A stretch of 64,000 nucleotides of DNA from Minisyncoccota bacterium. Its GTDB lineage: Bacteria; Patescibacteriota; Minisyncoccia; Phycocordibacterales; UBA1006. The stretch spans positions 42,972 through 106,971 of the forward strand of contig JAQVEZ010000003.1 of NCBI GenBank assembly GCA_028697455.1, read 5' to 3'. Both the position numbers and the translations under genes were made by a program. Under the pieces are notes generated by a model. That model saw only the letters and a program-made list of their open reading frames with translations, did not search any database and had not been told where the DNA came from. Each line of letters opens with the position of its first letter. Within the stretch, counting starts at the first letter, position 1. Shown here in pieces: positions 1-64,000 of this stretch.

Positions 1-456
1 CTGAGAAATAATATGATGTCCGGAAGAGCCAATATTCACCGAAGCAATAAGTTCATGAATGTCTCGCATACGAACCTCTTCTCCGTTTATCAAGTACTTA
101 TTGGTGCCGTCTTGATATACCTCTCGCGACAGAGTGATTTCATCAAAATCAACATCAATGGTGTTGTTCAGCGTCTGAATATGAAAAACCCGATCAGAGT
201 TATCAAAAACAATAGAGACAGATGCTTTTGTAAGATGAGGAATGCTTTTCGGCCCCTTAAAAATAAAGTCTGAACCTGTTTTCCCTCGCATAGACCTTAC
301 GGATTGCTCTCCCAAAACAAACCGTATTGCCTCAACAACATTTGATTTTCCCGATCCGTTTGGCCCAACAATTGCGATAATAGGAACGTCAAAAACAAAC
401 TCACTCTTTTGGGCAAATGACTTAAACCCATTCAATTCTAGTCTTTTTAAGTGCAT
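1..456 (-). CDS. smc: Chromosome segregation protein SMC, N-terminal part. The gene continues beyond the window start.
   Basis: The reverse-strand translation starting at the ATG (complement of 454-456) reads MHLKRLELNGFKSFAQKSEFVFDVPIIAIVGPNGSGKSNVVEAIRFVLGEQS, which is the SMC/RecF-type N-terminal Walker A head. There is no stop before position 1. Confidence 0.8.
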   Translation of the reverse strand, partial: MHLKRLELNGFKSFAQKSEFVFDVPIIAIVGPNGSGKSNVVEAIRFVLGEQSVRSMRGKTGSDFIFKGPKSIPHLTKASVSIVFDNSDRVFHIQTLNNTIDVDFDEITLSREVYQDGTNKYLINGEEVRMRDIHELIASVNIGSSGHHIISQ

Positions 457-517
457 ATAATATACCCCACCAGTATATCATAGCCGTGGCAAAGTAAAAA
501 AATGGCTTGCGCCATTT

Positions 518-1129
518 TTAACAACTCCAGTTACCGTCAAGACTGGTATCGTAGAGAACTCTTTCGTGAACGGTGGTATAGTCCATTAATTCATCTGGTG
601 AAAACCAAAGGGCTATCTCGCGTTCTGCCTCAGAAAAATTCTCTGAGCAATGAATGAGATTCCGCACTGCACGATTATCAATTGCCGACATAAAATAAGA
701 ATCAATAGTAAAGTCCCCACGAATAGTACCAATATCTGCACTTAGAGGTTCTGTTCCTCCTACAAGTTGTGTTACAACTTGAGGTGCTGCATGTCCTTCA
801 GCAACAAGAGCAACAACAGGACCTCCTGTCATATACTTTACAATAGTCCTAATAATATCCTTCCCGTACTCGATAGCTGGTTTTTCTGCAGAAAGTCCTT
901 CTCTTTGAAGGTCCTCAATAACCCCCTTCCCCTTTCGTTCAAACCATGCATCATCCTTATTATAGTGAAGAGTACATTGCTCTTCAGTAGGAACAATCAT
1001 TTTCATTCCAATGATTTTCAATCCTCGCTGTTCAAAACGTTTAATAATTTCCCCAACAAGAGATCGTTGAACCCCATCGGGCTTGATCAACACCAGTGAT
1101 CGTTCTTTTTTGACATTTGTTTTTAACAT
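518..1129 (-). CDS. ndk: Nucleoside diphosphate kinase
   Basis: ERSLVLIKPDGVQRSLVGEIIKRFEQRGLKI...NIIHGSD-like core (…NLIHCSEN) is typical of NDK; this is a long-form protein of 203 aa. Confidence 0.85.
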   Translation of the reverse strand: MLKTNVKKERSLVLIKPDGVQRSLVGEIIKRFEQRGLKIIGMKMIVPTEEQCTLHYNKDDAWFERKGKGVIEDLQREGLSAEKPAIEYGKDIIRTIVKYMTGGPVVALVAEGHAAPQVVTQLVGGTEPLSADIGTIRGDFTIDSYFMSAIDNRAVRNLIHCSENFSEAEREIALWFSPDELMDYTTVHERVLYDTSLDGNWSC

Positions 1130-1164
1130 AGGGCTATCATAGCAAAAAATAATTTTTAGTAAAA

Positions 1165-3927
1165 TTACCGATAGCGACCCATAATATCACGCTCAACCTC
1201 TTCTCTTGGTTTCCCATATTTCAAAAAAGATATTTGTTTTATTTTTTCTGAAACTCCTTGTGGATTTTTTTGAACAAAATACTCAAGAGGGAGTGTTTGA
1301 ATATTAAAAGGAGCAAGTGGTTTCCCATTTCCAATCATCTGAATATAGGCATTTCGGTTGGGGATACGCATAATATCATCTGCAGAAAATTGCGGGAGAA
1401 AACGTTTTTCTACATACTGCGCATCCTCAAAAGAAATACGAAAAGAAGCCATAGACCCCACGTTACCAAAGACCGCGTTTTTGATTCCTTCATCAAGCTG
1501 AGCAATAAATTGGTGAGCAACAATAAGCCCGAGCCCATACTTTCGTGCCTCAGAGAGGATTTGTGAAATAGAATCGGTTGTCACATTCTGAAACTCGTCA
1601 ATATATAAATAAAATGGAGGAAGCTCCTTATCAAGCGAATCAACACGAGACAAGGCTGCCATCAAAATCTTTCCAACAAGGATAAGCCCGATCAGGTTTG
1701 CATTAATTTCTCCAAGTCGTCCTTTTGAAAGATTCACCAAGAGAATCTTTTTACTATCCATGATATCTCGAAAATTAAAGGATGATGTTTGTTGAGCAAT
1801 AATAGGACGCATGATCTCATTCGAAATCATTGGATCAAATTTTGAGGTAATATAAGGAACAAAGTTTTCAAGTCCCTGCTCTCCTGTTGTTTTTTCAGCA
1901 TTCTCCCAAAACTGTTTAATAATAGGGTTTTTACAATGTTGTAACTTTAAATCTCGGAAATTCTTATCCGCCAAGACTCTTCCAATCTCAAGAAGCGTGC
2001 TTCCTGACTCAAGGTGTTCCATAACAAGCCCTGCTGAGTTTCGAAAATACTGCTCAAACATAGCACCTCCTCCAACCTTCATATCAAAAAGCTTGTTAAA
2101 AATACCCATCATTTCGTTAATAACAAAAGACTTTTGCTCGGGGTAACGAGGATCAAATTCAAGCATATTTAATCCCATTGGTCTTTCGACAGATGAAGGG
2201 TCAAAATAAATAACATCATCAATTCTTTCAGGGGGGATAAAGTCCAAGATATCTTGAATATCAGAACCATGAGGATCGATAAAGCAAACCCCCTCTCCGT
2301 TCTTGATATCTTGAATAAGCATCTGTTTCAAGAGGTGAGTCTTTCCAGTCCCTGTCTGTCCAATCACATAAAAATGTCTCAAACGATCTTCAGGTGTCAT
2401 ATGAATCATCATTTCTCTATGACGAAAAACATTCTTCCCAAGAATAATACCTTCTTGTGGAGTATCAGAAGGAGCTGGTGCACTCTTATTACTTTCTTGT
2501 TTTAACTGAGAGGTCTCAGATATCTCAAGAGGAAAATGAAAAAGTGTAGAAAGCTCTTTGAGATTTAGTTTAAAAGTATATCGATCATTAAAAAAACGAA
2601 AAACAAAATCCTGAATTGATTGCTCGAGCTGAGAACCACGCTGTGTCTCAAAACGAATACCATTCCCTTTTGGATTATTAAACTGCTGAAAAGCCGAACT
2701 CAGGCTGTGGAGAATTTCATCCGAACGCTGTTTTGTTTCTGCAGAAGTAATAATACGAATATTTGTTTGAACGATAGTGCTATTAAGTTTTTCAGTGATT
2801 TCTCGGATAGCGTCTTCGTCAATTTTCTTTTCGGGAATGTCGGTTTTACTTTCTTCTTTTTGCTGAGAAAAAACATCTCCAACATTCTTTTTAAAATCAG
2901 AAATGAATGAGTTTTTCTTTGCTGCAACCTTAAGGGTGTCTCCCTTTTTGAGATTATCTAAAATCTCTCCATACTCTTTAATGTAATCACCATCAATAGG
3001 CATCACGATAAACTGCACAGCAGCCCCTTCTCCAGATTTTTTAAGCTTAGAAAAAGTATTCACCAAAACACTCATTGGGTCGTGGTCAAAGTTATCATAA
3101 GTTTTGAGCGTAAGAACATCATTCTGAGTATACTCAGCATAAGCAGATGAGCTTATTCCCGAATAGCTAAAAATATTATAATCATCAAAAACTTCAGTAA
3201 TTTTTACATCCTCAAAAAGCCCAAGGAGTTGTTTTTCAAAAAGATCTGCACGTGATTCAGGAACTGTTACATATAAAGACATGTCATCTTCTCCTTCGGG
3301 TAATGCAAGTTCAAGCGTGTAGTAATTCTTTTCTTTGTTCCGAGGATCACTCGCGATTGATTGCATCCCCGCCATAAACTGCTCCATAAGAGAGACAATC
3401 TGTTTGAAATCACGACTCTCTCCTGTTACTTTCTTGTTAGGAAGAATCACTTCAAAAATCCTCAACCCAAGTGATTTTGAAAGGTCTGATTTTGGTTTAA
3501 GGCCTGGAAGCTCATAATGAGACGCCAGATACTGAACAAGAAACCGATGAAAATCATCAAGGATATGATCATTCCCCATTTTTGAAACAATCTCAAGAGT
3601 ATTTTTGAGCCCTCGTTTAAGAAGAATTCCATAAAGATCTTCAATAATGGTATCGTGGTCTTCTGGAGAAAGTCTGAGCGTAATCCCTTCCATTTCAGAA
3701 TCTTCAACGCGGTATCCGTCTTCAAGAAGATCTTCTTGGGGTTGTTTTTTATATTGTTCGAGAAAATGCTCCGCAGCTTCTTCTCTTTTTTGTTCATATG
3801 GAATATTTTTCTTTTCGAGTGTTTGAAATTCTTTCTCTATTTCTTTTTGAACAAATTGAGTTTCTTCGGCAGAGTTCTTAAAACGTGGTTTTCGTTCAAG
3901 GTTGTCAAAAAAATCATGAGGATCCAT
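1165..3927 (-). CDS. VirD4/TraG/TraD-like (TrwB_AAD_bind / TraG-D_C family) P-loop ATPase with a long acidic/basic N-terminal region
   Basis: Walker A FYVIGQTGTGKTHLL and Walker B-like PFYLYIDEFQNV followed by ARKYGLGLIVAHQFIAQL resemble type IV coupling proteins. The start was moved to MDPHDFF (the ATG at 3925-3927) because a TATAAT box lies 6 nt upstream; the ORF caller's longer start at 3966 has no promoter support. Confidence 0.45.
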   Translation of the reverse strand: MDPHDFFDNLERKPRFKNSAEETQFVQKEIEKEFQTLEKKNIPYEQKREEAAEHFLEQYKKQPQEDLLEDGYRVEDSEMEGITLRLSPEDHDTIIEDLYGILLKRGLKNTLEIVSKMGNDHILDDFHRFLVQYLASHYELPGLKPKSDLSKSLGLRIFEVILPNKKVTGESRDFKQIVSLMEQFMAGMQSIASDPRNKEKNYYTLELALPEGEDDMSLYVTVPESRADLFEKQLLGLFEDVKITEVFDDYNIFSYSGISSSAYAEYTQNDVLTLKTYDNFDHDPMSVLVNTFSKLKKSGEGAAVQFIVMPIDGDYIKEYGEILDNLKKGDTLKVAAKKNSFISDFKKNVGDVFSQQKEESKTDIPEKKIDEDAIREITEKLNSTIVQTNIRIITSAETKQRSDEILHSLSSAFQQFNNPKGNGIRFETQRGSQLEQSIQDFVFRFFNDRYTFKLNLKELSTLFHFPLEISETSQLKQESNKSAPAPSDTPQEGIILGKNVFRHREMMIHMTPEDRLRHFYVIGQTGTGKTHLLKQMLIQDIKNGEGVCFIDPHGSDIQDILDFIPPERIDDVIYFDPSSVERPMGLNMLEFDPRYPEQKSFVINEMMGIFNKLFDMKVGGGAMFEQYFRNSAGLVMEHLESGSTLLEIGRVLADKNFRDLKLQHCKNPIIKQFWENAEKTTGEQGLENFVPYITSKFDPMISNEIMRPIIAQQTSSFNFRDIMDSKKILLVNLSKGRLGEINANLIGLILVGKILMAALSRVDSLDKELPPFYLYIDEFQNVTTDSISQILSEARKYGLGLIVAHQFIAQLDEGIKNAVFGNVGSMASFRISFEDAQYVEKRFLPQFSADDIMRIPNRNAYIQMIGNGKPLAPFNIQTLPLEYFVQKNPQGVSEKIKQISFLKYGKPREEVERDIMGRYR

Positions 3928-3984
3928 GATCTCATTATACGCTAAAAAATATAAATAAAAAAACACTCACAAACTGAGCATCTT

Positions 3985-4305
3985 TTATGCAAGACTGGTG
4001 ATCTTTACTTTCATAAAGTGCTGTCGATGCCCTTTCTTTTTAAAGTATCGTGTTTTTGATTTATATCGAATCACGGTTACTTTTTTAGAAAGTCCTTGTT
4101 CAACAAGTTCACCAGAAACTTTTGCTCCAGACAGGAATGGGGTTCCGATATTGGTTACTGAACCATCGTCAGTAAGCAATACGTTTTCAAAAACAATTTT
4201 ATCCCCTGTCTTGAAGTCTCCATCTAATTTTTCGATGGTGATAAGATCACCTTCGGAAACGCGGTATTGTTTCCCACCGGTTTCAATAATTGAAAACTTA
4301 CTCAT
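3985..4305 (-). CDS. rplU: 50S ribosomal protein L21
   Basis: MSKFSIIETGGKQYRVSEGDLITIEKL is the canonical bL21 N-terminus. The internal Met was chosen as the start because TTGTCA-16 bp-TATAAT lies 10 nt upstream. Confidence 0.9.
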   Translation of the reverse strand: MSKFSIIETGGKQYRVSEGDLITIEKLDGDFKTGDKIVFENVLLTDDGSVTNIGTPFLSGAKVSGELVEQGLSKKVTVIRYKSKTRYFKKKGHRQHFMKVKITSLA

Positions 4306-4344
4306 AACAAGGGCTATTATACATAAATAGCTTTTTATGACAAG

Positions 4345-4386
4345 CCCGCACACTTACTCCGCCAGCTGGCAGAGTAAGTGTGCGGG
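4345..4386. promoter_or_regulatory. 42-bp near-perfect palindrome (15-bp perfect arms CCCGCACACTTACTC / GAGTAAGTGTGCGGG around a GCCAGCTGGC-containing loop), immediately upstream of the rplU promoter and of the divergent 4456 gene
   Basis: Seen directly in the sequence. The arms are GC-rich within AT-rich intergenic DNA, and a -35-like TTGTCA/TGACAA abuts each side. Confidence 0.5.
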
Positions 4387-4455
4387 TTGACAAAAATATA
4401 AAATAGGTATATAATGGACTTTGAGAATAATGTTTAACAAAAAAATATTCAAAAA

Positions 4456-4920
4456 ATGGAAAAAATAGAAAGCATTGTAAATCCAAACCTTTTTTTAGAC
4501 TATGGGAAAGAAAACGGGAAGAATGATTTTTTCAAATTTACCTTCCTTGGTAACCCTATTTTTAAAATACCTTTTCTTTTCTTTTCAAAAGAATTTGAAC
4601 CTCTAAAAAAAGTTCCATGTTATGAAATACTTTCTAAAGCAATGAATAATTTTGGAATCAAAAAATATTATGGTGAAAAAATAATCAAAGAGCCTCAAGA
4701 GGTTATTCAAGAAATGCATTACATAACAACTTGTAAGGATACAACTTTTACCGATGAAAAAATTAATCTTTGGAACTACAAAATTCCAAATGAAAAATTG
4801 TTTTATTTATTAGGTTGTATTTACAATAAGAGTAAAGATGAATGGATATTTTTCATATCTGATGAAATAGCAGAGTCTAGTAAATTTTATCCACCCTTAG
4901 GAACTCGTATTTTTACCTAA
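4456..4920 (+). CDS. hypothetical protein
   Basis: 154-aa ORF between rplU and cysS, followed by a rho-independent terminator at 4926-4957. No recognisable domain. Confidence 0.4.
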   Translation: MEKIESIVNPNLFLDYGKENGKNDFFKFTFLGNPIFKIPFLFFSKEFEPLKKVPCYEILSKAMNNFGIKKYYGEKIIKEPQEVIQEMHYITTCKDTTFTDEKINLWNYKIPNEKLFYLLGCIYNKSKDEWIFFISDEIAESSKFYPPLGTRIFT

Positions 4921-4925
4921 AATTA

Positions 4926-4957
4926 AAACTGTCTACTTAACCGTAGGCAGTTTTTTA
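4926..4957 (+). terminator. intrinsic terminator (ctgtctac-loop-gtaggcag followed by TTTTTT)
   Basis: Hairpin plus T-run directly after the stop of the 4456-4920 ORF. Confidence 0.6.
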
Positions 4958-4994
4958 ACTTCAAAAAACACCCCTACTCTGTTATACTTCCCTT

Positions 4995-6383
4995 ATGAAA
5001 CTCTATAATTCCCTAACGAATCAGAAAGAAACTTTTACCCCTCTAAGTGCTGGTAAGGTATCTATGTACCACTGTGGGCCAACGGTGTATGACTATGTCC
5101 ATATTGGGAATTTGCGATCATTTTTGCTCGCGGATTTTGTTCGTAGAGTTTTTGAATATCAGGGATATGCGGTAACTCAAGTCATGAATATCACCGACAT
5201 TGGACACCTCGTTTCTGATGGAGACGACGGTGACGACAAAATGACCAAAGCACTAAAACGAGAAGGTAAAGACATCACCCTAGAAAATATGCTCGCTCTG
5301 GCTGATTTTTATGCAAATGCTTTTAAGAATAACTTACAGGAACTCAACATTGAGACCCCGCATTTTATTCCCAAAGCTTCAGAACACATTGATGAGGATA
5401 TCAAGATTATCAAACAACTCGAAACAAAAGGATATACCTATATCACCAGTGACGGAGTGTATTTTGATACTGCCAAAATGGCCGATTACGGAAAACTTGG
5501 AGGAATTAATAATGGGAACAACGAAAACCGTATCGCCGAAAATACTGAGAAAAAACAATCAGCTGACTTTGCTTTGTGGAAGTTTGATAATAACCAGGGC
5601 TGGGACTCTCCTTGGGGACAAGGTTTCCCTGGATGGCACATAGAATGTTCTGGTATGGGAATTAAATACCTTGGAGAGCAATTTGATATTCATACTGGAG
5701 GAATTGACCTCAAGAGTATTCATCACAACAATGAAATTGCTCAATCAGAATCGGCTACTGGTTGCTCACCATTTGTATCTTATTGGTTGCATGGAGAAAT
5801 GCTCAATTTTAGAGGAGAAAAACTCTCTAAATCAACGGGTGGAAATATCACCCTTGCTGTTCTCAAGGATCAAGACTTCTCACCTCTTGACTATCGCTAT
5901 CTCACCCTTCAAACACATTACCGTTCTCCTATGGAGTTCAGCTTTGAAATTTTAGAACAAGCAAAGAACGCCCTTGCTCGTATCAAAAAAGACATTCTCA
6001 GGCTCAAAAAAGAAAATCCTGACACAAAAATAATCGATATAAAAAATCATTCTTACCAAAAAGAATTCCTAGAGAAAATCCAAGACGATATAAATATTCC
6101 TCAAGCACTTGCAGTTTTTCACGAAATGATGAAATCAGATATCTCTGATAACGAAAAATTATCTCTTGCTTATGATTTTGATCATATCTTTGGGCTTGGT
6201 CTTGAACAGCTCCACGAAGAGACCTTTGCTGTGCCAGACAGGGTCCATGAACTTCTCGATGAACGTGCAAACGCGCGTAAGAACAAAAATTGGGAACTCT
6301 CTGATACTCTTCGAGATGCTATCGTGCAAGAAGGCTACCGAGTCATCGATAGTGGTGATAAACAGGAAATTCAAAAACTTTAA
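4995..6383 (+). CDS. cysS: Cysteinyl-tRNA synthetase
   Basis: Carries the class I motifs HIGN (HIGH) and KLSKS (KMSKS) and the CysRS-typical CGPTVYDYVHIGN…WHIECS. TTATACT lies 7 nt upstream of the ATG. Confidence 0.9.
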   Translation: MKLYNSLTNQKETFTPLSAGKVSMYHCGPTVYDYVHIGNLRSFLLADFVRRVFEYQGYAVTQVMNITDIGHLVSDGDDGDDKMTKALKREGKDITLENMLALADFYANAFKNNLQELNIETPHFIPKASEHIDEDIKIIKQLETKGYTYITSDGVYFDTAKMADYGKLGGINNGNNENRIAENTEKKQSADFALWKFDNNQGWDSPWGQGFPGWHIECSGMGIKYLGEQFDIHTGGIDLKSIHHNNEIAQSESATGCSPFVSYWLHGEMLNFRGEKLSKSTGGNITLAVLKDQDFSPLDYRYLTLQTHYRSPMEFSFEILEQAKNALARIKKDILRLKKENPDTKIIDIKNHSYQKEFLEKIQDDINIPQALAVFHEMMKSDISDNEKLSLAYDFDHIFGLGLEQLHEETFAVPDRVHELLDERANARKNKNWELSDTLRDAIVQEGYRVIDSGDKQEIQKL

Positions 6384-6410
6384 AACACCTTCTCATAAGG
6401 TGTTTTATTT

Positions 6411-6686
6411 TTAGAAAGTACGATCAAGATAATCATTAATATTCTTACTTGTTGTATCTATCTGAGACTGTATTGATGAAAAGAAGTTCTTAACTGAAGA
6501 ATTCATCTCAACAACAGCTGCCTGACTATCTGTAGGCAAATCATCAGCAATATCATCGAGGCCTTCTTCTCTTAATGTTTCTTCTGTCGTTGTTTGTTCA
6601 AGGGTAGTACTTTTTTGAAAGGCGCTGTACGCAAAATAAGCAAGGAGCGCAATGATAATAATAACGAAAAGGTTTTTCATACTCAT
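6411..6686 (-). CDS. small membrane-anchored or secreted hypothetical protein
   Basis: N-terminal hydrophobic segment FVIIIIALLAYFAYSAF. GGTATACT lies 8 nt upstream of the ATG. Confidence 0.45.
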   Translation of the reverse strand: MSMKNLFVIIIIALLAYFAYSAFQKSTTLEQTTTEETLREEGLDDIADDLPTDSQAAVVEMNSSVKNFFSSIQSQIDTTSKNINDYLDRTF

Positions 6687-6708
6687 CTAGTATACCTTAA
6701 AAAACAAA

Positions 6709-7770
6709 TTAATACCCTTCTTCGGCAAGCGCTGAGAGTGCTTCTTTTGCTTTTTTGGAAAGTTTTTTTGGGATAGCTATCTCAAAAGAAACCAAAAGAT
6801 CTCCCTTCTCCGCAAAACCTTTCTTTGAAACCTTAAGAACTGTTCCGTGCTGAGTTCCTGCTGGAACTTTGATGGTAACCTTTGAATTATCAAGGAGTGT
6901 AATTTCTTTTTCCGTACCCAAAACCGCCTCACTTAATGAGAGCGTTTGGGTGGTAAGGAGATCCATACCATTTCTTTTGAATTGTTTATCTGGTTTTACC
7001 TGAATGAGAACATAAAGATCCCCTGCCTCACCATTTTTGATAGCTTCTCCTTTGTGAGCGATACGCAAGCTATCCCCTGTTTTTATTCCCTTAGGAATAA
7101 TAAACTCAACACGTTCTTTTTCTTTGATAGTTCCTTTCCCCTTACAGGTCTTACAAAGATTCTTCGGAATCTTCCCCACTCCTTCACAACGAGGACACTC
7201 GGTAACCGTAGCAAAAATACCCATAACTTGCGTTTGGATTTTTCCTTGCCCTTCACACTGCGGACAAGTAATCATTTCAGAATCTTTCTCTGCTCCCGTT
7301 CCCTTACAATCAGGACAAGGTTTCTCTCTCATGTATTCAATCGTTTGAGTTTTCCCCAAAAAAGCATCCTTAAACTCAATTTCCACCGCAACCTGAATGT
7401 CTCGTCCTCTTTTCTTTTGGCTTGAATAACTTCCTCCGTTAAATCCACCAAAACCACCAAAAATATCAGAAAAATCAAAATTAAAATTCATGTCTCCGGT
7501 CTGAAAACCAGAAAAATCAAAGCCGCCAAAACCACCGCCTGCATGAGCTCCTCCACCAGCAGCACCAGCTGTTCCAAAACGGTCGTATTGGGCACGCTTT
7601 TCTTCATTCGAAAGAACCTGATAGGCTTCGTTCGCTTCTTTGAATTTTTGCTCATCACCTCCTTTTTTATCAGGATGGTACTGATGAGCAATTTTATGAA
7701 AGGCCTTCTTGATCTCCGTTTGAGTGGCGTTTTTTTCTACTCCTAATATTTTATAATAATCTTTTCCCAT
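6709..7770 (-). CDS. dnaJ: Chaperone DnaJ
   Basis: J-domain YYKILGV…HPDKK, a G/F-rich linker, and four CxxCxGxG zinc-finger repeats. Confidence 0.95.
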   Translation of the reverse strand: MGKDYYKILGVEKNATQTEIKKAFHKIAHQYHPDKKGGDEQKFKEANEAYQVLSNEEKRAQYDRFGTAGAAGGGAHAGGGFGGFDFSGFQTGDMNFNFDFSDIFGGFGGFNGGSYSSQKKRGRDIQVAVEIEFKDAFLGKTQTIEYMREKPCPDCKGTGAEKDSEMITCPQCEGQGKIQTQVMGIFATVTECPRCEGVGKIPKNLCKTCKGKGTIKEKERVEFIIPKGIKTGDSLRIAHKGEAIKNGEAGDLYVLIQVKPDKQFKRNGMDLLTTQTLSLSEAVLGTEKEITLLDNSKVTIKVPAGTQHGTVLKVSKKGFAEKGDLLVSFEIAIPKKLSKKAKEALSALAEEGY

Positions 7771-7843
7771 ATCTTATTCGTAACACTCTCTGCGCTAAAA
7801 ATACACAACCCGTATTATGTACTTTTTACCCAAAAAGGGTTTT

Positions 7844-9718
7844 TTATTCTTCAGAAGAATTTTCTTCTTTGACTTCAGCTTCTGCAGGTTCTGCTTCAGC
7901 TTGCCCAGCTGGCTCAGCGTCTTTGCTCATCGCTTCTCCTATTTTCTGCATAGCGAGAGAGAGTTCTCCAGTTTTCTTCTCGATAGCGTCTTTATCTTCA
8001 CTATCTTTTATTTCCTTGAGCCCTTTGATAACTTCCTCTATTTCTGTCTTGAGAGCGTCTTCTATCTTATCAGAAAAATCCTTTAATGACTTTTCAGCAG
8101 AAAAGATCATTGCTTCAGCATTATTTTTGACATCAACAAGCTCTTTCTTTTTCTTATCCTCGTCTGCGTGTTCTTCTGCTTCTTGTTGCATCCTCTTGAT
8201 TTCTTCGTCAGAGAGTTTTGAACCTCCCTCAATCCTGATTGAGTTTTCTTTGTTGGTCGTTTTGTCTTTCGCACTAACCTCAAGAATACCATTAGCATCG
8301 ACATTAAAACTCACTTCAATTTGAGGAATACCGCGTGGCGCTGGAGCAATCCCTTCAAGAATAAATCTTCCTAGAGATTTATTATCTACCGCCATTGGGC
8401 GCTCTCCTTGAACAATATGAATCTCAACAGAGGTCTGGTTATCAGCAGCTGTTGAGAATACTTGAGATGCTTGCGCTGGAATAGTGGTGTTTCTTTCAAC
8501 GAGTTTTGTTGCAACTCCCCCCATAGTCTCAATAGAAAGAGAAAGAGGAATCACATCAAGCAAAAGAATATCTTTTACATCTCCTTGGAGAACTCCTCCC
8601 TGAAGAGCAGCCCCAAGAGCCACCACCTCATCAGGGTTGATTGATTTGTTGGGATCTTTTCCAAAAACTTCTTTTACCATTTCAGAGATTTTTGGCATTC
8701 GTGTTTGTCCTCCAACAAGAATAACTTCATCAATATCTTGAGGAGAAATTCCTGCTGACTTTACTACCTCTTTGGTTATCGCAATAGATTTTTCAAGGAA
8801 AGGAAGAGCCAATTCCTCAAGCTTTGCACGTGTAAGAGAAAGCAAAAGATGCTGTGGTCCATTCTCATTAGAGCTAATGAAAGGAACGTTAATTTCAGTT
8901 TCAACCGTATTAGAAAGCTCGTGTTTTGCCTTCTCGGCTGCTTCTTTCAATCTTTGAAGTGCAAGAATATCACTACGAACATCAATTCCTGAAGTTTTCT
9001 TAAATTCATCAGCAATCCAATCAATAATCGATCGGTCAATGTCCTCTCCTCCCATACTTGCATCTCCTCCGGTTGATTTTACCTCAACAACATCATCAGC
9101 AACCTCAAGGATCGAAATATCAAAAGTTCCTCCCCCAAAGTCATACACCGCAATTTTCTCGTTGGCATTTTTGTTAAAACCATAAGCAAGAGCGGCAGCG
9201 GTTGGTTCGTTAATAATTCTTTTCACCTCAAGTCCTGCAATCTTTCCAGCGTCTTTTGTTGCCTGTCGTTGTGCATCATCAAAATATGCAGGAACGGTAA
9301 TAACTGCTTCGGTGACTTCTTCTCCAATTTTTTCTTCGATATCTGTTTTGATTTTTTTGAGAATCATTGCAGAAATTTCTTCTGGAGAATAGTCTTTATC
9401 ATTCATCTCTATTGAGATTTTGCCCTCTTTTCCTTTAGTGATTTTAAAAGGTGAATTCTTGATATCATTTTGAACAACGTTATCAGAGAACTTGTGTCCC
9501 ATATATCGTTTTACTCCAAAAATAGTATTTGCAGGATTAGTAACAGCCTGTCTTTTTGCAAGAAGTCCTACAAGGCGTTCTCCCTTTTTACCAATAGCAA
9601 CAATCGATGGAGTGGTTCGGTTCCCTTCGCTATTTTCTACAATTTTAGGTTGTCCTCCTTCAACAATCGCAACCGCTGAGTTGGTTGTTCCGAGGTCTAT
9701 TCCAATAATTTTAGCCAT
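7844..9718 (-). CDS. dnaK: Chaperone DnaK (Hsp70)
   Basis: [17 protein letters not shown]…DLGGGTFD…; 624 aa. Confidence 0.97.
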
Positions 9719-9763
9719 AATAATTTAAAAAATTAATTTTTATAATAAATTTCTTTGTAATAA

Positions 9764-10342
9764 TTACTTACCTTCTTTGAGATAATTTCCAACCTTGACC
9801 TTGGCAGGACGGAGAACAGCATCTCCACTACGATAGCCTTTTTGGATAACAGTGAGGATAGTGTGGTCTTCTGATTCGTTCTCAACAGGAATATGCTCAA
9901 CAGGATCGTGATAAAGAGGATTAAACTCCTCTCCCAAAGTCCCAATGGTTTCGACGCCATATTCCTCCATTACTTTCATAAACTGCTGATAAATATATTC
10001 AACGCCGATTCTCCATGCCTTATCTACCTTTTCCCAAGATTCTTTGTTATGAAAAGCCATATCAAAGCTATCGAGAACAGGAAAGAAATTAATCAAGAGA
10101 TCTTCTTTGAGCGCTTTGATTCTCTCGCTTCGTTTCTTTTCTTCTTCTGATTTATAATTAACAAAATCAGCGCGTTCCTTTTGCCAGCCGGTAAGGTATT
10201 CTTGAGCTTTTTTATTCGACTCCTTAAGCTCCTCACGAAGTTTTTTGAGTTTATTTTTTGATCCAAGAAGTTCTGATTCTCCTTCATCGATATCGATATA
10301 AACGTCTTCGTGTTCTTGTTTTTTGTGATTATCTTTCTTCAT
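9764..10342 (-). CDS. grpE: Nucleotide exchange factor GrpE
   Basis: Charged coiled-coil N-terminal region and a C-terminal beta-domain with FNPLYHDPVE; operon position upstream of dnaK. Confidence 0.85.
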   Translation of the reverse strand: MKKDNHKKQEHEDVYIDIDEGESELLGSKNKLKKLREELKESNKKAQEYLTGWQKERADFVNYKSEEEKKRSERIKALKEDLLINFFPVLDSFDMAFHNKESWEKVDKAWRIGVEYIYQQFMKVMEEYGVETIGTLGEEFNPLYHDPVEHIPVENESEDHTILTVIQKGYRSGDAVLRPAKVKVGNYLKEGK

Positions 10343-10474
10343 ATGTATATTTGGAAGATAGTTTTAGTATATACTCTTTCATTTTTTTGACAAGTTTTTC
10401 ATATATCTGAATTTATTGTCAAAAATACAAAAAAAGCCCTTGAAAAATCCTTAAAAAGGGCTATAGTTAAAACA

Positions 10475-11044
10475 ATGGACAAAAAAGGTAAAAACAGCAT
10501 ACAAGATACCCTTTTGCGGATTCTCTCTGGCAAAAAGGTTCTCCGTCACGAAACTCTTCTCGAACGAATGGAGCCTTTTTTATCCGAAAAAGATAGCTCG
10601 GAGCAAAAATATTCAATCAACCGAACGCTCAAAAAAATGATTGAAGACGACATCGTGGTCAGACACGAAAGCTCACGATCAGCGTTTTTCTCTCTCACCA
10701 AAAGAGGGAAACAAAAAATGAGAACAACCCTCTTCTCATCACAACAACACCTTGTTCCGACAGTATGGGATGGCTACTGGAGAATTGTCATTGTTGATAT
10801 TCCTGATCACAAAAAGAAAGAGCAAGATGCTCTCCGCTATCTTCTCAAAAAAGCGCAGTTTATTCAGATAAAAAATTCTCTATGGATTTCTCCCTACTCC
10901 CTTGAACATATTATGATAGAAATACGAAACGATATGGGACTCCATGATGAGATACTTATCTTTGTGACAAACAAACTCGATACTCACACAGAAAATATCC
11001 TTATCCAAAAATTCGCAGAAAAAGCAGAAAAAAAAGAAGGCTAG
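10475..11044 (+). CDS. winged-HTH transcriptional regulator with a PaaX-C/Cas2-like C-terminal domain. Candidate regulator of the divergent grpE-dnaK-dnaJ operon.
   Basis: The N-terminal region has an HTH-like LLRIL…, and the C-terminal WDGYWRIVIVDIPDHKKKEQDALRYLLKKAQFIQIKNSLWISP resembles the PaaX_C/Cas2-like fold. The gene is transcribed divergently from grpE. Confidence 0.35.
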   Translation: MDKKGKNSIQDTLLRILSGKKVLRHETLLERMEPFLSEKDSSEQKYSINRTLKKMIEDDIVVRHESSRSAFFSLTKRGKQKMRTTLFSSQQHLVPTVWDGYWRIVIVDIPDHKKKEQDALRYLLKKAQFIQIKNSLWISPYSLEHIMIEIRNDMGLHDEILIFVTNKLDTHTENILIQKFAEKAEKKEG

Positions 11045-11066
11045 TCTTCTTTTTTATTTCGGTAAA

Positions 11067-11092
11067 CCAAAAAACACCTCTCGGTGTTTTTG
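11067..11092. terminator. bidirectional intrinsic terminator AAAAAACACCTCTCGGTGTTTTT, a member of a recurrent terminator family
   Basis: Hairpin flanked by A- and T-runs between convergent genes 10475-11044 (+) and 11109-12428 (-). Confidence 0.6.
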
Positions 11093-11108
11093 TATCTTAT
11101 AAACAAAT

Positions 11109-12428
11109 TTAATTCTCTTGTCCCTGCATTGCAGAAAGGAGTTGTTGATAGAGTCCCAAAAGTTCAGTATAGATATTTACCAAAGGATTGTTATTTATAA
11201 ATCCGTTTTGTGGTCTACAGAAAGTCGTTACTCCCGCTGAACAAAATCGGGTTCCGAAAATGCTTGAGGATTTTGAAGAAGTTGATGACTCTTCAGAGTT
11301 TTTAAAAATAAAGATAGATTGATTATAATAACTACCATTTGCATCCCCGAGAATGACAAACTGTCCATCTGCATAAATAATTTGGGAGGCGTTCATATAA
11401 TCACTTGTACCAAGAGTGGGGATAAGGTACTCCCACACTTCCCCTCCAAAGGAATAAGTGAGGACTTCGTTCCATTCACTGTCCTGCATATAACCAACCC
11501 CGATATAAAGACCGTCTCCATAGGTAATTGATCGTGGGGCAAAAGAAGCATCTCCTGAAACCATTTTTGCTATCCAGTCTGTCCCGTTTTTTGAAGTAAA
11601 AATTTGGTGATCACCTCCAATGATAAACTCCCCATTAAGATACTCCATTTGCCCTCTAAGATGACCTTCTAATCCCTCAATAGTATTAAACCCTGTTGTT
11701 TCATCAGGAATAAACCAATGGGCCCCTCCATCTTGAGAGAGAAGAGGTTCAAAAATAATCGGAGACATCATATCTTCCCGAGTCGAAAGAAGCGATATCA
11801 AAAGAACATCTCCATTTTGGTCATATCCTGCAGCAAGGTGCGAGGATACACCAAGAGGATTATCTTCTACCTCTCCTTTACTCCAGTGCACTCCATCATT
11901 TGAATAAATAATATAGGGTTCTTCTGTTCCTATCATCATATTTCTTTCAATCCCAACCGCCACAAATAATCCTCTGTCGTTAGAAGTATCATACACATAA
12001 GAAACCTTACTTAATTCTCCGTAAGTTTTTGTTATTTCTGGTAATGAGGTTTCAGAGGTATTTTGATCATAAGAATTCCAATTCTCCCCATCACTCGAGG
12101 TATAAACAAGAGGAAGATCATTTGAACGTTTTCCAACAGCAACAAACTTACCATCCCCATAACTAACCCATGACAGATTACCTATTATACCTGTACTTTC
12201 CCAGTTAACAGCATCAGAGGAATAAGCTATCTGACCTCCTCCAACGAGGACATACATTTCATCTCCATAAGCAATAGATGAAAAGGATGATGGCCAAGAA
12301 TCATCAGGAAAAATCAAAGATTCACTCCACTCAACAGGTTGAGCAGAAGCTGTGTGTGGATTAATAAAACTTGTAAAACCTACTATAACAAATAATGATA
12401 GTAGTGACATAAAGGTGTATTTTTTCAT
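11109..12428 (-). CDS. Secreted BNR/Asp-box repeat beta-propeller protein with a conserved two-cysteine C-terminal domain (paralog A)
   Basis: Signal peptide MKKYTFMSLLSLFVIVGF…ASA. Five or more S-x-D-G-x-x-W Asp-box motifs (YSSDAVNWES, TSSDGENWNS, YSNDGVHWSKG, LSQDGGAHWF, TSKNGTDWIAK) alternate with YGDGKFVAVG-type strands. The C-terminus SSIFGTRFCSAGVTTFCRPQNGFINNNPLVNIYTELLGLYQQLLSAMQGQEN is shared with the ORFs at 37368 and 56623. Confidence 0.7.
   Translation of the reverse strand: MKKYTFMSLLSLFVIVGFTSFINPHTASAQPVEWSESLIFPDDSWPSSFSSIAYGDEMYVLVGGGQIAYSSDAVNWESTGIIGNLSWVSYGDGKFVAVGKRSNDLPLVYTSSDGENWNSYDQNTSETSLPEITKTYGELSKVSYVYDTSNDRGLFVAVGIERNMMIGTEEPYIIYSNDGVHWSKGEVEDNPLGVSSHLAAGYDQNGDVLLISLLSTREDMMSPIIFEPLLSQDGGAHWFIPDETTGFNTIEGLEGHLRGQMEYLNGEFIIGGDHQIFTSKNGTDWIAKMVSGDASFAPRSITYGDGLYIGVGYMQDSEWNEVLTYSFGGEVWEYLIPTLGTSDYMNASQIIYADGQFVILGDANGSYYNQSIFIFKNSEESSTSSKSSSIFGTRFCSAGVTTFCRPQNGFINNNPLVNIYTELLGLYQQLLSAMQGQEN
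11122..11275. repeat. Copy 1 of a ~150-bp conserved 3'-end cassette (encodes the shared C-terminal domain) of the BNR paralogs
   Basis: CTGCATTGCAGAAAGGAGTTGTTGATAGAGTCCCAA…GTTCAGTATAGATA… is ~85-90% identical to 37386-37540 and 56637-56790, while the remainder of the genes has diverged. Confidence 0.7.
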
Positions 12429-12488
12429 ACTCTTCTAGTATACCAACCTTAGCTTTGAATGCAAAACAAAAAACACCTCTCGGTGTCT

Positions 12489-12890
12489 TTATCGTTTTGA
12501 CCACGCTGGTCGCTTTCGTGCCTTGCGGAGTCCTGGTTTCTTTCGCTCTTTACTTCGAGGATCTCGCTTGAGATATCCTGCTGATTTGAGGCTTGGGCGA
12601 AGCTCTTCGTTATATTTGGTAAGTGCTCGTGCAATACCATGGCGAATAGCATCTGCTTGTGCAGCGATTCCTCCTCCACGAACAATAATGCTTACCATAA
12701 AGTCATCTTTGGTCTCGACAGCGGTGAATGATGCTCGCACTACTTTTTGATGCTCTTCGATAGGAAAATACTCTTCAAGAGTTTTCTCGTTGATGATGTA
12801 GGTCATCTTGCTATCAGGAGTAATACGGACCTGGGCAATTGCATTTTTTCTTCTTCCTATTGCAGGAATATATTGTGTTGATTTAGCCAT
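12489..12890 (-). CDS. rpsI: 30S ribosomal protein S9
   Basis: Conserved C-terminal …GYLKRDPRSKERKKPGLRKARKRPAWSKR. Confidence 0.95.
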   Translation of the reverse strand: MAKSTQYIPAIGRRKNAIAQVRITPDSKMTYIINEKTLEEYFPIEEHQKVVRASFTAVETKDDFMVSIIVRGGGIAAQADAIRHGIARALTKYNEELRPSLKSAGYLKRDPRSKERKKPGLRKARKRPAWSKR

Positions 12891-12891
12891 A

Positions 12892-13254
12892 TTATTCTTT
12901 GATCGTGATGTTCTTCATCATAACTGCTCGTAATTTGTTATTAGGAAGCATTCCATAGATTGCTCTTTCAAAAATCTCCTTATATCCCAATCGTTCAATA
13001 AGTTTTTCTCGTGATTCAAATTTCAAACCTCCTGGATATCCAGAATATCGTTTGTATTCTTTTTCGAGTTGAGAATCATTGAGGAGTACCTTTGAGGCAT
13101 TCTCAATAACGACGTGAACCTCAGGTGCTTTATAAGGAACAAAACTTGGGTTGTTCTTTCCTCGTAAAATCATAGCAATTTCAGTTGCAAGTCTCCCGAG
13201 TTTTTTTCCTTCTGCGTCAATGATATATTCACTTTTTGTTTGATCTGTTGTCAT
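12892..13254 (-). CDS. rplM: 50S ribosomal protein L13
   Basis: MTTDQTKSEYIIDAEGKKLGRLATEIAMILRGK. The internal start was chosen because the longer ORF would overlap rplQ. Confidence 0.9.
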   Translation of the reverse strand: MTTDQTKSEYIIDAEGKKLGRLATEIAMILRGKNNPSFVPYKAPEVHVVIENASKVLLNDSQLEKEYKRYSGYPGGLKFESREKLIERLGYKEIFERAIYGMLPNNKLRAVMMKNITIKE

Positions 13255-13270
13255 ATCAAAATTTAAAAGG

Positions 13271-13624
13271 TTATACAAACTCAATAAGTGCCATAGGGCT
13301 CGCATCTCCCTTTCGATGAGGGAGCTTTACAATACGAAGATATCCTCCTTCCCGATTTTCATATCGTGGTGCAAGAGTGTCAACAAGCTTATTTGCAAGG
13401 TCTTCTTGGTTTCCAAGTCGTGCTCGAATAGTACGCCGAGAAGCAAGATCATTCTTTTTTGCTTGAGTAAGCAATTTTTCCGCAAAAGGACGTAGTTCTT
13501 TTGCACGCGCTTCTGTTGTGATAATATGCTCATGCGTAATTAAAGCAACAGCAAGCGAACGAATAAATCCTGTTCGCACCTTTCTGGTTCTTCCGAATTT
13601 TCTGTTTTTTCTTCCGTGTCTCAT
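13271..13624 (-). CDS. rplQ: 50S ribosomal protein L17
   Basis: MRHGRKNRKFGRTRKVRTG…. Confidence 0.92.
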   Translation of the reverse strand: MRHGRKNRKFGRTRKVRTGFIRSLAVALITHEHIITTEARAKELRPFAEKLLTQAKKNDLASRRTIRARLGNQEDLANKLVDTLAPRYENREGGYLRIVKLPHRKGDASPMALIEFV

Positions 13625-13632
13625 ATGTGTTT

Positions 13633-14652
13633 CTATTTATCTTCTTTCAGCTTTAATTTAAAGGTAGAAAGGGTCTCTTCAACTTCTTCAAGGCTCTTTT
13701 GTCCAAAACCTGGAAGATCGAGAAGATCTTCAGCGCTCTTTTGAACAAGCCCTCCGAGTGTTCGAATACTTGCTTCACCAAGCGCTCGTTCAGTCCTTGA
13801 GGAGAAATCGAGAGTATCAATTCTTGTTTTGAGAAGTTCTACACGTTCTTCTGGATCAAAATTCTCAACTTCAGCGTCTCCTTCTGCATCTTCCTCATGG
13901 TTCGCATGAACACGAACGATGTTTTCCTCTGGCTTCTCTACTGGGTCAAGTTCTTCTTCGGTTTTCATGTCAAGAATGCTCTTGATTTGCTTAATAATTA
14001 TCTTAAGAGAATCCTCAAGGGCTTCTTTTGCGCTAATACTTCCATCTGTTTCTAGATTAATTCGAAGGAGATTGTAGTCGGTTCTATCTCCAACACGCAT
14101 ATGCTCCACTTCATAATTTACTTTGCGAATTGGGCTAAAAATAGCATCGACGAGAATTGTTCCAACGGGAGGTTTTTCCATAAGAAAGTCTTCTTTTGAA
14201 ACAAAACCGATTCCTTTTGCGAGAGTTATTTCAATGTCAAGATCTGTTTTTTTATCGGTTATCTCTGCAATATATTGATCAGGAGTGGTAACCTCAACAC
14301 CTCCTACCTTATCAAAAAGAGAAGCAGTTACAATCCCAGGCCCCTTAACAGAAAGCTTAAGGTTTGTTTCGGTTTCAGAAGCCATTGAAAATCGAACTTT
14401 TTTCAGGTTGAGGATAATGGTAAGAACATCTTCTTTGATTCCATCAAGTGTGGCAAATTCATGATCCGCTCCTTTGATACGAAGAGAAGTTATAGATACC
14501 CCAGGAAGTGACGAGAGAATAATTCGTCTCAAGGCATTTCCGAGAGTATGTCCATATCCTGGATACAACCCCTCTATTTCATAAATTCCTCTTGTAGGAG
14601 TTTCTTCAATCACATTAAGTTTTTTTGGTAAAACAATATTTTGGTGGAACAT
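13633..14652 (-). CDS. rpoA: DNA-directed RNA polymerase alpha subunit
   Basis: GYGHTLGNALRRIILSSLPG and operon position between rpsD and rplQ. Confidence 0.93.
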   Translation of the reverse strand: MFHQNIVLPKKLNVIEETPTRGIYEIEGLYPGYGHTLGNALRRIILSSLPGVSITSLRIKGADHEFATLDGIKEDVLTIILNLKKVRFSMASETETNLKLSVKGPGIVTASLFDKVGGVEVTTPDQYIAEITDKKTDLDIEITLAKGIGFVSKEDFLMEKPPVGTILVDAIFSPIRKVNYEVEHMRVGDRTDYNLLRINLETDGSISAKEALEDSLKIIIKQIKSILDMKTEEELDPVEKPEENIVRVHANHEEDAEGDAEVENFDPEERVELLKTRIDTLDFSSRTERALGEASIRTLGGLVQKSAEDLLDLPGFGQKSLEEVEETLSTFKLKLKEDK

Positions 14653-14713
14653 ATATTATTAGTATTAATTCAAAATAATAAAAAGTTGGGACTCCTTTGT
14701 AACCTCTTAATAA

Positions 14714-15313
14714 CTAGCGACTATAGAACTCAATAACTGCTTGAAAATTAAAGAATGGTTCTGGATTTTTTGGTTCCCCCGTTACAGAAATTGATACTTT
14801 CTTTGCATCAACATCAATCCAAGCTGGTTTTTTAACTGACTCAAGTCTTTGTGATAAATCAAGAAAGACAGTCTTGTTTTTACTTCCCTCTCGAACAGTG
14901 ATAACATCTCCTTTTTTAAGAAGATGAGATGGAACATCTATTTTCTTTCCATTGAGGGTAATATGCCCGTGAGAAACAAGTTGTCGTGCAAAAGCTCGTG
15001 TGTTTGCAAAACCTGCTCTAAAAACAACGTTATCAAGACGGGATTCAATCTGTCTAAAAAGTTCGTCCGCTGGGTTTGCTGTTGTCATAGCCTTCGCAAC
15101 ATAACGACGAAACTGTTTTTCAGAAACTCCGTAGGCAAAACGAACTTGCTGTTTTTGAATAAGAGATACTCCATAATCAGTAGGACGTTTTGGTCGAGCA
15201 TTTCGAGCTTTTGACCGTTTTTGCTCAGAAAGAAGAAACTTTTGTGTTTGAGTTTTTTCATAAACCCCAGCACCCAATCTCCGTGCAATCTTATATTTTT
15301 TTATCTTTGCCAT
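14714..15313 (-). CDS. rpsD: 30S ribosomal protein S4
   Basis: MAKIKKYKIARRLGAG…S4 domain. Confidence 0.93.
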   Translation of the reverse strand: MAKIKKYKIARRLGAGVYEKTQTQKFLLSEQKRSKARNARPKRPTDYGVSLIQKQQVRFAYGVSEKQFRRYVAKAMTTANPADELFRQIESRLDNVVFRAGFANTRAFARQLVSHGHITLNGKKIDVPSHLLKKGDVITVREGSKNKTVFLDLSQRLESVKKPAWIDVDAKKVSISVTGEPKNPEPFFNFQAVIEFYSR

Positions 15314-15334
15314 AAATAATGATAGTTATAAAGA

Positions 15335-15769
15335 TTATACCCGTCGTGCCTTTGGGGCTCGTGGGCCATTAAATGGGATAGGAGTTTTATCTTGGATCCG
15401 AGTAATCTCAATCCCTTGTGAGACAAAACCTCTTACAACAGATTCTCGACCAGAACCAACACCTTTAATAACAACATCAACTTCTTTAACACCCATAAGT
15501 CCAGCCTTTTCTCCCAAGATTTCTCCTACTTTTGCTGCTGCAAAAGGGGTTCCTTTTTTAGCTCCCTTGAAACCAAGAGCTCCTGAAGAAGAGAACATGA
15601 GAGCATTTCCATCAAGGTCGGTAACCGTTGCTTTTGTGTTGTTGTATGTTGATTGAATGTGCAAAATAGCTTTTGCAACTTTCTTTTTAGGGATACGTGA
15701 TAATGCCCTTGATTTTAAATTCTTATCAAGAGTCTTCCCTTTTTGTTTAACAATTCTTTTCTTTCCCAT
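15335..15769 (-). CDS. rpsK: 30S ribosomal protein S11
   Basis: …IPFNGPRAPKARRV C-terminus. Confidence 0.93.
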   Translation of the reverse strand: MGKKRIVKQKGKTLDKNLKSRALSRIPKKKVAKAILHIQSTYNNTKATVTDLDGNALMFSSSGALGFKGAKKGTPFAAAKVGEILGEKAGLMGVKEVDVVIKGVGSGRESVVRGFVSQGIEITRIQDKTPIPFNGPRAPKARRV

Positions 15770-15774
15770 ATAAA

Positions 15775-16140
15775 TTATTTCTTACCTGAACCCATAGTAA
15801 CTCGTTTGTTTCCTCGTCGTGTTCGGCTGTTGGTTTTTGTTCTTTGCCCACGAGCGGGAAGATGGCGACTGTGTCTTCCTCCTCGATAAGAGTCAATGTC
15901 CATAAGTCTTTTAATATTTTGACTTACTGAACGTTTAAGATCCCCTTCAAGAGTAAGTGCTTCCACAACATCTCGAAGCTTTTTTTCTTCACTCTCTGAA
16001 AGATCTTTTGTTTTTTTAACAGGATCAACCCCTGCTTCTTTACAAAGAGCTTGGGCTCGAGAAAGACCAATCCCATGTAAAACAGTCATAGAATATTGTA
16101 TTTGTTTTCCGTCAGGAAGTGTTATTCCAAAAATTCTCAT
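15775..16140 (-). CDS. rpsM: 30S ribosomal protein S13
   Basis: MRIFGITLPDGKQIQYSMTVLHGIGLSRAQ…. Confidence 0.93.
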   Translation of the reverse strand: MRIFGITLPDGKQIQYSMTVLHGIGLSRAQALCKEAGVDPVKKTKDLSESEEKKLRDVVEALTLEGDLKRSVSQNIKRLMDIDSYRGGRHSRHLPARGQRTKTNSRTRRGNKRVTMGSGKK

Positions 16141-16178
16141 AATATCTTTATATTTTTAACATCCACAAAAACACCGAA

Positions 16179-16292
16179 CTATTGTCGAGCTTTATTTTTA
16201 GGATTCTTCTTATTAATTAAATAGAGACGACCTTTTCTGCGTACGATTTTATCATCAGTACTTCTTTTTTTGATTGAGGATTTAACTTTCAT
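16179..16292 (-). CDS. rpmJ: 50S ribosomal protein L36 (37 aa; absent from the ORF track because it is below the 60-aa cut-off)
   Basis: Manual reverse-strand translation gives [37 protein letters not shown], which matches the bL36 pattern MKV.aS.K.…rRrGr.y.I…p…kqrQ. It sits between infA and rpsM as expected. Confidence 0.8.
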
Positions 16293-16340
16293 AAAATAAA
16301 TACGTAAAATATCAATAATGCCAAATAAAAAAACCGGTAA

Positions 16341-16553
16341 CTAGAGTCTTCTGATGATACGACCTTTCCCTCCATAAGGGTCAAGGAGTACTTCGACCTT
16401 GTCTCCGACAAGGATTCTAATCCGGTATAATTTCATTTTTCCAGAAAGATATGCTGTATGTAAAGCTTCTTCTCCTTCAAACTGAACTCGGAACATCGTA
16501 TTAGGAAGATTTTCCACGACTACCCCAGTTTTAACTTGTTCTTGGTTACTCAT
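16341..16553 (-). CDS. infA: Translation initiation factor IF-1
   Basis: …[61 protein letters not shown]. The start was taken at MSNQEQ. Confidence 0.9.
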
Positions 16554-16594
16554 TACGATACGAAACATACTAACAAAAAACGGAAAATAGTCAA

Positions 16595-17899
16595 CTATTC
16601 TTGGTGGTTTTTGACTTCGAGCCTTATCTTATCTCTGTCGGTAGGGATTTTTTTTCTCCAGAAAGGGCGGATTTTAATCGTGAATGCTCCTACCCTCTCG
16701 TTTTCAACGAGAATTTTATACAGTTCATCAATCTTTTTCCCTTGTGAAATTTCGGTAAAAAGATCTTCCTCAATAAAACGCTGTACCTTGGGTTCAGTAG
16801 AGACTTTTATAGAATAAGAAGCCTTATAATCGCCCATATGAATAGGCTCTGAAGAATTTGCAAGCGAAAGTGTCGGTTGCGTAACAAAATAAATCTTAAT
16901 ATTGTCTTTTTCTGGGTAATCAAATTTATTTTTAATAAGGTACTCTTTGAGATTATTTTCACCAACAGCAAGTCCTGAAATCCTCCCTGACAATGAGAGG
17001 AGTGCCTGTCCTTCTTCTTGAGAAAAGCGAATACTTGGTTCTTCTGTTTCAAGCAAAAAACTCTTATCAACAAGATAAACTTTTTCGGTCTTTTCTTTCA
17101 GCAAACTACTTTTTAAATACTCTCCAAGTTCTCTATAAAGATCCTCTGTAAGGAGTTCTTTTTTCTCTTCGCTCAGATAAGGCTCTTGTTGAATTCTTCC
17201 TCCTTCCATTCGCTTTGAAGAAATCCCATAAATGTTTTTATATTTTTCATCAATACCAAGCTCTCGGAAAAAAGGAATGGAAAAATCAGTACTATCAATA
17301 TTGTACTCTTCTCCCCCTCGTTCAGCCTGAACAAGAACTTCAATTCTCCCTGATTCACCCCCTTTCTTCCCTGGAAGAATAACATCTTCTTTTGTCAAAA
17401 AAATTTTTCCACCTGTAGATTCAAGTCGTGTCCCCTCAATAAGTTTCTGAGGTTCTTCGCTATAATCATTAAAAAGAGTAATTGAACCTTCCGCTCGATA
17501 CTCAACCTCGCGGCTCTCAGAGACAGCAACCTCTTTACTCACCTCACCCGAAAGTGAAATGTAGTCAAAAGGGAGTCTGTCGACTTTATTATGAGGAGCG
17601 GCCCTCGCCGGAACAACTTCATCAAAAACAAAAAGATCATTTTGCGGAAAAAGAATAATCTTTGCAGAATAATCATACAAGTGGAGAGCAATAAATAAAA
17701 AAATAAAAACAAAAACTACTCGTAAAACAAAACCACGGAAAGAACTTCTTTTCCTCTTGGTTTTCTTTTCTGTCTGTAAAAACGAAATTTCTGTATGAGG
17801 AGGTACTGAAAAAGAATCCTTTTGGGATGGGAGAATGATCTCTTCAATCTCTTTCTTTTTTCGGACACCATCAATTTTTTTCTTAGGAGAAGGTGTCAT
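16595..17899 (-). CDS. single-pass membrane protein, hypothetical. Possible PilN/PilO-like partner of the upstream actin-like ATPase.
   Basis: Basic N-terminus, then one transmembrane segment [19 protein letters not shown], then a ~350-aa extracytoplasmic domain. The start overlaps the upstream gene by 17 nt. Confidence 0.4.
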
Positions 17900-19079
17900 A
17901 GTCTGATTGAGAAAAAAGATCTTTTTGTTCTGAAATGTAATGAGCCAAGAGTTTCATTTCGATATCTTCTATCTCATTAAAAACATAAGGGAGAGCGTTT
18001 TCAAAAGAAATTAATTCAATTCTCCCGTTGGTAAGAAGGTGTTCTCCAAGCTCGTCATGAGAAAGGATCATTCTTTCAAACCACAAAGAAAGGGTGTCGT
18101 GTGTTTTAAGAACCAAGGTGTTAGGCAAAAGACCTTTTTTACTAAATTCATCGAGAGCATTATAAAAAGGTTTTAACCATGAGTGAAAAGCTTTTTCTGA
18201 ATCTTCCTCAAGAAGCTCTGCATAACTATCAGTAAAAGCTCTCTCGGTAAAAAGCTCAAGCGTATTTCGTGCTTCAAGCATTGAAAGTCCCATTCGAGAG
18301 GATAAATCCCTCAAAATAGTATGAACCCCAGAAGGAAAAACCCCGAAGTTACGGAGGTGATCGTTTTCAATAATAAGAATTTCAGTAAGCTCTGTTCCAA
18401 TGTCAAAAATTAAAGCATTATCGTTGTGAGGAAGGAGTGTTTTTACTCCATAATAAAAAACATAAGGATTAGAGAGAAAAATAGGGTCTCGGTGAAAATG
18501 TTTTTGAATAATCCCCTCAAAACTTTTCTTTGTTTTTCGAGACATCACAGAAACCAAAGAATGCACCTCAAATGTTCTCGCTATTGTCCCCAGAGGTTCT
18601 TTTACAGGATATCCATTAATATAATAATCCAGAACTTTTCGATCAATGAGCTCAACGTCATACTGATGATAGTTGAGATTTTTCTTTAAAGAAGTTTTGA
18701 GATCTTTTTGTTCTAGTTTTGCGAGAAGGTTTTCGTCAACAGTAAAAGCGTCTCCTTTTTTAGGTTGGTATTGGGTTATTCTTTTTTGGGAAGAAATCCA
18801 AGGGCTTCCTACGTTACAAAAAATACCCGAAATAGGAACGAGTGCGTGTAAATAAATTTCAGTAGCAAGAGCATCAAAAGTTTTTTGAGCTTTTTTCCAA
18901 AAGCGTTGATAATCGTATTGAGCTCCGTCAGAAATATCTTTTCGTAATGAGATAAACGAACGAACAAAATCAACCTCTCCTTTTTTGGTAAAGGAATACT
19001 CCAAAACGGACCCTCCAACACTTCCGCTGTCGATATCAAAAACAACAATATATTTTTTTTGAGGATTTTCCTTGTTCAT
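17883..19079 (-). CDS. FtsA/PilM-like actin-family (ASKHA) ATPase
   Basis: N-terminal YIVVFDIDSGSVGGSVLEY resembles phosphate-1, and ALIFDIGTELTEILIIENDHLRNFGVFPSGVHTI resembles the phosphate-2/adenosine motif of FtsA/PilM. The start was set at MNKEN (19079) because TGCTATACT lies 14 nt upstream; the ORF caller's start at 19127 would lie upstream of that promoter. Confidence 0.4.
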   Translation of the reverse strand: MNKENPQKKYIVVFDIDSGSVGGSVLEYSFTKKGEVDFVRSFISLRKDISDGAQYDYQRFWKKAQKTFDALATEIYLHALVPISGIFCNVGSPWISSQKRITQYQPKKGDAFTVDENLLAKLEQKDLKTSLKKNLNYHQYDVELIDRKVLDYYINGYPVKEPLGTIARTFEVHSLVSVMSRKTKKSFEGIIQKHFHRDPIFLSNPYVFYYGVKTLLPHNDNALIFDIGTELTEILIIENDHLRNFGVFPSGVHTILRDLSSRMGLSMLEARNTLELFTERAFTDSYAELLEEDSEKAFHSWLKPFYNALDEFSKKGLLPNTLVLKTHDTLSLWFERMILSHDELGEHLLTNGRIELISFENALPYVFNEIEDIEMKLLAHYISEQKDLFSQSDYDTFS

Positions 19080-19151
19080 ATCTTTGCTCTCACAGTATAG
19101 CACAAAAGAAGAAACGCTTTCAAACAAACAAAAACAAGCATTATGTGCTTG

Positions 19152-20966
19152 TTATTGCTGTAGCTCCATGCGCACACGGCGAACACCAGCTGAGGAGGCT
19201 TCTTCTTTTACTATGCGCATCTTCCCAAATGAGGCTATTTCAGAAAGCTTTTCAACATGAGGACCACCACACAACTCTCGAGAATAAATGATACCGTTCT
19301 GATCTTTCATTGTATAAACCTGAACATCATCTGGGTACTTCTCCCAAAAAGAACCGACAACACTTGGGTCATTTTGAGCATCGGCTTTTTTCATGTGGTC
19401 GATACTTACGGTAGCATTACTTTCAATAGCTTCTTGAACATAGTGCTCTACCTGATCAAGGATTTCTCGGCTAACTTTTTCTGGGTGTGTAAAGTCAAAA
19501 CGCGAACGCTCTTCGGTGATATTTGACCCTTTTTGATGAACACTCTCCCCCAAAAATTTTCGTAACCCTGCAAGCATAAGATGCGTTGCTGAATGGAGGG
19601 CTCTAATTTTAGGAGTGTCTTTTTCAAGTCCTCCTTTAAATTTTTTTTCAGCTCCCATACGAGAGATATCTTGATGAGCTTTTTTTTCTTTTTCATAAAC
19701 AAGAAGAGCGGCATCATCAATAATGAGCTCAAACTCTTTTGCAATTCTTTTTGTTATCGAAAGAGGAAGCCCATGGGTCTGCTCAAGATTAACAAGAAAA
19801 GATCCTTCAAGATGAGACCCTCCATCTTCTTTGAATTTCTTGAGAAGATTTTTTCCTTTTTCTACAAGTTTTTCTACCTTAAGCATCTCCCCCTCAAAAG
19901 AAGAAATAATATTATTCAAAAGCTCTTGTGAGAGATCCTTAAAATAAAGATCCTTGTACATATCTTTGACCAAAAGGACAAGCTCCTTTATTTCTTTGTG
20001 AGAGAATCCTATCTCCTTTGCAGAAAAATAAATTCTCCTCAAGATCCTTCTTAATACATACCCTCTTCCTGTATTTGAAATAAAAACCCCCTCTGAAGCT
20101 AAAAAAGTTGCTGATTTAATATGATCAGAAATAATACGAGCGTGGCGTTCGTTATAATGAAGAGCGTGCTCTTTCAAATAATTCATAAAAGGAAGATAGA
20201 GATCCGTTTCAAAAATATTTGAAACGCCCTGCATCACAGCACTAACTCGTTCAAGTCCTGAGCCGGTATCAACATTTTTTTGTGGAAGATTCCCTTTAAT
20301 ATGTCCGTCTTCCAATTGGAAAGTCATGAAGACGTCGTTCCAGATTTCAACAAGTTTCTGGTCTTCATCAGCTTGTTCAAAAGCCTCTGGACTCAAATCA
20401 CCAAGATTCCCGGTGAGGTCATAAAACATTTCGGTTGAAGGCCCTGCTGGAGAGTTTGGCCCTGCTGTCCACCAATTATCTTTTGAGTCTCGAAAATAAA
20501 TTCTCTTTTCTGGAATAAACTTTTTCCAAATTTCAACAGATTCAAGATCCCGAGGAACCTCTTCGTTTCCAGAGAATACGGTAATGTACAACCTTGCAGG
20601 ATCAAGTCCGAGCCCTTCGTCACTATCAGTAAGAAACTGGTATGACCAAGCGATAGCGTCTTCCTTAAAATAATCCCCCAAAGACCAGTTTCCCAACATC
20701 TCAAAAAAAGTTGCATGAGTATTGTCTCCTACCTCATCAAGGTCATTAGTACGAAGACACTTTTGAGAGCTTGCGAGTCTTTTTCCAAGTGGATGATCTT
20801 CTCCAAGGAGATACGGAATAAGTGGCTGCATTCCCGCAGTATTAAAAAGTGTTGCGTTCGTTGCGTGAGGGGCTTCTTCGGTAATCAAAGATGCTGAATC
20901 AATAACAACATGATTTCGTTTTTCAAAAAATGTTAAAAATCTTTTACGGATTTCATTGGACTTCAT
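19152..20966 (-). CDS. alaS: Alanyl-tRNA synthetase, short form: catalytic plus editing domains, lacking the C-terminal C-Ala domain
   Basis: …FFEMLGNWSLGDYFK… catalytic core and HSATHLMLAGL…CGGPHV editing motifs. TATACT lies 8 nt upstream of the MKSNEIR start. Confidence 0.88.
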   Translation of the reverse strand: MKSNEIRKRFLTFFEKRNHVVIDSASLITEEAPHATNATLFNTAGMQPLIPYLLGEDHPLGKRLASSQKCLRTNDLDEVGDNTHATFFEMLGNWSLGDYFKEDAIAWSYQFLTDSDEGLGLDPARLYITVFSGNEEVPRDLESVEIWKKFIPEKRIYFRDSKDNWWTAGPNSPAGPSTEMFYDLTGNLGDLSPEAFEQADEDQKLVEIWNDVFMTFQLEDGHIKGNLPQKNVDTGSGLERVSAVMQGVSNIFETDLYLPFMNYLKEHALHYNERHARIISDHIKSATFLASEGVFISNTGRGYVLRRILRRIYFSAKEIGFSHKEIKELVLLVKDMYKDLYFKDLSQELLNNIISSFEGEMLKVEKLVEKGKNLLKKFKEDGGSHLEGSFLVNLEQTHGLPLSITKRIAKEFELIIDDAALLVYEKEKKAHQDISRMGAEKKFKGGLEKDTPKIRALHSATHLMLAGLRKFLGESVHQKGSNITEERSRFDFTHPEKVSREILDQVEHYVQEAIESNATVSIDHMKKADAQNDPSVVGSFWEKYPDDVQVYTMKDQNGIIYSRELCGGPHVEKLSEIASFGKMRIVKEEASSAGVRRVRMELQQ

Positions 20967-21031
20967 ATCTTTGTAGTATAGATAATTGCTCAATTTGAGC
21001 AAGAATAAGTTTCTCCGAGAGGTTCTGCAAA

Positions 21032-21499
21032 CTATTTTTCAGGATTATTTTCTTTTTCTTCTTTGCTTAAAAAAAGTCGTTTTTCAATTCTAAAAAGAAA
21101 AGAATAAGCAAAAATAACCAAGATAGTAGTAAAGACAGCAATCCAATACAGACCAAAACCGGTCGCAGCTCCTATCCCCGCAGCAAGCCAAATCCCTGCT
21201 GCCGTATTAAGATTTTCAATATGATTATTTTTAAAAATAATCATTCCTGCTCCCAAAAACCCAATACCCGTAACAATCTGTGCGGTAACTCGTAATGGAT
21301 CAAAGTTAAAACCTACTGACCCCGCATACTGAGCAGCCACCACCTGAGAAACAATGACAAACAAAGCAGCTCCCAGAGAAACAAAACCAAAAACTCTAAT
21401 TCCTGTACTTTTTCCAGAATAGATTCTCTCAACACCAATAGATGCTCCCAAGATGAAAGCAATAAAAAGACTTAAAAAAAGATGTGCGTTACTTAACAT
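21032..21499 (-). CDS. MgtC/SapB family membrane protein
   Basis: GASIGVERIYSGKSTGIRVF…AAQIVTGIGFLGAGMIIF…NLNTAAGIWLAAGIGAATGFGLY matches the MgtC consensus. Confidence 0.75.
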   Translation of the reverse strand: MLSNAHLFLSLFIAFILGASIGVERIYSGKSTGIRVFGFVSLGAALFVIVSQVVAAQYAGSVGFNFDPLRVTAQIVTGIGFLGAGMIIFKNNHIENLNTAAGIWLAAGIGAATGFGLYWIAVFTTILVIFAYSFLFRIEKRLFLSKEEKENNPEK

Positions 21500-21547
21500 A
21501 ATACTTTCTATTATACGGCCTTAACAAGGGAATGCCAACAAGATCAA

Positions 21548-22627
21548 CTATTGAACAATTCCCCCTCCGAGACATTCGTCTCCACGATAGATAACAACTG
21601 ACTGACCAAGGGCGACCACAATCTCTTCTTCAAACTCTATCTCCATTTTTTTATCGTTATCGCTATACGAAAGAATTTTAAAAGGAATTGTTTTCGAACG
21701 ATAGCGAATTTGCCCTTCGTAATGAGATCCTGCAGAAAAAAGCGTCTGATTATCAACGACTTCTCCAAGCTGAAAAATCTTTCTTGAAAAACCCAAGGCA
21801 AGAGGATTATGAGAAACATGTAAGGTATTTTTTTTGAGGTCTTTTCCAACAACGTAGTAAGGGCTCTCATTTGTTTTTTTATGTTCAGGAGAAATATCAA
21901 AACCATGTCGCTCTCCCAGTGTATAGAATAAAACTCCTCGATGAGTTCCAATAACCTCTTCCTCATCATTGAGAACATCCCCATTTTTTTGAGGAATATA
22001 GTGAGAAAGAAATTCTTTCATATCAATCTCTCCCATAAAACAAATTCCTTGGGAATCTTTTTTTTCTGCTGTTGGTAAATCAAGCGATGCAGCAAGAGAT
22101 CGAATATTTTCTTTTTTATAATTTCCAATAGGGAAAAGACAATACTGGAGCTCCTCTTGTCCAAGCGTCCATAAAAAATATGATTGATCTTTGTTGTCGT
22201 CAATTCCTCGAAGAAGTTTTGTTTGTCCATTTTTTTGTTCTGCGCGAACATAATGTCCTGTTGCGATAAAATCTGCCCCACGAGAACGAGCCCAAGAAAG
22301 AAATGCTCCAAATTTAATTTCTTTATTACACATAACATCTGGATTTGGCGTTCGCCCTTCTCGATACTCTTGAATCATATAGTCAACAACACCCTCTTTG
22401 TATTCTCTTTCAAGGTCAAGATCAAGGAAGGGAACCTTAAGATGTGCACAGACCCTCATGGCATCTTTTCTTTCTTCTCTCCAGGTACATTCAATCCAGT
22501 CAGGCTGCCATGTACGAATAAAAACACCAACGACATCATATCCTTGGTTTAAAAGAAGAGAGAGTGCAACTGATGAATCTACCCCACCAGACACCCCAAC
22601 AAAAACGGTTTTTTGAGAATGAAACAT
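21548..22627 (-). CDS. mnmA: tRNA-specific 2-thiouridylase MnmA
   Basis: PP-loop VFVGVSGGVDSSVALSLL…, …ATGHY…, and C-terminal GQSVVIYRGDECLGGG. Confidence 0.9.
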   Translation of the reverse strand: MFHSQKTVFVGVSGGVDSSVALSLLLNQGYDVVGVFIRTWQPDWIECTWREERKDAMRVCAHLKVPFLDLDLEREYKEGVVDYMIQEYREGRTPNPDVMCNKEIKFGAFLSWARSRGADFIATGHYVRAEQKNGQTKLLRGIDDNKDQSYFLWTLGQEELQYCLFPIGNYKKENIRSLAASLDLPTAEKKDSQGICFMGEIDMKEFLSHYIPQKNGDVLNDEEEVIGTHRGVLFYTLGERHGFDISPEHKKTNESPYYVVGKDLKKNTLHVSHNPLALGFSRKIFQLGEVVDNQTLFSAGSHYEGQIRYRSKTIPFKILSYSDNDKKMEIEFEEEIVVALGQSVVIYRGDECLGGGIVQ

Positions 22628-22639
22628 GTGTATACCTTA

Positions 22640-23065
22640 TTACTTAAAGAGGAGTTTCTTTACTTCCTCTAAAATATTCCTTCTCGCGGGAAGAAGGATG
22701 TTCTGTGCTTCTTGGTGGGTGACCCATCGGTAAGAATTTATTTCACTCCGCTGTAAAATAAGCTCAAAAGGATCTCTTACGATACCAACAAAATAGATAA
22801 CCTTCTTCAAGACTGAGGGACGAAATCGTCTATGAATAAAGTACTCTTCAGAGAAAGTTTCTTCAAAAAAATAATTACAGTCCAATTGAGTTTCTTCGTA
22901 AAGCTCTCTTTTTGCTGTTTCAAGAAGGGTTTCTTCTCCTTCCTGATGTCCTTTTGGAAAACCCCAATATCCTCCTTTTCCTCGAACAATGAGATATTGG
23001 AACTCTCCTTCAGGATTTTTATATAACGGTATCACCCCACACGATAATGATACTTTTTTTGACAT
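22640..23065 (-). CDS. NUDIX hydrolase
   Basis: Nudix box GFPKGHQEGEETLLETAKRELYEETQL. Confidence 0.8.
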   Translation of the reverse strand: MSKKVSLSCGVIPLYKNPEGEFQYLIVRGKGGYWGFPKGHQEGEETLLETAKRELYEETQLDCNYFFEETFSEEYFIHRRFRPSVLKKVIYFVGIVRDPFELILQRSEINSYRWVTHQEAQNILLPARRNILEEVKKLLFK

Positions 23066-23090
23066 GTAATTATCTTATCACAAAAAGAGA

Positions 23091-23630
23091 CTATTGTTCA
23101 GTCATTTTCCTGTATAAAGAATAGGTTGCTCGCGCATCAGAAAGCGCTGTATGTGCATTGTTGTTTTCAATTCCATAATGCTCGCATAAAAATCCAAGAT
23201 TAAATTTTGTTATCTCTTTGTCGTTAAAAAATTTTGCAAAAGCAAAAGAAATAGTATCGAGTTTTGCATAAAACATTTTGTTTTCAACGCCTGTTGTATA
23301 AAAAGCTCGTGAAAGAAAAGACCAATCAAAAGAAACATTATGAGCCACCATAATACAGTCTTTAGTTTTCTCAGCAAAAACATTCATTGCTTGTTCAAGG
23401 GACATGGCAAAAAGCCATCCTGCTTCACTGTAGCCATTAATAGAGAGGGCTTCTGCTTCAGCCTCGTCTATTCTCTCTGGTTTAATTTTGAGCTCAATTT
23501 CCTCAAGAACATCTCCAACAATACCGTCTTGTTGTTTTGCAATGACAATTCCTATCTCAATGATTTCGTGTTTTTCGGGAGAAAGCCCTGTTGTTTCAAT
23601 ATCAATAAATGCTAAGTTTTTATTCTTCAT
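23091..23630 (-). CDS. DnaQ-like 3'-5' exonuclease (DEDDh)
   Basis: Exo I AFIDIETTGL, Exo II VAHNVSFDWSFL, Exo III HTALSDARAT. Confidence 0.8.
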   Translation of the reverse strand: MKNKNLAFIDIETTGLSPEKHEIIEIGIVIAKQQDGIVGDVLEEIELKIKPERIDEAEAEALSINGYSEAGWLFAMSLEQAMNVFAEKTKDCIMVAHNVSFDWSFLSRAFYTTGVENKMFYAKLDTISFAFAKFFNDKEITKFNLGFLCEHYGIENNNAHTALSDARATYSLYRKMTEQ

Positions 23631-23640
23631 GGTAATAAAA

Positions 23641-24627
23641 TTATTTTAAATAACGTTGCTTATTCTTCACATGTCCTTCGTGATCAACGGCATAATAAAC
23701 CTTAGCATTTTTATCATGAAGGTAAAAAAAGTAAGGGGATTCTTTGGGGAAAAGGGCTGCTTCTATGGAAGAAACTCCTGGGTTGGCAATAGGACCAGGC
23801 GGCAAGCCAAGTCGTGTATAGGTATTATAAGGGCCATCTTCTCGAAGATCAGAAACCCGAAGATCTGCACTCGCCTTCCCTTTAATATAAAGAAAGGGTG
23901 CATCAACCTGCAAATACATACCGCGATTAATTCGTTTCCAAAGGATTCCTGAAATAATTTTTTGTTCTTCACTATCAGAGCTTGCCTCTTTCTCAATAAG
24001 AGAAGCCATAATAATAATATCCCTTAAGGATTTTCCTGAGTTTTCAATTTCTTTTTGGTAAACAGAAACTACTTTTTTCTGGAAGGTGTCTTTAAGTGTT
24101 TTAACAATATCTTCTGTTGAAATATCAGGCAAAAAAGAATAAGTGTCAGGAAAAAGATATCCTTCATTATCTTTTGTTAATTCAAGAAACTTTTCTTTGT
24201 CAAAAAAAAGAAGTCCTTCTTTTGAATCCAAAATATCTGCCATCTGTTTTGTGTTAAGTCCTTCGGTAAGCGTTACGTTTACAAAAGCGTCTCCATAATC
24301 CCCGCGATGAACCCTCCTAAGTACTTCAAACATACTATGAAAACCTTCTTCAAAAAGATAGGGTCCCGCCTTCACGGAAATATTTTTAACTCTTCCAAAG
24401 ACTTGGAACAAAAATGGCGAACGTATGATTTGAGATTTTGATAAGGTTTCAGAGCTAGATACTAAAGAAAGTCCTGATGGGATTGAAACAATGGTGTCCT
24501 CTTTGACATAAACCGGGGAAAGAAGAAACACACTATAAAAGAACACTCCCCCAAACACAAAAAAACTCATAAGGATAGTGAGTTTTTTCGTTTGTATATT
24601 TTTTTTAATCAAAGAGTATAAATGCAT
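23641..24627 (-). CDS. mltG: Endolytic murein transglycosylase MltG (YceG-like)
   Basis: N-terminal TM, …LIEKEAS…ISGILWKRINRGMYLQVDAP…GPYNTYTRLGLPPGPIANPG…. Confidence 0.85.
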   Translation of the reverse strand: MHLYSLIKKNIQTKKLTILMSFFVFGGVFFYSVFLLSPVYVKEDTIVSIPSGLSLVSSSETLSKSQIIRSPFLFQVFGRVKNISVKAGPYLFEEGFHSMFEVLRRVHRGDYGDAFVNVTLTEGLNTKQMADILDSKEGLLFFDKEKFLELTKDNEGYLFPDTYSFLPDISTEDIVKTLKDTFQKKVVSVYQKEIENSGKSLRDIIIMASLIEKEASSDSEEQKIISGILWKRINRGMYLQVDAPFLYIKGKASADLRVSDLREDGPYNTYTRLGLPPGPIANPGVSSIEAALFPKESPYFFYLHDKNAKVYYAVDHEGHVKNKQRYLK

Positions 24628-24629
24628 AA

Positions 24630-25865
24630 CTAAACAGGGAGATTTGCAGGAGCTTCAGATTTTGTTGCTTCGATTCTTTCAAGACTTACTGTTTCGGAAA
24701 CTCTTCCTGGAATTCTAAAGATTGTAGCAAGCTCTTCCGAGCTCAGAATAAAAGTTTTTTTCTTAGGACTCTGTTTAAACAAAAAGAATTTTTTTTCTCC
24801 CTCTCCAGAATCATAAAGTACATCATTATAGAAAAAAGCTCTATTGACATAATTATAAAAAAACTTTCTTTTTAAGGCTGGAAGTCGAGTACCCGAGATA
24901 TCTTGGTACTTATAATCAAAGGCAGTAACGAGCGTTGGTTTAAAACCATTCAAATGAGGGGAGTTATATTGACGCAAAGAAGCAGCAAGCCCTGCTATGT
25001 TAATAGGACGAAATGATTCTTTTTTTGCTAAATAAAGAGCTCGAAATCCTACTTCAAAAGCAGGCTTCTGAAAAGTTCTTTCAATTGCTTTTATTTTTTC
25101 TTGTTCACCAGAACTTAGCCGTAGAGTTGTTGCCGGCTTCTCTGGATTTGCATCTGCTCCGTCAGTAGATCTCCCAATCATTTTATAAATCTCTTCCTGC
25201 CCATCTTTCCGCCAAGTACTCCACTTGTCAGAGCGAAGGACAAGCTGTATCCAAACCTGCTCTCCTGTTCTCATTGAGCCGAGATACTCAAGCATCGCAG
25301 TAATAGGATCAACTTTTTCATACTCTTCAAGAGATCCTACGGCCCTATCAAGACCATAGTCAACATAGGTTTTGATAGGAAGAAAATCTGGACCAACAAG
25401 GCCAAACTCATATCCAAAAAGCTCCCATTCTTTTTGCTTTTTACCATAGTCTCCAATATAGCGAGCGTAGTCATCTACTTCATTAACCTCAGCCTGAGGG
25501 TATTGTGAGTAAATTTGATTTTTAAGAAGCTCTTTAAAACGCTCTTGGGTACGAATAAAAAAATAAATAGACCCTTCGATAGAAACAATCTCAAGGGAAG
25601 AGACATGGGGAACCGCCCCGCGAACATTTTTGACCCACCAGGTACCAACTCCCCCTGTGTCATTAAGTATGTTAAAAACAATCTCCATGGCTTCAGGAGA
25701 TTTAAAAACATCCTTTGGAATGTTTATTTCAAGAAGAGCCCACTTCTGATTGAGCTGGTAGATCCCCTGTCTCCATTCGATCCACATATCCCAAAAGATA
25801 AAATAAAGAACAACAGGAAGCCAAAGAAACGCTGATTGTAATATAATTGAGCCCAAAAAACTCAT
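24630..25865 (-). CDS. hypothetical membrane-anchored protein
   Basis: N-terminal TM LQSAFLWLPVVLYFIFW. 411 aa with no recognisable domain. Confidence 0.4.
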   Translation of the reverse strand: MSFLGSIILQSAFLWLPVVLYFIFWDMWIEWRQGIYQLNQKWALLEINIPKDVFKSPEAMEIVFNILNDTGGVGTWWVKNVRGAVPHVSSLEIVSIEGSIYFFIRTQERFKELLKNQIYSQYPQAEVNEVDDYARYIGDYGKKQKEWELFGYEFGLVGPDFLPIKTYVDYGLDRAVGSLEEYEKVDPITAMLEYLGSMRTGEQVWIQLVLRSDKWSTWRKDGQEEIYKMIGRSTDGADANPEKPATTLRLSSGEQEKIKAIERTFQKPAFEVGFRALYLAKKESFRPINIAGLAASLRQYNSPHLNGFKPTLVTAFDYKYQDISGTRLPALKRKFFYNYVNRAFFYNDVLYDSGEGEKKFFLFKQSPKKKTFILSSEELATIFRIPGRVSETVSLERIEATKSEAPANLPV

Positions 25866-25930
25866 ATCTTTATAATATCACAAACAAAAATGAGCAAAAG
25901 AAAAAGCTCACCAAAGGTGAGCTCGTATCT

Positions 25931-26998
25931 TTATTTTTTCTTTGTTGACGTCGGAGCTTTTGCAAGAGTATATTTACCGTCTTTTGTTCTCTTAAAGTAT
26001 TCACGATTAGAGAGATTAACCAAAATAGTATTTTCCTTGAGATACCGTTCTTTGAGAACCGCTTCAATAATTTCTTGTTTTGTGAGTGCTCCTTTCTCCT
26101 TAAGAATATCTTGAATGACTTCTCGAACAACACCTGGACGATACCCCCATTCGGTAAGTCCATAAATTCCTCTCCCAACCAAAACAAAACGTTCGTCCTT
26201 AATAAGTTCGTTGTGGGTTGTTGCGTGGTGGGCCTTCTTTTTAAAAGTACTGGTAATCGCATCAGCAACTTCTCGGAAGTGCATTGGAGATCCATTTTTC
26301 TTCATAATAAGGTAGGCGTAATCACGAATTCCTCGTACTGAAATATTTTGAGAATCAGCAAGCCCCCAATCTCCCAAAGGATTTTTATCTATCTTCTTTG
26401 AAAGTTCAAGAAATCTCATTGCAACATCGTGATCAATAAACCCATCCTCAATCCCATCAAGCCTATCCAAAAACCTAAGAAGGATTTGTTCTTCTGAAAG
26501 AAGCTCTTCTTTATCTAAATTTTTGTAAAGCTTTTCTAGTGCCTCATGAACCTTATCAGCAATTTCTCCGTTAACTGACCATCTATTTTTAAATTTGCCA
26601 TCTTCTTTGAGATTTTTAAAATTATCTCCAATAACAAGATGGAAATGAACATGGTTCTGTGTTAAGTCATCATCAGAAACACAACGCAGGAGGTATTCTT
26701 CTGGGACAAGTGAACCAAGATCACAAATCATCCCTTCCATTTCGTCAAAAATTGTTCGTGCCTCATCATATGACGCTGACTTCCGAATCATTTTGAGAGC
26801 AGAATCTTGTATCTGACGAACACGTTCTCGAGTAATGTTGTATTCTTGCCCGATTGCCTCAAGAGTTTTTTTCTTTGGCTTTACAAGACCAAAACGACTC
26901 TCCAAAACATAGCGGTCACGGTCCTTTAGGTCTTTCAAGAGTTTATTGGTTGATGCTATTGGGTCAAAATGTAATTTGATTTTTTTTGTATCTTTCAT
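25931..26998 (-). CDS. DNA-binding protein with an N-terminal sigma-70 region-4-like HTH and a C-terminal HARE-HTH (RpoE-delta-like) domain
   Basis: RDRYVLESRFGLVKPKKKTLEAIGQEYNITRERVRQIQDSALKMIRK is a sigma70_r4-type HTH, and DERFVLVGRGIYGLTEWGY is a HARE-HTH signature like the RNAP delta N-domain. Confidence 0.45.
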   Translation of the reverse strand: MKDTKKIKLHFDPIASTNKLLKDLKDRDRYVLESRFGLVKPKKKTLEAIGQEYNITRERVRQIQDSALKMIRKSASYDEARTIFDEMEGMICDLGSLVPEEYLLRCVSDDDLTQNHVHFHLVIGDNFKNLKEDGKFKNRWSVNGEIADKVHEALEKLYKNLDKEELLSEEQILLRFLDRLDGIEDGFIDHDVAMRFLELSKKIDKNPLGDWGLADSQNISVRGIRDYAYLIMKKNGSPMHFREVADAITSTFKKKAHHATTHNELIKDERFVLVGRGIYGLTEWGYRPGVVREVIQDILKEKGALTKQEIIEAVLKERYLKENTILVNLSNREYFKRTKDGKYTLAKAPTSTKKK

Positions 26999-27073
26999 AG
27001 CTTAATATTAAAAATAATTATAAAACAAATATAACATAAAGAGAAATATATAGCAACATTAAAATCTGCTTGT

Positions 27074-29725
27074 CTAGACTAAATATTTTTTGAGGTATTT
27101 CCCAGTAAGTGAATCTTTATAAGACCTTACTTCTTCTGGTGTTCCTGTAGCAACAATACGCCCTCCCTCATCGCCAGACCGAGGGCCAAAGTCGATAATC
27201 TGATCAGCTGATTTAATAAAGTCCATATTATGCTCAATAACAACAACAGTATTCCCTTTATAAACAAGCTTCTGAATAATTTCTATAAGTCTTTTGACGT
27301 CATCAAAATGTAATCCAACCGTTGGCTCATCGAGAAGATATAATGTTTTTTCAAGTTGTGGTCGATAAAGCTCAGATGAAATTTTTATACGCTGTGACTC
27401 TCCTCCCGAAAGGGTATTTGCTTGTTGTCCGAGAGTAAGGTACCCCAAACCAGTTTCTAATAATATTTTCAAACGATCATGGATAGCAGGAATATCGTGG
27501 AAAAAATCTTCAGCCTCCTCAATAGTCATATCCAAAACATCAGAAATATTTTTACCCTTATAATAAACCTCAAGGGTTTCTTTGTCGTAACGTTTGCCAA
27601 GACAAACATCGCAAGTAACATAAACCGTTGGAAGGAACCCCATTTCAACAGCAATCGTTCCTCTCCCTTGGCAGGCCTCACAACGACCTCCTTTTGTATT
27701 AAAAGAAAATCTTCCAGGCCCCCAACCACGAATTTGTGCATCAATTGTTTCTGCAAAAAGTTCTCGAATATGAGTAAAGGCCCCGGTATAGGTTGCTGGG
27801 TTAGATCGTGGTGTTCTTCCAATAGGAGACTGGTCAAGAATAATTCCGCGAGAAATTTCCCCAAAACCATATGCAGTGTGGGCTCGAATGACCTCATTTG
27901 TTCTCTTTCTTCGTGAGAGACGCGCTTCCATATTTTTAGCCAACACTCCATGGACAAAAGAAGACTTCCCTGATCCTGAAACTCCCGTAATAACAACGAG
28001 TTTATTAAGGGGTATTTCTACATTAATGTTCTTAAGATTATTATAGACAACACCCTCAAGAGCAATAACTCCCTTGTCTTTTTTTCTTCTTGATTCAGGA
28101 AGAGGAATTGATTTTTCATGAGTGAGATATTGAAGTGTCAACGATTTCTTTATCTCTTTTGGAGATTGGAGAAGCTCTTGAAGAAAACCAGCAACAACAA
28201 CTTCCCCGCCATGATTTCCTGCGCCAGGACCTATCTCAACCAAATAATCTGAAGCAAAAATTGTCTCCTCATCATGCTCAACAACAATAATAGTATTCCC
28301 TCTGTCAGCAAGGTCTCTCAGGGTTCTAATCAACCGATTATTATCTGCTGCATGAAGTCCAATTGTTGGCTCATCGAGAACGTACATAGCGCCAACAAGC
28401 TGAGATCCTAATTGTGAGGCAAGGCGTATCCTCTGAGACTCTCCTCCAGAAAGGGTATGTGCTTTTCGATCGAGTGTTAAATAATCTAAACCAACGCTCA
28501 TCAAAAACTCAAGTCGATTCTCAATTTCTTTGAGGAGTGGTGCTGCAATAATTTTTTCGTTTTCTGTAAAATCAACCTCCGCCAAAAAAGCATAGGCATC
28601 TTGAATTTTCATGCTCACAAAATCATCGATATTCTTCCTTCCCTCTTCATCACCCACGACATTTCCCTCTTTGTCATATTTTCCAATAAAAACATGAAGA
28701 GCTTCTGGTCGTAACCGTGCCCCAAGACAAGCAGGACACACCTCCTCTCCAAAAAGATATTTTGTCCCAAGTCCATTACACGTCTCACACGCACCATAAG
28801 GAGAATTAAAAGAAAACAAACGTGGTTCAATTTCTGGAAAAACGTATCCATCTTCTGGGGAAATAAGTCGTGCTGACAAAAGCTTATCTTCAAGAACTTT
28901 TTCCTTTGGATCAGTGATTAACACACGTACCATTCCATCAGATTCAAAAAGCGCTTTTTCAATCGCCTCGTTCATCCGCAAACGAACATCTTCAGAATTA
29001 TTTTGAAATTCATGAATAAGAAAACTATCAACAAGAAAATCAATATCATGTTTTTTTGTTTTTGATAATTTTATTTGTTCTCGGAGACTTTTCATCTCCC
29101 CATCAACTCGCGCATAACTGTATCCTTTTCCGAGCATATCATAAAGGAGCTGATAATATTCTCCCTTCCTCCCTCGAATAACAGGAGTAAGAAGAGAAAC
29201 CTTTACCCCATCAACAGCAACTCCCATAAGTTTTCGGGAATTGTCTTTTTTATTTTCAAAAGTCTTCACCTCTTTAATAATAAAATCATAAATCTCTTGC
29301 CGAGTAAGTTTTCGAATACGCTTTCCAGAAAGAGGAGAAAAAGGTTGTCCAACACGAGCATAAAGAATCCTCAAATAATCATAAATTTCTGTTGTTGTGG
29401 CAACCGTTGAGCGAGGGTTGTTTGACCGTGTCTTTTGGTCAATTGAGATAGCGGGGGAAAGTCCTGTTATTTCATCAACTTCAGGTTTTTGCATTTGGTG
29501 AAGAAATTGTCGTGCATAGGAAGAAAGGGATTCAACATATCTTCTCTGCCCTTCTGCAAAAATAGTATCGAAGGCAAGCGAAGATTTACCAGAACCTGAA
29601 AGCCCTGTTATTACGGTCATTTTATTTCGTGGAATAGTGAGATTAATATTTTTGAGATTATTTGTCCGCGCTCCTTTGATAGTAATCCACTCTTGGTTAT
29701 ATTGGTTTTCTTTTTTTGTTGCCAT
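27074..29725 (-). CDS. uvrA: Excinuclease ABC subunit A (short, 883 aa)
   Basis: Two ABC ATPase modules ([23 protein letters not shown]… and GVSGSGKSS…) with zinc-finger CxxC pairs. Confidence 0.92.
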
Positions 29726-29790
29726 AATAATAAATAGTTATTAATTAATTACTCTATACTCTCTTTTCTCAAAAAACAAAAATAGTTTTT

Positions 29791-31815
29791 CTATTTTTGT
29801 TTTTCCTGTTCTTCTAATTGAAAAATTTGATCCCGTACAATAGCAGCTCTTTCAAAATCAAGATCTTTTACGGCTTCACTCATCTCTTTCTTCTTATGTT
29901 TCAAAAGTTTTTTAATATTTCCAGAAAAAGTACTTATATCAATCTTCAGCTCTGAAGAAACGGCTTTTGAATGTTCCGACTGTAATTGTTCCGTGATATC
30001 TTTAATATTTTTCTGAATTGTTTTGGGGGTGATATTGTGGTCTTTGTTATATTGCTCTTGCAAAATACGACGTCTCTTTGTTTCCTTCATCGCAGCATCA
30101 AGAGCGTCGGTAAGTTTATCAGCATACACAATAACTTTTCCGTTCTCATTTCTCGCAGCTCTTCCAATTGTCTGTACCAACGCTGTTTCAGAACGTAGAA
30201 ACCCAACCTTATCAGCATCAAGAATCCCAATAAGAGAAACTTCTGGCATATCGAGTCCTTCCCGAAGGAGGTTTACCCCAATAAGAATATCAAAAAGGCC
30301 TTTTCGAAAATCAGTGATGATTTTAATTCTCTCAATAGTTTTAATATCACTATGAAGATATTCGGCCTTGATATTCCTTTCCTTAAGGTAGAGTGTGAGG
30401 TCTTCAGCCATTTTTTTTGTAAGTGTTGTTGCAAGAACTCTTCCCCCTTTTTGTATTTCCTCCTCAGAGGACTGAATAAAATCTTGGATCTGCCCCGGAT
30501 AAGAAGACTCTTCAATGACTTCAACGGGTCGCAACTCAACAACAGGATCAAGAAGCCCTGTTGGTCGAATGATTTGCTCAACAACAGACTCGGAAACTTC
30601 CCGTTCGTAAGAAGAAGGTGTTGCTGAAACATAAATTTGCTGTCCAACCCTTTCTTCAAACTCTTCAAATCGTAAGGGTCGATTGTCCTTAGCACTTGGA
30701 AGTCGAAAGCCGTGTTCGATGAGATTTTCTTTTCGTGCTCGGTCTCCACGAAACATAGCACGAATCTGAGGAAGCGTAACATGCGACTCATCAATAATTG
30801 TCAGAAAATCTGGTTCACCATTTTCTTTTTTAGGAAAATAGGAAAGCAAGGTGTCAGGAGCCTCTCCTTCTTTTTTACCAGAAAGATGTCGAGAATAATT
30901 CTCGATTCCAGAGCAATACCCAACCTCTCGAATCATAGCCATATCATACTCAGTTCTCCTCTTGAGCCTATCGTACTCAAGATATTTATCTTGAGATTGA
31001 AAAAAAGCCAAGCGCTCATCAAGCTCCTCTTTGATTTGTTTAAGTGCCCTCTCTTTTTGATTTTCATTAGTAAGAAAATGTTTTGCTGGAAAGATAAGAG
31101 CTTCGAGAAGCTCCTCTTGATAAATCCCTGAAATAGCTTGAACACGGGTAATCTTTTCGATAGCTCCGCCAGAAAGATTTACGTGGTAGTAAAACTCATC
31201 AGAATCAACTGGCATAATATCAAGGGAATTACTTGTAGAACGAAAAGCTCCTGGTTTTAAATCTGCGGGAGTACGCTCAAAGTGTATATCAACAAGCTTC
31301 TTCATAATATCTATTTTTGACAAATGATCTCCCTGTTTTAGTAAAAAATTTCTTTCAAAATACTCTTCTGGAGACCCGAGTCCATAAATACAAGAAACCG
31401 AAGCGACAATAATAACATCAGACCGAGACAGGAGTGATTGAGTTGAGGCATGACGTAAACGGTCAATCTCCTCATTGATTTGAGCATCTTTTTCAATATA
31501 AGTATCACTCGCAGCAATATATGCTTCTGGTTGGTAGTAATCGTAATACGAAACAAAGTAATGAACAGCATTATGAGGAAAAAACTCCTTAAATTCTTGC
31601 GCAAGCTGAGCTGCAAGCGTTTTATTATGAGCAATCACCAATGTTGGCTTCCCAATTTCTTGAATAACATTTGCCATAGTAAAAGTCTTCCCTGAGCCCG
31701 TAACCCCAAGAAGTGTTTGTTTGTGTTCTCCTTTATAAAGCCCTCGAAGTAAAGAAGATATTGCCTCAGGTTGGTCTCCCGAAGGTTTATATGGTGACTC
31801 AAGTCGAAATGTCAT
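29791..31815 (-). CDS. uvrB: Excinuclease ABC subunit B
   Basis: Helicase motifs GVTGSGKTFT…, DESH, and a C-terminal UVR domain DLDFERAAIVRDQIFQLEE. The start was set at MTFRLESPY, which has TATAGT 6 nt upstream. Confidence 0.92.
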   Translation of the reverse strand: MTFRLESPYKPSGDQPEAISSLLRGLYKGEHKQTLLGVTGSGKTFTMANVIQEIGKPTLVIAHNKTLAAQLAQEFKEFFPHNAVHYFVSYYDYYQPEAYIAASDTYIEKDAQINEEIDRLRHASTQSLLSRSDVIIVASVSCIYGLGSPEEYFERNFLLKQGDHLSKIDIMKKLVDIHFERTPADLKPGAFRSTSNSLDIMPVDSDEFYYHVNLSGGAIEKITRVQAISGIYQEELLEALIFPAKHFLTNENQKERALKQIKEELDERLAFFQSQDKYLEYDRLKRRTEYDMAMIREVGYCSGIENYSRHLSGKKEGEAPDTLLSYFPKKENGEPDFLTIIDESHVTLPQIRAMFRGDRARKENLIEHGFRLPSAKDNRPLRFEEFEERVGQQIYVSATPSSYEREVSESVVEQIIRPTGLLDPVVELRPVEVIEESSYPGQIQDFIQSSEEEIQKGGRVLATTLTKKMAEDLTLYLKERNIKAEYLHSDIKTIERIKIITDFRKGLFDILIGVNLLREGLDMPEVSLIGILDADKVGFLRSETALVQTIGRAARNENGKVIVYADKLTDALDAAMKETKRRRILQEQYNKDHNITPKTIQKNIKDITEQLQSEHSKAVSSELKIDISTFSGNIKKLLKHKKKEMSEAVKDLDFERAAIVRDQIFQLEEQEKQK

Positions 31816-31870
31816 ATTGTTACTATACTCGTTTCTTTTCAAATGAAAAATAACGATTACACTTATAATA

Positions 31871-32155
31871 ATGAGAGGCTCAAAAACAACGGCGCTTGCC
31901 CCTGTAAGGGTGGTGAATAATCTTTTAAAGAAATACAAAATAACCGAAACAAGTTTTGGTATTATTGTTCCGGTAAAAGAAAGAAGGAGTTCTCAAATTG
32001 CTATCAAATATCATTTTGCCTCAGGATGTCATCTCCTTACTTTTGTAAACAAGCGATACAAACAGGAATATCGTATTTATGACAAAATATCAAAAAAGGA
32101 TTTGCTCTCACTCTTAAAAGATAATCTAGGAGAACAATACATCATAAAAGAATAA
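31871..32155 (+). CDS. hypothetical protein
   Basis: 94-aa ORF with no recognised domain. Confidence 0.3.
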   Translation: MRGSKTTALAPVRVVNNLLKKYKITETSFGIIVPVKERRSSQIAIKYHFASGCHLLTFVNKRYKQEYRIYDKISKKDLLSLLKDNLGEQYIIKE

Positions 32156-32161
32156 AAGCAA

Positions 32162-32560
32162 TTAACACCCCGTTGCTTCGCGATATCCTTGATTGAGAGC
32201 TTGTTCAAGATTTGCAAAGAAAATTTTATTTTCTTCTTTTATGGTGTTTCCACGAGAGCAGCCGACCGGATATACGACACTTCCATTTTTTGACGCAAAA
32301 TATTCTAAATATTGTTGTTTTGCTGTTTGATACTTTTTCCACAACGCGATAGCTTCTTCAGATCGTTGATATTGAGGCTCCATAGCATCCCGCATTCTTT
32401 TTTGTTCATAATCAATTCCAAGAGAAAACATAAAGACAAAACCAGCAAATACCGCAATTCCCAGACTTATATCCCCAAGAAAAGTAATACTTTCAAGTCC
32501 CTTGATTTTTTGTTTCAAAATGTCTATAATCTCCATGTTACTCTTTTGTGATAGCACCAT
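32162..32560 (-). CDS. hypothetical small membrane protein
   Basis: One TM LGIAVFAGFVFMFSLGI. The start is uncertain: 32560 or 32536. Confidence 0.35.
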   Translation of the reverse strand: MVLSQKSNMEIIDILKQKIKGLESITFLGDISLGIAVFAGFVFMFSLGIDYEQKRMRDAMEPQYQRSEEAIALWKKYQTAKQQYLEYFASKNGSVVYPVGCSRGNTIKEENKIFFANLEQALNQGYREATGC

Positions 32561-32611
32561 TAACTATCACAATAAAATATATTTATAAGATAAGTATACT
32601 GAAAATAATTT

Positions 32612-32890
32612 ATGGCAACAAGGAAAGCTGGAGGATCGGCAAAAAACTTACGCGATTCAAATCCAAAATATCTCGGAGTAAAACTTGCTGACGGACAACA
32701 AGCACAAACAGGCGCAATTATTGTTCGGCAACGCGGAACAAAAATAATGCCCGGAGAAAATGTTGGAGTAGGAAGAGATCACAGTCTCTTTGCTCTCAAG
32801 GAAGGGATTGTTCGTTTTTCATCAAAAAGAAAAACCCATTTCGACGGAAAGACTATTATTAAAAAAGTCGTTTCAGTACTCTCAGAATAA
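32612..32890 (+). CDS. rpmA: 50S ribosomal protein L27
   Basis: [24 protein letters not shown]…[26 protein letters not shown]. Confidence 0.93.
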
Positions 32891-32925
32891 AAATACCTGT
32901 CTCAACGAGACGGGTATTTTTATTT
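32891..32925 (+). terminator. intrinsic terminator (ATACCTGTCTC-AAC-GAGACGGGTAT followed by a T-run)
   Basis: Perfect 11-bp stem directly after the rpmA stop. Confidence 0.8.
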
Positions 32926-33508
32926 ATTTATTTTCTTGAATATTTTTTACAACGCTTTCAATAAAATTGAGAACGTCTCCAATTTCGTTATAAATAATAG
33001 AAATATTTCCTGAGCTTCGATTAAGTCCTAATCGCTCTCGACAAAAAGATGTTACCGTATCACTACAAAAACGAACTCCTGCCAATCGAGTCTGAGAAGG
33101 AAACGCAATTGCTCTCAAGGGAAATGCGTAACAATACCCGGAACAGTCTCCGTCTCCAAAAAGGTCTGGAAGTTTCTCTCCTCCTTTATTAAGGAACCAT
33201 TCGCCCGTGCTGTTCTGAGTATCACCATCGCCTCCTCCGGCTTTTGTTGCCTCACCACGTGTAGTTGTCCCATCACCAGCAGAATCTACGCCTCCTGCAT
33301 AAGCAGAGCCATCCCCCGCACCATTGGTTGCGCTATAAGGAATCCCATCACCAAGCCCCGTATAAAAATCTAGAACATGAGGAAGGCCTGATGAAGAGCT
33401 TGATGTTTGTGCAACAGCTTTGTTTATCTCGGGATTAAAAAGAGTAAAAACCAATACGAAGGCAAGCCCAAAAAGCCCTCCGATAATCATTTTGCTATTT
33501 ATTTTCAT
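32924..33508 (-). CDS. Secreted Gly/Asp-rich protein carrying the same two-cysteine C-terminal domain family as the BNR paralogs (short member)
   Basis: Signal peptide MKINSKMIIGGLFGLAFVLVF. The C-terminus …VRFCSDTVTSFCRERLGLNRSSGNISIIYNEIGDVLNFIESVVKNIQENK aligns with RFCSAGVTTFCRPQNGF…IYTELLGLYQQLLSAMQGQEN. TGGTATAAT lies 7 nt upstream of the ATG. Confidence 0.55.
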   Translation of the reverse strand: MKINSKMIIGGLFGLAFVLVFTLFNPEINKAVAQTSSSSSGLPHVLDFYTGLGDGIPYSATNGAGDGSAYAGGVDSAGDGTTTRGEATKAGGGDGDTQNSTGEWFLNKGGEKLPDLFGDGDCSGYCYAFPLRAIAFPSQTRLAGVRFCSDTVTSFCRERLGLNRSSGNISIIYNEIGDVLNFIESVVKNIQENK

Positions 33509-33559
33509 AACGAGAATTATACCACTAAAAAGAAAAAAGACTCAAGTCTTTTGTTTCTC

Positions 33560-33868
33560 TTATTGAGAGTTTTGTTCTTCAAGAAGCGCAGCACAGTGAT
33601 CACAAACAAGGAATGCCTTTTTTCGAATATGAGCGTAAGAAAAAATAGAATAAAAAATTGATAAAGAAACGAGTATATATAAGCCCCCTCCAATAACTCG
33701 AAGAACAGGGTGAAGTCCATGAATAATGCTCAGAATATCAACTCCTGCTATGATAGCGATTCCAAAAACAGCCATATCAAGAGCCACAAGAAAAACGACA
33801 AATCGAAACCATTTTTTATGGAACCAAGATTTACAAACTTTCTTTTTCATACTTTTTAAGTATACCAA
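33560..33868 (-). CDS. small polytopic membrane protein with a C-terminal CxxC
   Basis: Two to three hydrophobic helices, then C-terminal CDHCAALLEE. Confidence 0.4.
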   Translation of the reverse strand: MVYLKSMKKKVCKSWFHKKWFRFVVFLVALDMAVFGIAIIAGVDILSIIHGLHPVLRVIGGGLYILVSLSIFYSIFSYAHIRKKAFLVCDHCAALLEEQNSQ

Positions 33869-34040
33869 AAAATAAAAGACAATACCACCCAGATGAGCCC
33901 ATTTCTATTGACTTTTAGAGGAAAGTGGTTAAACTTTAGTTTATATATGAGTGATGAGATTTCTTCTCATCCTTTTTACAAAGAGTAAAAACGCATATAT
34001 TTCTAATTACTTACATTATTGATTTAATTTTAAAAAAGTT

Positions 34041-34568
34041 TTGAGTACAAAAGATAGCGAACGATTAAAAATAAACGAAGGAATACGAGCTCCAGAATTG
34101 CGAGTTCTCTTTGAGGATGGAGAGTCCAAAATCATGACACGTGAAGATGCGCTCTCTCTCGCACAAGAACTTGGGTTAGATCTTATCGAGATCACCGCAA
34201 AGGCAAACCCTCCTGTAGCAAAAATTACTGACTACGGAAAATTCGTTTACGATCAAAAGAAAAAACAAAAAGAAATTAAATCACGACAGACAAATTTTGA
34301 AGTAAAAAGTATCCAAATACGTACCGGAACTGGAGAAGCTGATCTCAAAATGAAGGCAAAGCAAGCGTCAAAATGGCTTGCCGAAGGACACCGCGTTAAA
34401 GCTGAACTCTATCTACGAGGACGAAGCAAGTATATGGAAAAATCTTTTTTAGAGAATCGCTTACAGGCGCTACTTGATCTCATAGATGAGAGCTACAAAG
34501 TTGTCGAAGATTATAAGCAAAGTCCAAAAGGAATTGCTATTCTGGTAGAAGCAGAAAAGAAGAAATAA
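34041..34568 (+). CDS. infC: Translation initiation factor IF-3 (non-ATG TTG start)
   Basis: …IRAPELRVLFEDGESKIMTREDALSLAQELGLDLIEITAKANPPVAKITDYGKF… plus the IF3 C-domain, in the infC-rpmI-rplT operon. Confidence 0.88.
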   Translation: MSTKDSERLKINEGIRAPELRVLFEDGESKIMTREDALSLAQELGLDLIEITAKANPPVAKITDYGKFVYDQKKKQKEIKSRQTNFEVKSIQIRTGTGEADLKMKAKQASKWLAEGHRVKAELYLRGRSKYMEKSFLENRLQALLDLIDESYKVVEDYKQSPKGIAILVEAEKKK

Positions 34569-34569
34569 T

Positions 34570-34749
34570 ATGAAAACAAACAAATCCTATACAAAAAGAA
34601 TTAAACTCACCAAAAATGGAAAACTCAAAGTGAGAGCAAAAGGACAAAACCACTTCAATGCGAAAGAAAGTGGAAACACTACTCGTTCAAAACGAGGAAC
34701 TAAAAATGATTTTAATATGAGCAACAAACACATTGCTCGGTTTATGTAA
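34570..34749 (+). CDS. rpmI: 50S ribosomal protein L35 (59 aa; absent from the ORF track)
   Basis: Manual translation gives MKTNKSYTKRIKLTKNGKLKVRAKGQNHFNAKESGNTTRSKRGTKNDFNMSNKHIARFM. It is a small basic protein sitting between infC and rplT as expected. Confidence 0.7.
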   Translation: MKTNKSYTKRIKLTKNGKLKVRAKGQNHFNAKESGNTTRSKRGTKNDFNMSNKHIARFM

Positions 34750-34754
34750 TATAT

Positions 34755-35099
34755 ATGTCACGAGTTAAACGAGGAACTATCAAGAACAAATCACGAAAAA
34801 ATGTTCTTGCACAAGTAAAGGGATATCGATTCGGACGAAGCACCAAAAAGCGATCTGCAAATGATGCCATCGCACATGCAGGAGCAAATGCTTTTAATCA
34901 CCGAAAAGATAAAAAATCTGATTTTAGACGTCTTTGGAATATCAAAATTAACGCCGAAGCAAGAAAGTACGATCTTTCTTACAGCAGACTCATTGATAAG
35001 CTCAAGAAAAACAATATCGGACTCAATCGAAAGATGTTAGCTGATCTTGCAGAAAATGCACCTGCTACATTCAAGCGAGTTGTTGAGAATCTTAAATAA
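34755..35099 (+). CDS. rplT: 50S ribosomal protein L20
   Basis: MSRVKRGTIKNKSRKNVLAQVKGYRFGRS…. Confidence 0.93.
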   Translation: MSRVKRGTIKNKSRKNVLAQVKGYRFGRSTKKRSANDAIAHAGANAFNHRKDKKSDFRRLWNIKINAEARKYDLSYSRLIDKLKKNNIGLNRKMLADLAENAPATFKRVVENLK

Positions 35100-35135
35100 A
35101 AAAACCGCTTTCAAAAGCGTGTTTTTTATTTTGCA

Positions 35136-35723
35136 CTAAGAAGAAATTTGATAAGCTTGCGCTCTATTTTTCTTTGCTCTTTTTATCAGTTGTTGCACCA
35201 ATCGCTTTGGATCGTTATCAAAAATAATTCGACTTTGATCAAACTCTCCTTCATAATCCTTAAGAAGGTTAAAGAGAATTTCATCAGTATCCCAATCACC
35301 TCGTAAAATACCAATTGGCTTATTCTCCTGAAAGGCGACCCAAAAATCATGAATAGTTTCAGCTCCACCGTAACCAAAAATAATAGCATCAGACGAACGA
35401 GACAAGAGGAGATTCGCCCCAACAAAACCAAAACCAGAATAAATAATCATATCCATATATTTAGTCGGAAGATGATAAACCTGATGGTGCTCCTCTTCGT
35501 TTGTCGCAGGAGAAAAACCAATCACCTGCCCCCCTTTTGCTGAGGCCCCTTTCGCAACCCAAAAAGGAAATCCAGTACTTGCCGAAATTGTTAAGATACA
35601 ATTTTGCTCAGCAATAATCTCTCCAAGTCGATTGGCATCTTCAATATAATCAAAAGACCTTGAATACTGACTCGTTCGAGCGCCATAGACAGAAAGAGAA
35701 ATTTTTTTAGATGAAGCATCCAT
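35136..35723 (-). CDS. Rossmann-fold SLOG/LOG-like (TIGR00725-like) protein
   Basis: Weak similarity in …AIIFGYGGAETIHDFWVAF… and the overall length; this is a low-confidence family call. Confidence 0.3.
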   Translation of the reverse strand: MDASSKKISLSVYGARTSQYSRSFDYIEDANRLGEIIAEQNCILTISASTGFPFWVAKGASAKGGQVIGFSPATNEEEHHQVYHLPTKYMDMIIYSGFGFVGANLLLSRSSDAIIFGYGGAETIHDFWVAFQENKPIGILRGDWDTDEILFNLLKDYEGEFDQSRIIFDNDPKRLVQQLIKRAKKNRAQAYQISS

Positions 35724-35745
35724 AAATACACCCCAAGTATACCAC

Positions 35746-37137
35746 CTAATTCATATCGAGAACAACGCTCTCGTTAACATCAGGAGCTGTTGCCTTAATA
35801 CCTAAATAATCTCGAATACGTTGCACAAGAAAAAGAGAAGATTTTAATTCTCCCATAGCAACAAAAACATGCTTAAGTTTTTGTGATGACTGGTTCACAA
35901 AGTCAAGAAGGCCTTGCGAATCTTTGTGTGCAGAATACCCAGAAATTGTTTCAATCTTTGCACGAACAGGGATTTCTTTCCCCAAAATAGTTACTTTCTT
36001 TGCACCATCTTGAATAATTCTCCCAAGCGTTCCTACCGACTGATATCCGACAAACAAAACAAGCGTCGAAGGATCACCGAGATATTGTTTGTGATGATGT
36101 ATGATTCTCCCTGCATGACTCATTCCCGCACTTGAGATGATAATCTTTGGGCCTTTTTGTCTCAAGATAGATTTTGAATCGTCTATAGTATAGGTTTCTT
36201 TCAAACCAGGAAAAGAAAAAATATCTGTGTCCTCCTTCATGCGATTTTGAATATCTGAATTAAAAAGATAGGAGTGTTTACGAAAAATATCAGTAACATC
36301 AATTCCCAAGGGTGTATCAAGGAAAATAGGAAGCTCAGGAACTTCCTTTTTTTCAATGAGTTCATTCAAGAGAAAGAGCAGAACCTGTGTTCGCTCAAGT
36401 GCAAAAGACGGGATCAAGAGTGTTCCTTTCTTTGCAATGGTTTCAAGAACAGCATTTCTCAAAAGAGGAATACGATCCTCTCGATTTTCGTGATTACGGT
36501 CTCCATACACAGATTCAATCACCATGTAATCGACCCCTTCTGGGATCTCAGTATCTTTGAGAAGAATATCAGGAGAATTTCCAAGATCTCCCGTAAAGAC
36601 TATTTTTTTATTTCCATAACTAAAAACAGCCATAGCAGAACCGAGAATATGCCCAGCATCAAAAAGGCTCACTTTTAGCTCTTCACCAAAAGGGATATCA
36701 GAATGAAGGGGTACGTGTTTCCAGAGAGACAGTGCTTTCTTGAGATCAGCTTCGCTATAGTAAGGCTCTTCTCCTTTTTTCTGTGCCTCAAAACTTACAA
36801 TCTCAAAAGCATCTTTGAGCATGAGTTTGGCAAGATCATACGTCGCTTCAGTAGAATAAATTGTTCCCTTAAAACCATCACGAACGAGTTTTGGGATTCT
36901 CCCAATATGGTCAGCATGGGCATGAGTCACCACGAGGGCATCAATGTCCTGAGGATTATAAGCAAAGTCTTCTTTATTTAACTTTTCAGATTCTTCACCT
37001 CCTTGAAACATTCCACAGTCAACAAGTATCTTGACTCCTTGGGTCTTCTTATCGGGGAGCGTTTCAAGAAGAAAATTCGCTCCCGTAACCCAACCAACAC
37101 CACCATAAAAAGTCAATTTCATTTTATAATCCTTCAT
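35746..37137 (-). CDS. MBL-fold metallo-hydrolase with beta-CASP domain (RNase J / CPSF-like RNA nuclease)
   Basis: Metallo-beta-lactamase motif VTHAHADHIGRIP plus later D/H motifs of the beta-CASP family. The start was set at MKDYKMKLTFYGG because TGTTATACT lies 10 nt upstream. Confidence 0.7.
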   Translation of the reverse strand: MKDYKMKLTFYGGVGWVTGANFLLETLPDKKTQGVKILVDCGMFQGGEESEKLNKEDFAYNPQDIDALVVTHAHADHIGRIPKLVRDGFKGTIYSTEATYDLAKLMLKDAFEIVSFEAQKKGEEPYYSEADLKKALSLWKHVPLHSDIPFGEELKVSLFDAGHILGSAMAVFSYGNKKIVFTGDLGNSPDILLKDTEIPEGVDYMVIESVYGDRNHENREDRIPLLRNAVLETIAKKGTLLIPSFALERTQVLLFLLNELIEKKEVPELPIFLDTPLGIDVTDIFRKHSYLFNSDIQNRMKEDTDIFSFPGLKETYTIDDSKSILRQKGPKIIISSAGMSHAGRIIHHHKQYLGDPSTLVLFVGYQSVGTLGRIIQDGAKKVTILGKEIPVRAKIETISGYSAHKDSQGLLDFVNQSSQKLKHVFVAMGELKSSLFLVQRIRDYLGIKATAPDVNESVVLDMN

Positions 37138-37367
37138 AGATGAAAACAGTATAACACGAAACACCCCTTCCATTCAAAAAAACCCTCCAAAGAAGGTTTT
37201 TTTGTGTAGCTTTGAATTTAAGAACATTGACATAAAGCCAAGTGGGATTCAGAAATTATAAACCAAGATTTACAACTATCAAGATTCCCGTGTTCAAAGT
37301 GTTTCAAAGTCTTTGCATTCAAAGACTACACCTTAAGTATAGCACAATCCAAAACAAAAAACAGCTC

Positions 37368-38609
37368 TTATAAGCTGTTTTCACTTTGCATTGCAGAAAG
37401 GAGTTGTTGATAGAGTCCCAAGAGTTCAGTATAGATACTGATCAGAGGATTATTGTTAGTAAATCCATTTTGAGGTCTACAGAAAGTCGTAACGGTTTCA
37501 GAGCAGAAACGAGTTCCGAAGATGCTTGAAGAGCGAGGAAACAAATTTCCATTATCCTTTTGTAATGTTCCAGTCAAGAAAACAGAGCTTGAGCCATCGT
37601 TATAAAGTGGCCCCCCTATAACAACATACTGATCATCTTCATAAAACATAAATATCGGAATAAAATCTAAAAAAGGAAATTCTTCTCGTTCCCAACTCTC
37701 TAAATTATTTGAACTAAAAAGATAATTTGTACTAGTCGCCTCTTCCACGTCAAAAATAGACCCTCCTGTTACATAGAGATTGTTGGTATATGTTACATTC
37801 TTGTGTAAACCAAGTTCTCCGTCTCCAAAAGGAGAACTATGCTCATTCCATGTGATTCCATCTGACGAGATGAATAGATGAGCAGTTTCATCTTCATCCA
37901 TTACACTGAGTATAAAGAGATTATTTGTAGAGTTAAAAGACGTCACTTCTCCTTCTGGAAAAGAAGATGTCCTATCGTCCCACTCAATTCCGTCACTTGA
38001 AGTAAGAACTAAATCATTAGATATAATAACAAACAACTCATTACCATAAAAAACAAAAGCTGCAGAGGCGGGAGCGGACGAAGGGGTTTGTTCAGTCCAT
38101 GTGATTCCGTCACTTGAAGTGTATATCTTTGGTGCTATTACCGGTGAATTTGTTGTAAGAACAAAGAGATCCTTACCATATGCAATAGAAAGAACCGATT
38201 CCTCATCAAGACCAAGGTCTTCTACTTCGTTCCATTGCTTTCCGTCAGGTGAAATGAAAACGCGAGGTGACACCGCTCCCAAGGGTCCCAAGAGTGAGTG
38301 TATACTACCACCAGCCACAAAGGTGTCATTTCCATAAGCGACAGAATTAATAACCCCAAGACCGTCGAGATCTTGCTCAGTCCATTTAATTCCATCTTCG
38401 GAAGTAAGAATAAGCGGAGTAAAGTCTGTCAAATCTTCACCCTTTACTCCTCCAACAGCAACAAAAAGGTTATCTTCATGAATAACAGAAGATACAAGAT
38501 AATTAGAAGGTGTTGGATGAATCTTCCATTCAATCTCCTGTGCGAATAATGTCCCAGCTCCTCCGAAAAGCAAAGCTGAAGCGAGTAATATATATGTATA
38601 CTTTTTCAT
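37368..38609 (-). CDS. Secreted BNR/Asp-box repeat beta-propeller protein with the conserved two-cysteine C-terminal domain (paralog B), driven by a G9-tract promoter
   Basis: Signal peptide MKKYTYILLASALLFGGAGTLFA. Asp-boxes TSEDGIKWTEQ, ISPDGKQWNEV, TSSDGITWTEQ, TSSDGIEWDDR, ISSDGITWNEH. C-terminus SSSIFGTRFCSETVTTFCRPQNGFTNNNPLISIYTELLGLYQQLLSAMQSENSL. Confidence 0.7.
   Translation of the reverse strand: MKKYTYILLASALLFGGAGTLFAQEIEWKIHPTPSNYLVSSVIHEDNLFVAVGGVKGEDLTDFTPLILTSEDGIKWTEQDLDGLGVINSVAYGNDTFVAGGSIHSLLGPLGAVSPRVFISPDGKQWNEVEDLGLDEESVLSIAYGKDLFVLTTNSPVIAPKIYTSSDGITWTEQTPSSAPASAAFVFYGNELFVIISNDLVLTSSDGIEWDDRTSSFPEGEVTSFNSTNNLFILSVMDEDETAHLFISSDGITWNEHSSPFGDGELGLHKNVTYTNNLYVTGGSIFDVEEATSTNYLFSSNNLESWEREEFPFLDFIPIFMFYEDDQYVVIGGPLYNDGSSSVFLTGTLQKDNGNLFPRSSSIFGTRFCSETVTTFCRPQNGFTNNNPLISIYTELLGLYQQLLSAMQSENSL
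37386..37540. repeat. Copy 2 of the conserved 3'-end cassette
   Basis: See 11122-11275. Confidence 0.7.
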
Positions 38610-38617
38610 ACCCCTCT

Positions 38618-38646
38618 ATTATATCTTCTGCCCCCCCCCGAGTCAA
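38618..38646 (-). promoter_or_regulatory. Sigma70-type promoter TTGACT-17 bp-TATAAT with a G9 homopolymer in the spacer (C9 on the plus strand, 38631-38639); the ATG is 8 nt downstream of the -10 box. Candidate phase-variable promoter, ON length.
   Basis: Read directly. The coding strand is AAAAAACTTGACTCGGGGGGGGGCAGAAGATATAATAGAGGGGTATG. Confidence 0.65.
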
Positions 38647-38697
38647 GTTTTTTACAGCAATATAAAAAACACCTTTATAAAAAAGTGTTTTTATAAA

Positions 38698-40737
38698 CTA
38701 GATATCAATACGAACAAGCTTTGCGTTATTCTGAATAAAGAGTTTTCGAGGTTCTACATCTGCTCCCATCAAAGTATCAAAGATAAGATCAGCTTCAACC
38801 GCATCATCGATGGTCACCTGTTTGAGAATTCGAGTTTCTGGATTCATCGTCGTCTCCCAGAGCTCATCAGCGTTCATCTCTCCCAACCCTTTATATCGTT
38901 GAACGTGGATCTTGCTGCTTACTTTTTGCACCACATTCTCTTCTTCTTCCTCACCCGTATCACTTTCTCCCATATCAGTATCAGCAATCGTTGCTCCTAA
39001 CTCTCTGAGAATATCATCTCGCTCTTCATCAGAAAAGGCATACGAAACTGATTTTCCCTTTTTGATTTTGTAGAGTGGGGGTTGCGCAACATAAATATAT
39101 CCTGCCTCAATAAACTCTCGGAAATGACGGAAGAAAAAAGTCATTAATAAAGTTCGAATATGAGATCCATCAACATCCGCGTCGGTTGCGATAACGATTT
39201 TGTGATATCGAGCCTTCTCAATATCAAAGGTTTCTCCAATAGAAGTCCCAAAGGCAACGATCATTGATTTGATTTCATTATTAGCAAGCATCTTGTCCAA
39301 ACGAACTCGCTCAACGTTGAGAGGTTTTCCTCTCAAAGGAAGTATCGCCTGAGTCCTTCGGTCTCGTCCTTGTTTTGCTGTTCCTCCCGCAGAATCTCCC
39401 TCAACAATAAAGATCTCTGCCTCATCAGCATTTTTGGTTTGGCAGTCGGTGAGTTTTCCTGGAAGGGTCAATCCTTCGAGAGCTCCTTTTCGCAAAATAG
39501 AATCCTTTGCTGCTTTTGCTGCCTTACGAGCCTTGAGTGCAAGAATAGCTTTCTTTAAAATATTTTTTGCATCATCAGGATTCTCTTCAAGAAAATCTCC
39601 AAAAGCATCCCCAAACAACGACTCAACGGCTCCACGTGCTTCAGGAGAACCAAGCTTGTCTTTGGTCTGTCCCTCGAACTGAATCTCCTTCATTTTGACT
39701 GAGACCACCACAGAAATTCCTTCGAGAACATCTTCTCCCTGAAGGGCCCCTTCTTTTTCTGGAAGGATTTTATTTTTCTTGTTGTAGTTATTGAGGAGTC
39801 TCGTTAAGGCTGTCTTAAATCCTGTGATATGCATCCCTCCTCCTGGTGTTGGAATGTTATTGGCAAAAGCAACAACACGAGGGGTAATGTCATTAACATA
39901 TTGCAAGGCAACCTCAACTTGAATTCCTTCTTCACTTTCTTTTTCAACATGAAAAATATTTTTATGAACAGGTTTTTGATGAGTATTAAAATAGCGAATC
40001 ATTGAAACAACTCCTCCTTCAAAATAATAGGTCATTGAAGGAACCTCAAGCTGAAGATCTTCAAGATAAATAGCATCAAGAGTATCAAGAGCACCTTCAT
40101 AGTTTCGAGCATCAAGAATGCTTATTCTCAAATTCTTAACAAGGTAAGCTTGTTGTTGATAGTGCTTGATAATCTTCTCCCAATTAAATTCAATTTCATG
40201 GAAAATCTCGCTATCAGGCTGAAAGAGAACAATAGTTCCATTGTGGTCGGTTTTTCCAATTTTTTTAACAGGAGCAGCGATTTTTCCTTGGTGATATTCT
40301 TGGAAATAACGATTTCCATCCTTGTATACGTCAACACGAGTATGTGTTGAAAGAGCGTTCACCACCGAAGCTCCCACCCCGTGAAGCCCTCCAGAAAATT
40401 TATAGTTATCATTATTAAACTTACCTCCAGCATGCAAGGTTGTCATAATAACCTCAAGTGCTGATTTTCCTGTTTTTGGGTGAGTATCAACAGGAATTCC
40501 TCGTCCATTATCAACAACCCGAACATAATTATCAGGGAGAAGAACGATTTCAATATGGTTACAATAACCCGCCATCGCCTCATCTCTTGAGTTGTCAAAA
40601 ATCTCCTTAATAAGATGGTGGAGTCCATCAGGACCCGTTGATCCAATGTACATTCCAGGTCTTTTCCGAACTGGTTCGAGCCCTTCAAGAACGGAAATAT
40701 CACTTGCGGTATAAGCTTTTTTATTTTTTTCTGCCAT
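38698..40737 (-). CDS. gyrB: DNA gyrase subunit B
   Basis: GHKL ATPase …GLHHLIKEIFDNSRDEAMAGYC…, Toprim …EGDSAGG…, and the C-terminal GyrB tail. Confidence 0.9.
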   Translation of the reverse strand: MAEKNKKAYTASDISVLEGLEPVRKRPGMYIGSTGPDGLHHLIKEIFDNSRDEAMAGYCNHIEIVLLPDNYVRVVDNGRGIPVDTHPKTGKSALEVIMTTLHAGGKFNNDNYKFSGGLHGVGASVVNALSTHTRVDVYKDGNRYFQEYHQGKIAAPVKKIGKTDHNGTIVLFQPDSEIFHEIEFNWEKIIKHYQQQAYLVKNLRISILDARNYEGALDTLDAIYLEDLQLEVPSMTYYFEGGVVSMIRYFNTHQKPVHKNIFHVEKESEEGIQVEVALQYVNDITPRVVAFANNIPTPGGGMHITGFKTALTRLLNNYNKKNKILPEKEGALQGEDVLEGISVVVSVKMKEIQFEGQTKDKLGSPEARGAVESLFGDAFGDFLEENPDDAKNILKKAILALKARKAAKAAKDSILRKGALEGLTLPGKLTDCQTKNADEAEIFIVEGDSAGGTAKQGRDRRTQAILPLRGKPLNVERVRLDKMLANNEIKSMIVAFGTSIGETFDIEKARYHKIVIATDADVDGSHIRTLLMTFFFRHFREFIEAGYIYVAQPPLYKIKKGKSVSYAFSDEERDDILRELGATIADTDMGESDTGEEEEENVVQKVSSKIHVQRYKGLGEMNADELWETTMNPETRILKQVTIDDAVEADLIFDTLMGADVEPRKLFIQNNAKLVRIDI

Positions 40738-40808
40738 AGATAGCCCTATTATACCAAAAAAATCTTTATTTTAAAGGCCGAGAAGAAGTATGCTACACTT
40801 AAAAAGTA

Positions 40809-41474
40809 ATGAACTATACCATAGGAAATGATTGGGATATTGAGCTCGAGAGCTATTTTAAAAGCAATATGTGGCAAAAATTGCGTGATTTTGTCACACG
40901 AGAATACCAAGAAAAAGTCATTTTTCCCGAAGAAAAGAACATCTTCCAAGCACTCAAAAAAAGCTCTTTCAAAGAAACCAAAGTCATTATCCTCGGGCAA
41001 GACCCCTATCCTAACAAGGGACAAGCTCACGGACTTGCCTTCTCAGTCCCCAACGGGATCTCCCTTCCTCCTTCTCTCAAAAATATTTTTAAGGAACTCA
41101 AAAACGATCTCGGAGAACAAAGAGAACGAACTGATGGAGACCTTAGTTCTTGGGCAGAACAAGGAGTGCTCCTCCTCAACAGTGTTCTCACAACCGAAGA
41201 GCACAAACCACAAAGCCATGCAGGGCAGGGTTGGGAGGATTTTACCGATACCGTTATCAAAACCCTTTCAAACAAAAAAGACCACTGTGTCTTTATTCTC
41301 TGGGGAAACTCTGCACGAAACAAGAAAAAACTCATTGATACAACCAAGCACTGCGTCCTCGAAGGGTCACACCCATCGCCCTTGTCTGCTTATCGAGGTT
41401 TTTTCAATCAACACTATTTTTCAAAAACAAACAACCATCTCAAGCAAAACAAAAAAACTCCCATACACTGGTAG
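40809..41474 (+). CDS. ung: Uracil-DNA glycosylase (family 1)
   Basis: VIILGQDPYPNKGQAHGLAFSV…, LLLNSVLTTE, and HPSPLSAYRGFF motifs. Confidence 0.92.
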   Translation: MNYTIGNDWDIELESYFKSNMWQKLRDFVTREYQEKVIFPEEKNIFQALKKSSFKETKVIILGQDPYPNKGQAHGLAFSVPNGISLPPSLKNIFKELKNDLGEQRERTDGDLSSWAEQGVLLLNSVLTTEEHKPQSHAGQGWEDFTDTVIKTLSNKKDHCVFILWGNSARNKKKLIDTTKHCVLEGSHPSPLSAYRGFFNQHYFSKTNNHLKQNKKTPIHW

Positions 41475-41478
41475 TTTT

Positions 41479-42183
41479 TTAAATCACTTCTTCTCCTTTG
41501 TTGCTCTTGAGATAGACGTTCCAATAATTTCTCTTGTAGTTTTGTTTTCCCCAGCGCTGGTAGCCTGTCTTTCGTTCCATACGAATGACCTTAAAATAGT
41601 TTCCATAGAGTTTTTTAAAATCAGGACCAGAAAAAACTCGTTCTCGAATTTTTCTAACAGGATGAATATACGTATCTTTTTCTCCCCCAGGAAATTCTTG
41701 TATCATCTTTTGTGCATTCACATCCCCCTCTTTGGCAAGTGTTCGAACGTACAAATACCCATCCTTTTTTAGAACCCGCTGACATTCAGCAAGGTACACC
41801 GTACGTTCCTTTTCATTCAAAGCATTTGAACTCGTAACGTCAAGAATAATATCGACAGAATTATCAGGAAGGTCATAGGGTTCAGCAATATTATGGAGAA
41901 CAAAAGAAATCTGAGGGTGCGCGTGGATCATACGTGCTTGTTCCAAAGCCTCTTCTGAAAAGTCATAGGCATAGACCTTGGCATCATAGTTATCTGCCAT
42001 ATAAAAACTATTTCTTCCAACTCCTGCTCCAAGGTCAAGAACAGAAAGCTTCTGCGTAAAATCAATATTTTTATTTTTTTTAAGCCATTTAACAAAACGA
42101 AAAAAATCTTTTTGTGGTTTGTGTGAGAGGCTTATAAACCTAGGATTTTTATATTCATCATCCCATTGCTCTTGATTGCTCAT
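41479..42183 (-). CDS. Class I SAM-dependent methyltransferase
   Basis: Motif I VLDLGAGVGRNSFYMA…, and an acidic residue in DFSEEAL. Confidence 0.75.
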   Translation of the reverse strand: MSNQEQWDDEYKNPRFISLSHKPQKDFFRFVKWLKKNKNIDFTQKLSVLDLGAGVGRNSFYMADNYDAKVYAYDFSEEALEQARMIHAHPQISFVLHNIAEPYDLPDNSVDIILDVTSSNALNEKERTVYLAECQRVLKKDGYLYVRTLAKEGDVNAQKMIQEFPGGEKDTYIHPVRKIRERVFSGPDFKKLYGNYFKVIRMERKTGYQRWGKQNYKRNYWNVYLKSNKGEEVI

Positions 42184-42265
42184 AGTTCACATTCTAATGA
42201 GAGAACAAAAAAAGTCTATAAAAAAGCCATCCTCATGGGATGGCTCTTGAGAAGGGCCATCCTTC

Positions 42266-42826
42266 TCATTCCTGTTTTTCTTCTTTGAGTTTTTTTTCTT
42301 TTTTCCCACTATCGGCTTTGTCACCTGAGCGTTCGGGCATTGTTCGATAGAAGGACTGGCGTTCCATTTGCTCTGAACGGTCGATCAAATAGCTCCAGCC
42401 ACGGCTGAGCCCCATGAGTTCTGCTCGGGTTTTGCCAGTTTCGTAGCTGACTGAATCCGGGTAGACGATATAGGAGAATAGTAAGTTATCAACGCCCCCA
42501 TATTTACAAAGAACATTAATTTGAGTTATTTCTCCATCTTTGCGGGGGTTTCCTTTGATACTGTCTCTTCTTAGGGTTTGGAACTGATATTTTGATCCAG
42601 TTCGACTGTGAGTAAAGACATACTCATGATCCGAAGGAACCCCTCGTTCCACCGACACCTGCCCTTGGCTCTCGATATACGCTGCAACGCGCTCGTAGTC
42701 ATCAGGAGTTACCACCAACTCAGGTTCTGCTGGCAAATCACCAGGATCGATCCAGGTAATTTGTTTCTTTTTTTCACAAGAAAAAAAGAACAACAAAGAA
42801 AACAGAAACAAACAAATATTTTTCAT
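42266..42826 (-). CDS. putative lipoprotein
   Basis: Signal peptide with a lipobox-like LLFFFSCEKK. Confidence 0.45.
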   Translation of the reverse strand: MKNICLFLFSLLFFFSCEKKKQITWIDPGDLPAEPELVVTPDDYERVAAYIESQGQVSVERGVPSDHEYVFTHSRTGSKYQFQTLRRDSIKGNPRKDGEITQINVLCKYGGVDNLLFSYIVYPDSVSYETGKTRAELMGLSRGWSYLIDRSEQMERQSFYRTMPERSGDKADSGKKEKKLKEEKQE

Positions 42827-42910
42827 TTTAAATGCAATTTTGAGATTAATTATAAGCCTATTATCAAAAATGTCAAAAAATAAAAACCCTTTCGGGTTTA
42901 TATTTCCTTC

Positions 42911-43219
42911 TTATGAAAGAAGCTCTTTTTTCTTTGTTTCAAACTCTTCTTCAGTGATAACCCCCCTCTCTTTTAGTTCAAAGAATTTTTCAAGCTCTGC
43001 AGCGTTGTTGCTTGGAGCTAGGATTTTCTCCCCGTCAAAAAGAGACCACAAGAAAACAAGAACCCAACCAACAGCCGTCCATCCCACAAGAGCATTTGCA
43101 AGGAAAATTACTTCTTTGTTCTTTCTTTTCTTATGAAAAGCAATCATTGTCGGTATAAAGTACACGAACGCAACCACGATAACAAAAAGTATTACAATCA
43201 AAAACGAAAATAGCATCAT
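42911..43219 (-). CDS. Superinfection-immunity-like (Imm_superinfect) membrane protein with a C-terminal SHOCT domain
   Basis: YFIPTMIAFHKKRKNKEVIFLANALVGWTAVGWVLVFLWSL matches the Imm_superinfect signature, and C-terminal ELEKFFELKERGVITEEEFETKKKELL matches SHOCT. Confidence 0.6.
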   Translation of the reverse strand: MMLFSFLIVILFVIVVAFVYFIPTMIAFHKKRKNKEVIFLANALVGWTAVGWVLVFLWSLFDGEKILAPSNNAAELEKFFELKERGVITEEEFETKKKELLS

Positions 43220-43305
43220 AATTTCTATAAATAAAATATCTTTTAATGAATAATGATTTTATTATACTGCATAAACATTTTCTTTCAAAAGAGTATACTA
43301 AAGCT

Positions 43306-43665
43306 ATGAAAGCACGAACAATATCTATCAAACGAGCCTATGATACTATTTCTTCTCAGGATGGCTCTCGTATTCTCATTGACCGTTTATGGCCACGAGG
43401 AGTAAGCAAAGAAGGGCTCAAACTCACCGATTGGGAGAAAGAACTCTCTCCTTCTACAGAGTTACGAACCTGGTTTAATCACGATCCTCTCAAGTGGACC
43501 GAATTCAAAAAACGTTACAAACAGGAACTCAAGGATAAACACGATATCTTTCTCAAACTCCTCACTGATCATCCCAAACTTACCCTCATTTATGCCGCCA
43601 AAGATACCGAACATAACAACGCTGTTGTCCTCAAAGAAATCCTCGAATCACTCACAAACAAATAA
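43306..43665 (+). CDS. DUF488 (YeaO-like) family protein
   Basis: …[56 protein letters not shown]…[16 protein letters not shown] closely parallels E. coli YeaO. The start was taken at [13 protein letters not shown]. Confidence 0.75.
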
Positions 43666-43696
43666 CAAAAAACTACCTCAAGCAAGGTAGTTTTTT

Positions 43697-44380
43697 CTAA
43701 AAATTATGTTCGTCGTACCCAGGAAACCAATCTCGTTTTACATGAACACCTCGACTCTCAAGATCATTTCCAACAGCCTCAACCATTCCTTCAGGTCCTG
43801 AAAGGAAGAAAGTTTTACCTTCCCCATCAGGAGCAAGTTCAAAAATTCTCTCGGCACTAATCTGCTCTCCAACAATTTCTTTGAGAACAAATTCAGGATG
43901 ACGCTCTTGAATTGCTTTGAATTCATTATGAAAAGGAATTTCGTTCGTTCGATTAAAATAAATTAGCGTTGCGGGAATTGAAAGCCCCGCAAGGTCTCGC
44001 TCAACAATCATACTGCGAAAAGGAGTAATCCCAATTCCTCCAGCAATAAAGACAGCTTCTTTATCAGATTCTTCCCAGAGAAAATCTCCACCAAGTTCAT
44101 AGCTCTCAATCGTGTCTCCCACCTTAAGATGGTCAAGTGCCTGTTTAAAAGCACTCTCAGAAACACGTGTTGAAATATGAATAAAGCGCTCTCGAGGAGC
44201 TGAAGCTATCGTAAACCAACGTTCTCGTTCCTCAGGAACATCACTGATAGGAAGAGAGTAACCTTGGTATTGTCCAGGCTTCCACTCAAGCCCATCATGC
44301 TCAAAAATAAATGTTTTTACGTTTCCTTCTTCTTGCCGTACCTCATGGAGGCGAAGGATATTTTTTTCTTTAGATTCCAT
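43697..44380 (-). CDS. Ferredoxin-NADP reductase-like FAD/NAD(P)-binding oxidoreductase
   Basis: RWFTIASAP (FAD RxYS-like), FIAGGIGITPFRSMI (NAD binding), and a C-terminal GP…M. Confidence 0.7.
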   Translation of the reverse strand: MESKEKNILRLHEVRQEEGNVKTFIFEHDGLEWKPGQYQGYSLPISDVPEERERWFTIASAPRERFIHISTRVSESAFKQALDHLKVGDTIESYELGGDFLWEESDKEAVFIAGGIGITPFRSMIVERDLAGLSIPATLIYFNRTNEIPFHNEFKAIQERHPEFVLKEIVGEQISAERIFELAPDGEGKTFFLSGPEGMVEAVGNDLESRGVHVKRDWFPGYDEHNF

Positions 44381-44477
44381 ATTCTTACTATACTCCTAAA
44401 AAATTTTTTGTTGAGGAATTAAAAAACCGCAGAAACTTGCTTTCCGCGGTTTATTTTTTTCTTCGATTGTAAAATTA

Positions 44478-44840
44478 TCATTGAAAATTCAGGGAAACGT
44501 GATCCTCCCAGAACTTCCGGTACATCTGGTGTACCTTGATAATTCTTTTTCCCGAACCGATAGCTTCTCTCCATCCATTATCGCTTTCAACGAGGGTACA
44601 GTGGACAAAATTATTATCCAACTGCTCAACAAGGTACACGACCTCGAGAGCCTCATCATCCCCCTGTTTTTTTTCAGGAAAGAAAATCAGGTTTTCCAGC
44701 CCGCGGTCACGAGCAACCGGTGAATTAAACCAATCCTCTCCAGACAAATGAGTCAACCCTGACTCAAAGATGGTATGAACCTTTTGGAGTCGGAATCCAA
44801 AGTTCTCTCTGTACTCTTGTACCGTAATAATTTTTTTCAT
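44478..44840 (-). CDS. hypothetical protein
   Basis: 120-aa ORF with a downstream terminator (44425-44460) and an 8-bp-arm palindrome AATATCAC-N6-GTGATATT in its 5' region. Confidence 0.35.
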   Translation of the reverse strand: MKKIITVQEYRENFGFRLQKVHTIFESGLTHLSGEDWFNSPVARDRGLENLIFFPEKKQGDDEALEVVYLVEQLDNNFVHCTLVESDNGWREAIGSGKRIIKVHQMYRKFWEDHVSLNFQ

Positions 44841-44989
44841 TTCTTAAATTTTTAATTTTTTAATATCACCCCATGTGATATTTTCATTATTAAGTATAGC
44901 AATAAATACCAATAAAGTCAACTATCTCCCTTCTGATAGCTTAAAATAAAAAGCCAGGAAATCCAGCTTTCTCACAGAACCAAAACCCT

Positions 44990-45532
44990 TTAATTTGAAG
45001 CCTCACAAGGTACTCGTGCATAACTCATGATAGAGAATTCTTTGCTCGTATCAGGGACAAGCTCATCCCCACTTTCAATCAGGGGATAACGGAGTTTTTC
45101 AAGCCCAGTAAGACTTGTTCGATAGATTTCAGCTTCTTTTCCCTCTGATCCTTCAATTATATATGAATAAATGGCATTAATATTCTCTCCCTGTACAGTT
45201 CCCGAGATATTTCCTTGGTATCCATTTGTCATATCAGGGCCACTCTGCGTTCCTGATTTTGTTCCTTTAACTTCGTTCCCAGTAATCGTAATATCCAGAA
45301 ACTCATTCACGGTATAAGGCTCTTCAGGACTTACCTCGTGAGCATACGAGAAACACTGTCTCCCATCAAGGAGAGCAAATTTCGCCTGCTCTTCTCCCCC
45401 TTCTTCTTGATTCTCTTGTATCACCTCATTGTTGGACAGATTCTGTTCTTTTATCTCAGAATTTCTCACAACAACAAAAGCAATCATAAAAACAAAAATC
45501 AAAAACACAAACACATAAAAAGCTTTTTTCAT
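44990..45532 (-). CDS. membrane-anchored or secreted hypothetical protein
   Basis: N-terminal hydrophobic helix AFYVFVFLIFVFMIAFVVV. It shares a ~55-bp promoter/terminator module with paralog A (TGCTATACT 8 nt upstream of the ATG). Confidence 0.45.
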   Translation of the reverse strand: MKKAFYVFVFLIFVFMIAFVVVRNSEIKEQNLSNNEVIQENQEEGGEEQAKFALLDGRQCFSYAHEVSPEEPYTVNEFLDITITGNEVKGTKSGTQSGPDMTNGYQGNISGTVQGENINAIYSYIIEGSEGKEAEIYRTSLTGLEKLRYPLIESGDELVPDTSKEFSIMSYARVPCEASN

Positions 45533-45600
45533 ACCCTTTTAGTATAGCAACCTTAGCTTTAAATTAAAAACCAAAAAACACCTCCCAGTGTCTTTCCTAG

Positions 45601-46578
45601 TTATTCACCACAGCTGTTGTCAAGAGCAGCTCTGGTAAAGAGTTCAACATTCCTTTGTATAAAGTTCTTGATCCCTTCTATACTGCAATCATATTCATCG
45701 ATAGAATATGGCACGGAATCTCTATAAGCAATTTTATGAACGGCTTCTGCTACACCGATTACATACGCGAGTTCTACGCGAACTTCTTGTGCTTTATATT
45801 TTTGTAATAACTGCTGTGCAATATATTGTGCATATTGCGCTCCGCTACGATCAACTTTGGTCCAATCTTTTCCCGAAAAGGCACCGCCGCCAACAGGAAC
45901 TCGTGGTCCATACTGATCAAGGACAATCTTTCTCCCTGTTAATCCTGTATCTGCTTCAAAGCCACCAATGTGCCATTCGCCAGCAGGATTGATAAAGAGT
46001 TTGGTATCACCAGAAAACACTTTCTTGCCCTGACACCAATCAATAACATCAGCCTCGAGCTCTTGTGTCGTCGTTCCTTGAAAACTCGCGACAATGTGCG
46101 TAATCTCGTGTTTATCGTTAATAGTAATTTGAGTTTTCCCATCAGCGGGATGTCTTTCGTATAGATAGTTACATAAGGACTTTGCAAGATATAATTCTTG
46201 AGGAATCATTTCTTCGTTGTGGTTACAGGCATAGCCAATGACAACCCCTTGGTCTCCTGCACCTCCCTGATCAACTCCAAAAGCTATTTCAGGAGACTGT
46301 TGAGCAATGTGAACAGTTACCTTAAAAGTATTAACACCCGTAACATCAGCGACAATCTGTTCATATTCTGATTGAGTAATGTTCCCCGTGCTTGTAACTT
46401 CACCAACAATAAAAACTCTTCCGTGACCGCCGAGCGTTTCAACAGCAACGCGACTGTGTGGGTCTTGGGAGAGAAAGAGCTCTAATATTGCATCTGATAT
46501 GCGGTCGCACATTTTATCAGGATGTTTTGGTGATACGTATTCTGCCGTGAAAGAAGCTTTGATTATATTGTTATTCAT
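45601..46578 (-). CDS. metK: S-adenosylmethionine synthetase (short, 325 aa)
   Basis: …HPDKMCDRISDAILE…, GAGDQGVVIGYA, GGGAFSGKDWTKVDRSGAQYAQYIA, and ELAYVIGVAE all match MetK signature blocks. Confidence 0.88.
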   Translation of the reverse strand: MNNNIIKASFTAEYVSPKHPDKMCDRISDAILELFLSQDPHSRVAVETLGGHGRVFIVGEVTSTGNITQSEYEQIVADVTGVNTFKVTVHIAQQSPEIAFGVDQGGAGDQGVVIGYACNHNEEMIPQELYLAKSLCNYLYERHPADGKTQITINDKHEITHIVASFQGTTTQELEADVIDWCQGKKVFSGDTKLFINPAGEWHIGGFEADTGLTGRKIVLDQYGPRVPVGGGAFSGKDWTKVDRSGAQYAQYIAQQLLQKYKAQEVRVELAYVIGVAEAVHKIAYRDSVPYSIDEYDCSIEGIKNFIQRNVELFTRAALDNSCGE

Positions 46579-46579
46579 A

Positions 46580-46906
46580 TTATGCGTGGAGCTTGGTGCT
46601 GAGTTCTTTTTTCACTTGTTCTTTTGTTTTCCCTTGTGTTGAAACCAAAACACCACGACCGTGTTCTCGCTTCCACTCGTCCCAAAGGAAAGTAACCGTT
46701 ACCTCTGGCAATCGGTATCGTATAGATTGTAAAATATTACGTTCTATTTGTTCACGATTAATATCTGTTCGCTTTGAACTTATTTGAACGTCTAAATGAT
46801 TATCGTGAACATCAGTAACACGCCATTGAATATTTGTGATCATACCGCATTGTTTTCTGCTGAAAAAAAGCGTTTTGTTGTTAAGGATATCTTTGTTTAA
46901 TTCCAT
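46580..46906 (-). CDS. hypothetical protein, first gene of the riboswitch-controlled operon with metK
   Basis: 108-aa ORF whose stop abuts the metK start. No recognised domain. Confidence 0.4.
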   Translation of the reverse strand: MELNKDILNNKTLFFSRKQCGMITNIQWRVTDVHDNHLDVQISSKRTDINREQIERNILQSIRYRLPEVTVTFLWDEWKREHGRGVLVSTQGKTKEQVKKELSTKLHA

Positions 46907-46935
46907 AAAATAAAAGTATACTAACTGAATAATAT

Positions 46936-47056
46936 ACTTTCATCGATTACTCTGAGTTATAGGGTCATCAGCTGTAAATGGAGCACCTTGCGATTTCTTG
47001 TAGGTTGCTGGTAGGTCATAGAGTTACATCTCTCGCTACACTCTCGATGAAAGTAC
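46936..47056 (-). ncRNA. SAM-I (S-box)-like riboswitch aptamer in the leader of the 46580-metK operon
   Basis: P1 is formed by UACUUUCAUCGAG (plus 47044-47056) pairing with UCGAUGAAAGUA (plus 36936-46947 region; 46936-46947). Internal elements parallel S-box conserved blocks: AGAGU, CAGCAACC, GGUGCUCC…CAGC, GAUGA. TGCTATACT lies 7 nt upstream of P1, and a downstream hairpin AAAGUAUA…UAUACUUU followed by a U-run (46914-46941) precedes the ATG. Confidence 0.55.
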
Positions 47057-47156
47057 CCTGAGTATAGCACAAAGAAAAAACCTTTGGTATGAGGTTTTTT
47101 GATGATGAGCATCATATAAAATTGCTTTGAGCTCTCGATACCGATATAATAAAAAT

Positions 47157-47483
47157 ATGGAAAACATGTTTAACCCAGATAAATTTAAGAAAGAAACAGC
47201 GGCACCACAACAAGAAGATCTTTATCCAGAAACCATTGCTCTCGAAGATGGAGATGAGATTGTCAGAGTAAGTGTTGGTGATTTATTTCGATGGGATGGC
47301 CCTGTTGAGGAATATCCTCTTTTTAAATTATCAACGATCTACAAAGACCCTGACAATGATTTTTCAACTCATTTTTCCTTTCAGACACAAAAGCCTGACG
47401 GAACATGGGAAGAAGAAAACCAATCACACATGATTAACGAAGAACAATTCAAAAAACTATACCTCAAACACAAAATAGGATAA
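47157..47483 (+). CDS. hypothetical protein
   Basis: ORF followed by a strong terminator at 47488-47522. The start was set at MENMF because TATAAT lies 6 nt upstream. Confidence 0.4.
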   Translation: MENMFNPDKFKKETAAPQQEDLYPETIALEDGDEIVRVSVGDLFRWDGPVEEYPLFKLSTIYKDPDNDFSTHFSFQTQKPDGTWEEENQSHMINEEQFKKLYLKHKIG

Positions 47484-47487
47484 CAGC

Positions 47488-47522
47488 CTAAAACACCCAA
47501 TACTTCGTATTGGGTGTTTAAG
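47488..47522 (+). terminator. intrinsic terminator (AAACACCCAATAC-TTC-GTATTGGGTGTTT)
   Basis: 13-bp perfect stem after the stop of the 47157-47483 ORF. It marks the approximate left edge of the AT-rich island. Confidence 0.75.
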
Positions 47523-47683
47523 ATCATATGCTCCCCTTGTTGGACGCATTCAGAACCCTTAATTGGAATAAGATAGAACAAGAATTAGAATTTAGCGGTA
47601 TTCTAAGTTTCTTTGAAATTAGTTATACTTAAATAGCAGGCTCGCAGGGAGCCACCCCTGAAGGTGGCTGAAAATTAATTAGG

Positions 47684-47794
47684 CGTTGATTTTCGATGTT
47701 CTTTGACGAGTACCTTCTTGCCGTTTTTCAGCGTACGGTAATGTTTACGAACTTCAACAATCTTTTTGCCTTTCTCTGTTTTCGCCATAGAAAG
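47684..47794 (-). CDS. tiny basic protein (36 aa) with weak resemblance to the N-terminal half of ribosomal protein bL33. Divergently transcribed from the 514-aa island gene.
   Basis: Manual translation gives MAKTEKGKKIVEVRKHYRTLKNGKKVLVKEHRKSTPN (compare bL33 MAK…HFYTTTKNKR…). Not in the ORF track. Confidence 0.25.
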
Positions 47795-47821
47795 CTTTAA
47801 GATTAAAGTTTTTAATAAATA

Positions 47822-47862
47822 CTGTCATCGACCTTTGACAGCTAGTTGTCATCTGTCGCAGA
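47822..47862. promoter_or_regulatory. operator-like cluster of TGTCA/TGACA half-sites (CTGTCA-N8-TGACAG plus a direct-repeat TGTCATC) in the divergent promoter region of the island
   Basis: Read directly between the 47794 (-) and 47958 (+) starts. Confidence 0.35.
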
Positions 47863-47957
47863 TTGAAACAATACTTACCTTCCGAAGTGGCTCTCTATGA
47901 GCCTTTTCTTATTTTATACTTATTGAAAATACTTGTAAACTATTGTAAAGTGTAAGA

Positions 47958-49502
47958 ATGAGCGGTTTACATTTTGATATTGAAAACAATTCAAAAAATT
48001 ACCTAGATGAAAAGGAGCTTTTTATGCTTTTCTATTTATTAAAGAATAAGCGTATATCTACATATAGCGGTGTGTTTGTACCTAACCCTAAGCAAGTACT
48101 TATCAAGCCAGATACTACCCCTGAGGATTTATGGGAAAGAATGAATTACAGAGGGCAATCTGTAGTTGTTTTAAATCACTTGTTAAATCTGGGAAAAAAT
48201 TTAGATGAGAAAGGTTTTTCAATATATTGCAACGCTGACTATTCTCTAGTAGAAGGTGGATTTTTAACTGATGATTTTCATAAAGAAATGTACGATTATT
48301 TGAATCTTTCTGAATCTGAACGCAGAAAAGATACTATACTGAATAAAGAACAGAAAGACTTTCTTGAAGAGGTAATTGCAGGAAAACTAGACTTAAAAGA
48401 TATTAATACAAGTGTGCAGTTTACTAAGTTAGCAAACCCTCCCGTTGAATGTTATAGAGAATGTATTTTAAATAAAAAAGCTGATGAAAGATTTATTGAG
48501 TTAATAAATAAGCTTGTTACTAATTATGACGGCGGATTATGGAAAACAGAAGATATAGAAGAATTTTTAAATATCTGGTATCAATCAAATAAAAAACTGG
48601 TAGTAGACAGCGAGCAAGGAATTTTTTATGAAGATAATCAAAAAAAGCTATCTCGTTTAATTTTTGAAAATGTTGAGATTCAATTGGTTTTAAAAGATAC
48701 TCAAAAACTAGAAGAATATTTAAATGACTATCTCAATCTCTATAAAAATGACAAATTAAAAGGATTAAGCAGAACAGGGCTTACTAGAAGTTTCTTTTCT
48801 TCGGGTTATGCGGAAGATATAAATAAAAGCTTTTATGGATACAAAAGACAAAGAGATATTTTAATAAAGCATATTGAAGCTGTTTATAACGAATACCAAA
48901 GAAAAGACTTAGAAATTACAAATCCATACATAGAACCTGAGTATATTGGCGATGAAAAAATCGGTACGGTAAAAATAAAACCAGTTGAAGAAAACAAAGA
49001 AAGAGATTCTTTTCTCTTCGTACATACAATGATAACTCTTGAAAAAGAAATGTATTTAAATATTAATGATTATTCATATGGTACTAAGGAGATGTTTGAT
49101 TTATACGACAGAGGTTTTTTGTTTGAAGTTACTTTAAATTCAATGCCTATTGAAGAAGAAAATAGTAAAGAACCTACAGTACAAAATGATACGGTTTATT
49201 TTGATACTGAGGTTTCAAAGATTTTATGTAATGGGAATGAAATAAAAATAACAAAAGGTAAAGATATTTATTATGCAATTAAGTATCTATTTGAAAGAAA
49301 GGATACTTATGAAGAATGTTTTTATGATGAAATTAGAGATGATTCTGAGTTAAATGACGGCAAAAAAAGGACTGACAAAAATATTTATGATGCCTTAATG
49401 CAATTCAACAAAAGACTTATAAATAAAGGAATTGATGACCTTTTTGTGATTAATTTTCGCTCAATAAAGATAAGAAATAAATACAAGATAGTTACACTAT
49501 AA
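47958..49502 (+). CDS. hypothetical protein, 514 aa, island cargo with no recognisable domain
   Basis: Long ORF at ~30% GC, followed by the terminator hairpin AATCC-TTCG-GGATT plus T-run at 49541-49562. Confidence 0.5.
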   Translation: MSGLHFDIENNSKNYLDEKELFMLFYLLKNKRISTYSGVFVPNPKQVLIKPDTTPEDLWERMNYRGQSVVVLNHLLNLGKNLDEKGFSIYCNADYSLVEGGFLTDDFHKEMYDYLNLSESERRKDTILNKEQKDFLEEVIAGKLDLKDINTSVQFTKLANPPVECYRECILNKKADERFIELINKLVTNYDGGLWKTEDIEEFLNIWYQSNKKLVVDSEQGIFYEDNQKKLSRLIFENVEIQLVLKDTQKLEEYLNDYLNLYKNDKLKGLSRTGLTRSFFSSGYAEDINKSFYGYKRQRDILIKHIEAVYNEYQRKDLEITNPYIEPEYIGDEKIGTVKIKPVEENKERDSFLFVHTMITLEKEMYLNINDYSYGTKEMFDLYDRGFLFEVTLNSMPIEEENSKEPTVQNDTVYFDTEVSKILCNGNEIKITKGKDIYYAIKYLFERKDTYEECFYDEIRDDSELNDGKKRTDKNIYDALMQFNKRLINKGIDDLFVINFRSIKIRNKYKIVTL

Positions 49503-49566
49503 AACACTATAAGTAAAACAAAATAAAGCATTTTATATCCTGAAGTTAATCCTTCGGGATTTTATT

Positions 49567-49731
49567 TATGCAGGAAAATATCAAACAAGAAAATAATCTA
49601 GAAAACCTTGATTTTGAATCAAAGCAAAATCTTGTTGGTTTTTTTGATTTGCTCTTGAAAATTGATATGCGAATCAATCCTGATTTATACAAAGAAGATT
49701 ATCAACCTAAAAAAGAACAAGAAATATGATA
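49567..49731 (+). CDS. small acidic protein (54 aa) translationally coupled (ATGA overlap) to the Rep-like gene
   Basis: Manual translation gives MQENIKQENNLENLDFESKQNLVGFFDLLLKIDMRINPDLYKEDYQPKKEQEI. The stop overlaps the start of the 49726 gene. Confidence 0.3.
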
Positions 49732-50829
49732 GATACAATTATTATCAACATTACTAGAAGCAAGGTAAGAATGCTTTCAGGAGAACGCTGGGATTTAATT
49801 GCGAAAAAGGACTTTTATTCCAAGTTTGCAAGGAACCCCACCAAAAGACAAAAAGAAAGTGATAGATACTACCCTCGTTTGACAGGAGTACAAAGAGCAG
49901 GAAGTGAATCAATCGTAAAGATAGAGTTTTCAATTCCCAAGCTTCTATACTTAAACAATCTTGATGAGCTAGAAGAGAAAGATTTTAAAGAAGTAATTAA
50001 AACACTTCACGAAAGACTGAAAGATATGAGCGTCTTAATATTTGAAAAAGACCTTATCAACGCAGATGTATCTGCAGTTCATTATTCAAAAAACATAGTG
50101 CTAACAAGTGGATATACAGCAAAACATATTATTTCAGAATTGCAGAAAATAAATCTTAATAAACTGAATGATTTAACAAAGACAAGGTTTATGAATAGTG
50201 GAGAAAGTTTACAAGGATATTCAATTTCTAACTCATTTGTCTTTTATGACAAAATATCTGACTTACAAAAAGATGAAAAACGAGCGATAGACAGAGAACA
50301 GAATCCGTATCAAAGGAGTTTATTTAGCTCTTTAAAAGATGAAGAAATACTACGCTTTGAAGTAAGACTTTCACAAAAGAGAAAGTTGAATACTCTATTC
50401 AAGCAATATGGATTCAAAACGAACCCTACATTTCAAGAAGCTTTTTCACTAGATAAAGCTTTAAAAGTGATGACTGAGTATTGGAATGAAAAAATAGATA
50501 AAAACAAATATGTTTTATTTACTTATTCTGAAAACACAGAATCATTACTAAAAAAGATTAGTATTGCACGACCAAAATCACGACCGCAAACATTACTATC
50601 ACTTCTAGGATTAGTATCTTTTGCAAAAGATAATAAAGGCGGATTAAGAGAATTAAGGACAATACTTACTGCACGAATTACTGATAGAGCTTGGTATTCA
50701 ATAGTTAAAAATTTGAAGACTATTTCAAAAGATTTGGAATCATTAAGCGAGCTAGATTGGTATCAGGAAGTTTCAAAACAGATTAAAAATTATAAGCCAT
50801 ACAAGACAAAAAAGTTATCAAAAGCATAG
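49726..50829 (+). CDS. Rep_trans-like rolling-circle replication initiator (pT181 RepC / Tn916-Orf20-like)
   Basis: ESLQGYSISNSFVFYDKISDLQKDEK resembles the RepC block …[22 protein letters not shown], and EILRFEVRLSQKRKL resembles HLWRVEIELKRD. Confidence 0.45.
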   Translation: MIDTIIINITRSKVRMLSGERWDLIAKKDFYSKFARNPTKRQKESDRYYPRLTGVQRAGSESIVKIEFSIPKLLYLNNLDELEEKDFKEVIKTLHERLKDMSVLIFEKDLINADVSAVHYSKNIVLTSGYTAKHIISELQKINLNKLNDLTKTRFMNSGESLQGYSISNSFVFYDKISDLQKDEKRAIDREQNPYQRSLFSSLKDEEILRFEVRLSQKRKLNTLFKQYGFKTNPTFQEAFSLDKALKVMTEYWNEKIDKNKYVLFTYSENTESLLKKISIARPKSRPQTLLSLLGLVSFAKDNKGGLRELRTILTARITDRAWYSIVKNLKTISKDLESLSELDWYQEVSKQIKNYKPYKTKKLSKA

Positions 50830-50870
50830 ATTTGCAATGTAAACTATTGTCAAGTATAATATAAACAATT

Positions 50871-51692
50871 ATGACTAAAGAAATTAAAAATAAACAAGAC
50901 ATTACCCTCTTTGAACAACAAGAAGTCAGAAAAGTATGGCACAAAGAAAAGTGGCATTTTGCAATTATTGATGTTGTAAAAATTCTTACTGATTCTGTAC
51001 AACCTGAAGGGTATATCAAGGATATGAGAAGGCGTGATAAGGAGCTTTCTGAAGGGTGGGGGCAAATTGCCACCCTCCTTTCCATAGATACAAAAGGAGG
51101 TAAACAAAAGATGAATTGTGCTGACTTGGAAGGTATTTTCCGTATTATTCAATCAATTCCCTCTCCAAAAGCAGAACCATTTAAACGCTGGCTCGCAAAA
51201 GTTGGTAAAGAGCGAATTGATGAAATAGCGAATCCTGAATTGGCAGTGAACAGAGCAAAAGAAATTTACGAAAAGAAAGGATATGAAAAAGACTGGATTG
51301 ATAAACGAATGCGAGGTATTGCTGTTAGAAATACTTTAACAGACGAATGGAAAGAAAGAGATATAAAAGGTATTGAATACGGAATCCTGACAAACGAAAT
51401 TTACAAAGGTACTTTTGAACAAGACCATAAATCTTTAATGAAGATAAAAGGTTTGGATAAAAAGAAAGGAGACAATTTACGAGACCATATGGGAGATGTT
51501 GAGCTTATTTTAACAATGCTCGCTGAAGCGACTTCAACAGAAATTACAAAGAGCAAAGACTCAAAAGGAATGAATGAGATAAAGCAGGATGTAAAGAAAG
51601 GAGGACAAATTGCTGGTAATACACGAAAGAAGATTGAAGCTGAGACTGGTAAAAAAGTTATTACTAAAAGTAACCGCAAAGAATTGAAATAA
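50871..51692 (+). CDS. DinD-like / Bro-N domain protein (DNA-damage-inducible protein D family)
   Basis: Bro-N-like N-terminus EVRKVWHKEKWHFAIIDVVKILTD, and a C-terminal block KGLDKKKGDNLRDHMGDVELILTMLAEATSTEITKSKD that matches E. coli DinD KGLKKNQKILDHMGSTELAANLFRATQTEEKLKRD. Confidence 0.6.
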   Translation: MTKEIKNKQDITLFEQQEVRKVWHKEKWHFAIIDVVKILTDSVQPEGYIKDMRRRDKELSEGWGQIATLLSIDTKGGKQKMNCADLEGIFRIIQSIPSPKAEPFKRWLAKVGKERIDEIANPELAVNRAKEIYEKKGYEKDWIDKRMRGIAVRNTLTDEWKERDIKGIEYGILTNEIYKGTFEQDHKSLMKIKGLDKKKGDNLRDHMGDVELILTMLAEATSTEITKSKDSKGMNEIKQDVKKGGQIAGNTRKKIEAETGKKVITKSNRKELK

Positions 51693-51693
51693 T

Positions 51694-51879
51694 ATGAGCA
51701 ACAAACAAGAGAAAGAATTTTACAAATCGGAAGATTTAGCTGAAAAGCTAGATGTAAACATAATGACGATTTATCGTTATATCAAAGCTGGCAGATTGAA
51801 AGCACATAAGATTGGTAAGGAATTTAGAATTGAACAAAAAGAATTTTTGAATTTTCTTAAAAATACAAAAACCAAATAA
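51694..51879 (+). CDS. Excisionase-family HTH (HTH_17 / MerR-like) DNA-binding protein
   Basis: …VNIMTIYRYIKAGRLKAHKIGKEFRI… is the typical Xis/HTH_17 signature; 61 aa. Confidence 0.65.
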   Translation: MSNKQEKEFYKSEDLAEKLDVNIMTIYRYIKAGRLKAHKIGKEFRIEQKEFLNFLKNTKTK

Positions 51880-51884
51880 TCAAT

Positions 51885-52691
51885 ATGAGTAAGACAAAAA
51901 AAACTAAAATAAAGACTAACGTTGTATACAATGAAAGTTGTTTGGAAACTATGGCAAAAATGCCAGATAATTTTGTAGACTTAACTGTCACCTCTCCTCC
52001 TTATGATAATTTGCGGGATTATGGTGGAAACCCTTTTCCTTTTAAGGAGTTTATGTTAATTGCAAAAGAATTACACCGAGTAACTAAAGACGGTGGTATT
52101 GTTGTTTGGGTTGTTGGAGACCAAACCATAAAAGGAAATGAGACGGGAACATCTTTTAAACAAGCACTCTACTTCAAAGAAGTTGGTTTTAAATTGTTCG
52201 ATACAATGATTTACCAAAAGACTCCCAGGGGTGCAGTTGGTAATAATAAAACATATTGGCAAACTTTTGAGTATATGTTTGTTCTTAGTAAAGGAACCCC
52301 GAAAAGTATTAACTTAATTAAGGACAGAGAAAACAAAAGTGCTAGGGATGGAGATAATGGAACCAAGAGACTTAAGGATGGTACTCTGATTAAACAAAAA
52401 AGGAAGGGTTATTCACAATACGGCAGAAGAACTAACGTCTGGGAATATCTAATAGGCAGAGGACATTCTGCAAGTGATAATATTGCGTATGAACATCCAG
52501 CCATATTTCCAGAGAAACTAGCAGAAGACCATATTATTTCCTGGAGCAATAAAGGAGATATCGTTTATGACCCATTTATGGGAAGTGGAACAACAGCAAA
52601 GATGGCAATCATAAATAAAAGAAAATATATTGGAAGTGAGTTATTTAGTGAATATATAGAAATTATAAATAAAAGAATTAAAAATATATGA
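51885..52691 (+). CDS. DNA methyltransferase, N4-cytosine/N6-adenine family (pfam01555-like, beta-class order IV…I)
   Basis: Motif IV TVTSPPYDN near the N-terminus, …HPAIFPEKLAEDHI…, and motif I IVYDPFMGSGTTAKMA near the C-terminus. Confidence 0.8.
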   Translation: MSKTKKTKIKTNVVYNESCLETMAKMPDNFVDLTVTSPPYDNLRDYGGNPFPFKEFMLIAKELHRVTKDGGIVVWVVGDQTIKGNETGTSFKQALYFKEVGFKLFDTMIYQKTPRGAVGNNKTYWQTFEYMFVLSKGTPKSINLIKDRENKSARDGDNGTKRLKDGTLIKQKRKGYSQYGRRTNVWEYLIGRGHSASDNIAYEHPAIFPEKLAEDHIISWSNKGDIVYDPFMGSGTTAKMAIINKRKYIGSELFSEYIEIINKRIKNI

Positions 52692-53146
52692 TTTGTACAG
52701 AGTGTAATAAAAATGAAGCATTAAAGGGTGAATTTTGCGAATCTTGTTTTAATGAAACTAAAATATGCCGTAGGTGTCAAAAGCAGAAAAGTATTTTTGA
52801 ATTTGAAAAAAATCAAAAGAGTATAGCTGGAAAAGTTTCTAGGCGGGGTGAATGTAAAGAATGCAGAAGTTGGAAAAAACCAATAAACCAGAAAGCTCGT
52901 ACTGAATATGAAAAAAATAATCCGCCTACCCCGATAGGAGAATCGTTTACTTGTCCTGTCTGTAAGAAAACTTTTATTCGCCAATTCAAAAATGATGTTG
53001 TATTAGAGCACGACCACAAGACTGGTGAAATAAGGGGGTGGCTTTGCAGAATGTGTAACAATGGTATGGGTATGATGGAAGATGATATTGGAATTTTGGA
53101 ACGAGCAATTAAATGGCTAAAAGGTACATTATCCATATTTCTATAA
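52688..53146 (+). CDS. Endonuclease VII-family HNH (His-Me finger) nuclease, Cys-rich
   Basis: DHDHKTGEIRGWLCRMCNNGMG is the EndoVII/HNH core. There are multiple CxxC pairs, and the start overlaps the MTase stop (ATGA). Confidence 0.65.
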   Translation: MICTECNKNEALKGEFCESCFNETKICRRCQKQKSIFEFEKNQKSIAGKVSRRGECKECRSWKKPINQKARTEYEKNNPPTPIGESFTCPVCKKTFIRQFKNDVVLEHDHKTGEIRGWLCRMCNNGMGMMEDDIGILERAIKWLKGTLSIFL

Positions 53147-53150
53147 AAAT

Positions 53151-54650
53151 ATGAAAGCAATAATCTTAGCTAGAGTATCAACAGAAGAACAAAAAGAAGC
53201 TGGAAACTCATTGCCAGCTCAGATAACTCGCATAGAAAGATATTGTGAGCAACAGAAATTTGAGGTTATTGATACCTTTTCTTTTGACGAATCTGCATAT
53301 AAAACAAAAAGAGATGAGTTTGATAAAATACTAGATTTTCTAAAAACTAATAAAGAAAAAGTAGCAGTTTGTTTTGATAAGGTTGATAGACTTTCTCGTA
53401 ATGTTTTTGATAAAAGAGTTTCAGTGCTTTATGAAAAAGCTGTAAATGACGAGATTGAATTACACTTTGTATCAGACGGACAAGTTATTAATTCAAATAT
53501 GTCTGCTGTTGCGAAGTTTCAATTTGGAATGAGTCTAGGACTAGCGAAGTATTACTCAGACGCAATTTCAGACAATGTTAAAAGAGCTTTTGAAAAGATG
53601 AGAGCTGAAGGTAAATGGACTGGAAGAGTGAGAATCGGATACAAGAATACTACAGATGAAAATGGAAATAGAGATATTGCTTTAGATGAAGAGCGGGCTG
53701 ATTTGGTACATAGAATTTTTGAAATGTATGCGACAGGCAATCACTCTATTGCGAGTATCCTAAAAGAGATGAATAAACTTGGATTAAAAAGCTTAAATGG
53801 AAATAAGCTTTCTAAGAGTAATATTGACTTAATCTTGAATGATACTTTTTATTATGGAATGGCGTATTCCAAGAAATATAATTATTACTATCCGCACAAA
53901 TATGAAAAGCTTGTATCAAAGGAATTATTTTTTAAGTGTAAAGAAGTACGACTAGATAGAGCGAGAAAACCCTCAAAGGTTGATTCAAATAACTTTATAT
54001 TTAAAGGGCTTTTGACCTGCCAAAAATGTGGATGTTCTGTTACTCCTGAGATAAAGACTAAGAAGAGCGGAAAGCAATATATTTACTATTCTTGTACTAA
54101 TTCTAAGGGTATTTGCCAAAGAGAATATATACCTGAAAAGACCCTCCTAGAGCCGATTCTAGCCGTTCTAGAGCGATTTGAGAGCATTACACAGGATACA
54201 CAGGACTATCTTCTAAAAGAGCTTAGAAAGAATAATGAAGCTGAGGTTGAATTTCATAAAAAACAGCTAAAACGAATCAATACAGAATATCAAACAATAC
54301 AATCTAAAATTAGCAGACTTACAGACCTTCTTTTAGACAATAGTATTACTAAGGAATCATATGAAGAAAAACTGCAAGAGCTTAAACACAAACAGCTAAA
54401 GCTTGGAGTAGAAATTGATTTATATACAAAAGCAGATAAAGACTATTTATTGACTGTATCTAAAGTACTTTCTCTCGCTACAAGAGTAAAAACAATATTT
54501 GAAAGTTCTGAAATACACGAAAAACGAGCATTGTTAAATTATTTAATTCAGAACCCTACTCTAAACGGAAAAAAGCTATATTTTTCAATAGCTTCTCCAT
54601 ATAATTTGGTACTAGATTTAGCTAGTAAACCTACTTGGCTCCCCGGGTAG
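53151..54650 (+). CDS. Large serine recombinase (integrase)
   Basis: Catalytic AIILARVSTEEQ…DRLSRN resolvase domain, a recombinase domain, a zinc ribbon CQKCGCSV…YYSCTNSKGICQ, and a coiled-coil. The last 15 nt overlap tRNA-Asn on the opposite strand. Confidence 0.88.
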   Translation: MKAIILARVSTEEQKEAGNSLPAQITRIERYCEQQKFEVIDTFSFDESAYKTKRDEFDKILDFLKTNKEKVAVCFDKVDRLSRNVFDKRVSVLYEKAVNDEIELHFVSDGQVINSNMSAVAKFQFGMSLGLAKYYSDAISDNVKRAFEKMRAEGKWTGRVRIGYKNTTDENGNRDIALDEERADLVHRIFEMYATGNHSIASILKEMNKLGLKSLNGNKLSKSNIDLILNDTFYYGMAYSKKYNYYYPHKYEKLVSKELFFKCKEVRLDRARKPSKVDSNNFIFKGLLTCQKCGCSVTPEIKTKKSGKQYIYYSCTNSKGICQREYIPEKTLLEPILAVLERFESITQDTQDYLLKELRKNNEAEVEFHKKQLKRINTEYQTIQSKISRLTDLLLDNSITKESYEEKLQELKHKQLKLGVEIDLYTKADKDYLLTVSKVLSLATRVKTIFESSEIHEKRALLNYLIQNPTLNGKKLYFSIASPYNLVLDLASKPTWLPG

Positions 54651-54710
54651 GATTCGAACCTACGGCCAATCGGTTAACAGCCGATTGCTCTACCGCTGAG
54701 CTACCGGGGA
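54636..54710 (-). tRNA. tRNA-Asn (anticodon GTT), CCA encoded
   Basis: Manual fold gives a 7-bp acceptor TCCCCGG/CCGGGGA, a D-arm GCTC-AGCGGTA-GAGC, an anticodon stem ATCGG/CCGAT with loop CTGTTAA, and a T-arm GTAGG-TTCGAAT-CCTAC. An upstream promoter TTGCAT-17 bp-TATATT sits 8 nt before +1. Confidence 0.85.
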
Positions 54711-54772
54711 ATCGTGAATAATATATCACAGGGGGTATAAAAATGCAAAACAAAAAAGCTTTTGAAGCTTTT

Positions 54773-55807
54773 TTAAAATCTTTGCTCTGGGCCACGCTCG
54801 GGGTCATCATAAGGAGGAAAACCATAAGGCGTAGGTAGCTCATAAGGAGGATAGTTATTTCTCCTTTTTATTTGGTTTTTCTTTCGTGTAATGAGGTAAA
54901 ACAAGACGACAGCCCCAAAGAGCATGAGAATAACAATAATAAGGAAAAGATAATTTACTCCAATTCCAGTGCTGAGACTTCCTTCGTTTGAGGCTGTCAC
55001 TCCTGGGGTATAAGGAGCGACACGAACAATTTCTCCCTCTTCAGTATCATTGCTTGCGCTCTGTGAAAATTCAGAAACGGAATCATGGGTTCTTCCTTTG
55101 ACGATAGCGTCTTTTTCCTCTTGGCTCATAAGGTCTTGTTGAGCAGCTTTCTTTTTGTTTCGTTCGGCTTTTGTTGGGAGTCTAAATTTTTTGAAAAAAT
55201 CAAAAATATTAAAAGAAAAAATCGGTTTTTTTCCTGAGACGGTTTGTGTTCCTGAAAAAAGAGCGCTTCCTGTTTTGATCGTATCAGAAGGAGTGAGGTC
55301 AACGGATCCATAGCCTGCAGAAAAATCTCCTCCGTTACTTCCTCCTTGGGTTGAACCTTCAGGGGGGATAGCTTCTCCTGTATTAAAATCAACAACACCT
55401 CCAGAATAAGTTTGCCCTTCAAGAGCAAGATACGCCTCTACATAAAAAACAGTATTTTGTGGAAAATTTGTTGCTCCTTGAGTTACGACATGCGTACCGA
55501 GGCTTCCCTTTTTTTGTTCTGAACTATAAGCAAGGGCTGATGGATCAGGACCAAAACGAAACCAGGTGATCACATTTCCAGTATAGGGTTCCACCATTGG
55601 TTCTGCGGTATATTGAGCTCTAAACTCAACGATACCATTATTGACGGTAGGAAATCCTGTTTGGATTGATGAAAGAGCTTCTCCTGTTGGGGTTCCTCCT
55701 TCTCCAGATCCTCCGCCCCAAATCTGAGCAGAAGAAAAAGAAGGGGTCAAAAACCCAACGGTAAGAAGTATAGCTAGTGTTATTGTATTGCGTAAAAATA
55801 ATTTCAT
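54773..55807 (-). CDS. Secreted Gly/Ser-rich surface protein with a C-terminal TM anchor and a Pro/Tyr-rich cytoplasmic tail
   Basis: Signal peptide MKLFLRNTITLAILLTVGFLTPSFSSA, a C-terminal TM LFLIIVILMLFGAVVLFYLI, then KKNQIKRRNNYPPYELPTPYGFPPYDDPE. Confidence 0.5.
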   Translation of the reverse strand: MKLFLRNTITLAILLTVGFLTPSFSSAQIWGGGSGEGGTPTGEALSSIQTGFPTVNNGIVEFRAQYTAEPMVEPYTGNVITWFRFGPDPSALAYSSEQKKGSLGTHVVTQGATNFPQNTVFYVEAYLALEGQTYSGGVVDFNTGEAIPPEGSTQGGSNGGDFSAGYGSVDLTPSDTIKTGSALFSGTQTVSGKKPIFSFNIFDFFKKFRLPTKAERNKKKAAQQDLMSQEEKDAIVKGRTHDSVSEFSQSASNDTEEGEIVRVAPYTPGVTASNEGSLSTGIGVNYLFLIIVILMLFGAVVLFYLITRKKNQIKRRNNYPPYELPTPYGFPPYDDPERGPEQRF

Positions 55808-55812
55808 AAAAA

Positions 55813-56592
55813 TCAAAGTTGATGCTCAGCAATCTGAGTTCTTTTTATTCTCAACGACAGTGCCCCACATCCATAATGTTCTCCAATAGAGTGTACCAAA
55901 GAACGAATGTAGGTTCCCGAAGATACCCCAAATCGTGCTGTAAAGACAGTATAACGGTTATCAGGCCTCTCGTCCAAATATCTTTCCCAGTGTGATTTAA
56001 TTTCTTCTTGTCGAAAATCTCCTTCAATAAAGTCAATGACCGAAAGATATTCTGAGATAAGTTCCCCACGCTTAAGCTCTCTGTGAGAAACAAGCTCAGC
56101 AGAAAAAACTTCACGTGATTCTTTGGGAAAAATAATGCCATCAAGCTGATCTTCACGTGCATATTGCCAGAGAGACTTTCCTTTGATTGTTTTTGATGAG
56201 TATGGTGGATATTCCTGCTCCTGAACCCCTGCAAGAGATCCAACAAAAGAGCTCAAGTCTTTTTTATGAGGAAAGGGTTTTGGGTCTTTTGTCTCTTTGA
56301 GGATTCCAAGAGCATCATAAGTATCAGAAGAAACCCCAAAGAGAAAATCAACTTCATAGGTTTTGGAAAGTTTGTTATAGCGGTCCTTGTGGTGGACATC
56401 TTCATCTGTAAGGAGGATCATCAACCCTTCGGCAAGAGGATCGAGTCGTCCTGCGTAGGTAATCTTTGCATCTTGAAATTCAGGATGGGTAGATCGGAAT
56501 CTCTCAAGGGTTATCAAAAGAGTTTCTCCGTATTTTTTATTCCAATGAATCACTGCCATCGTGCCCATTATACTCATAAAACCAAAAAACAC
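55813..56592 (-). CDS. truB: tRNA pseudouridine(55) synthase TruB-like
   Basis: YAGRLDPLAEGLMILL (GTLDPxAxGxL catalytic-Asp motif) and KTYEVDFLFGVSSDTYDALG (KxYxV…G.xTDTxDxxG). Confidence 0.7.
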   Translation of the reverse strand: MFFGFMSIMGTMAVIHWNKKYGETLLITLERFRSTHPEFQDAKITYAGRLDPLAEGLMILLTDEDVHHKDRYNKLSKTYEVDFLFGVSSDTYDALGILKETKDPKPFPHKKDLSSFVGSLAGVQEQEYPPYSSKTIKGKSLWQYAREDQLDGIIFPKESREVFSAELVSHRELKRGELISEYLSVIDFIEGDFRQEEIKSHWERYLDERPDNRYTVFTARFGVSSGTYIRSLVHSIGEHYGCGALSLRIKRTQIAEHQL

Positions 56593-56622
56593 CTCTCGGT
56601 GTTTTGTGTTCTCTATATAGAT

Positions 56623-57846
56623 TTAGTTCTCTTGCCCCTGCATTGCAGAAAGGAGTTGTTGGTAGAGTCCCAAGAGTTCAGTGTAGATACTGATCAATGG
56701 GTTGTTATTTACAAATCCGTTTTGAGGTCTACAGAAGGTAGTAACTCCGGCAGTACAGAATCGAGTTCCGAAGATGTTTGAGGATGAACCTTTTTGCGGA
56801 GGAAATTCTCCAAGAAGGATTCTGTTATTGTCATCAGATTCAAAAGCTACTGCAACAAATTTATTATCAGCATAAGCAACAGAAATATACCCGTGTTGTG
56901 GGTCGGTATCAACGGTCTCCCAGTTAATCCCATCCTTAGATATAGCAACAGCCTTTCCTGGTTCACTCAAATTATTATCGTAGTCATACGATACCATCAC
57001 AAAGTATCCATTTCCAAAAGCAATATCTTCCCACATTGCCTTGGTGTCAGGAGAAGAATAAGCTGTCCAATTCTTACCATCGCTTGATACAATAATATCT
57101 TGAGCAGCTCCATCATCTTCTGAGATGGCTACGAATTTACCATTTCCATAGGCAACACTGGTCCAAGATCCACCTCCAGCCACTGGTGCTGTAAAGTATT
57201 GCCAGGTTTGTCCTTTGTCTTCGGATACAGCGATGTGTTTTCCATCAGTTGCTGCTTGATTTTTAGACCCAACAACAACGATTTTTCCATCTCCATAAGC
57301 AATACCAGACCAATATTTAGATGCCTCTTCTCCTTTCGCCACCCAGTTTAATCCATCAGTTGAAATGTATATTTGTTTATAAGCACCTTTCCCGCTATAG
57401 CTTCGTGAATAATCAACTGCAACAAAAACATCATCAACAAAAGCGAGGTCTCCTATTTGAATTCCAGAAAAACTCCCCAAAGGAACGCCAGGAACTCCTG
57501 TCCAAGTTTCTCCCCCATCAGTTGATCGATAAAAAACATTACCAGACCAAGCATTTCCAAGAACAAAAGCTCCGTTTCCGTAAGCAATTCCAGTAAACCA
57601 TTGGCTCCCTCCCCAAGTAAATGGGGCTAGTTCCCAATTTTTACCATCTTCTGAGATCATAATACGATTTGTCCCATTTGAAGAAACTGCAACAAATTTC
57701 CCTTCACCATAGGTTACAGCACGCCAAGCATTTTGTGCAGGAGCTTCGATACTTGTCCATTCAATTTCATTTGCATAAGCATCTGTCCCTAAGAATGCAA
57801 GACTTAAAAAAAATATTGATAATAATATAAAATTAATTTTCTTCAT
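56623..57846 (-). CDS. Secreted BNR/Asp-box repeat beta-propeller protein with the conserved two-cysteine C-terminal domain (paralog C), driven by a G10-tract promoter
   Basis: Signal peptide MKKINFILLSIFFLSLAFLGTDAYA. Asp-boxes ISEDGKNWEL, RSTDGGETWTGV, ISTDGLNWVAKG, VSEDKGQTWQYF, VSSDGKNWTAY, ISKDGINWETV. C-terminus SSNIFGTRFCTAGVTTFCRPQNGFVNNNPLISIYTELLGLYQQLLSAMQGQEN. Confidence 0.7.
   Translation of the reverse strand: MKKINFILLSIFFLSLAFLGTDAYANEIEWTSIEAPAQNAWRAVTYGEGKFVAVSSNGTNRIMISEDGKNWELAPFTWGGSQWFTGIAYGNGAFVLGNAWSGNVFYRSTDGGETWTGVPGVPLGSFSGIQIGDLAFVDDVFVAVDYSRSYSGKGAYKQIYISTDGLNWVAKGEEASKYWSGIAYGDGKIVVVGSKNQAATDGKHIAVSEDKGQTWQYFTAPVAGGGSWTSVAYGNGKFVAISEDDGAAQDIIVSSDGKNWTAYSSPDTKAMWEDIAFGNGYFVMVSYDYDNNLSEPGKAVAISKDGINWETVDTDPQHGYISVAYADNKFVAVAFESDDNNRILLGEFPPQKGSSSNIFGTRFCTAGVTTFCRPQNGFVNNNPLISIYTELLGLYQQLLSAMQGQEN
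56637..56790. repeat. Copy 3 of the conserved 3'-end cassette
   Basis: See 11122-11275. Confidence 0.7.
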
Positions 57847-57855
57847 ATATTTTTT

Positions 57856-57886
57856 ATTGTATCATTCTGCCCCCCCCCCGAGTCAA
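57856..57886 (-). promoter_or_regulatory. Duplicated sigma70-type promoter TTGACT-19 bp-TACAAT with a G10 homopolymer in the spacer (C10 on the plus strand, 57870-57879). Candidate phase-variable promoter, apparently at a suboptimal (OFF) spacer length.
   Basis: Read directly. The coding strand is AAAACTTGACTCGGGGGGGGGGCAGAATGATACAATAAAAAATATATG, and the 27-bp core CTGCCCCCCCCC(C)GAGTCAAGTTTTTT is shared with 38628-38652. Confidence 0.6.
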
Positions 57887-57948
57887 GTTTTTTGAGGAAA
57901 AATAAAAACAATCTGTGGATAAATAAAAAACACTTTCATAAGTGTTTT

Positions 57949-58650
57949 TTATTCAAGCCAGTGTTCTTTTTCGAGAGCAGCTTGAGCTGCGTTCTGTTGA
58001 GCTTCTCGTTTACTGTTTCCCTGTCCTTCAGCTATTTTTTTCTCTCCAAAATAAATAGCAATAACAAATTTTTTGTTATGGTCAGGGCCTTCTTCTGAGA
58101 GGGTTTCATAGTGAGGAGTTTCATTATATACCTCTTGGGCTTTTTCTTGGACATAGGATTTTGCATCTCGCCAAAGCCCTTCATCGATAATGGTATCAAT
58201 ATTTTTCAAAAGGTGTGTTTCAATAAAAAGCTTTGCCGCGTCATAACCCACATCAAGATACAAGGCTCCCAAAAAAGATTCAAAAGTATTCGCAAGAATA
58301 TAGTCTCGTGCCTTTCCCTGGTCTTTTGCTTCTCCTTTGGAAAGCATCAAGACGTCATTCATTCCAAGCTTTCGTGCTACCTCAGAAATACTTTCCGTTC
58401 TTACCAGCGCCGAACGATAAGCAGTGAGCTGTCCTTCAGGATCATCAGGATACCGAAGATAGAGAAAGTGCGTCACCACGAGTTCCAACACAGCATCTCC
58501 CAAGAATTCAAGGCGCTCGTTGTGCTCAAGCCCTGTGTCTTTATGTTCGTTGATATAGGAACGGTGAATAAAAGCTTGGCGCAATAATTCTTTATCAGAA
58601 AATTCAAGGTGTATTTTTTTTTCAAAATCTAAATAAGCTTGTAAGTCCAT
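57949..58650 (-). CDS. rnc: Ribonuclease III
   Basis: RNase III signature ERLEFLGDAVLELVVTHFLY plus a C-terminal dsRBD. Confidence 0.93.
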   Translation of the reverse strand: MDLQAYLDFEKKIHLEFSDKELLRQAFIHRSYINEHKDTGLEHNERLEFLGDAVLELVVTHFLYLRYPDDPEGQLTAYRSALVRTESISEVARKLGMNDVLMLSKGEAKDQGKARDYILANTFESFLGALYLDVGYDAAKLFIETHLLKNIDTIIDEGLWRDAKSYVQEKAQEVYNETPHYETLSEEGPDHNKKFVIAIYFGEKKIAEGQGNSKREAQQNAAQAALEKEHWLE

Positions 58651-58655
58651 AAAAT

Positions 58656-59576
58656 CTATTCGTTAAGTCCCTCTTTTGCGGTGATAATTTCAATTGACTG
58701 AATAATCATCTGAGAAACATCTTCATACATACTGAGTTCTGAAATTTCTTCCAAAGGAAACCAGCGCACATCATCAAGTCCTCCAGTTCCTTCTTCGAGC
58801 GTTGGTTGAGTAAAGCCTGCTTTTCCAAGGAAATAAGTGACATTTTTTCTTACAGGACCTCGTTCAGGGTGATAGGCGATATATTCGTTTTCTCCTATTT
58901 TTTGAACGATCTCAATATCCCAATTGGTTTCTTCTTTGACCTCGCGAATGGTTCCTTCTTCGAGCGTTTCTCCCTCATCGATTGTCCCCTTTGCAAGAGT
59001 CCAATATCCAAAAACATCATGCACCATCCCAAGATGGACAGCGCCTTGATCATCAACAGCGTATACTACAGCGGCTCCCTTATTATCAATAGGCATTTCT
59101 TCATAAGGAACGTCAGGAATCTTTTTCTTGGTTTCTTGATCTTTCCCTGGTTCACCCATTTCTTTATAGATAGCACCCATGACACCATTAACGAATTTAT
59201 TACTCTTGGCTCCTCCGAATTTTTTGGCAAGTTCAATAGATTCGTTGAGAGCAACCTTGGGAGGAATAAGTTCATTATCAGCAAAAAGAAGCTCGTAAAT
59301 TCCTAGACGAAGAATATTACGATCAACCACAGTAATTTTATCAATGGTCCAACCGGGTGAAGCTTTTTCGATAAGTTCATCAAGAATCACTCTTCTTGAT
59401 GCAATGGACTCGAGGTTTTCCAAAAGCTCATGGAGTTCCTTTTCATCGATGGTGACTTTTTGAAAAGAATTCACGATATATTCAAGATAATCCTTGAGCG
59501 AAGTATTTGAATAATTATGAACATCCCATTCGTAGAGTGTTTGTAAAAGAATCGTTCGATAGAGTTGTCTATTCAT
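58656..59576 (-). CDS. nusB: NusB-NUDIX fusion protein: a transcription antitermination NusB-like N-domain fused to a NUDIX hydrolase C-domain
   Basis: Residues 1-140 are NusB-like (…DRNILRLGIYELLF…AKKFGGAKSNKFVNGVMGAI…), and 170-300 are NUDIX with the box GTIDEGETLEEGTIREVKEETNW. It is a single uninterrupted ORF. Confidence 0.6.
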   Translation of the reverse strand: MNRQLYRTILLQTLYEWDVHNYSNTSLKDYLEYIVNSFQKVTIDEKELHELLENLESIASRRVILDELIEKASPGWTIDKITVVDRNILRLGIYELLFADNELIPPKVALNESIELAKKFGGAKSNKFVNGVMGAIYKEMGEPGKDQETKKKIPDVPYEEMPIDNKGAAVVYAVDDQGAVHLGMVHDVFGYWTLAKGTIDEGETLEEGTIREVKEETNWDIEIVQKIGENEYIAYHPERGPVRKNVTYFLGKAGFTQPTLEEGTGGLDDVRWFPLEEISELSMYEDVSQMIIQSIEIITAKEGLNE

Positions 59577-59615
59577 AGTTGATAGTATAACACAATGTAA
59601 AAAACAAGTTTATGA

Positions 59616-59822
59616 TTAACTTGTTTTTTTAACTTTCTTGAGCGCTTTTTTTGCAACATCAATAATTTGTTTTCCGCGGTAAGTTCCTGTTTCAAGGCTT
59701 ACTCGGTGTCGCAAATGCTGTGCTCCTGTTTCCTTATCGGTAACAATTGTATTTGCTCGGAGGGCATGATGAGAACGTCGGTTCCCAGTATGCGCTCGAG
59801 TATGTCTCATGTGAATAACCAT
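59616..59822 (-). CDS. rpmF: 50S ribosomal protein L32
   Basis: [54 protein letters not shown] matches bL32 (…RRSHDAL…G..HLRHH…G.YRG…). It is the 3' part of the over-long ORF 59616-60068, and GTATACT lies 12 nt upstream. Confidence 0.8.
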
Positions 59823-59901
59823 AATGTAGACTAGTATACGTATAAATCCTTTTTTGGCAAGAAAAAAGCCCTCCGAAAAGGGCCTATGTAGGTTTGCTCT
59901 T

Positions 59902-60570
59902 TCAATAGCCATAGGACGCGAGCAAATCGTCCTGGCTTGTTTTCTGAGACTTTTCCCGGTTGATGACGAAACCGTCAACAACAGAGATGTGGCTACGTGC
60001 AAAGTTATACTTTGCCGTAGAATCTCCCAGAGGAAGGAGGGCCGTGTCTTCAATGTCGAAATCCACACAATGGAAATCTATTCCCCGTTTAGGGAGAAAT
60101 TCAACATTATCTCCCTCTTTTATAGGGACAAAGTGTCCTTCAAAAGAAGACCAGGTCATAACCTCTTCTATTACATAGAAGTACTGGTCATGCTCGGGGC
60201 TCACCACCTTGTGCTCAAAGAGTTCGAACTTGATAGGGATCAATCCAGTTTCTTCAATTAACTCAACAACCATTTGCAAGGCATATTGCCCTACATTGGT
60301 TGTAGTCAAGCTAAGGAGAATTTCATTCACCTCCTTTTCGTGGAGGTCAATAACTTTCCTTCCAAAAACTTTTGAGAGAGTTTCCCTGATTTTCTCAAGA
60401 ACTGAGTTCTTGGAATCGGGGATATAGAAGTCTCGGCCCCCTTGCTTCTCAGAAGTTCCTCCTGGAAGCTTATACACCTCTCCTTTGTGGTGTTTAACTG
60501 TTAAAAGAAGTTCCTCTCCCTTTGAGCCTGCAAGAATAAATATCCCCGCGGCAAAAAATGTTTTCCTCAT
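59902..60570 (-). CDS. secreted hypothetical protein
   Basis: Signal peptide [18 protein letters not shown], with a downstream terminator GCCCTTTTCGGAGGGC followed by a T-run. Confidence 0.45.
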
Positions 60571-60647
60571 TTTTTTAAAATTTAAATTTTTTTAGCACAG
60601 ACTATCTGTGCCTTTCAAAATAAAGATAGCACATGGTGCTCTATTTG

Positions 60648-61238
60648 TCAATGTTTTATCCAACTCTGTCTGTGGATTTTTGTTGTTCCGTATTTTTTGA
60701 GAGCTTGTCTGTGTTTCAATGTTCCATAGCCTTTGTTTGTATCAAAAGCATATTCTGGGTATTTTTTTGAATAGTTTGTCATTTTCTTGTCGCGAACCAC
60801 CTTTGCGATAACTGAAGCAATGCTAATTTCAAGCACGGATTCATCTCCTTTGATGATGGTTTCTTGTTGATATTCTTTTGGAGCATACAAAGACCCGTCA
60901 AGAAGGGCTCGTATTCCCTTGTGTGGAGGAAATTGCTTTAATACTCGCACAATACCCAGTTGCAGACATCTAGAAAGTCCTTTGTTATCAATGCTGTGAG
61001 GGCTTATGTGAGCAAGAGCATAAGAAAGATATCCTTTATCAGAAAGTTCCTTAATATGGGCAAAAAACTCTTCCCGTTCTTTTGGGGAGAGTTTTTTGGA
61101 ATCCGTGATCCCGAGAAGCTCTTTGTGTACTTTCTTTTTGTGCTCTTTGGGGATAAAACAAGCGCACAGCGTCAGAGGTCCCGCAAGCGGACCTCTCCCA
61201 ACTTCGTCAATGCCGATAATTCCCTCTTGAGACTTCAT
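60648..61238 (-). CDS. rnhB: Ribonuclease HII
   Basis: GIDEVGRGPLAGPLTLCAC… and the DDSK-type catalytic residues of RNase HII. Confidence 0.9.
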   Translation of the reverse strand: MKSQEGIIGIDEVGRGPLAGPLTLCACFIPKEHKKKVHKELLGITDSKKLSPKEREEFFAHIKELSDKGYLSYALAHISPHSIDNKGLSRCLQLGIVRVLKQFPPHKGIRALLDGSLYAPKEYQQETIIKGDESVLEISIASVIAKVVRDKKMTNYSKKYPEYAFDTNKGYGTLKHRQALKKYGTTKIHRQSWIKH

Positions 61239-61321
61239 AGCTCTATCCTACCAAAAAACAAGGATTTTAGAGAAAAATATATTTAAAAAATATTTTTGTT
61301 ATACTATCCCATATACGAACT

Positions 61322-64000
61322 ATGGCAGAACGATTTGTACATCTTCATACTCACTCTCACTATTCATTACTTCAAGGATTAACCAAGATCCCCGACCTCG
61401 TCAAACGAGCACAAGAATATGGAATGGGAGCCCTTGCACTCACCGATTATGGATCAATGTATGGATCAATAGAGTTCTACAAGGAATGTCTCAAAAACAA
61501 TATCAAACCAATTCTCGGAGTTGACGCCTATATGGCCTTCCGGAGCATGGAGCAAAAAGACCACGGAATCGATAACAAACGTTACCCCTTTACCCTTCTT
61601 GCTTATAATCACGAAGGGTATCAGAATCTCCTCAAGCTTGTTTCGGAATCACATCTTCGCGGTTTTTACTATCGTCCTCGAATGGATAAGGAGCTCCTTA
61701 AAAAATACGCAAAAGGTCTTATTTGTTTGTCAGGACCTATTTTTGGAGAAGTTGGACAAGCAATCCTCACAAAAAACCACGAAAGAGCACGTGAGCTCGT
61801 ACGCGAATATCAAGAAATTTTTGGAAAAGAAAATTACTTTCTTGAGATAATGTTTAACAACCACATCGAAGGGCTTGAAGGTCTTAACAAAGATATTGCA
61901 ACGCTCTCTGAAGAAACAGGGGCTCCTCTTGTTGCAACACACAATTCACACTATCTTGACTCCGATGACCGAAGTGCCTTTGATACCCTTCTTGGAATTT
62001 CAACCACCGGGAATCGAATTGGAACCGGTTTTATGCGTGGAGATTTTCACTTCCCTAACCAAGAAGAAATGATAGAAAAGTTCAAAGATTATCCAGAAGC
62101 TATCGAAAACACCGTCAAAATTGCAGACCGTTGTCAGCTTGAAATTGATCTTGATAGTTGGTTTTTTCCTAATTTTCCAATCCCAGAAGGAAAAAGTTAT
62201 GATGAGGTATTACGAGAGAAAACCTACGAAGGAATTGCCCTTCGCGGTTTTGAAGAAAGCGAAGAAGTCCTCTCGCGAATTGAGTATGAGCTTGGCATTA
62301 TTTCCTCAAAAGGATATTCTTCGTATTTCCTCATTGTGGCTGATCTTGTTCGGGCAGGAAAAGAGATGGGTATTTATACCAATACTCGAGGATCTGCTGC
62401 GGGGAGTCTTGTATCTTATCTCAACTTTATTACCAAGGTTAATCCTCTTGAGATGAGCCTTCCTTTCGAGCGTTTTATGAATCCTGGGAGAAAAGGAATC
62501 CCTGATATTGATCTTGATATTTCGGATATCCACCGTGATCGATTAATTGATTACGCTCGTCAAAAATACGGAAATAAGGCCGTTGCTCAAATTGGAACTT
62601 TTGGAACGATGGCAGCACGAGGATCTGTTCGTGACGTAACACGTGCGCTTGATTACCCCTACGACCTTGGTGACAAAATAGCAAAACTCATTCCTTTGGG
62701 GCACCAAGGTTTCCCTATGACTATTGACCGAGCTCTTGAAGAAGAAGCTGAATTAAAAAAGCTCTATGAATCAGATCATGATGTAAAAAAAATCATCGAC
62801 ATGGCAAAAAAAATAGAAGGTTGTGCGCGTCATATTTCTGTCCATGCTGCAGGAGTAGTTATTTCTCCAACACGAGTGGATGATATTTGTCCTGTGCAAT
62901 TCGATCCGAAAGGGGGGAAAATTATCACTCAATATGATATGTATACCGGGGATCGCGATGGTGTGGTAAACATGCCAAAGTTTGACCTTCTGGGAATCAG
63001 AAACCTTACTATTTTATCCAATGCAACCGAATTGGTAAAAAATATCCACAAAGAAGAAGTTGATCTCAACACGATTCCTTTGGATGATAAAAAAACCTAT
63101 GACCTTCTCTCTGAAGGAAATACCATGGGCGTTTTTCAGATGGCAAGTTCCGGTATGACTCGATATATTACCGAGCTTAAACCTACAAATATTTTTGAAA
63201 TCTCTGCGATGATTGCTCTCTATCGTCCGGGGCCAATGGAATTTATTCCTGACTATATTAAAAGAAAAGAAAACCCAAGCCAAGTTAAATACCTTGACCC
63301 TCGCATGGAAAAGATTCTTTCTTCAACTTATGGGATTTTGGTATACCAAGAGGATGTTATGCAGATCGCTGTAGATATTGCTGGCTTTAGTTGGGGAGAT
63401 GCTGATGTTTTGAGAAAGGCTATCGGAAAAAAAATCCCTAAACTAATGGCAGAACAAAAGGAGAAATTAGTAAATGGATGTATTGCAAACGGAATGAAAG
63501 AGAAGGCAGCTCACGATCTTTGGGATCAGATTGAAACCTTTGCCGCTTATGGGTTCAACAAATCTCACGCAGCAAGTTATGGGCGTATCTCCTATGAAAC
63601 GGCATACATGAAGGCAAACTACCCTGTTGAATACATGGCTGCCATGCTTACTGCAGAATCAGGAGACACTGAACGTATTGCCCAGATTATTCACGAGTGT
63701 GGGCGACTTGAAATCAATGTGCTCCCTCCTGATATCAATGAATGTTTTGGAGATTTTACCGTTGTTGATTATGAAGGAGACGAGGCTATCCGTTTTGGTT
63801 TTTACACTATCAAAAACCTCGGTGCGGGAATCTCAGATTTTATTATCAAAGAAAGGAAACGAGCTGGGAGATTCACTTCTCTTGAGGATTTTCTCAAGCG
63901 AGTACAACACAGCAACCTCAATAAAAAAAGTCTTGAGGCGCTTATCGTAGCAGGAGCTTTCGATTTTTTTGGAAACCGAATGGATCTTTTGTATAACATT
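61322..64000 (+). CDS. dnaE: DNA polymerase III alpha subunit, N-terminal part (PHP and polymerase core). The gene continues beyond the window end.
   Basis: MAERFVHLHTHSHYSLLQGLTKIPDLV…ALTDYGSMYG (PHP domain), then …GIPDIDLDI…, with no stop before 64000. Confidence 0.9.
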   Translation, partial: MAERFVHLHTHSHYSLLQGLTKIPDLVKRAQEYGMGALALTDYGSMYGSIEFYKECLKNNIKPILGVDAYMAFRSMEQKDHGIDNKRYPFTLLAYNHEGYQNLLKLVSESHLRGFYYRPRMDKELLKKYAKGLICLSGPIFGEVGQAILTKNHERARELVREYQEIFGKENYFLEIMFNNHIEGLEGLNKDIATLSEETGAPLVATHNSHYLDSDDRSAFDTLLGISTTGNRIGTGFMRGDFHFPNQEEMIEKFKDYPEAIENTVKIADRCQLEIDLDSWFFPNFPIPEGKSYDEVLREKTYEGIALRGFEESEEVLSRIEYELGIISSKGYSSYFLIVADLVRAGKEMGIYTNTRGSAAGSLVSYLNFITKVNPLEMSLPFERFMNPGRKGIPDIDLDISDIHRDRLIDYARQKYGNKAVAQIGTFGTMAARGSVRDVTRALDYPYDLGDKIAKLIPLGHQGFPMTIDRALEEEAELKKLYESDHDVKKIIDMAKKIEGCARHISVHAAGVVISPTRVDDICPVQFDPKGGKIITQYDMYTGDRDGVVNMPKFDLLGIRNLTILSNATELVKNIHKEEVDLNTIPLDDKKTYDLLSEGNTMGVFQMASSGMTRYITELKPTNIFEISAMIALYRPGPMEFIPDYIKRKENPSQVKYLDPRMEKILSSTYGILVYQEDVMQIAVDIAGFSWGDADVLRKAIGKKIPKLMAEQKEKLVNGCIANGMKEKAAHDLWDQIETFAAYGFNKSHAASYGRISYETAYMKANYPVEYMAAMLTAESGDTERIAQIIHECGRLEINVLPPDINECFGDFTVVDYEGDEAIRFGFYTIKNLGAGISDFIIKERKRAGRFTSLEDFLKRVQHSNLNKKSLEALIVAGAFDFFGNRMDLLYNI

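Follow-up and report, generated by a model that had tools for sequence, protein, structure and literature searches.

Background

Actinomycete elements of the pSAM2 and SLP1 type, about 10 kb in length, integrate site-specifically at a tRNA 3' end. Their genes include int, xis and a rolling-circle rep, and they alternate between an integrated state and a replicating circle. In SSV1-type fuselloviruses attP lies within the int gene, and integration splits int. The serine integrases of phages phiC31, Bxb1, A118/LI and TP901-1 share a three-domain layout in which the zinc-ribbon domain contains a coiled coil, are encoded beside attP, act on attP and attB sites of very short identity, and target protein-coding genes or intergenic sites. 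The large-serine-integrase model published by Rutherford et al. in 2013 reportedly expects a 5-bp offset between attP and attB. In mycobacteriophage BPs immunity is integration-dependent, the repressor losing a C-terminal tag on integration (PMC4557955). Tyrosine-integrase islands of the Islander/TIGER class target the 3' part of a tRNA gene, which is restored by element sequence (PMC4383910, PMC7192596). It is tyrosine integrases, and not serine integrases, that typically overlap a tRNA; the use of tRNA genes as targets by serine integrases has been described as 'not known' (PMC7192596).

In this study, we describe a segment at positions 47530-54644 of the window (the whole stretch of DNA analysed, 64,000 nucleotides), which is probably a small integrative plasmid-like element in its integrated state, belonging to a family widespread in Patescibacteria. 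No literature description of this small integrating plasmid family was found. The element resembles pSAM2 and SLP1 in its small size, site-specific position at a tRNA 3' end, complement of integrase, putative xis and putative rolling-circle rep genes, and inferred two-state life. It has, however, a large serine recombinase, a core of 5-10 bp, a Rep_trans fold, no transfer gene and CPR hosts, where pSAM2 and SLP1 have a tyrosine integrase, a tRNA-identical att core of tens of bp, an unrelated Rep and an FtsK-like Tra.

Borders, composition and host of the element

An earlier note, made from the sequence alone, had proposed an integrated mobile element of about 7 kb, AT-richer than its flanks, in a CPR-like genome, and comparison with relatives has now fixed its borders, giving an element of about 7.1 kb. 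In the alignment of relatives the left border is exact to the base, similarity among independent elements beginning at 47530, and at the right similarity ends within the last few bases of tRNA-Asn ('...CCTACTTGGCTCC'). The element is flanked by a 7-bp direct repeat, GCTCCCC; such repeats range over 5-10 bp at independent elements (10 bp in L001, 5 bp in L002). The GC plot that the note had suggested as a check gave 0.28-0.34 in the six 1-kb intervals between 48 and 54 kb, whereas nearly all other intervals of the window lie at 0.36-0.41, and the GC skew changes sign within the same region. All the listed open reading frames were present where they had been placed, on the + strand. The flanking truB product is 100 % identical to a protein of a 'Candidatus Pacebacteria' MAG (Patescibacteria/CPR), in agreement with the proposed host.

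Could the MAG contig be chimeric at the tRNA, so that the element does not truly lie between these flanks? The nearest relative has a different gene order, with rpsI beside truB and breakpoints at window positions 12463 and 56605, and the metagenome contigs of many relatives break at the integrase or tRNA. Nevertheless, both junctions are structured as in dozens of independent genomes, including the complete chromosomes CP011209 (L015) and OZ246399 (L071), with host terminator, core and detached integrase tail on the left and integrase, core and tRNA on the right. A chimera could mean that another left flank had been attached, but the element would be integrated all the same, and we give this explanation hardly any credence.

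The tRNA-Asn attachment site

The features of the two junctions are as follows.

47491-47520, no strand: hairpin terminator of the host, AAACACCCAATAC-TTCG-GTATTGGGTGTTT, immediately beyond the element border
47530-47536, no strand: attL core GCTCCCC, direct repeat of the attR core, at which element similarity starts
54638-54644, no strand: attR core GCTCCCC, at tRNA positions ~68-74 (acceptor 3' strand, discriminator and first C of CCA)
54636-54710, - strand: intact tRNA-Asn(GTT) (ARAGORN; Rfam tRNA, 74.4 bits), 100 % identical to the tRNA of L099

The last 15 nt of tRNA-Asn overlap the integrase stop codon (ARAGORN, Rfam). An attachment site at the tRNA 3' end, as first proposed, is upheld, but the overlap had also been called typical, whereas it is unusual for a serine integrase (PMC7192596). 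The extreme 3' end of the tRNA, encoded CCA included, is supplied by the element. Crossover is inferred to fall within GCTCC; L105 departs from the window sequence immediately past GCTCC, and the flanks of attL and attR differ just outside the 7-bp core (ATAT and CTTG, respectively). We infer that the hairpin at 47491-47520 originally served tRNA-Asn as its terminator and has been left 7 kb away from it, as the B arm of attL; many relatives have a terminator hairpin directly ahead of the core at their left junction. A close relative of the host (L099, ~90 % nucleotide identity) has the same order of truB, a 347-aa gene and tRNA-Asn; its tRNA-Asn is unoccupied and is followed directly by its own terminator in the element's place, and its similarity to the window stops at 54633.

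In the mechanism that we propose, a large serine integrase would recombine an attP spanning the 3' end of its own gene with the very 3' terminus of a tRNA gene (tRNA-Asn in this case) by crossover in GCTCC at tRNA positions ~70-74. Because the element re-supplies the crossed-over bases and the CCA, the tRNA would stay intact. In 38 P' arms a T-loop-like GAAC is spaced 23 nt from the core, and in 59 tRNA arms the spacing is 18 nt; this 5-bp offset between attP and attB arms fits the offset that the large-serine-integrase recognition model reportedly expects.

The Islander/TIGER islands (PMC4383910, PMC7192596) are matched in the targeting and restoration of the tRNA 3' part, in the integrase at the tRNA-proximal end and in tandem or remnant arrays at the same tRNA, as at L002, where the outer left end is decayed. 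They differ in recombinase family and in a displaced tRNA fragment of 20-50 nt; since this fragment is only ~5-10 nt in the present family, its members would be overlooked by the standard 'displaced tRNA fragment' search.

The serine integrase and its detached tail

Two separate segments encode the integrase.

53151-54650, + strand: large serine integrase, integrated (truncated) form, 499 aa (Pfam/PHROGs: Resolvase, Recombinase and Zn_ribbon_recom)
47537-47632, + strand: detached integrase C-terminal tail, 31 codons and stop, LLDAFRTLNWNKIEQELEFSGILSFFEISYT; also the P' arm of attP

The structure model of the integrase has catalytic, recombinase and zinc-ribbon/coiled-coil domains, as in the phage serine integrases. 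Its last codons (…TWLPG*) are the antisense of the tRNA-Asn 3' end. When the element ends were joined in silico, the reading frame grew in frame from 499 to 529 aa. Only in the excised circle do the tail and the integrase gene form one continuous frame; the two are joined in circular relatives, and the detached form of the tail is conserved in 32 integrated relatives. Tail diversity was 0.33, 0.22 and 0.49 at the three codon positions. Of the single-nucleotide codon differences, 57 % were synonymous in the integrase frame, compared with 26 % and 14 % when the frame was shifted. The detached tail, now at the opposite end of the element, thus continues to evolve under coding constraint.

As the integrase frame spans attP, integration swaps a conserved 31-residue tail for a few antisense-tRNA codons, and excision would restore the full-length 529-aa integrase. 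The gene would lose or regain its last ~30-31 codons each time the element enters or leaves a chromosome, with unknown consequence. Any role of the tail is inferred, and the structure model is uninformative on it (pLDDT below 50). In the window a fortuitous host ATG at 47528, upstream of the tail, might permit its translation as a separate 34-aa peptide. Selection on the tail need not be confined to the circle, although CTG or TGG occupies the equivalent position at other loci.

Unlike the phage serine integrases, whose targets also differ from the tRNA 3' ends used throughout this clade, the window integrase thus has a C-terminus that depends on integration state. SSV1 and BPs are similar in that attP lies inside an element gene whose product is altered by integration, but both are tyrosine-recombinase systems, int being disrupted in SSV1 and the repressor affected in BPs, whereas in the present element a serine integrase exchanges no more than its last ~31 residues.

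Distribution, circular relatives and mobility

A related integrase occurs in at least 224 species-level genomes, and integrase homologues number more than 2,000; almost all of the 80 loci that were read are from CPR bacteria. Elements of this kind had been described as rarely documented in ultra-small bacteria, but the family is widespread in CPR and undescribed rather than rare. In at least 67 of the 80 loci the integrase adjoins the 3' end of a tRNA (54 in which its own 3' end overlaps an ARAGORN tRNA and 13 with intron-containing tRNAs). The targets are mostly tRNA-Asn, and also Gln, Asp, His and Tyr, some of them intron-containing. The Rep gene lies upstream in 47/51.

The suggestion of an episome or integrative plasmid gained support from close relatives at other tRNAs or in other hosts and from more distant relatives found as free circles. 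L001 has a 94 %-identical integrase at tRNA-Gln, beside dnaX, and L105 a 99 %-identical one at a different tRNA-Asn allele with compensatory stem changes. Two contigs (L092 and L093), with 30-bp terminal overlaps and related by exact rotation, represent one 9,406-bp circle from two samples, and three others (L094, L095 and L096) one 6,729-bp circle. Their attP matches that reconstructed for the window element, and their integrases are only ~60 % identical to its own. In principle, circular assemblies may stem from tandem copies.

For the window copy, whose excised circle would measure 7,108 bp, two of the checks proposed at the outset gave no positive result: viral and JGI metagenome contigs contained no circular junction for the exact element, and a clean empty site bearing both flanks was likewise not found, the unoccupied tRNA-Asn of L099, the nearest relative, having a rearranged far side. 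Its current activity is therefore unproven and can only be inferred. These absences, together with the unlike attL and attR flanks just beyond the core and decayed remnants in the family such as that at L002, speak for a fixed, immobile relic, an old insertion retained by the host for the sake of its defence genes, whose integrase is decaying or domesticated. We consider this unlikely. Every backbone frame is intact, including the 31-codon detached tail, which has no stop or frameshift; the GC content is still 5-10 points under that of the host; and the two near-identical copies, one in another host allele (99 % integrase identity) and one at another tRNA (94 %), indicate recent movement. Furthermore, the host species is absent from the searched collections, which makes the negative searches uninformative.

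A satellite phage had been among the options first raised, and a prophage or a filamentous (inovirus-like) phage using the Rep, with the small frames as coat proteins, can be considered with it. One Rep homologue matches PF05144 Phage_CRI (G2P family, 1.4e-6), the Bro-N protein matches small unannotated 'Bacteriophage sp.' contigs, and Bro-N, HNH and MTase genes are common in phages. However, Pfam and PHROGs detected no virion or packaging genes in the window element (no capsid, portal, terminase, tail, Zot/pI morphogenesis ATPase or lysis gene), nor did the Pfam domain tables of relatives contain any such gene. The integrase, Rep and first gene have no relatives in IMG/VR, and the circles of 6.7-9.4 kb are filled by backbone and restriction-modification cargo. 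A phage origin in any of these forms is very improbable.

The putative Rep protein and its coupled partner

Two overlapping genes follow the first gene.

49568-49729, + strand: 53-aa frame, translationally coupled to Rep via an ATGA overlap, conserved across the family (…LDFESKQNLVGFFDLLLKIDMRINPDLYKEDY…)
49726-50829, + strand: protein of 367 aa with the Rep_trans fold, a putative initiator of rolling-circle replication or a relaxase

The window Rep has no significant Pfam, PHROG or NCBIfam match, and its description as a Rep_trans-like initiator rests on the predicted fold and on sub-threshold matches in relatives. The best structural matches are plasmid replication initiators, at ~10-12 % identity. 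The invariant Y174-D175-K176 is a candidate catalytic site. Compared with pT181/pC221-family initiators (PDB 4CWC, 4CIJ) and MOBT relaxases, to which it is likewise only ~10-12 % identical, the protein falls below Pfam thresholds, has an extra C-terminal helical domain (residues ~240-355) and is accompanied by the conserved 53-aa partner; no origin or nick site was identified for the element. By inference, the excised circle would be maintained by rolling-circle replication started by the 367-aa Rep with this partner.

MOBT relaxases are themselves members of the Rep_trans superfamily. The element could accordingly be an integrative mobilizable element and not a plasmid, its Rep_trans-fold protein being mainly a MOBT-type relaxase that nicks oriT and its circle being exported by a chromosomal MPF_FATA-like type IV secretion system of CPR, with replication secondary as in ICEBs1/Tn916. 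The Rep family evades standard profiles, the element lacks transfer genes of its own, and the window encodes a coupling-protein-like ATPase (1165-3966; TrwB_AAD_bind, TraG-D_C). That gene, however, lies among housekeeping genes with no T4SS cluster around it within the window, and the Rep model starts directly at a beta-strand, without the N-terminal HTH that MOBT relaxases carry. Initiators are, as stated, its best structural matches, and stand-alone circular contigs in several samples better fit an abundant replicating episome than a rare excision intermediate. Mobilization as the main function is thus the less favoured possibility, although it is not mutually exclusive with the integrative plasmid that we prefer.

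Cargo genes

The slot between backbone and integrase holds the following genes.

50871-51692, + strand: Bro-N protein, 273 aa (Pfam Bro-N 5.9e-11; phrog_15286 4e-81; PADLOC PDC-S13 7.7e-105)
51885-52691, + strand: N6/N4 DNA methyltransferase (Pfam 1e-38; PADLOC oMTase 1e-92 and MTase_II)
52688-53146, + strand: Endonuclease-VII/HNH nuclease (Pfam 3e-17; PADLOC REase_II 2e-20)

Pfam and PHROGs agree with the initial assignment of these three genes, of the serine integrase and of the excisionase-family HTH protein. The first of the three had been called a DinD/Bro-N protein; its matches are to Bro-N and PADLOC PDC-S13, DinD being only a putative name. The methyltransferase and nuclease genes overlap by 4 nt and form a putative Type II restriction-modification pair. 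The Bro-N protein matches the PADLOC candidate defence family PDC-S13 over its full length, and its gene is missing from the corresponding position in relatives, whose cargo comprises Type II, IIG or III restriction-modification systems (PADLOC, Pfam). This variable slot holds defence-related genes, mainly restriction-modification.

First gene, HTH_17 protein and regulatory features

The remaining features are listed below.

47675-47788, - strand: divergent small basic frame, 37 aa, MAKTEKGKKIVEVRKHYRTLKNGKKVLVKEHRKSTPN, function unknown
47821-47842, no strand: palindrome CTGTCA-N8-TGACAG, putative operator
47923-47955, + strand: promoter-like box TTGAAA-17-TAAAGT, ending 7 nt ahead of the ATG of the first gene
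47958-49502, + strand: first gene, 514 aa, function unknown
49537-49560, + strand: hairpin and T-run, terminator-like, between the first gene and the 53-aa frame
50832-50860, + strand: second promoter-like box TTGCAA-17-TATAAT, preceding the cargo/integrase operon
51694-51879, + strand: HTH_17 (excisionase/AlpA-type) protein, 61 aa, backbone gene (Pfam HTH_17 4e-11)

The 514-aa protein had no Pfam, PHROG, NCBIfam or PADLOC match but has 81 representative clusters and cannot be called an orphan, as it had been. Its C-terminal ~100 aa are a module common to the first genes of many relatives, found upstream of Rep in 21/66 loci, and its C-terminal half is 50 % identical to a 357-aa protein of L001. 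The HTH_17 gene follows Rep in every inspected relative; its product is probably an excision/directionality factor, or a regulator, a role that is inferred.

The divergent tiny basic frame of the earlier note lies at the coordinates listed. It is a possible regulator, and sits in a ~290-bp segment missing from L001 and L002. The palindrome corresponds to the operator-like 'TGTCA cluster' of that note. The position and pairing of the hairpin at 49537-49560 are conserved in relatives, and a function as origin cannot be excluded. The first promoter-like box is conserved in L001-L003, and a 22-nt repeat has one copy inside it (47934-47955) and another within the second box (50838-50859).

Gene content and host context

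Between 47958 and 54650 the + strand of the window carries a tight run of open reading frames encoding proteins of 514, 53, 367, 273, 61, 268, 152 and 499 aa, whereas the host genes on either side lie on the - strand. The domain assignments below were obtained with Pfam and PHROGs, and the tRNA gene was identified with ARAGORN and Rfam.

Features of the element and its target gene

47958-49502, +, 514-aa protein, the first gene
49726-50829, +, 367-aa protein, referred to as Rep
50871-51692, +, Bro-N protein
51694-51879, +, HTH_17 excisionase-type protein
51885-52691, +, N6_N4 methyltransferase
52688-53146, +, Endonuclease-VII/HNH protein, overlapping the methyltransferase gene by 4 nt
53151-54650, +, large serine recombinase (Resolvase, Recombinase, Zn_ribbon_recom)
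54636-54710, -, tRNA-Asn(GTT), the sole tRNA gene in the 64 kb

The final 15 nt of the tRNA-Asn gene are at the same time the last codons of the integrase, …TGG CTC CCC GGG TAG. GC content is 0.28-0.34 at 48-54 kb against 0.36-0.41 in nearly all of the rest of the window, and the sign of the GC skew flips over the same interval. The flanks hold the housekeeping genes metK, truB, rnc, a nusB-NUDIX fusion, gyrB and uvrA, and the flanking truB product is 100% identical to a protein of the NCBI MAG 'Candidatus Pacebacteria bacterium', which identifies the host as a CPR bacterium. Open reading frames, domain matches, tRNA gene, base composition and truB together bear out the description in the earlier note of a real integrated element in a CPR-like host, richer in AT than its flanks, opposite to them in strand, and with the integrase stop codon inside the 3' end of tRNA-Asn(GTT). 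Two peculiarities of the host, the NusB-NUDIX fusion (306 aa, 58656-59576, -) and an unusually short MetK (325 aa, 45601-46578, -, under the TIGR01034 cut-off), are unrelated to the element.

The integrase meets the definition of a large serine recombinase (S-Int), having catalytic, Recombinase and zinc-ribbon domains, the latter with a coiled coil. The matches to PF00239, PF07508 and PF13408 score 3e-22, 2e-15 and 1e-9, residues R8 and S10 are invariant (25 and 35 sequences), and the AF2 model places long helices at 348-452 inside the zinc-ribbon region. The window element is a bona fide integrated member of a wider family, with every backbone part intact, and we consider it probable that it is an integrative plasmid-like element whose serine integrase acts at a tRNA 3' end.

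Borders, attachment sites and target recognition

Among the relative loci compared with the window, L001 encodes an integrase 94% identical to that of the window and occupies a tRNA-Gln(CTG) gene adjoining dnaX, L002 and L003 (82% identical) occupy tRNA-Asn, and L105 (99% identical) occupies tRNA-Asn in another allele, three of whose stems carry compensatory changes. Present-day mobility of the window copy has not been shown directly but is likely, because copies 94-99% identical are found at another tRNA and in another host.

Similarity between elements, with both ends aligned, is confined to the stretch from window position 47530 (GCTCCCC TTGTTGGACGCATTCAGAACC…) to …CCTACTTGGCTCC within the tRNA 3' end; beyond both borders the sequences of the relatives are unrelated. 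In the window the borders carry a 7-bp direct repeat, GCTCCCC (47530-47536 and 54638-54644). The flanking repeat is 10 bp in L001 (ACTTGGCTCC) and 5 bp in L002 (GCTCC), the last being common to all three. No long direct repeats were found at the borders, and these repeats of 7, 10 and 5 bp satisfy the S-Int trait of a short crossover core between otherwise dissimilar attP and attB. Since the repeats intersect in GCTCC, and L105 diverges from the window directly past it, the crossover is inferred from sequence to fall inside GCTCC, at about tRNA positions 70-74, a staggered cut of 2 nt being predicted. The final bases of the tRNA, including CCA, are supplied by the element. The junctions predicted for the window element are …AAACCTACTTGGCTCCCCTTGTTGGACGCATTCAGAACC… (attP) and …GGGTGTTTAAGATCATATGCTCCCCGGGTAGGATTCGAACC… (attB).

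Immediately to the left of the core lies a strong hairpin with A and T runs at its sides (47491-47520), a layout repeated at the left junctions of many relatives, and we read it as the tRNA's own terminator, stranded by the insertion. Although 47530-47560 resembles a tRNA 3' end, the possibility that it is a decayed tRNA copy was rejected; this segment consists of the P' arm and tail-coding sequence kept in all elements.

The P' (element-side) arm holds TTCAGAAC, coding F-R-T, and the B' (tRNA-side) arm holds the T-loop TTCGAAC. The distance from GAAC to the core G is 23 nt in 38 P' arms, compared with 18 nt in 59 B' arms. The zinc-ribbon domain of large serine integrases reportedly binds a motif 5 bp farther out in attP than in attB, and the constant 5-bp offset of GAAC fits this model of recognition. 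The arrangement points to recognition of the tRNA T-arm by the integrase, and such recognition would account for the use of Asn, Gln, Asp, His or Tyr genes by close relatives. At tRNA-Asp targets the core is altered to match (GCGGGA in L032 and L021). Attachment sites drawn from the near-universal acceptor and T-arm are relevant to integrase-based genome engineering.

Comparison with a related host locus

In the nearest available host relative, L099 (truB 87% identical, ~90% nucleotide identity), truB, a homologue of the 347-aa neighbour and tRNA-Asn follow in the same order as in the window, and the tRNA matches at 100% identity across 80 nt. The similarity breaks off at window position 54633, where the L099 tRNA continues into its own terminator, with no integrase. 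L099 offers an unoccupied tRNA side but falls short of a clean empty site: a rearrangement has altered the far side of the locus, and only the tRNA side is comparable. The attP junction pattern of the window element had no match in viral and JGI metagenome contigs, nor did the predicted attB pattern in metagenomes, and exact-protein look-ups of the integrase and the 347-aa neighbour returned no record; the pattern scans are uninformative, since the host species is absent from the collections searched.

In L099 (1-11862) rpsI stands directly before truB, whereas the two are 43 kb apart in the window. The breakpoints relative to L099 lie at window positions 12463 and 56605, one breakpoint region adjoining the element, and the block of truB, 347-aa gene and tRNA-Asn lies on the other side of a ~35-kb segment, reflecting a rearrangement or possibly a MAG misassembly. 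L099 also carries (11850-12218) a small GIY-YIG open reading frame of 83 aa (11902-12153), immediately 5' of tRNA-Asn, absent from the window and bordered by a 13-nt duplication of the tRNA 5' end, TCCCCGGTAGCTC; it has the appearance of a homing endonuclease inserted at this same tRNA.

A split integrase gene, joined in free circles

When the ends of the window element are joined at the core, the integrase reading frame grows in frame from 499 to 529 aa by the tail LLDAFRTLNWNKIEQELEFSGILSFFEISYT, and the same in-frame extension is obtained for L001 (532 aa) and L002 (531 aa). A profile of the tail located it, detached, at the far left end and upstream of Rep in 33 integrated loci (E<1e-6), with the consensus L-V-D-K-F-R-T-L/A-N-W-x-x-I-K-x-E/D-L-Q/E-F-S-G-I-L. 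In 32 of these 33 loci pairwise nucleotide differences average 0.33, 0.22 and 0.49 at the first, second and third codon positions, and 57% of single-nucleotide codon differences (32 loci) are synonymous in frame, against 26% and 14% in the shifted frames. Judged by these substitution patterns, the detached tail evolves as coding sequence, though it stands outside the integrase reading frame in the integrated state; the simplest explanation of this constraint is that the excised form matters to the element. An AF2 model of the 529-aa form has the usual domains, and the tail is not confidently modelled (pLDDT below 50), so that the model gives no structural clue to its role. In the window (47528-47632, +) an ATG of the host flank at 47528 is in frame with the tail, giving a possible 34-aa reading frame (MLPLLDAFRTLNW…) whose expression has not been shown; at the corresponding position some relatives have ATG, TTG or GTG, others CTG or TGG.

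Database integrases mostly end in …WL[RP]G or …WLRGxDSNxRP, the antisense translation of the tRNA acceptor and T-arm, and about 14 of 120 were seen by inspection to end in …WLPLLDKFRTLNW… instead. Contigs encoding three such alternative-ended integrases were retrieved. Contigs L092 and L093, from two samples, have 30-bp terminal overlaps each and are exact rotations of one 9,406-bp circle; contig L094 closes into a 6,729-bp circle by a 55-bp terminal overlap, and L095 and L096 are the same circle in exact rotation. The gene order of the circles is integrase, (accessory genes), first gene, Rep, HTH_17, restriction-modification (R-M) cargo and back to integrase, and their attP, for example …ctttGGCTCCCCTTGCTGGACAAGTTCAGAAC… in L094, matches that reconstructed for the window, …ACTTGGCTCCCCTTGTTGGACGCATTCAGAAC…. 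Exact circles with a matching attP indicate that relatives exist as free circles, abundant enough to assemble on their own.

The integrase reading frame is contiguous across attP in circles L092 and L094 and split in 32 integrated copies, so that integrated and free forms encode different C-termini. This state-dependent C-terminus is a directly testable regulatory idea. The element meets the definition of an attP inside one of its own genes, as in SSV1, where the gene concerned is that of the integrase. In BPs it is the repressor gene (PMC4557955). Both are tyrosine-recombinase systems, whereas the window integrase is a serine recombinase.

Distribution and targets of the family

Homologues of the integrase number more than 2,153 (E<=1e-30) and those of the 367-aa protein 822 (E<=1e-3); the two share contigs, and the source names are CPR lineages. 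A scan with the integrase alignment, restricted to one genome per species, yielded 224 relatives, of which the best 80 loci are almost all from Patescibacteria, including Saccharibacteria, Paceibacterota, Gracilibacteria, Nomura-, Wolfe-, Uhr-, Doudna-, Magasanik- and Kaiserbacteria, among others.

Sequence found at the integrase end in the best 80 of 224 loci

Antisense tRNA by ARAGORN, 54 loci (45 Asn, 4 Gln, 2 Asp, 2 His, 1 Tyr)
tRNA acceptor/T-arm, then a group I intron, 13 loci
T-arm-like sequence alone, 5 loci
Contig end at the integrase, 3 loci
No tRNA-like sequence, 5 loci

At 53 of the 54 ARAGORN loci the 3' ends of integrase and tRNA overlap, L090 with a gap of 9 nt being the exception, and an intact attP-like junction is present in four of the five loci without tRNA-like sequence. 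In the intron class (L012, L022, L025, L029, L039, L040, L056, L062, L063, L065, L068, L071 and L084) the targeted tRNA gene, interrupted by the intron and missed by ARAGORN, lies just downstream of the end of the integrase match. Rfam RF00028 scored 55-90 bits in five of seven such loci tested. Integration thus also occurs at intron-containing tRNA genes; a 2026 paper devoted to these tRNA introns is silent on the integrases beside them.

The backbone order is first gene, ~52-aa reading frame, Rep, HTH_17, cargo and integrase, and elements measure 5.4-11.5 kb from detached tail to integrase end. When only genomes with at least 6 kb of sequence upstream of the integrase were counted, 47 of 51 had a Rep homologue there. 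Cargo includes Type III R-M (L001, L002 and L006), Type II R-M (MvaI_BcnI in L005, BanI in L091) and an MmeI-like enzyme (L092).

Several loci have a more complex structure. L002 has two successive element left ends 1.2 kb apart (586-700 and 1795-1843), the flank of the inner one resembling an integrase 3' end, suggesting that elements integrated in tandem at tRNA-Asn and that the older copy then decayed, keeping DUF1801 and NYN genes. In L018, L047, L049 and L067 the integrase runs into an intact attP-type tail, not a tRNA, and L067 has a second full integrase and a fragment nearby (7650-8123 and 18131-19588); these could be tandem arrays, mis-binned circles or integrations elsewhere. In L010, whose element Rep is 82% identical to that of the window, a second, longer serine recombinase (597 aa, 4896-6689) lies directly upstream of the element's first gene and has a tail-like segment at its end (6588-6665); it may belong to a neighbouring tandem element as its integrase, or the contig may be a permuted circle.

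Replication initiator or relaxase

The 367-aa protein had been proposed to be a Rep_trans-like initiator. It has no match at E<=0.01 in Pfam, PHROGs or NCBIfam and no significant one in PADLOC or PDB sequences, and the profile of its family found nothing among PDB sequences. Sub-threshold Rep_trans matches occur in eight of 39 family members (best 3.7e-4), and one of the 39 matches Phage_CRI (1.4e-6). The proposal holds at the level of the predicted fold, for which we accept the term Rep_trans-like, but not as membership of the family, since neither the Rep_trans profile (PF02486) nor any other in Pfam, PHROGs or NCBIfam is matched. Y174-D175-K176 is invariant in the Rep family and is a candidate catalytic site, putatively equivalent to the RepD/RepC Tyr. 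A hairpin at 49537-49560 was considered as a replication origin and left unassigned, since it is terminator-like, though conserved.

MOBT relaxases also have the Rep_trans fold, and the main rival explanation is therefore that the protein is a relaxase. CPR bacteria have been reported with conjugation-type T4SS but almost no detectable relaxases, and the window itself holds a coupling-protein-like gene (1165-3966); the existence of stand-alone circles, however, speaks against a relaxase, as do the best structural matches, which are plasmid Reps, and the model of the protein, which opens with a beta-strand (residue 2) and lacks an N-terminal HTH. Measured against MOBT/IME elements, the Rep_trans fold is present, the N-terminal HTH is missing from the model and the T4CP-like gene is elsewhere in the window. 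On balance we lean slightly towards Rep driving plasmid-like replication rather than, or in addition to, transfer. The divergent Rep_trans protein is relevant to the question of why CPR have a conjugation-like T4SS but no recognisable relaxases.

The coupling-protein-like gene (1165-3966, -) encodes 933 aa with TrwB_AAD_bind, TraG-D_C and TraD-like NCBIfam matches, signatures of type IV coupling proteins. It stands alone among the housekeeping genes ndk, rplU, cysS, dnaJ, dnaK and grpE, and has a bearing on whether the element could be mobilised. A broader proposal, which we regard as unlikely, is that CPR have in these elements their main self-transferable or mobilizable DNA, with the Rep-fold protein as the 'missing relaxase' and tail exchange as a directionality switch. 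A relaxase invisible to current relaxase and Rep profiles would then make the ubiquitous chromosomal T4SS of Patescibacteria a true DNA-transfer machine, and the full-length integrase would integrate while the truncated integrase with HTH_17 would excise.

Comparison with known mobile elements

The closest functional analogues are the pSAM2-type integrative plasmids of actinomycetes, which combine int, xis and a rolling-circle rep at a tRNA. Unlike the window element, they use tyrosine integrases and FtsK-like transfer proteins; the element, with its serine recombinase, is not a pSAM2-like AICE, and Pfam and PHROGs found no FtsK-like or other transfer gene within 47530-54650. It meets the Islander-type definition of a tRNA island, with an intact tRNA-Asn, an adjoining integrase and a direct repeat, although that repeat, at 7 bp, is much shorter than in tyrosine-integrase islands. 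It does not fit the definition of an inovirus, as Zot/pI ATPase and coat families were absent in Pfam and PHROGs searches, and scans of IMG/VR with integrase, Rep and first gene gave no relatives. The suggestion of a satellite phage has no support, Pfam and PHROGs having revealed no virion or packaging genes.

Serine integrases are not known to target tRNA genes, and a survey that listed 14 candidate S-Int tRNA cases among 297 called for experimental proof (PMC7192596). An entire clade of large serine integrases devoted to tRNA 3' tips fills a gap noted in such surveys (PMC7192596). No description of this element family was found in a full-text literature search, which is not proof of absence. 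CPR/Patescibacteria make up a large share of bacterial diversity, and their plasmids and gene exchange are almost unknown; a family present in hundreds of species, with a compact and complete toolkit to integrate, excise and replicate and a variable defence slot, offers a concrete candidate both for the principal small mobile element of these bacteria and for the design of vectors.

Cargo, first gene and small features

The cargo of the window element consists of the Bro-N protein and the methyltransferase/HNH pair. Over its full length the Bro-N protein matches PDC-S13, a candidate defence family of PADLOC (7.7e-105); its earlier label, DinD, found no support in NCBIfam, and its matches in phage collections are unannotated. 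The methyltransferase matches PADLOC MTase_II/oMTase (1e-92) and the HNH protein REase_II (2e-20), and as adjoining methyltransferase and endonuclease genes they qualify as Type II R-M, their enzymatic activity being inferred. The 514-aa protein was previously regarded as an orphan, but 81 representative clusters were counted for it; a stretch corresponding to its C-terminal ~100 residues was found upstream of Rep in 21 of 66 loci. A by-eye impression of an OmpR-type winged helix in this C-terminus was dropped for lack of Pfam support.

Each copy of a 22-nt repeat, at 47934 and at 50838, is enclosed in a promoter-like box. The boxes stop 7-10 nt short of the ATG start codons of the first gene and the Bro-N gene, and the first of them is kept in relatives. 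The promoter scan as a whole gave a total no different from chance (30 against 31.7 expected), and only the two boxes in the 22-nt repeat stand out. With -10 boxes so close to the ATGs (47923-47958 and 50832-50871), the mRNAs of the first gene and the Bro-N operon may be leaderless or nearly so. Compared with L001 and L002, the window element has an insertion at 47640-47930, which holds a 37-aa basic reading frame and a CTGTCA-N8-TGACAG palindrome.

What the first reader, a model, noticed from the sequence alone, without database searches (positions are those of the whole stretch)
57856..57886. Second copy of the G-tract promoter (G10, 19-bp spacer), predicted OFF state of paralog C
The core CTGCCCCCCCCC(C)GAGTCAAGTTTTTT is the same as at 38628-38652, but one extra C/G plus a 1-nt insertion lengthens the spacer to 19 bp, which is predicted to give weak or no activity. 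It is kept as a separate locus because each paralog would switch independently. In both loci the promoter sits immediately downstream of a convergent gene's terminator hairpin (the gyrB and rnc terminators), and the ATG lies 8-9 nt after the -10 box, giving a leaderless mRNA.
Basis: seen in the sequence. Interest (0 to 1): 0.65.

Follow-up and report, generated by a model that had tools for sequence, protein, structure and literature searches.

The report
Variable G-run in surface-protein promoter
A run of ten G's sits between the two recognition boxes of the promoter of a secreted propeller-shaped protein in an uncultivated ultra-small (Pacebacteria) bacterium, and near-identical strains differ in the length of this run at a sister gene, so it is probably a slippage-driven expression dial of the kind known from Neisseria and the syphilis bacterium, here seen in a new bacterial group.

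Summary
The sequence is as described. On the minus strand it reads TTGACT, a 19-nt spacer (C, G10, CAGAATGA), TACAAT, 9 nt, then ATG of a 407-aa secreted beta-propeller protein (paralog C). Paralog B has the same core with G9 and a 17-nt spacer. These are the only G/C runs of 7 or more in the 64-kb window (37.5% GC). One detail is wrong: rnc and gyrB are co-directional with C and B, not convergent.

The organism is a Candidatus Pacebacteria MAG with at least 8 paralogs. The same promoter module occurs at four loci in related assemblies, with G9, G10 or G11. At the tsaE-linked paralog, two contigs differ over 2,185 nt by 3 substitutions plus one G in the tract (G9 vs G10). At this locus the only other assembly also has G10.

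"OFF" is not shown. C carries a TGn extended -10, and a relative has lost both the tract and the -35 box yet keeps an intact gene. A -10 box next to the start codon is common across the window.

Verdict: a probable promoter-spacer contingency locus, a known mechanism, with no report found for this bacterial group.

The parts
57881..57886 (-). -35 hexamer TTGACT of the paralog C promoter
   Evidence: identical hexamer and flanks at locus B
57870..57879 (-). G10 homopolymeric tract (C10 on the + strand) inside the promoter spacer
   Evidence: same length in the independent Logan contig L006
57862..57880 (-). 19-nt spacer CGGGGGGGGGGCAGAATGA; its last three bases TGA (57864-57862) form a TGn extended -10 motif
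57856..57861 (-). -10 hexamer TACAAT
57844..57855 (-). 9-nt gap (AAAAAATAT) plus the ATG start codon; no Shine-Dalgarno sequence; predicted leaderless or 2-3-nt leader
   Evidence: window-wide pattern
57887..57893 (-). A-rich stretch AAAAAAC directly upstream of the -35 box, part of the core shared with locus B
56623..57846 (-). Paralog C, 407 aa: signal peptide, 7-bladed beta-propeller, Cys-containing linker, conserved C-terminal helix
57914..57922 (-). Perfect DnaA-box 9-mer TTATCCACA, the only one in the window; conserved upstream of the C-type promoter in L001, L002 and L006
57921..57954 (-). Hairpin with U-tail: intrinsic terminator of the upstream co-directional rnc gene
   Evidence: -13.2 kcal/mol, z = -7.6
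57949..58650 (-). rnc (RNase III), the upstream gene on the same strand
56607..57948 (-). About 1.3-kb cassette (terminator, DnaA box, G-tract promoter, paralog C) that is absent between rnc and truB in a related strain (L004)
56585..56605 (-). Terminator hairpin downstream of paralog C; it corresponds to the rnc terminator of the insertion-free strain
38618..38646 (-). Sister promoter of paralog B: TTGACT, 17 nt (G9 at 38631-38639), TATAAT; no TGn
   Evidence: G9 also in L007
37368..38609 (-). Paralog B, 413 aa
11109..12465 (-). Paralog A, 439 aa, with a tract-free promoter (TTTGCA, 17 nt, TGG-TATACT, 8 nt, ATG)
   Evidence: the same promoter at this locus in other samples

Best explanation
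The G10 run is a mutable homopolymeric tract in the spacer of a sigma-70-type promoter. That promoter drives a leaderless or nearly leaderless mRNA for one member of a family of at least 8 secreted beta-propeller proteins in a Candidatus Pacebacteria bacterium.

Inferred mechanism: slipped-strand mispairing during replication adds or removes a G. This changes the -35/-10 spacing (17 nt with G9-type copies, 19 nt here) and so changes how well RNA polymerase initiates. Each paralog carrying this portable promoter module would be dialled up or down independently, which diversifies the cell surface within a population.

The present G10 / 19-nt state is predicted to be sub-optimal, meaning reduced rather than necessarily off, because a TGn extended -10 is present.

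Shown here: the anatomy, the restriction of long G/C runs to this position, tract-length differences between copies, and a tract-length difference between near-identical strains at a sister locus. Inferred: the effect on transcription, reversibility and rate, and surface exposure of the protein.
For: 1. Anatomy. TTGACT, 19 nt with G10, TG-n-TACAAT, 9 nt, ATG. The sister copy has an 11/12 consensus promoter at the optimal 17 nt.
2. These are the only two G/C runs of 7 or more in a 37.5%-GC window. All such runs in the related loci fetched lie in the same promoter position.
3. The same module (AAAAAA[C]TTGACTC-Gn) occurs at four different loci, downstream of gyrB, rnc and PBP and upstream of tsaE, with G9, G10, G11, and G9/G10.
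4. Same-locus polymorphism. L008 (SRR21722015) has G9 and L009 (SRR21722012) has G10. The encoded protein is identical, and there are only 3 substitutions in 2,185 nt.
5. The tract-free A-type promoter is stable across samples.
6. The product looks like a surface or secreted protein: signal peptide, 7-blade propeller, and a conserved lineage-specific C-terminal module. The family is mosaic, with conserved ends and unalignable middles, and is strain-variable in presence.
7. Experimentally proven precedents exist. For porA, 11G/10G/9G give graded expression (PMC3639595). For T. pallidum tp0126 and tprL, expression is optimal at a 17-nt spacing and poly-G length varies in vivo (PMC7864442).
Against: - At this locus itself no length variation was seen. 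The window and L006 both have G10, and B is G9 in both the window and L007. Those contigs probably come from the same population as the MAG.
- The Logan contigs run through the tracts without breaking, so each sample has a dominant length.
- The single G9/G10 difference is between distinct (99.8% identical) strains. It shows mutability, not fast reversible switching, and homopolymer-length errors in short-read assemblies cannot be excluded.
- C and L002, the two copies with out-of-range spacers (19 and 20 nt), both carry TGn extended -10 boxes.
- L001 has lost the -35 box and tract but keeps an intact gene. The -35 box and spacer may therefore matter little for C-type copies.
- There are no expression data.
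Confidence: 0.6

Rival explanations
1. Extended -10 promoter with a passenger tract. Paralog C is transcribed from TGATACAAT largely independently of the -35 box. The G-tract is mutable, but its length has little effect on expression and drifts neutrally. C would then be ON, not OFF.
For: TGn is present in exactly the copies whose spacers are off-optimum: C at 19 nt and L002 at 20 nt. It is absent where the spacer is 17-18 nt and the -10 box is consensus TATAAT (B, L008, L009). L001 has a degenerate -35 box (a 2-nt deletion) and the tract replaced by AGAGAAGGGCGAGG, yet it keeps TGATATACT and an intact 403-aa ORF. TGn-type -10 boxes are frequent in this window, in 11 of the 28 start-proximal -10 boxes.
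Against: A 10-11-nt G run is very unusual in this AT-rich genome, and it is retained next to a well-conserved TTGACT with an A-rich upstream stretch in several loci. That argues the -35 module is under selection. In the TGn-less copies the tract sets the spacing at exactly 17 or 18 nt.
Confidence: 0.25
2. Static inherited promoter feature. The G-run was simply copied along with a duplicated or recombined promoter module. The length differences are rare fixed indels, with no population-level switching of biological relevance.
For: Tract lengths are identical in the window and in SRR22315504 at both loci. Contigs are not broken at the tracts. The promoter modules clearly move between loci by recombination: the gyrB locus carries the G-type in the window but the A-type in L003.
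Against: Within the shared core the only difference between copies is tract length. G9 vs G10 occurs in strains 99.8% identical, so 1 of the 4 differences falls in 10 of 2,185 nt. By established knowledge of simple-sequence contingency loci, G/C runs of 9 or more are intrinsically unstable in every bacterium tested.
Confidence: 0.1
3. Homopolymer-length artefact. The reported G10 (and the G9/G10 difference between L008 and L009) is a sequencing or assembly miscall, so the 19-nt spacer is not real.
For: Long G/C homopolymers are error-prone, and MAG and Logan contigs are consensus sequences. The window and L006 may derive from the same reads.
Against: Two different assemblers give G10 at C and G9 at B. 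Even with one G fewer the spacer would still be 18 nt, because of the separate 1-nt insertion. Lengths of 9, 10 and 11 recur consistently across samples.
Confidence: 0.05

Closest known systems
Neisseria meningitidis porA promoter poly-G tract
   Same: The G-tract lies between the -35 and -10 boxes of a surface-protein gene. Tracts of 9-11 G change the spacing and give graded expression (PMC3639595).
   Different: The organism here is an uncultivated Patescibacteria/CPR bacterium. The mRNA is (near-)leaderless. The promoter module is shared by several paralogs at different loci. No expression or switching data exist. Copy C has a TGn extended -10.
Treponema pallidum tp0126 / tpr (E, G, J, F, I, L) promoter poly-G tracts
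   Same: A family of paralogous putative surface proteins, each with its own poly-G in or near the promoter. Transcription is optimal when the -35/-10 distance is 17 nt, and tract length varies in vivo (PMC7864442).
   Different: The protein family is unrelated (beta-barrel OMPs there, a beta-propeller with a C-terminal helix here). In several tpr genes the tract lies upstream of the -35 box rather than in the spacer. Here variation is shown only between strains.
Mycoplasma hyorhinis vlp gene family (poly-A tract in each promoter spacer)
   Same: From my own knowledge (Citti & Wise 1995; Yogev et al. 1995, listed in the reference list of PMC4198240): several paralogous surface-protein genes in a genome-reduced bacterium have conserved 5' regions. 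Each has a homopolymer between the -35 and -10 boxes and switches independently, giving combinatorial surface mosaics.
   Different: The tract is poly-A, not poly-G. The vlp genes are clustered lipoprotein genes with internal repeats. Here the genes are dispersed, they are not lipoproteins, and only some paralogs (B, C, the tsaE-linked and PBP-linked copies) carry the tract.
Ycf48 / BNR-type 7-bladed beta-propellers (fold of the regulated protein)
   Same: The best structural matches of the AF2 model of paralog C are Ycf48 (Foldseek E = 1.7e-14, TM about 0.7 on the target).
   Different: Sequence identity is only 14-16%. This protein has a signal peptide and a lineage-specific C-terminal Cys-helix module. 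Nothing suggests a photosystem role. NCBI's label 'sialidase family protein' is not backed by any Pfam hit above threshold.

Membership tests
Promoter-spacer homopolymeric-tract phase variation (porA / tp0126 / vlp type contingency locus) | A homopolymeric tract (about 8 nt or more) lies between recognisable -35 and -10 hexamers | tested here: met
   TTGACT, C-G10-CAGAATGA, TACAAT; sister copy at 11/12 consensus
Promoter-spacer homopolymeric-tract phase variation (porA / tp0126 / vlp type contingency locus) | Tract length differs between otherwise (near-)identical strains, or within a population, at the same locus | tested here: inconclusive
   Met at the sister tsaE-linked locus: G9 vs G10 with 3 substitutions in 2,185 nt. 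Not seen at this locus: window and L006 are both G10, and these are probably the same population. Within-sample heterogeneity needs raw reads.
Promoter-spacer homopolymeric-tract phase variation (porA / tp0126 / vlp type contingency locus) | Tract length changes the level of transcription | not testable with these tools
   Needs reporter assays or metatranscriptomes. The 17-nt optimum and weak activity at 19 nt are general sigma-70 knowledge, and the TGn motif may buffer the effect.
Promoter-spacer homopolymeric-tract phase variation (porA / tp0126 / vlp type contingency locus) | High-frequency, reversible switching in a clonal population | not testable with these tools
   The organism is uncultivated and only consensus contigs are available.
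Promoter-spacer homopolymeric-tract phase variation (porA / tp0126 / vlp type contingency locus) | The regulated product is a surface or secreted determinant | tested here: met
   Met in silico only: N-terminal signal helix with an AYA|N cleavage-like site, a beta-propeller, a conserved C-terminal module, and a variable middle. Localisation has not been shown experimentally.
Leaderless (or near-leaderless) mRNA | The transcription start is at or within a few nt of the start codon, with no Shine-Dalgarno sequence | tested here: inconclusive
   The -10 box ends 9 nt before the ATG (8 nt in B) and there is no SD. In the window, 28 of 65 ORFs have a -10-like hexamer 5-11 nt before a start codon, against 4% of internal start-like codons. 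The transcription start site itself cannot be mapped here.
Extended -10 (TGn) promoter | TG lies one base upstream of the -10 hexamer | tested here: met
   aaTGaTACAAT at 57864-57856; absent in B.
Sialidase / BNR family (NCBI name of the product) | Pfam BNR/sialidase model above the gathering threshold | tested here: not met
   BNR_2 scores 20.7 bits against a cut-off of 31.4, and Sortilin-Vps10 scores 25 against 33. The model is a 7-bladed Ycf48-like propeller.
   The hairpin with U-tail is real, but rnc and gyrB are on the same strand as C and B. The arrangement is tandem, not convergent.

The most novel reading that the evidence does not exclude
An uncultivated CPR/Patescibacteria bacterium runs a Vlp-like combinatorial surface-variation system. 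It would have at least 8 dispersed paralogs of a secreted beta-propeller with a lineage-specific C-terminal anchor module. Their variable middles and promoter modules would be exchanged between loci by recombination at conserved ends. Several of them would be switched independently by G-tract slippage in a portable promoter module. As far as my searches show, this would be the first contingency-locus system reported for this group, and it would point to an arms race with a host cell or with phages.
Probability: 0.3. Interest if true: 0.7.

Novelty: new member of a known kind. Interest (0 to 1): 0.5.

Why it matters
Candidate Phyla Radiation bacteria are thought to live attached to host cells, and almost nothing is known about how they vary their surface. 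A family of secreted propeller proteins with mutable G-tract promoters, strain-variable gene presence and swapped promoter modules would be evidence for stochastic surface switching outside the classical pathogens.

It is directly testable with existing public reads by counting tract lengths per sample. It also gives candidate host- or phage-interaction proteins in this lineage. For annotation, it shows that promoter-proximal start codons (leaderless genes) are common in this genome.

Tried and rejected
- Exact-protein look-ups of paralogs C and B, truB and UDG found nothing. The MAG's own contigs are not in the position index, so the promoters of the other PHC89 paralogs (P0107, P0124, P0127, P0212) could not be read.
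- A JGI metagenome scan for AAAAAACTTGACTCGGGGGG gave 0 hits.
- The more general pattern TTGACTC-G8-N0-4-CAGAA gave only chance hits in high-GC Planctomycetota-like contigs in GTDB genomes and JGI metagenomes, and none in IMG/VR.
- A GTDB scan with the family's C-terminal peptide patterns gave 25 chance pattern hits and no true relative.
- A 54-aa C-terminal query in the word-indexed protein search returned a single hit, so that search was largely wasted.
- Rfam found nothing at the locus; the window has only one tRNA.
- Concerted evolution of the conserved 3' end: codon identity is 65-68% against 46% expected. This is too weak to claim gene conversion, and protein-level selection suffices.
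- DnaA-box clustering: only one perfect box, and 1-mismatch boxes are not above chance.
- Literature: no paper links phase variation by promoter tracts with CPR/Patescibacteria. The run accessions are not mentioned in any held paper.
- The NCBI 'sialidase' label was rejected.

Full report
**Observation.** On the minus strand the region reads AAAAAAC-TTGACT-C-G10-CAGAATGA-TACAAT-AAAAAATAT-ATG.
- The -35 box is at 57886-57881 and the G10 tract at 57879-57870.
- The spacer is 19 nt and the -10 box is at 57861-57856.
- The start codon is at 57846-57844.

Locus B reads AAAAAAC-TTGACT-C-G9-CAGAAGA-TATAAT-AGAGGGGT-ATG, with a 17-nt spacer and an 11/12 match to consensus.

The tracts are not chance events. 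G8 words occur 5 times (in 2 tracts) against 0.52 expected. These are the only two G/C runs of 7 or more in a 37.5%-GC window that has 102 A/T runs of that length.

One detail is wrong. rnc and gyrB lie on the same strand as C and B. The well-folding hairpins with U-tails directly upstream are therefore terminators of co-directional upstream genes, not convergent ones.

**Organism and gene family.**
- Paralog C is 100% identical to MDD3694219.1 of a Candidatus Pacebacteria (Paceibacterota, CPR) MAG.
- A (11109-12428), B (37368-38609) and C (56623-57846) are about 31% identical in their middle part. They share a signal peptide and a nearly invariant C-terminal 46 residues, IFGTRFC..TTFCRPQNGF.NNNPL..IYTELLGLYQQLLSAMQ.
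- A 194-aa protein (32924-33508) carries a diverged version of that module.
- The MAG has at least 8 members.
- The C-terminal module is found in only about a dozen 50%-identity clusters out of 1.84 billion. It is always C-terminal and sits on passengers of different sizes.
- The family is absent from GTDB species representatives.
- An AlphaFold model of C (pLDDT 81) shows a signal helix, a 7-bladed beta-propeller, a disordered Cys-containing linker and a C-terminal helix. The best PDB matches are Ycf48.
- No Pfam model reaches its threshold, so the database label 'sialidase family' is not supported.

**The promoter module elsewhere.** Look-ups of relatives and neighbours gave the following (table).
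- rnc locus: G10 in the window and in L006.
- gyrB locus: G9 in the window and in L007, but a tract-free A-type promoter in L003.
- PBP-yebC locus: G11 with a 20-nt spacer in L002. In L001 the -35 box and tract are degenerate (TTGCTC-AAGAGAAGGGCGAGG) upstream of an intact gene that is 82% identical to C.
- tsaE-linked locus: G9 with a 17-nt spacer in L008, and G10 with an 18-nt spacer in L009.

The last pair is the key result. The two contigs encode the identical 434-aa protein. Over 2,185 nt they differ by three substitutions and one G in the tract. Every G/C run of 7 or more in all loci fetched is one of these promoter tracts. The tract-free A-type promoter downstream of rpsI is stable in other samples. 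The tract is therefore demonstrably length-polymorphic in nature. That has not been shown at locus C itself, where the only other assembly (SRR22315504) is probably the same population as the MAG: its GyrB, Rnc and NusB-NUDIX proteins are identical.

**Mobility.**
- In L004, which has the same Rnc protein, rnc is followed directly by truB.
- In the window, about 1.3 kb is inserted between the rnc stop codon and the old rnc terminator. The insert carries a new terminator hairpin, a perfect DnaA box, the G-tract promoter and paralog C.
- The flanks are 97% identical on one side and 89% on the other.
- C is most similar (82%) to the copy that sits near dnaA in relatives, and about 107 nt of upstream sequence including the DnaA box came along with it.
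- All paralogs share 84-86% DNA identity over the last 145 nt or so, and their middles cannot be aligned. Codon-level evidence for gene conversion is weak.

**Leaderless layout.** A -10-like hexamer lies 5-11 nt before a candidate start codon in 28 of 65 window ORFs, including gyrB, truB and nusB. The rate at internal start-like codons is 4%. The 8-9-nt distance in B and C is therefore the normal habit of this genome, not a special property of these genes. With the usual start site 7 nt after the -10 box, the leader would be 2-3 nt long (inference).

**Mechanism and caveats.** The best explanation is a contingency locus of the porA / tp0126 / vlp kind. Slippage in the G-tract would change the -35/-10 spacing and thereby transcription. 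In porA, 11G, 10G and 9G give graded expression (PMC3639595). In T. pallidum, a 17-nt spacing is optimal and poly-G length varies in vivo (PMC7864442).

The claim that C is OFF is weaker, for three reasons.
- The 1-nt insertion creates TGATACAAT, an extended -10 box.
- The two copies with 19-20-nt spacers both have TGn, whereas the TGn-less copies sit at 17-18 nt.
- L001 shows that a C-type gene persists without a -35 box or a tract.

C may therefore be reduced rather than silent, or insensitive to tract length.

**Novelty.** The mechanism is classical. I found no report of it in CPR/Patescibacteria. The nearest case is a hypervariable intragenic repeat in a Gracilibacterium (PMC6851277). I rate it as a new member of a known kind, of moderate interest. 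It is directly testable with the public reads of the samples named above.

Noticed in passing
window 57914-57922 (- strand); L001 about 5945, L002 about 5940, L006 about 3733: The only perfect DnaA box (TTATCCACA) in the 64-kb window lies 27 nt upstream of the -35 box of paralog C. It is conserved in the C-type upstream region of relatives, where the gene sits about 5 kb from dnaA-dnaN. It may be a relic of the dnaA-proximal origin of the cassette, or a DnaA-regulated promoter.
   Followed up: partly
window 56607-57948 vs L004 3702-3730: Paralog C with its promoter is an insertion of about 1.3 kb between rnc and truB that a related strain lacks. The junctions fall in similar AAAACAC... terminator hairpins. 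The flanks are 97% identical on one side and 89% on the other, which suggests a recombination breakpoint.
   Followed up: yes
window 38610-38700 vs L003 420-500: At the orthologous gyrB-downstream locus, a relative carries the tract-free A-type promoter in place of the G-tract module, in front of a B-like gene (81% DNA identity). Promoter modules are exchanged between paralog loci.
   Followed up: yes
window 44990-45580 (- strand): A 180-aa protein with an N-terminal hydrophobic segment and no Pfam hit has an upstream region (tttaatttaaagctaaggttgcTATACTaaaagggtATG) closely resembling the A-type promoter of paralog A. The same promoter module therefore serves unrelated secreted or membrane proteins.
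   Followed up: partly
window about 47000-54710: A block of plus-strand genes sits in an otherwise minus-strand region: Bro-N domain protein, N6/N4 DNA methylase, endonuclease VII, and a large serine recombinase (53151-54650) whose end abuts or overlaps tRNA-Asn (54636-54710). It is probably an integrated phage-like element. The related strain L004 has different genes after the 347-aa protein.
   Followed up: partly
whole window: 43% of ORFs (28 of 65) have a -10-like hexamer, often TGn-extended, 5-11 nt before the start codon, and no Shine-Dalgarno sequence. Leaderless or near-leaderless mRNAs seem to be common in this Pacebacteria genome.
   Followed up: partly
window 32924-33508 (- strand): A 194-aa Gly/Asp-rich secreted protein carries a diverged copy of the family's C-terminal Cys-x7-Cys plus helix module. 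It also has a TTGAGT-18-TGgTATAAT promoter 7 nt from its ATG. The C-terminal module occurs in only about a dozen protein clusters in 1.84 billion representatives, always at the C-terminus.
   Followed up: partly
window 58656-59576 (- strand): The gene upstream of rnc encodes a NusB-NUDIX fusion protein (306 aa), an unusual domain combination seen in all related contigs.
   Followed up: no
window 11070-11091, 56585-56604, 57926-57949, 12475-12500; L008 925-950: Intrinsic terminators across the window and its relatives share the same stem sequence, AAACAC(C/T)-loop-(G/A)GTGTTTTT (5 matches against 0.01 expected). These near-identical hairpins flank the paralog cassettes and could serve as recombination sites.
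   Followed up: partly
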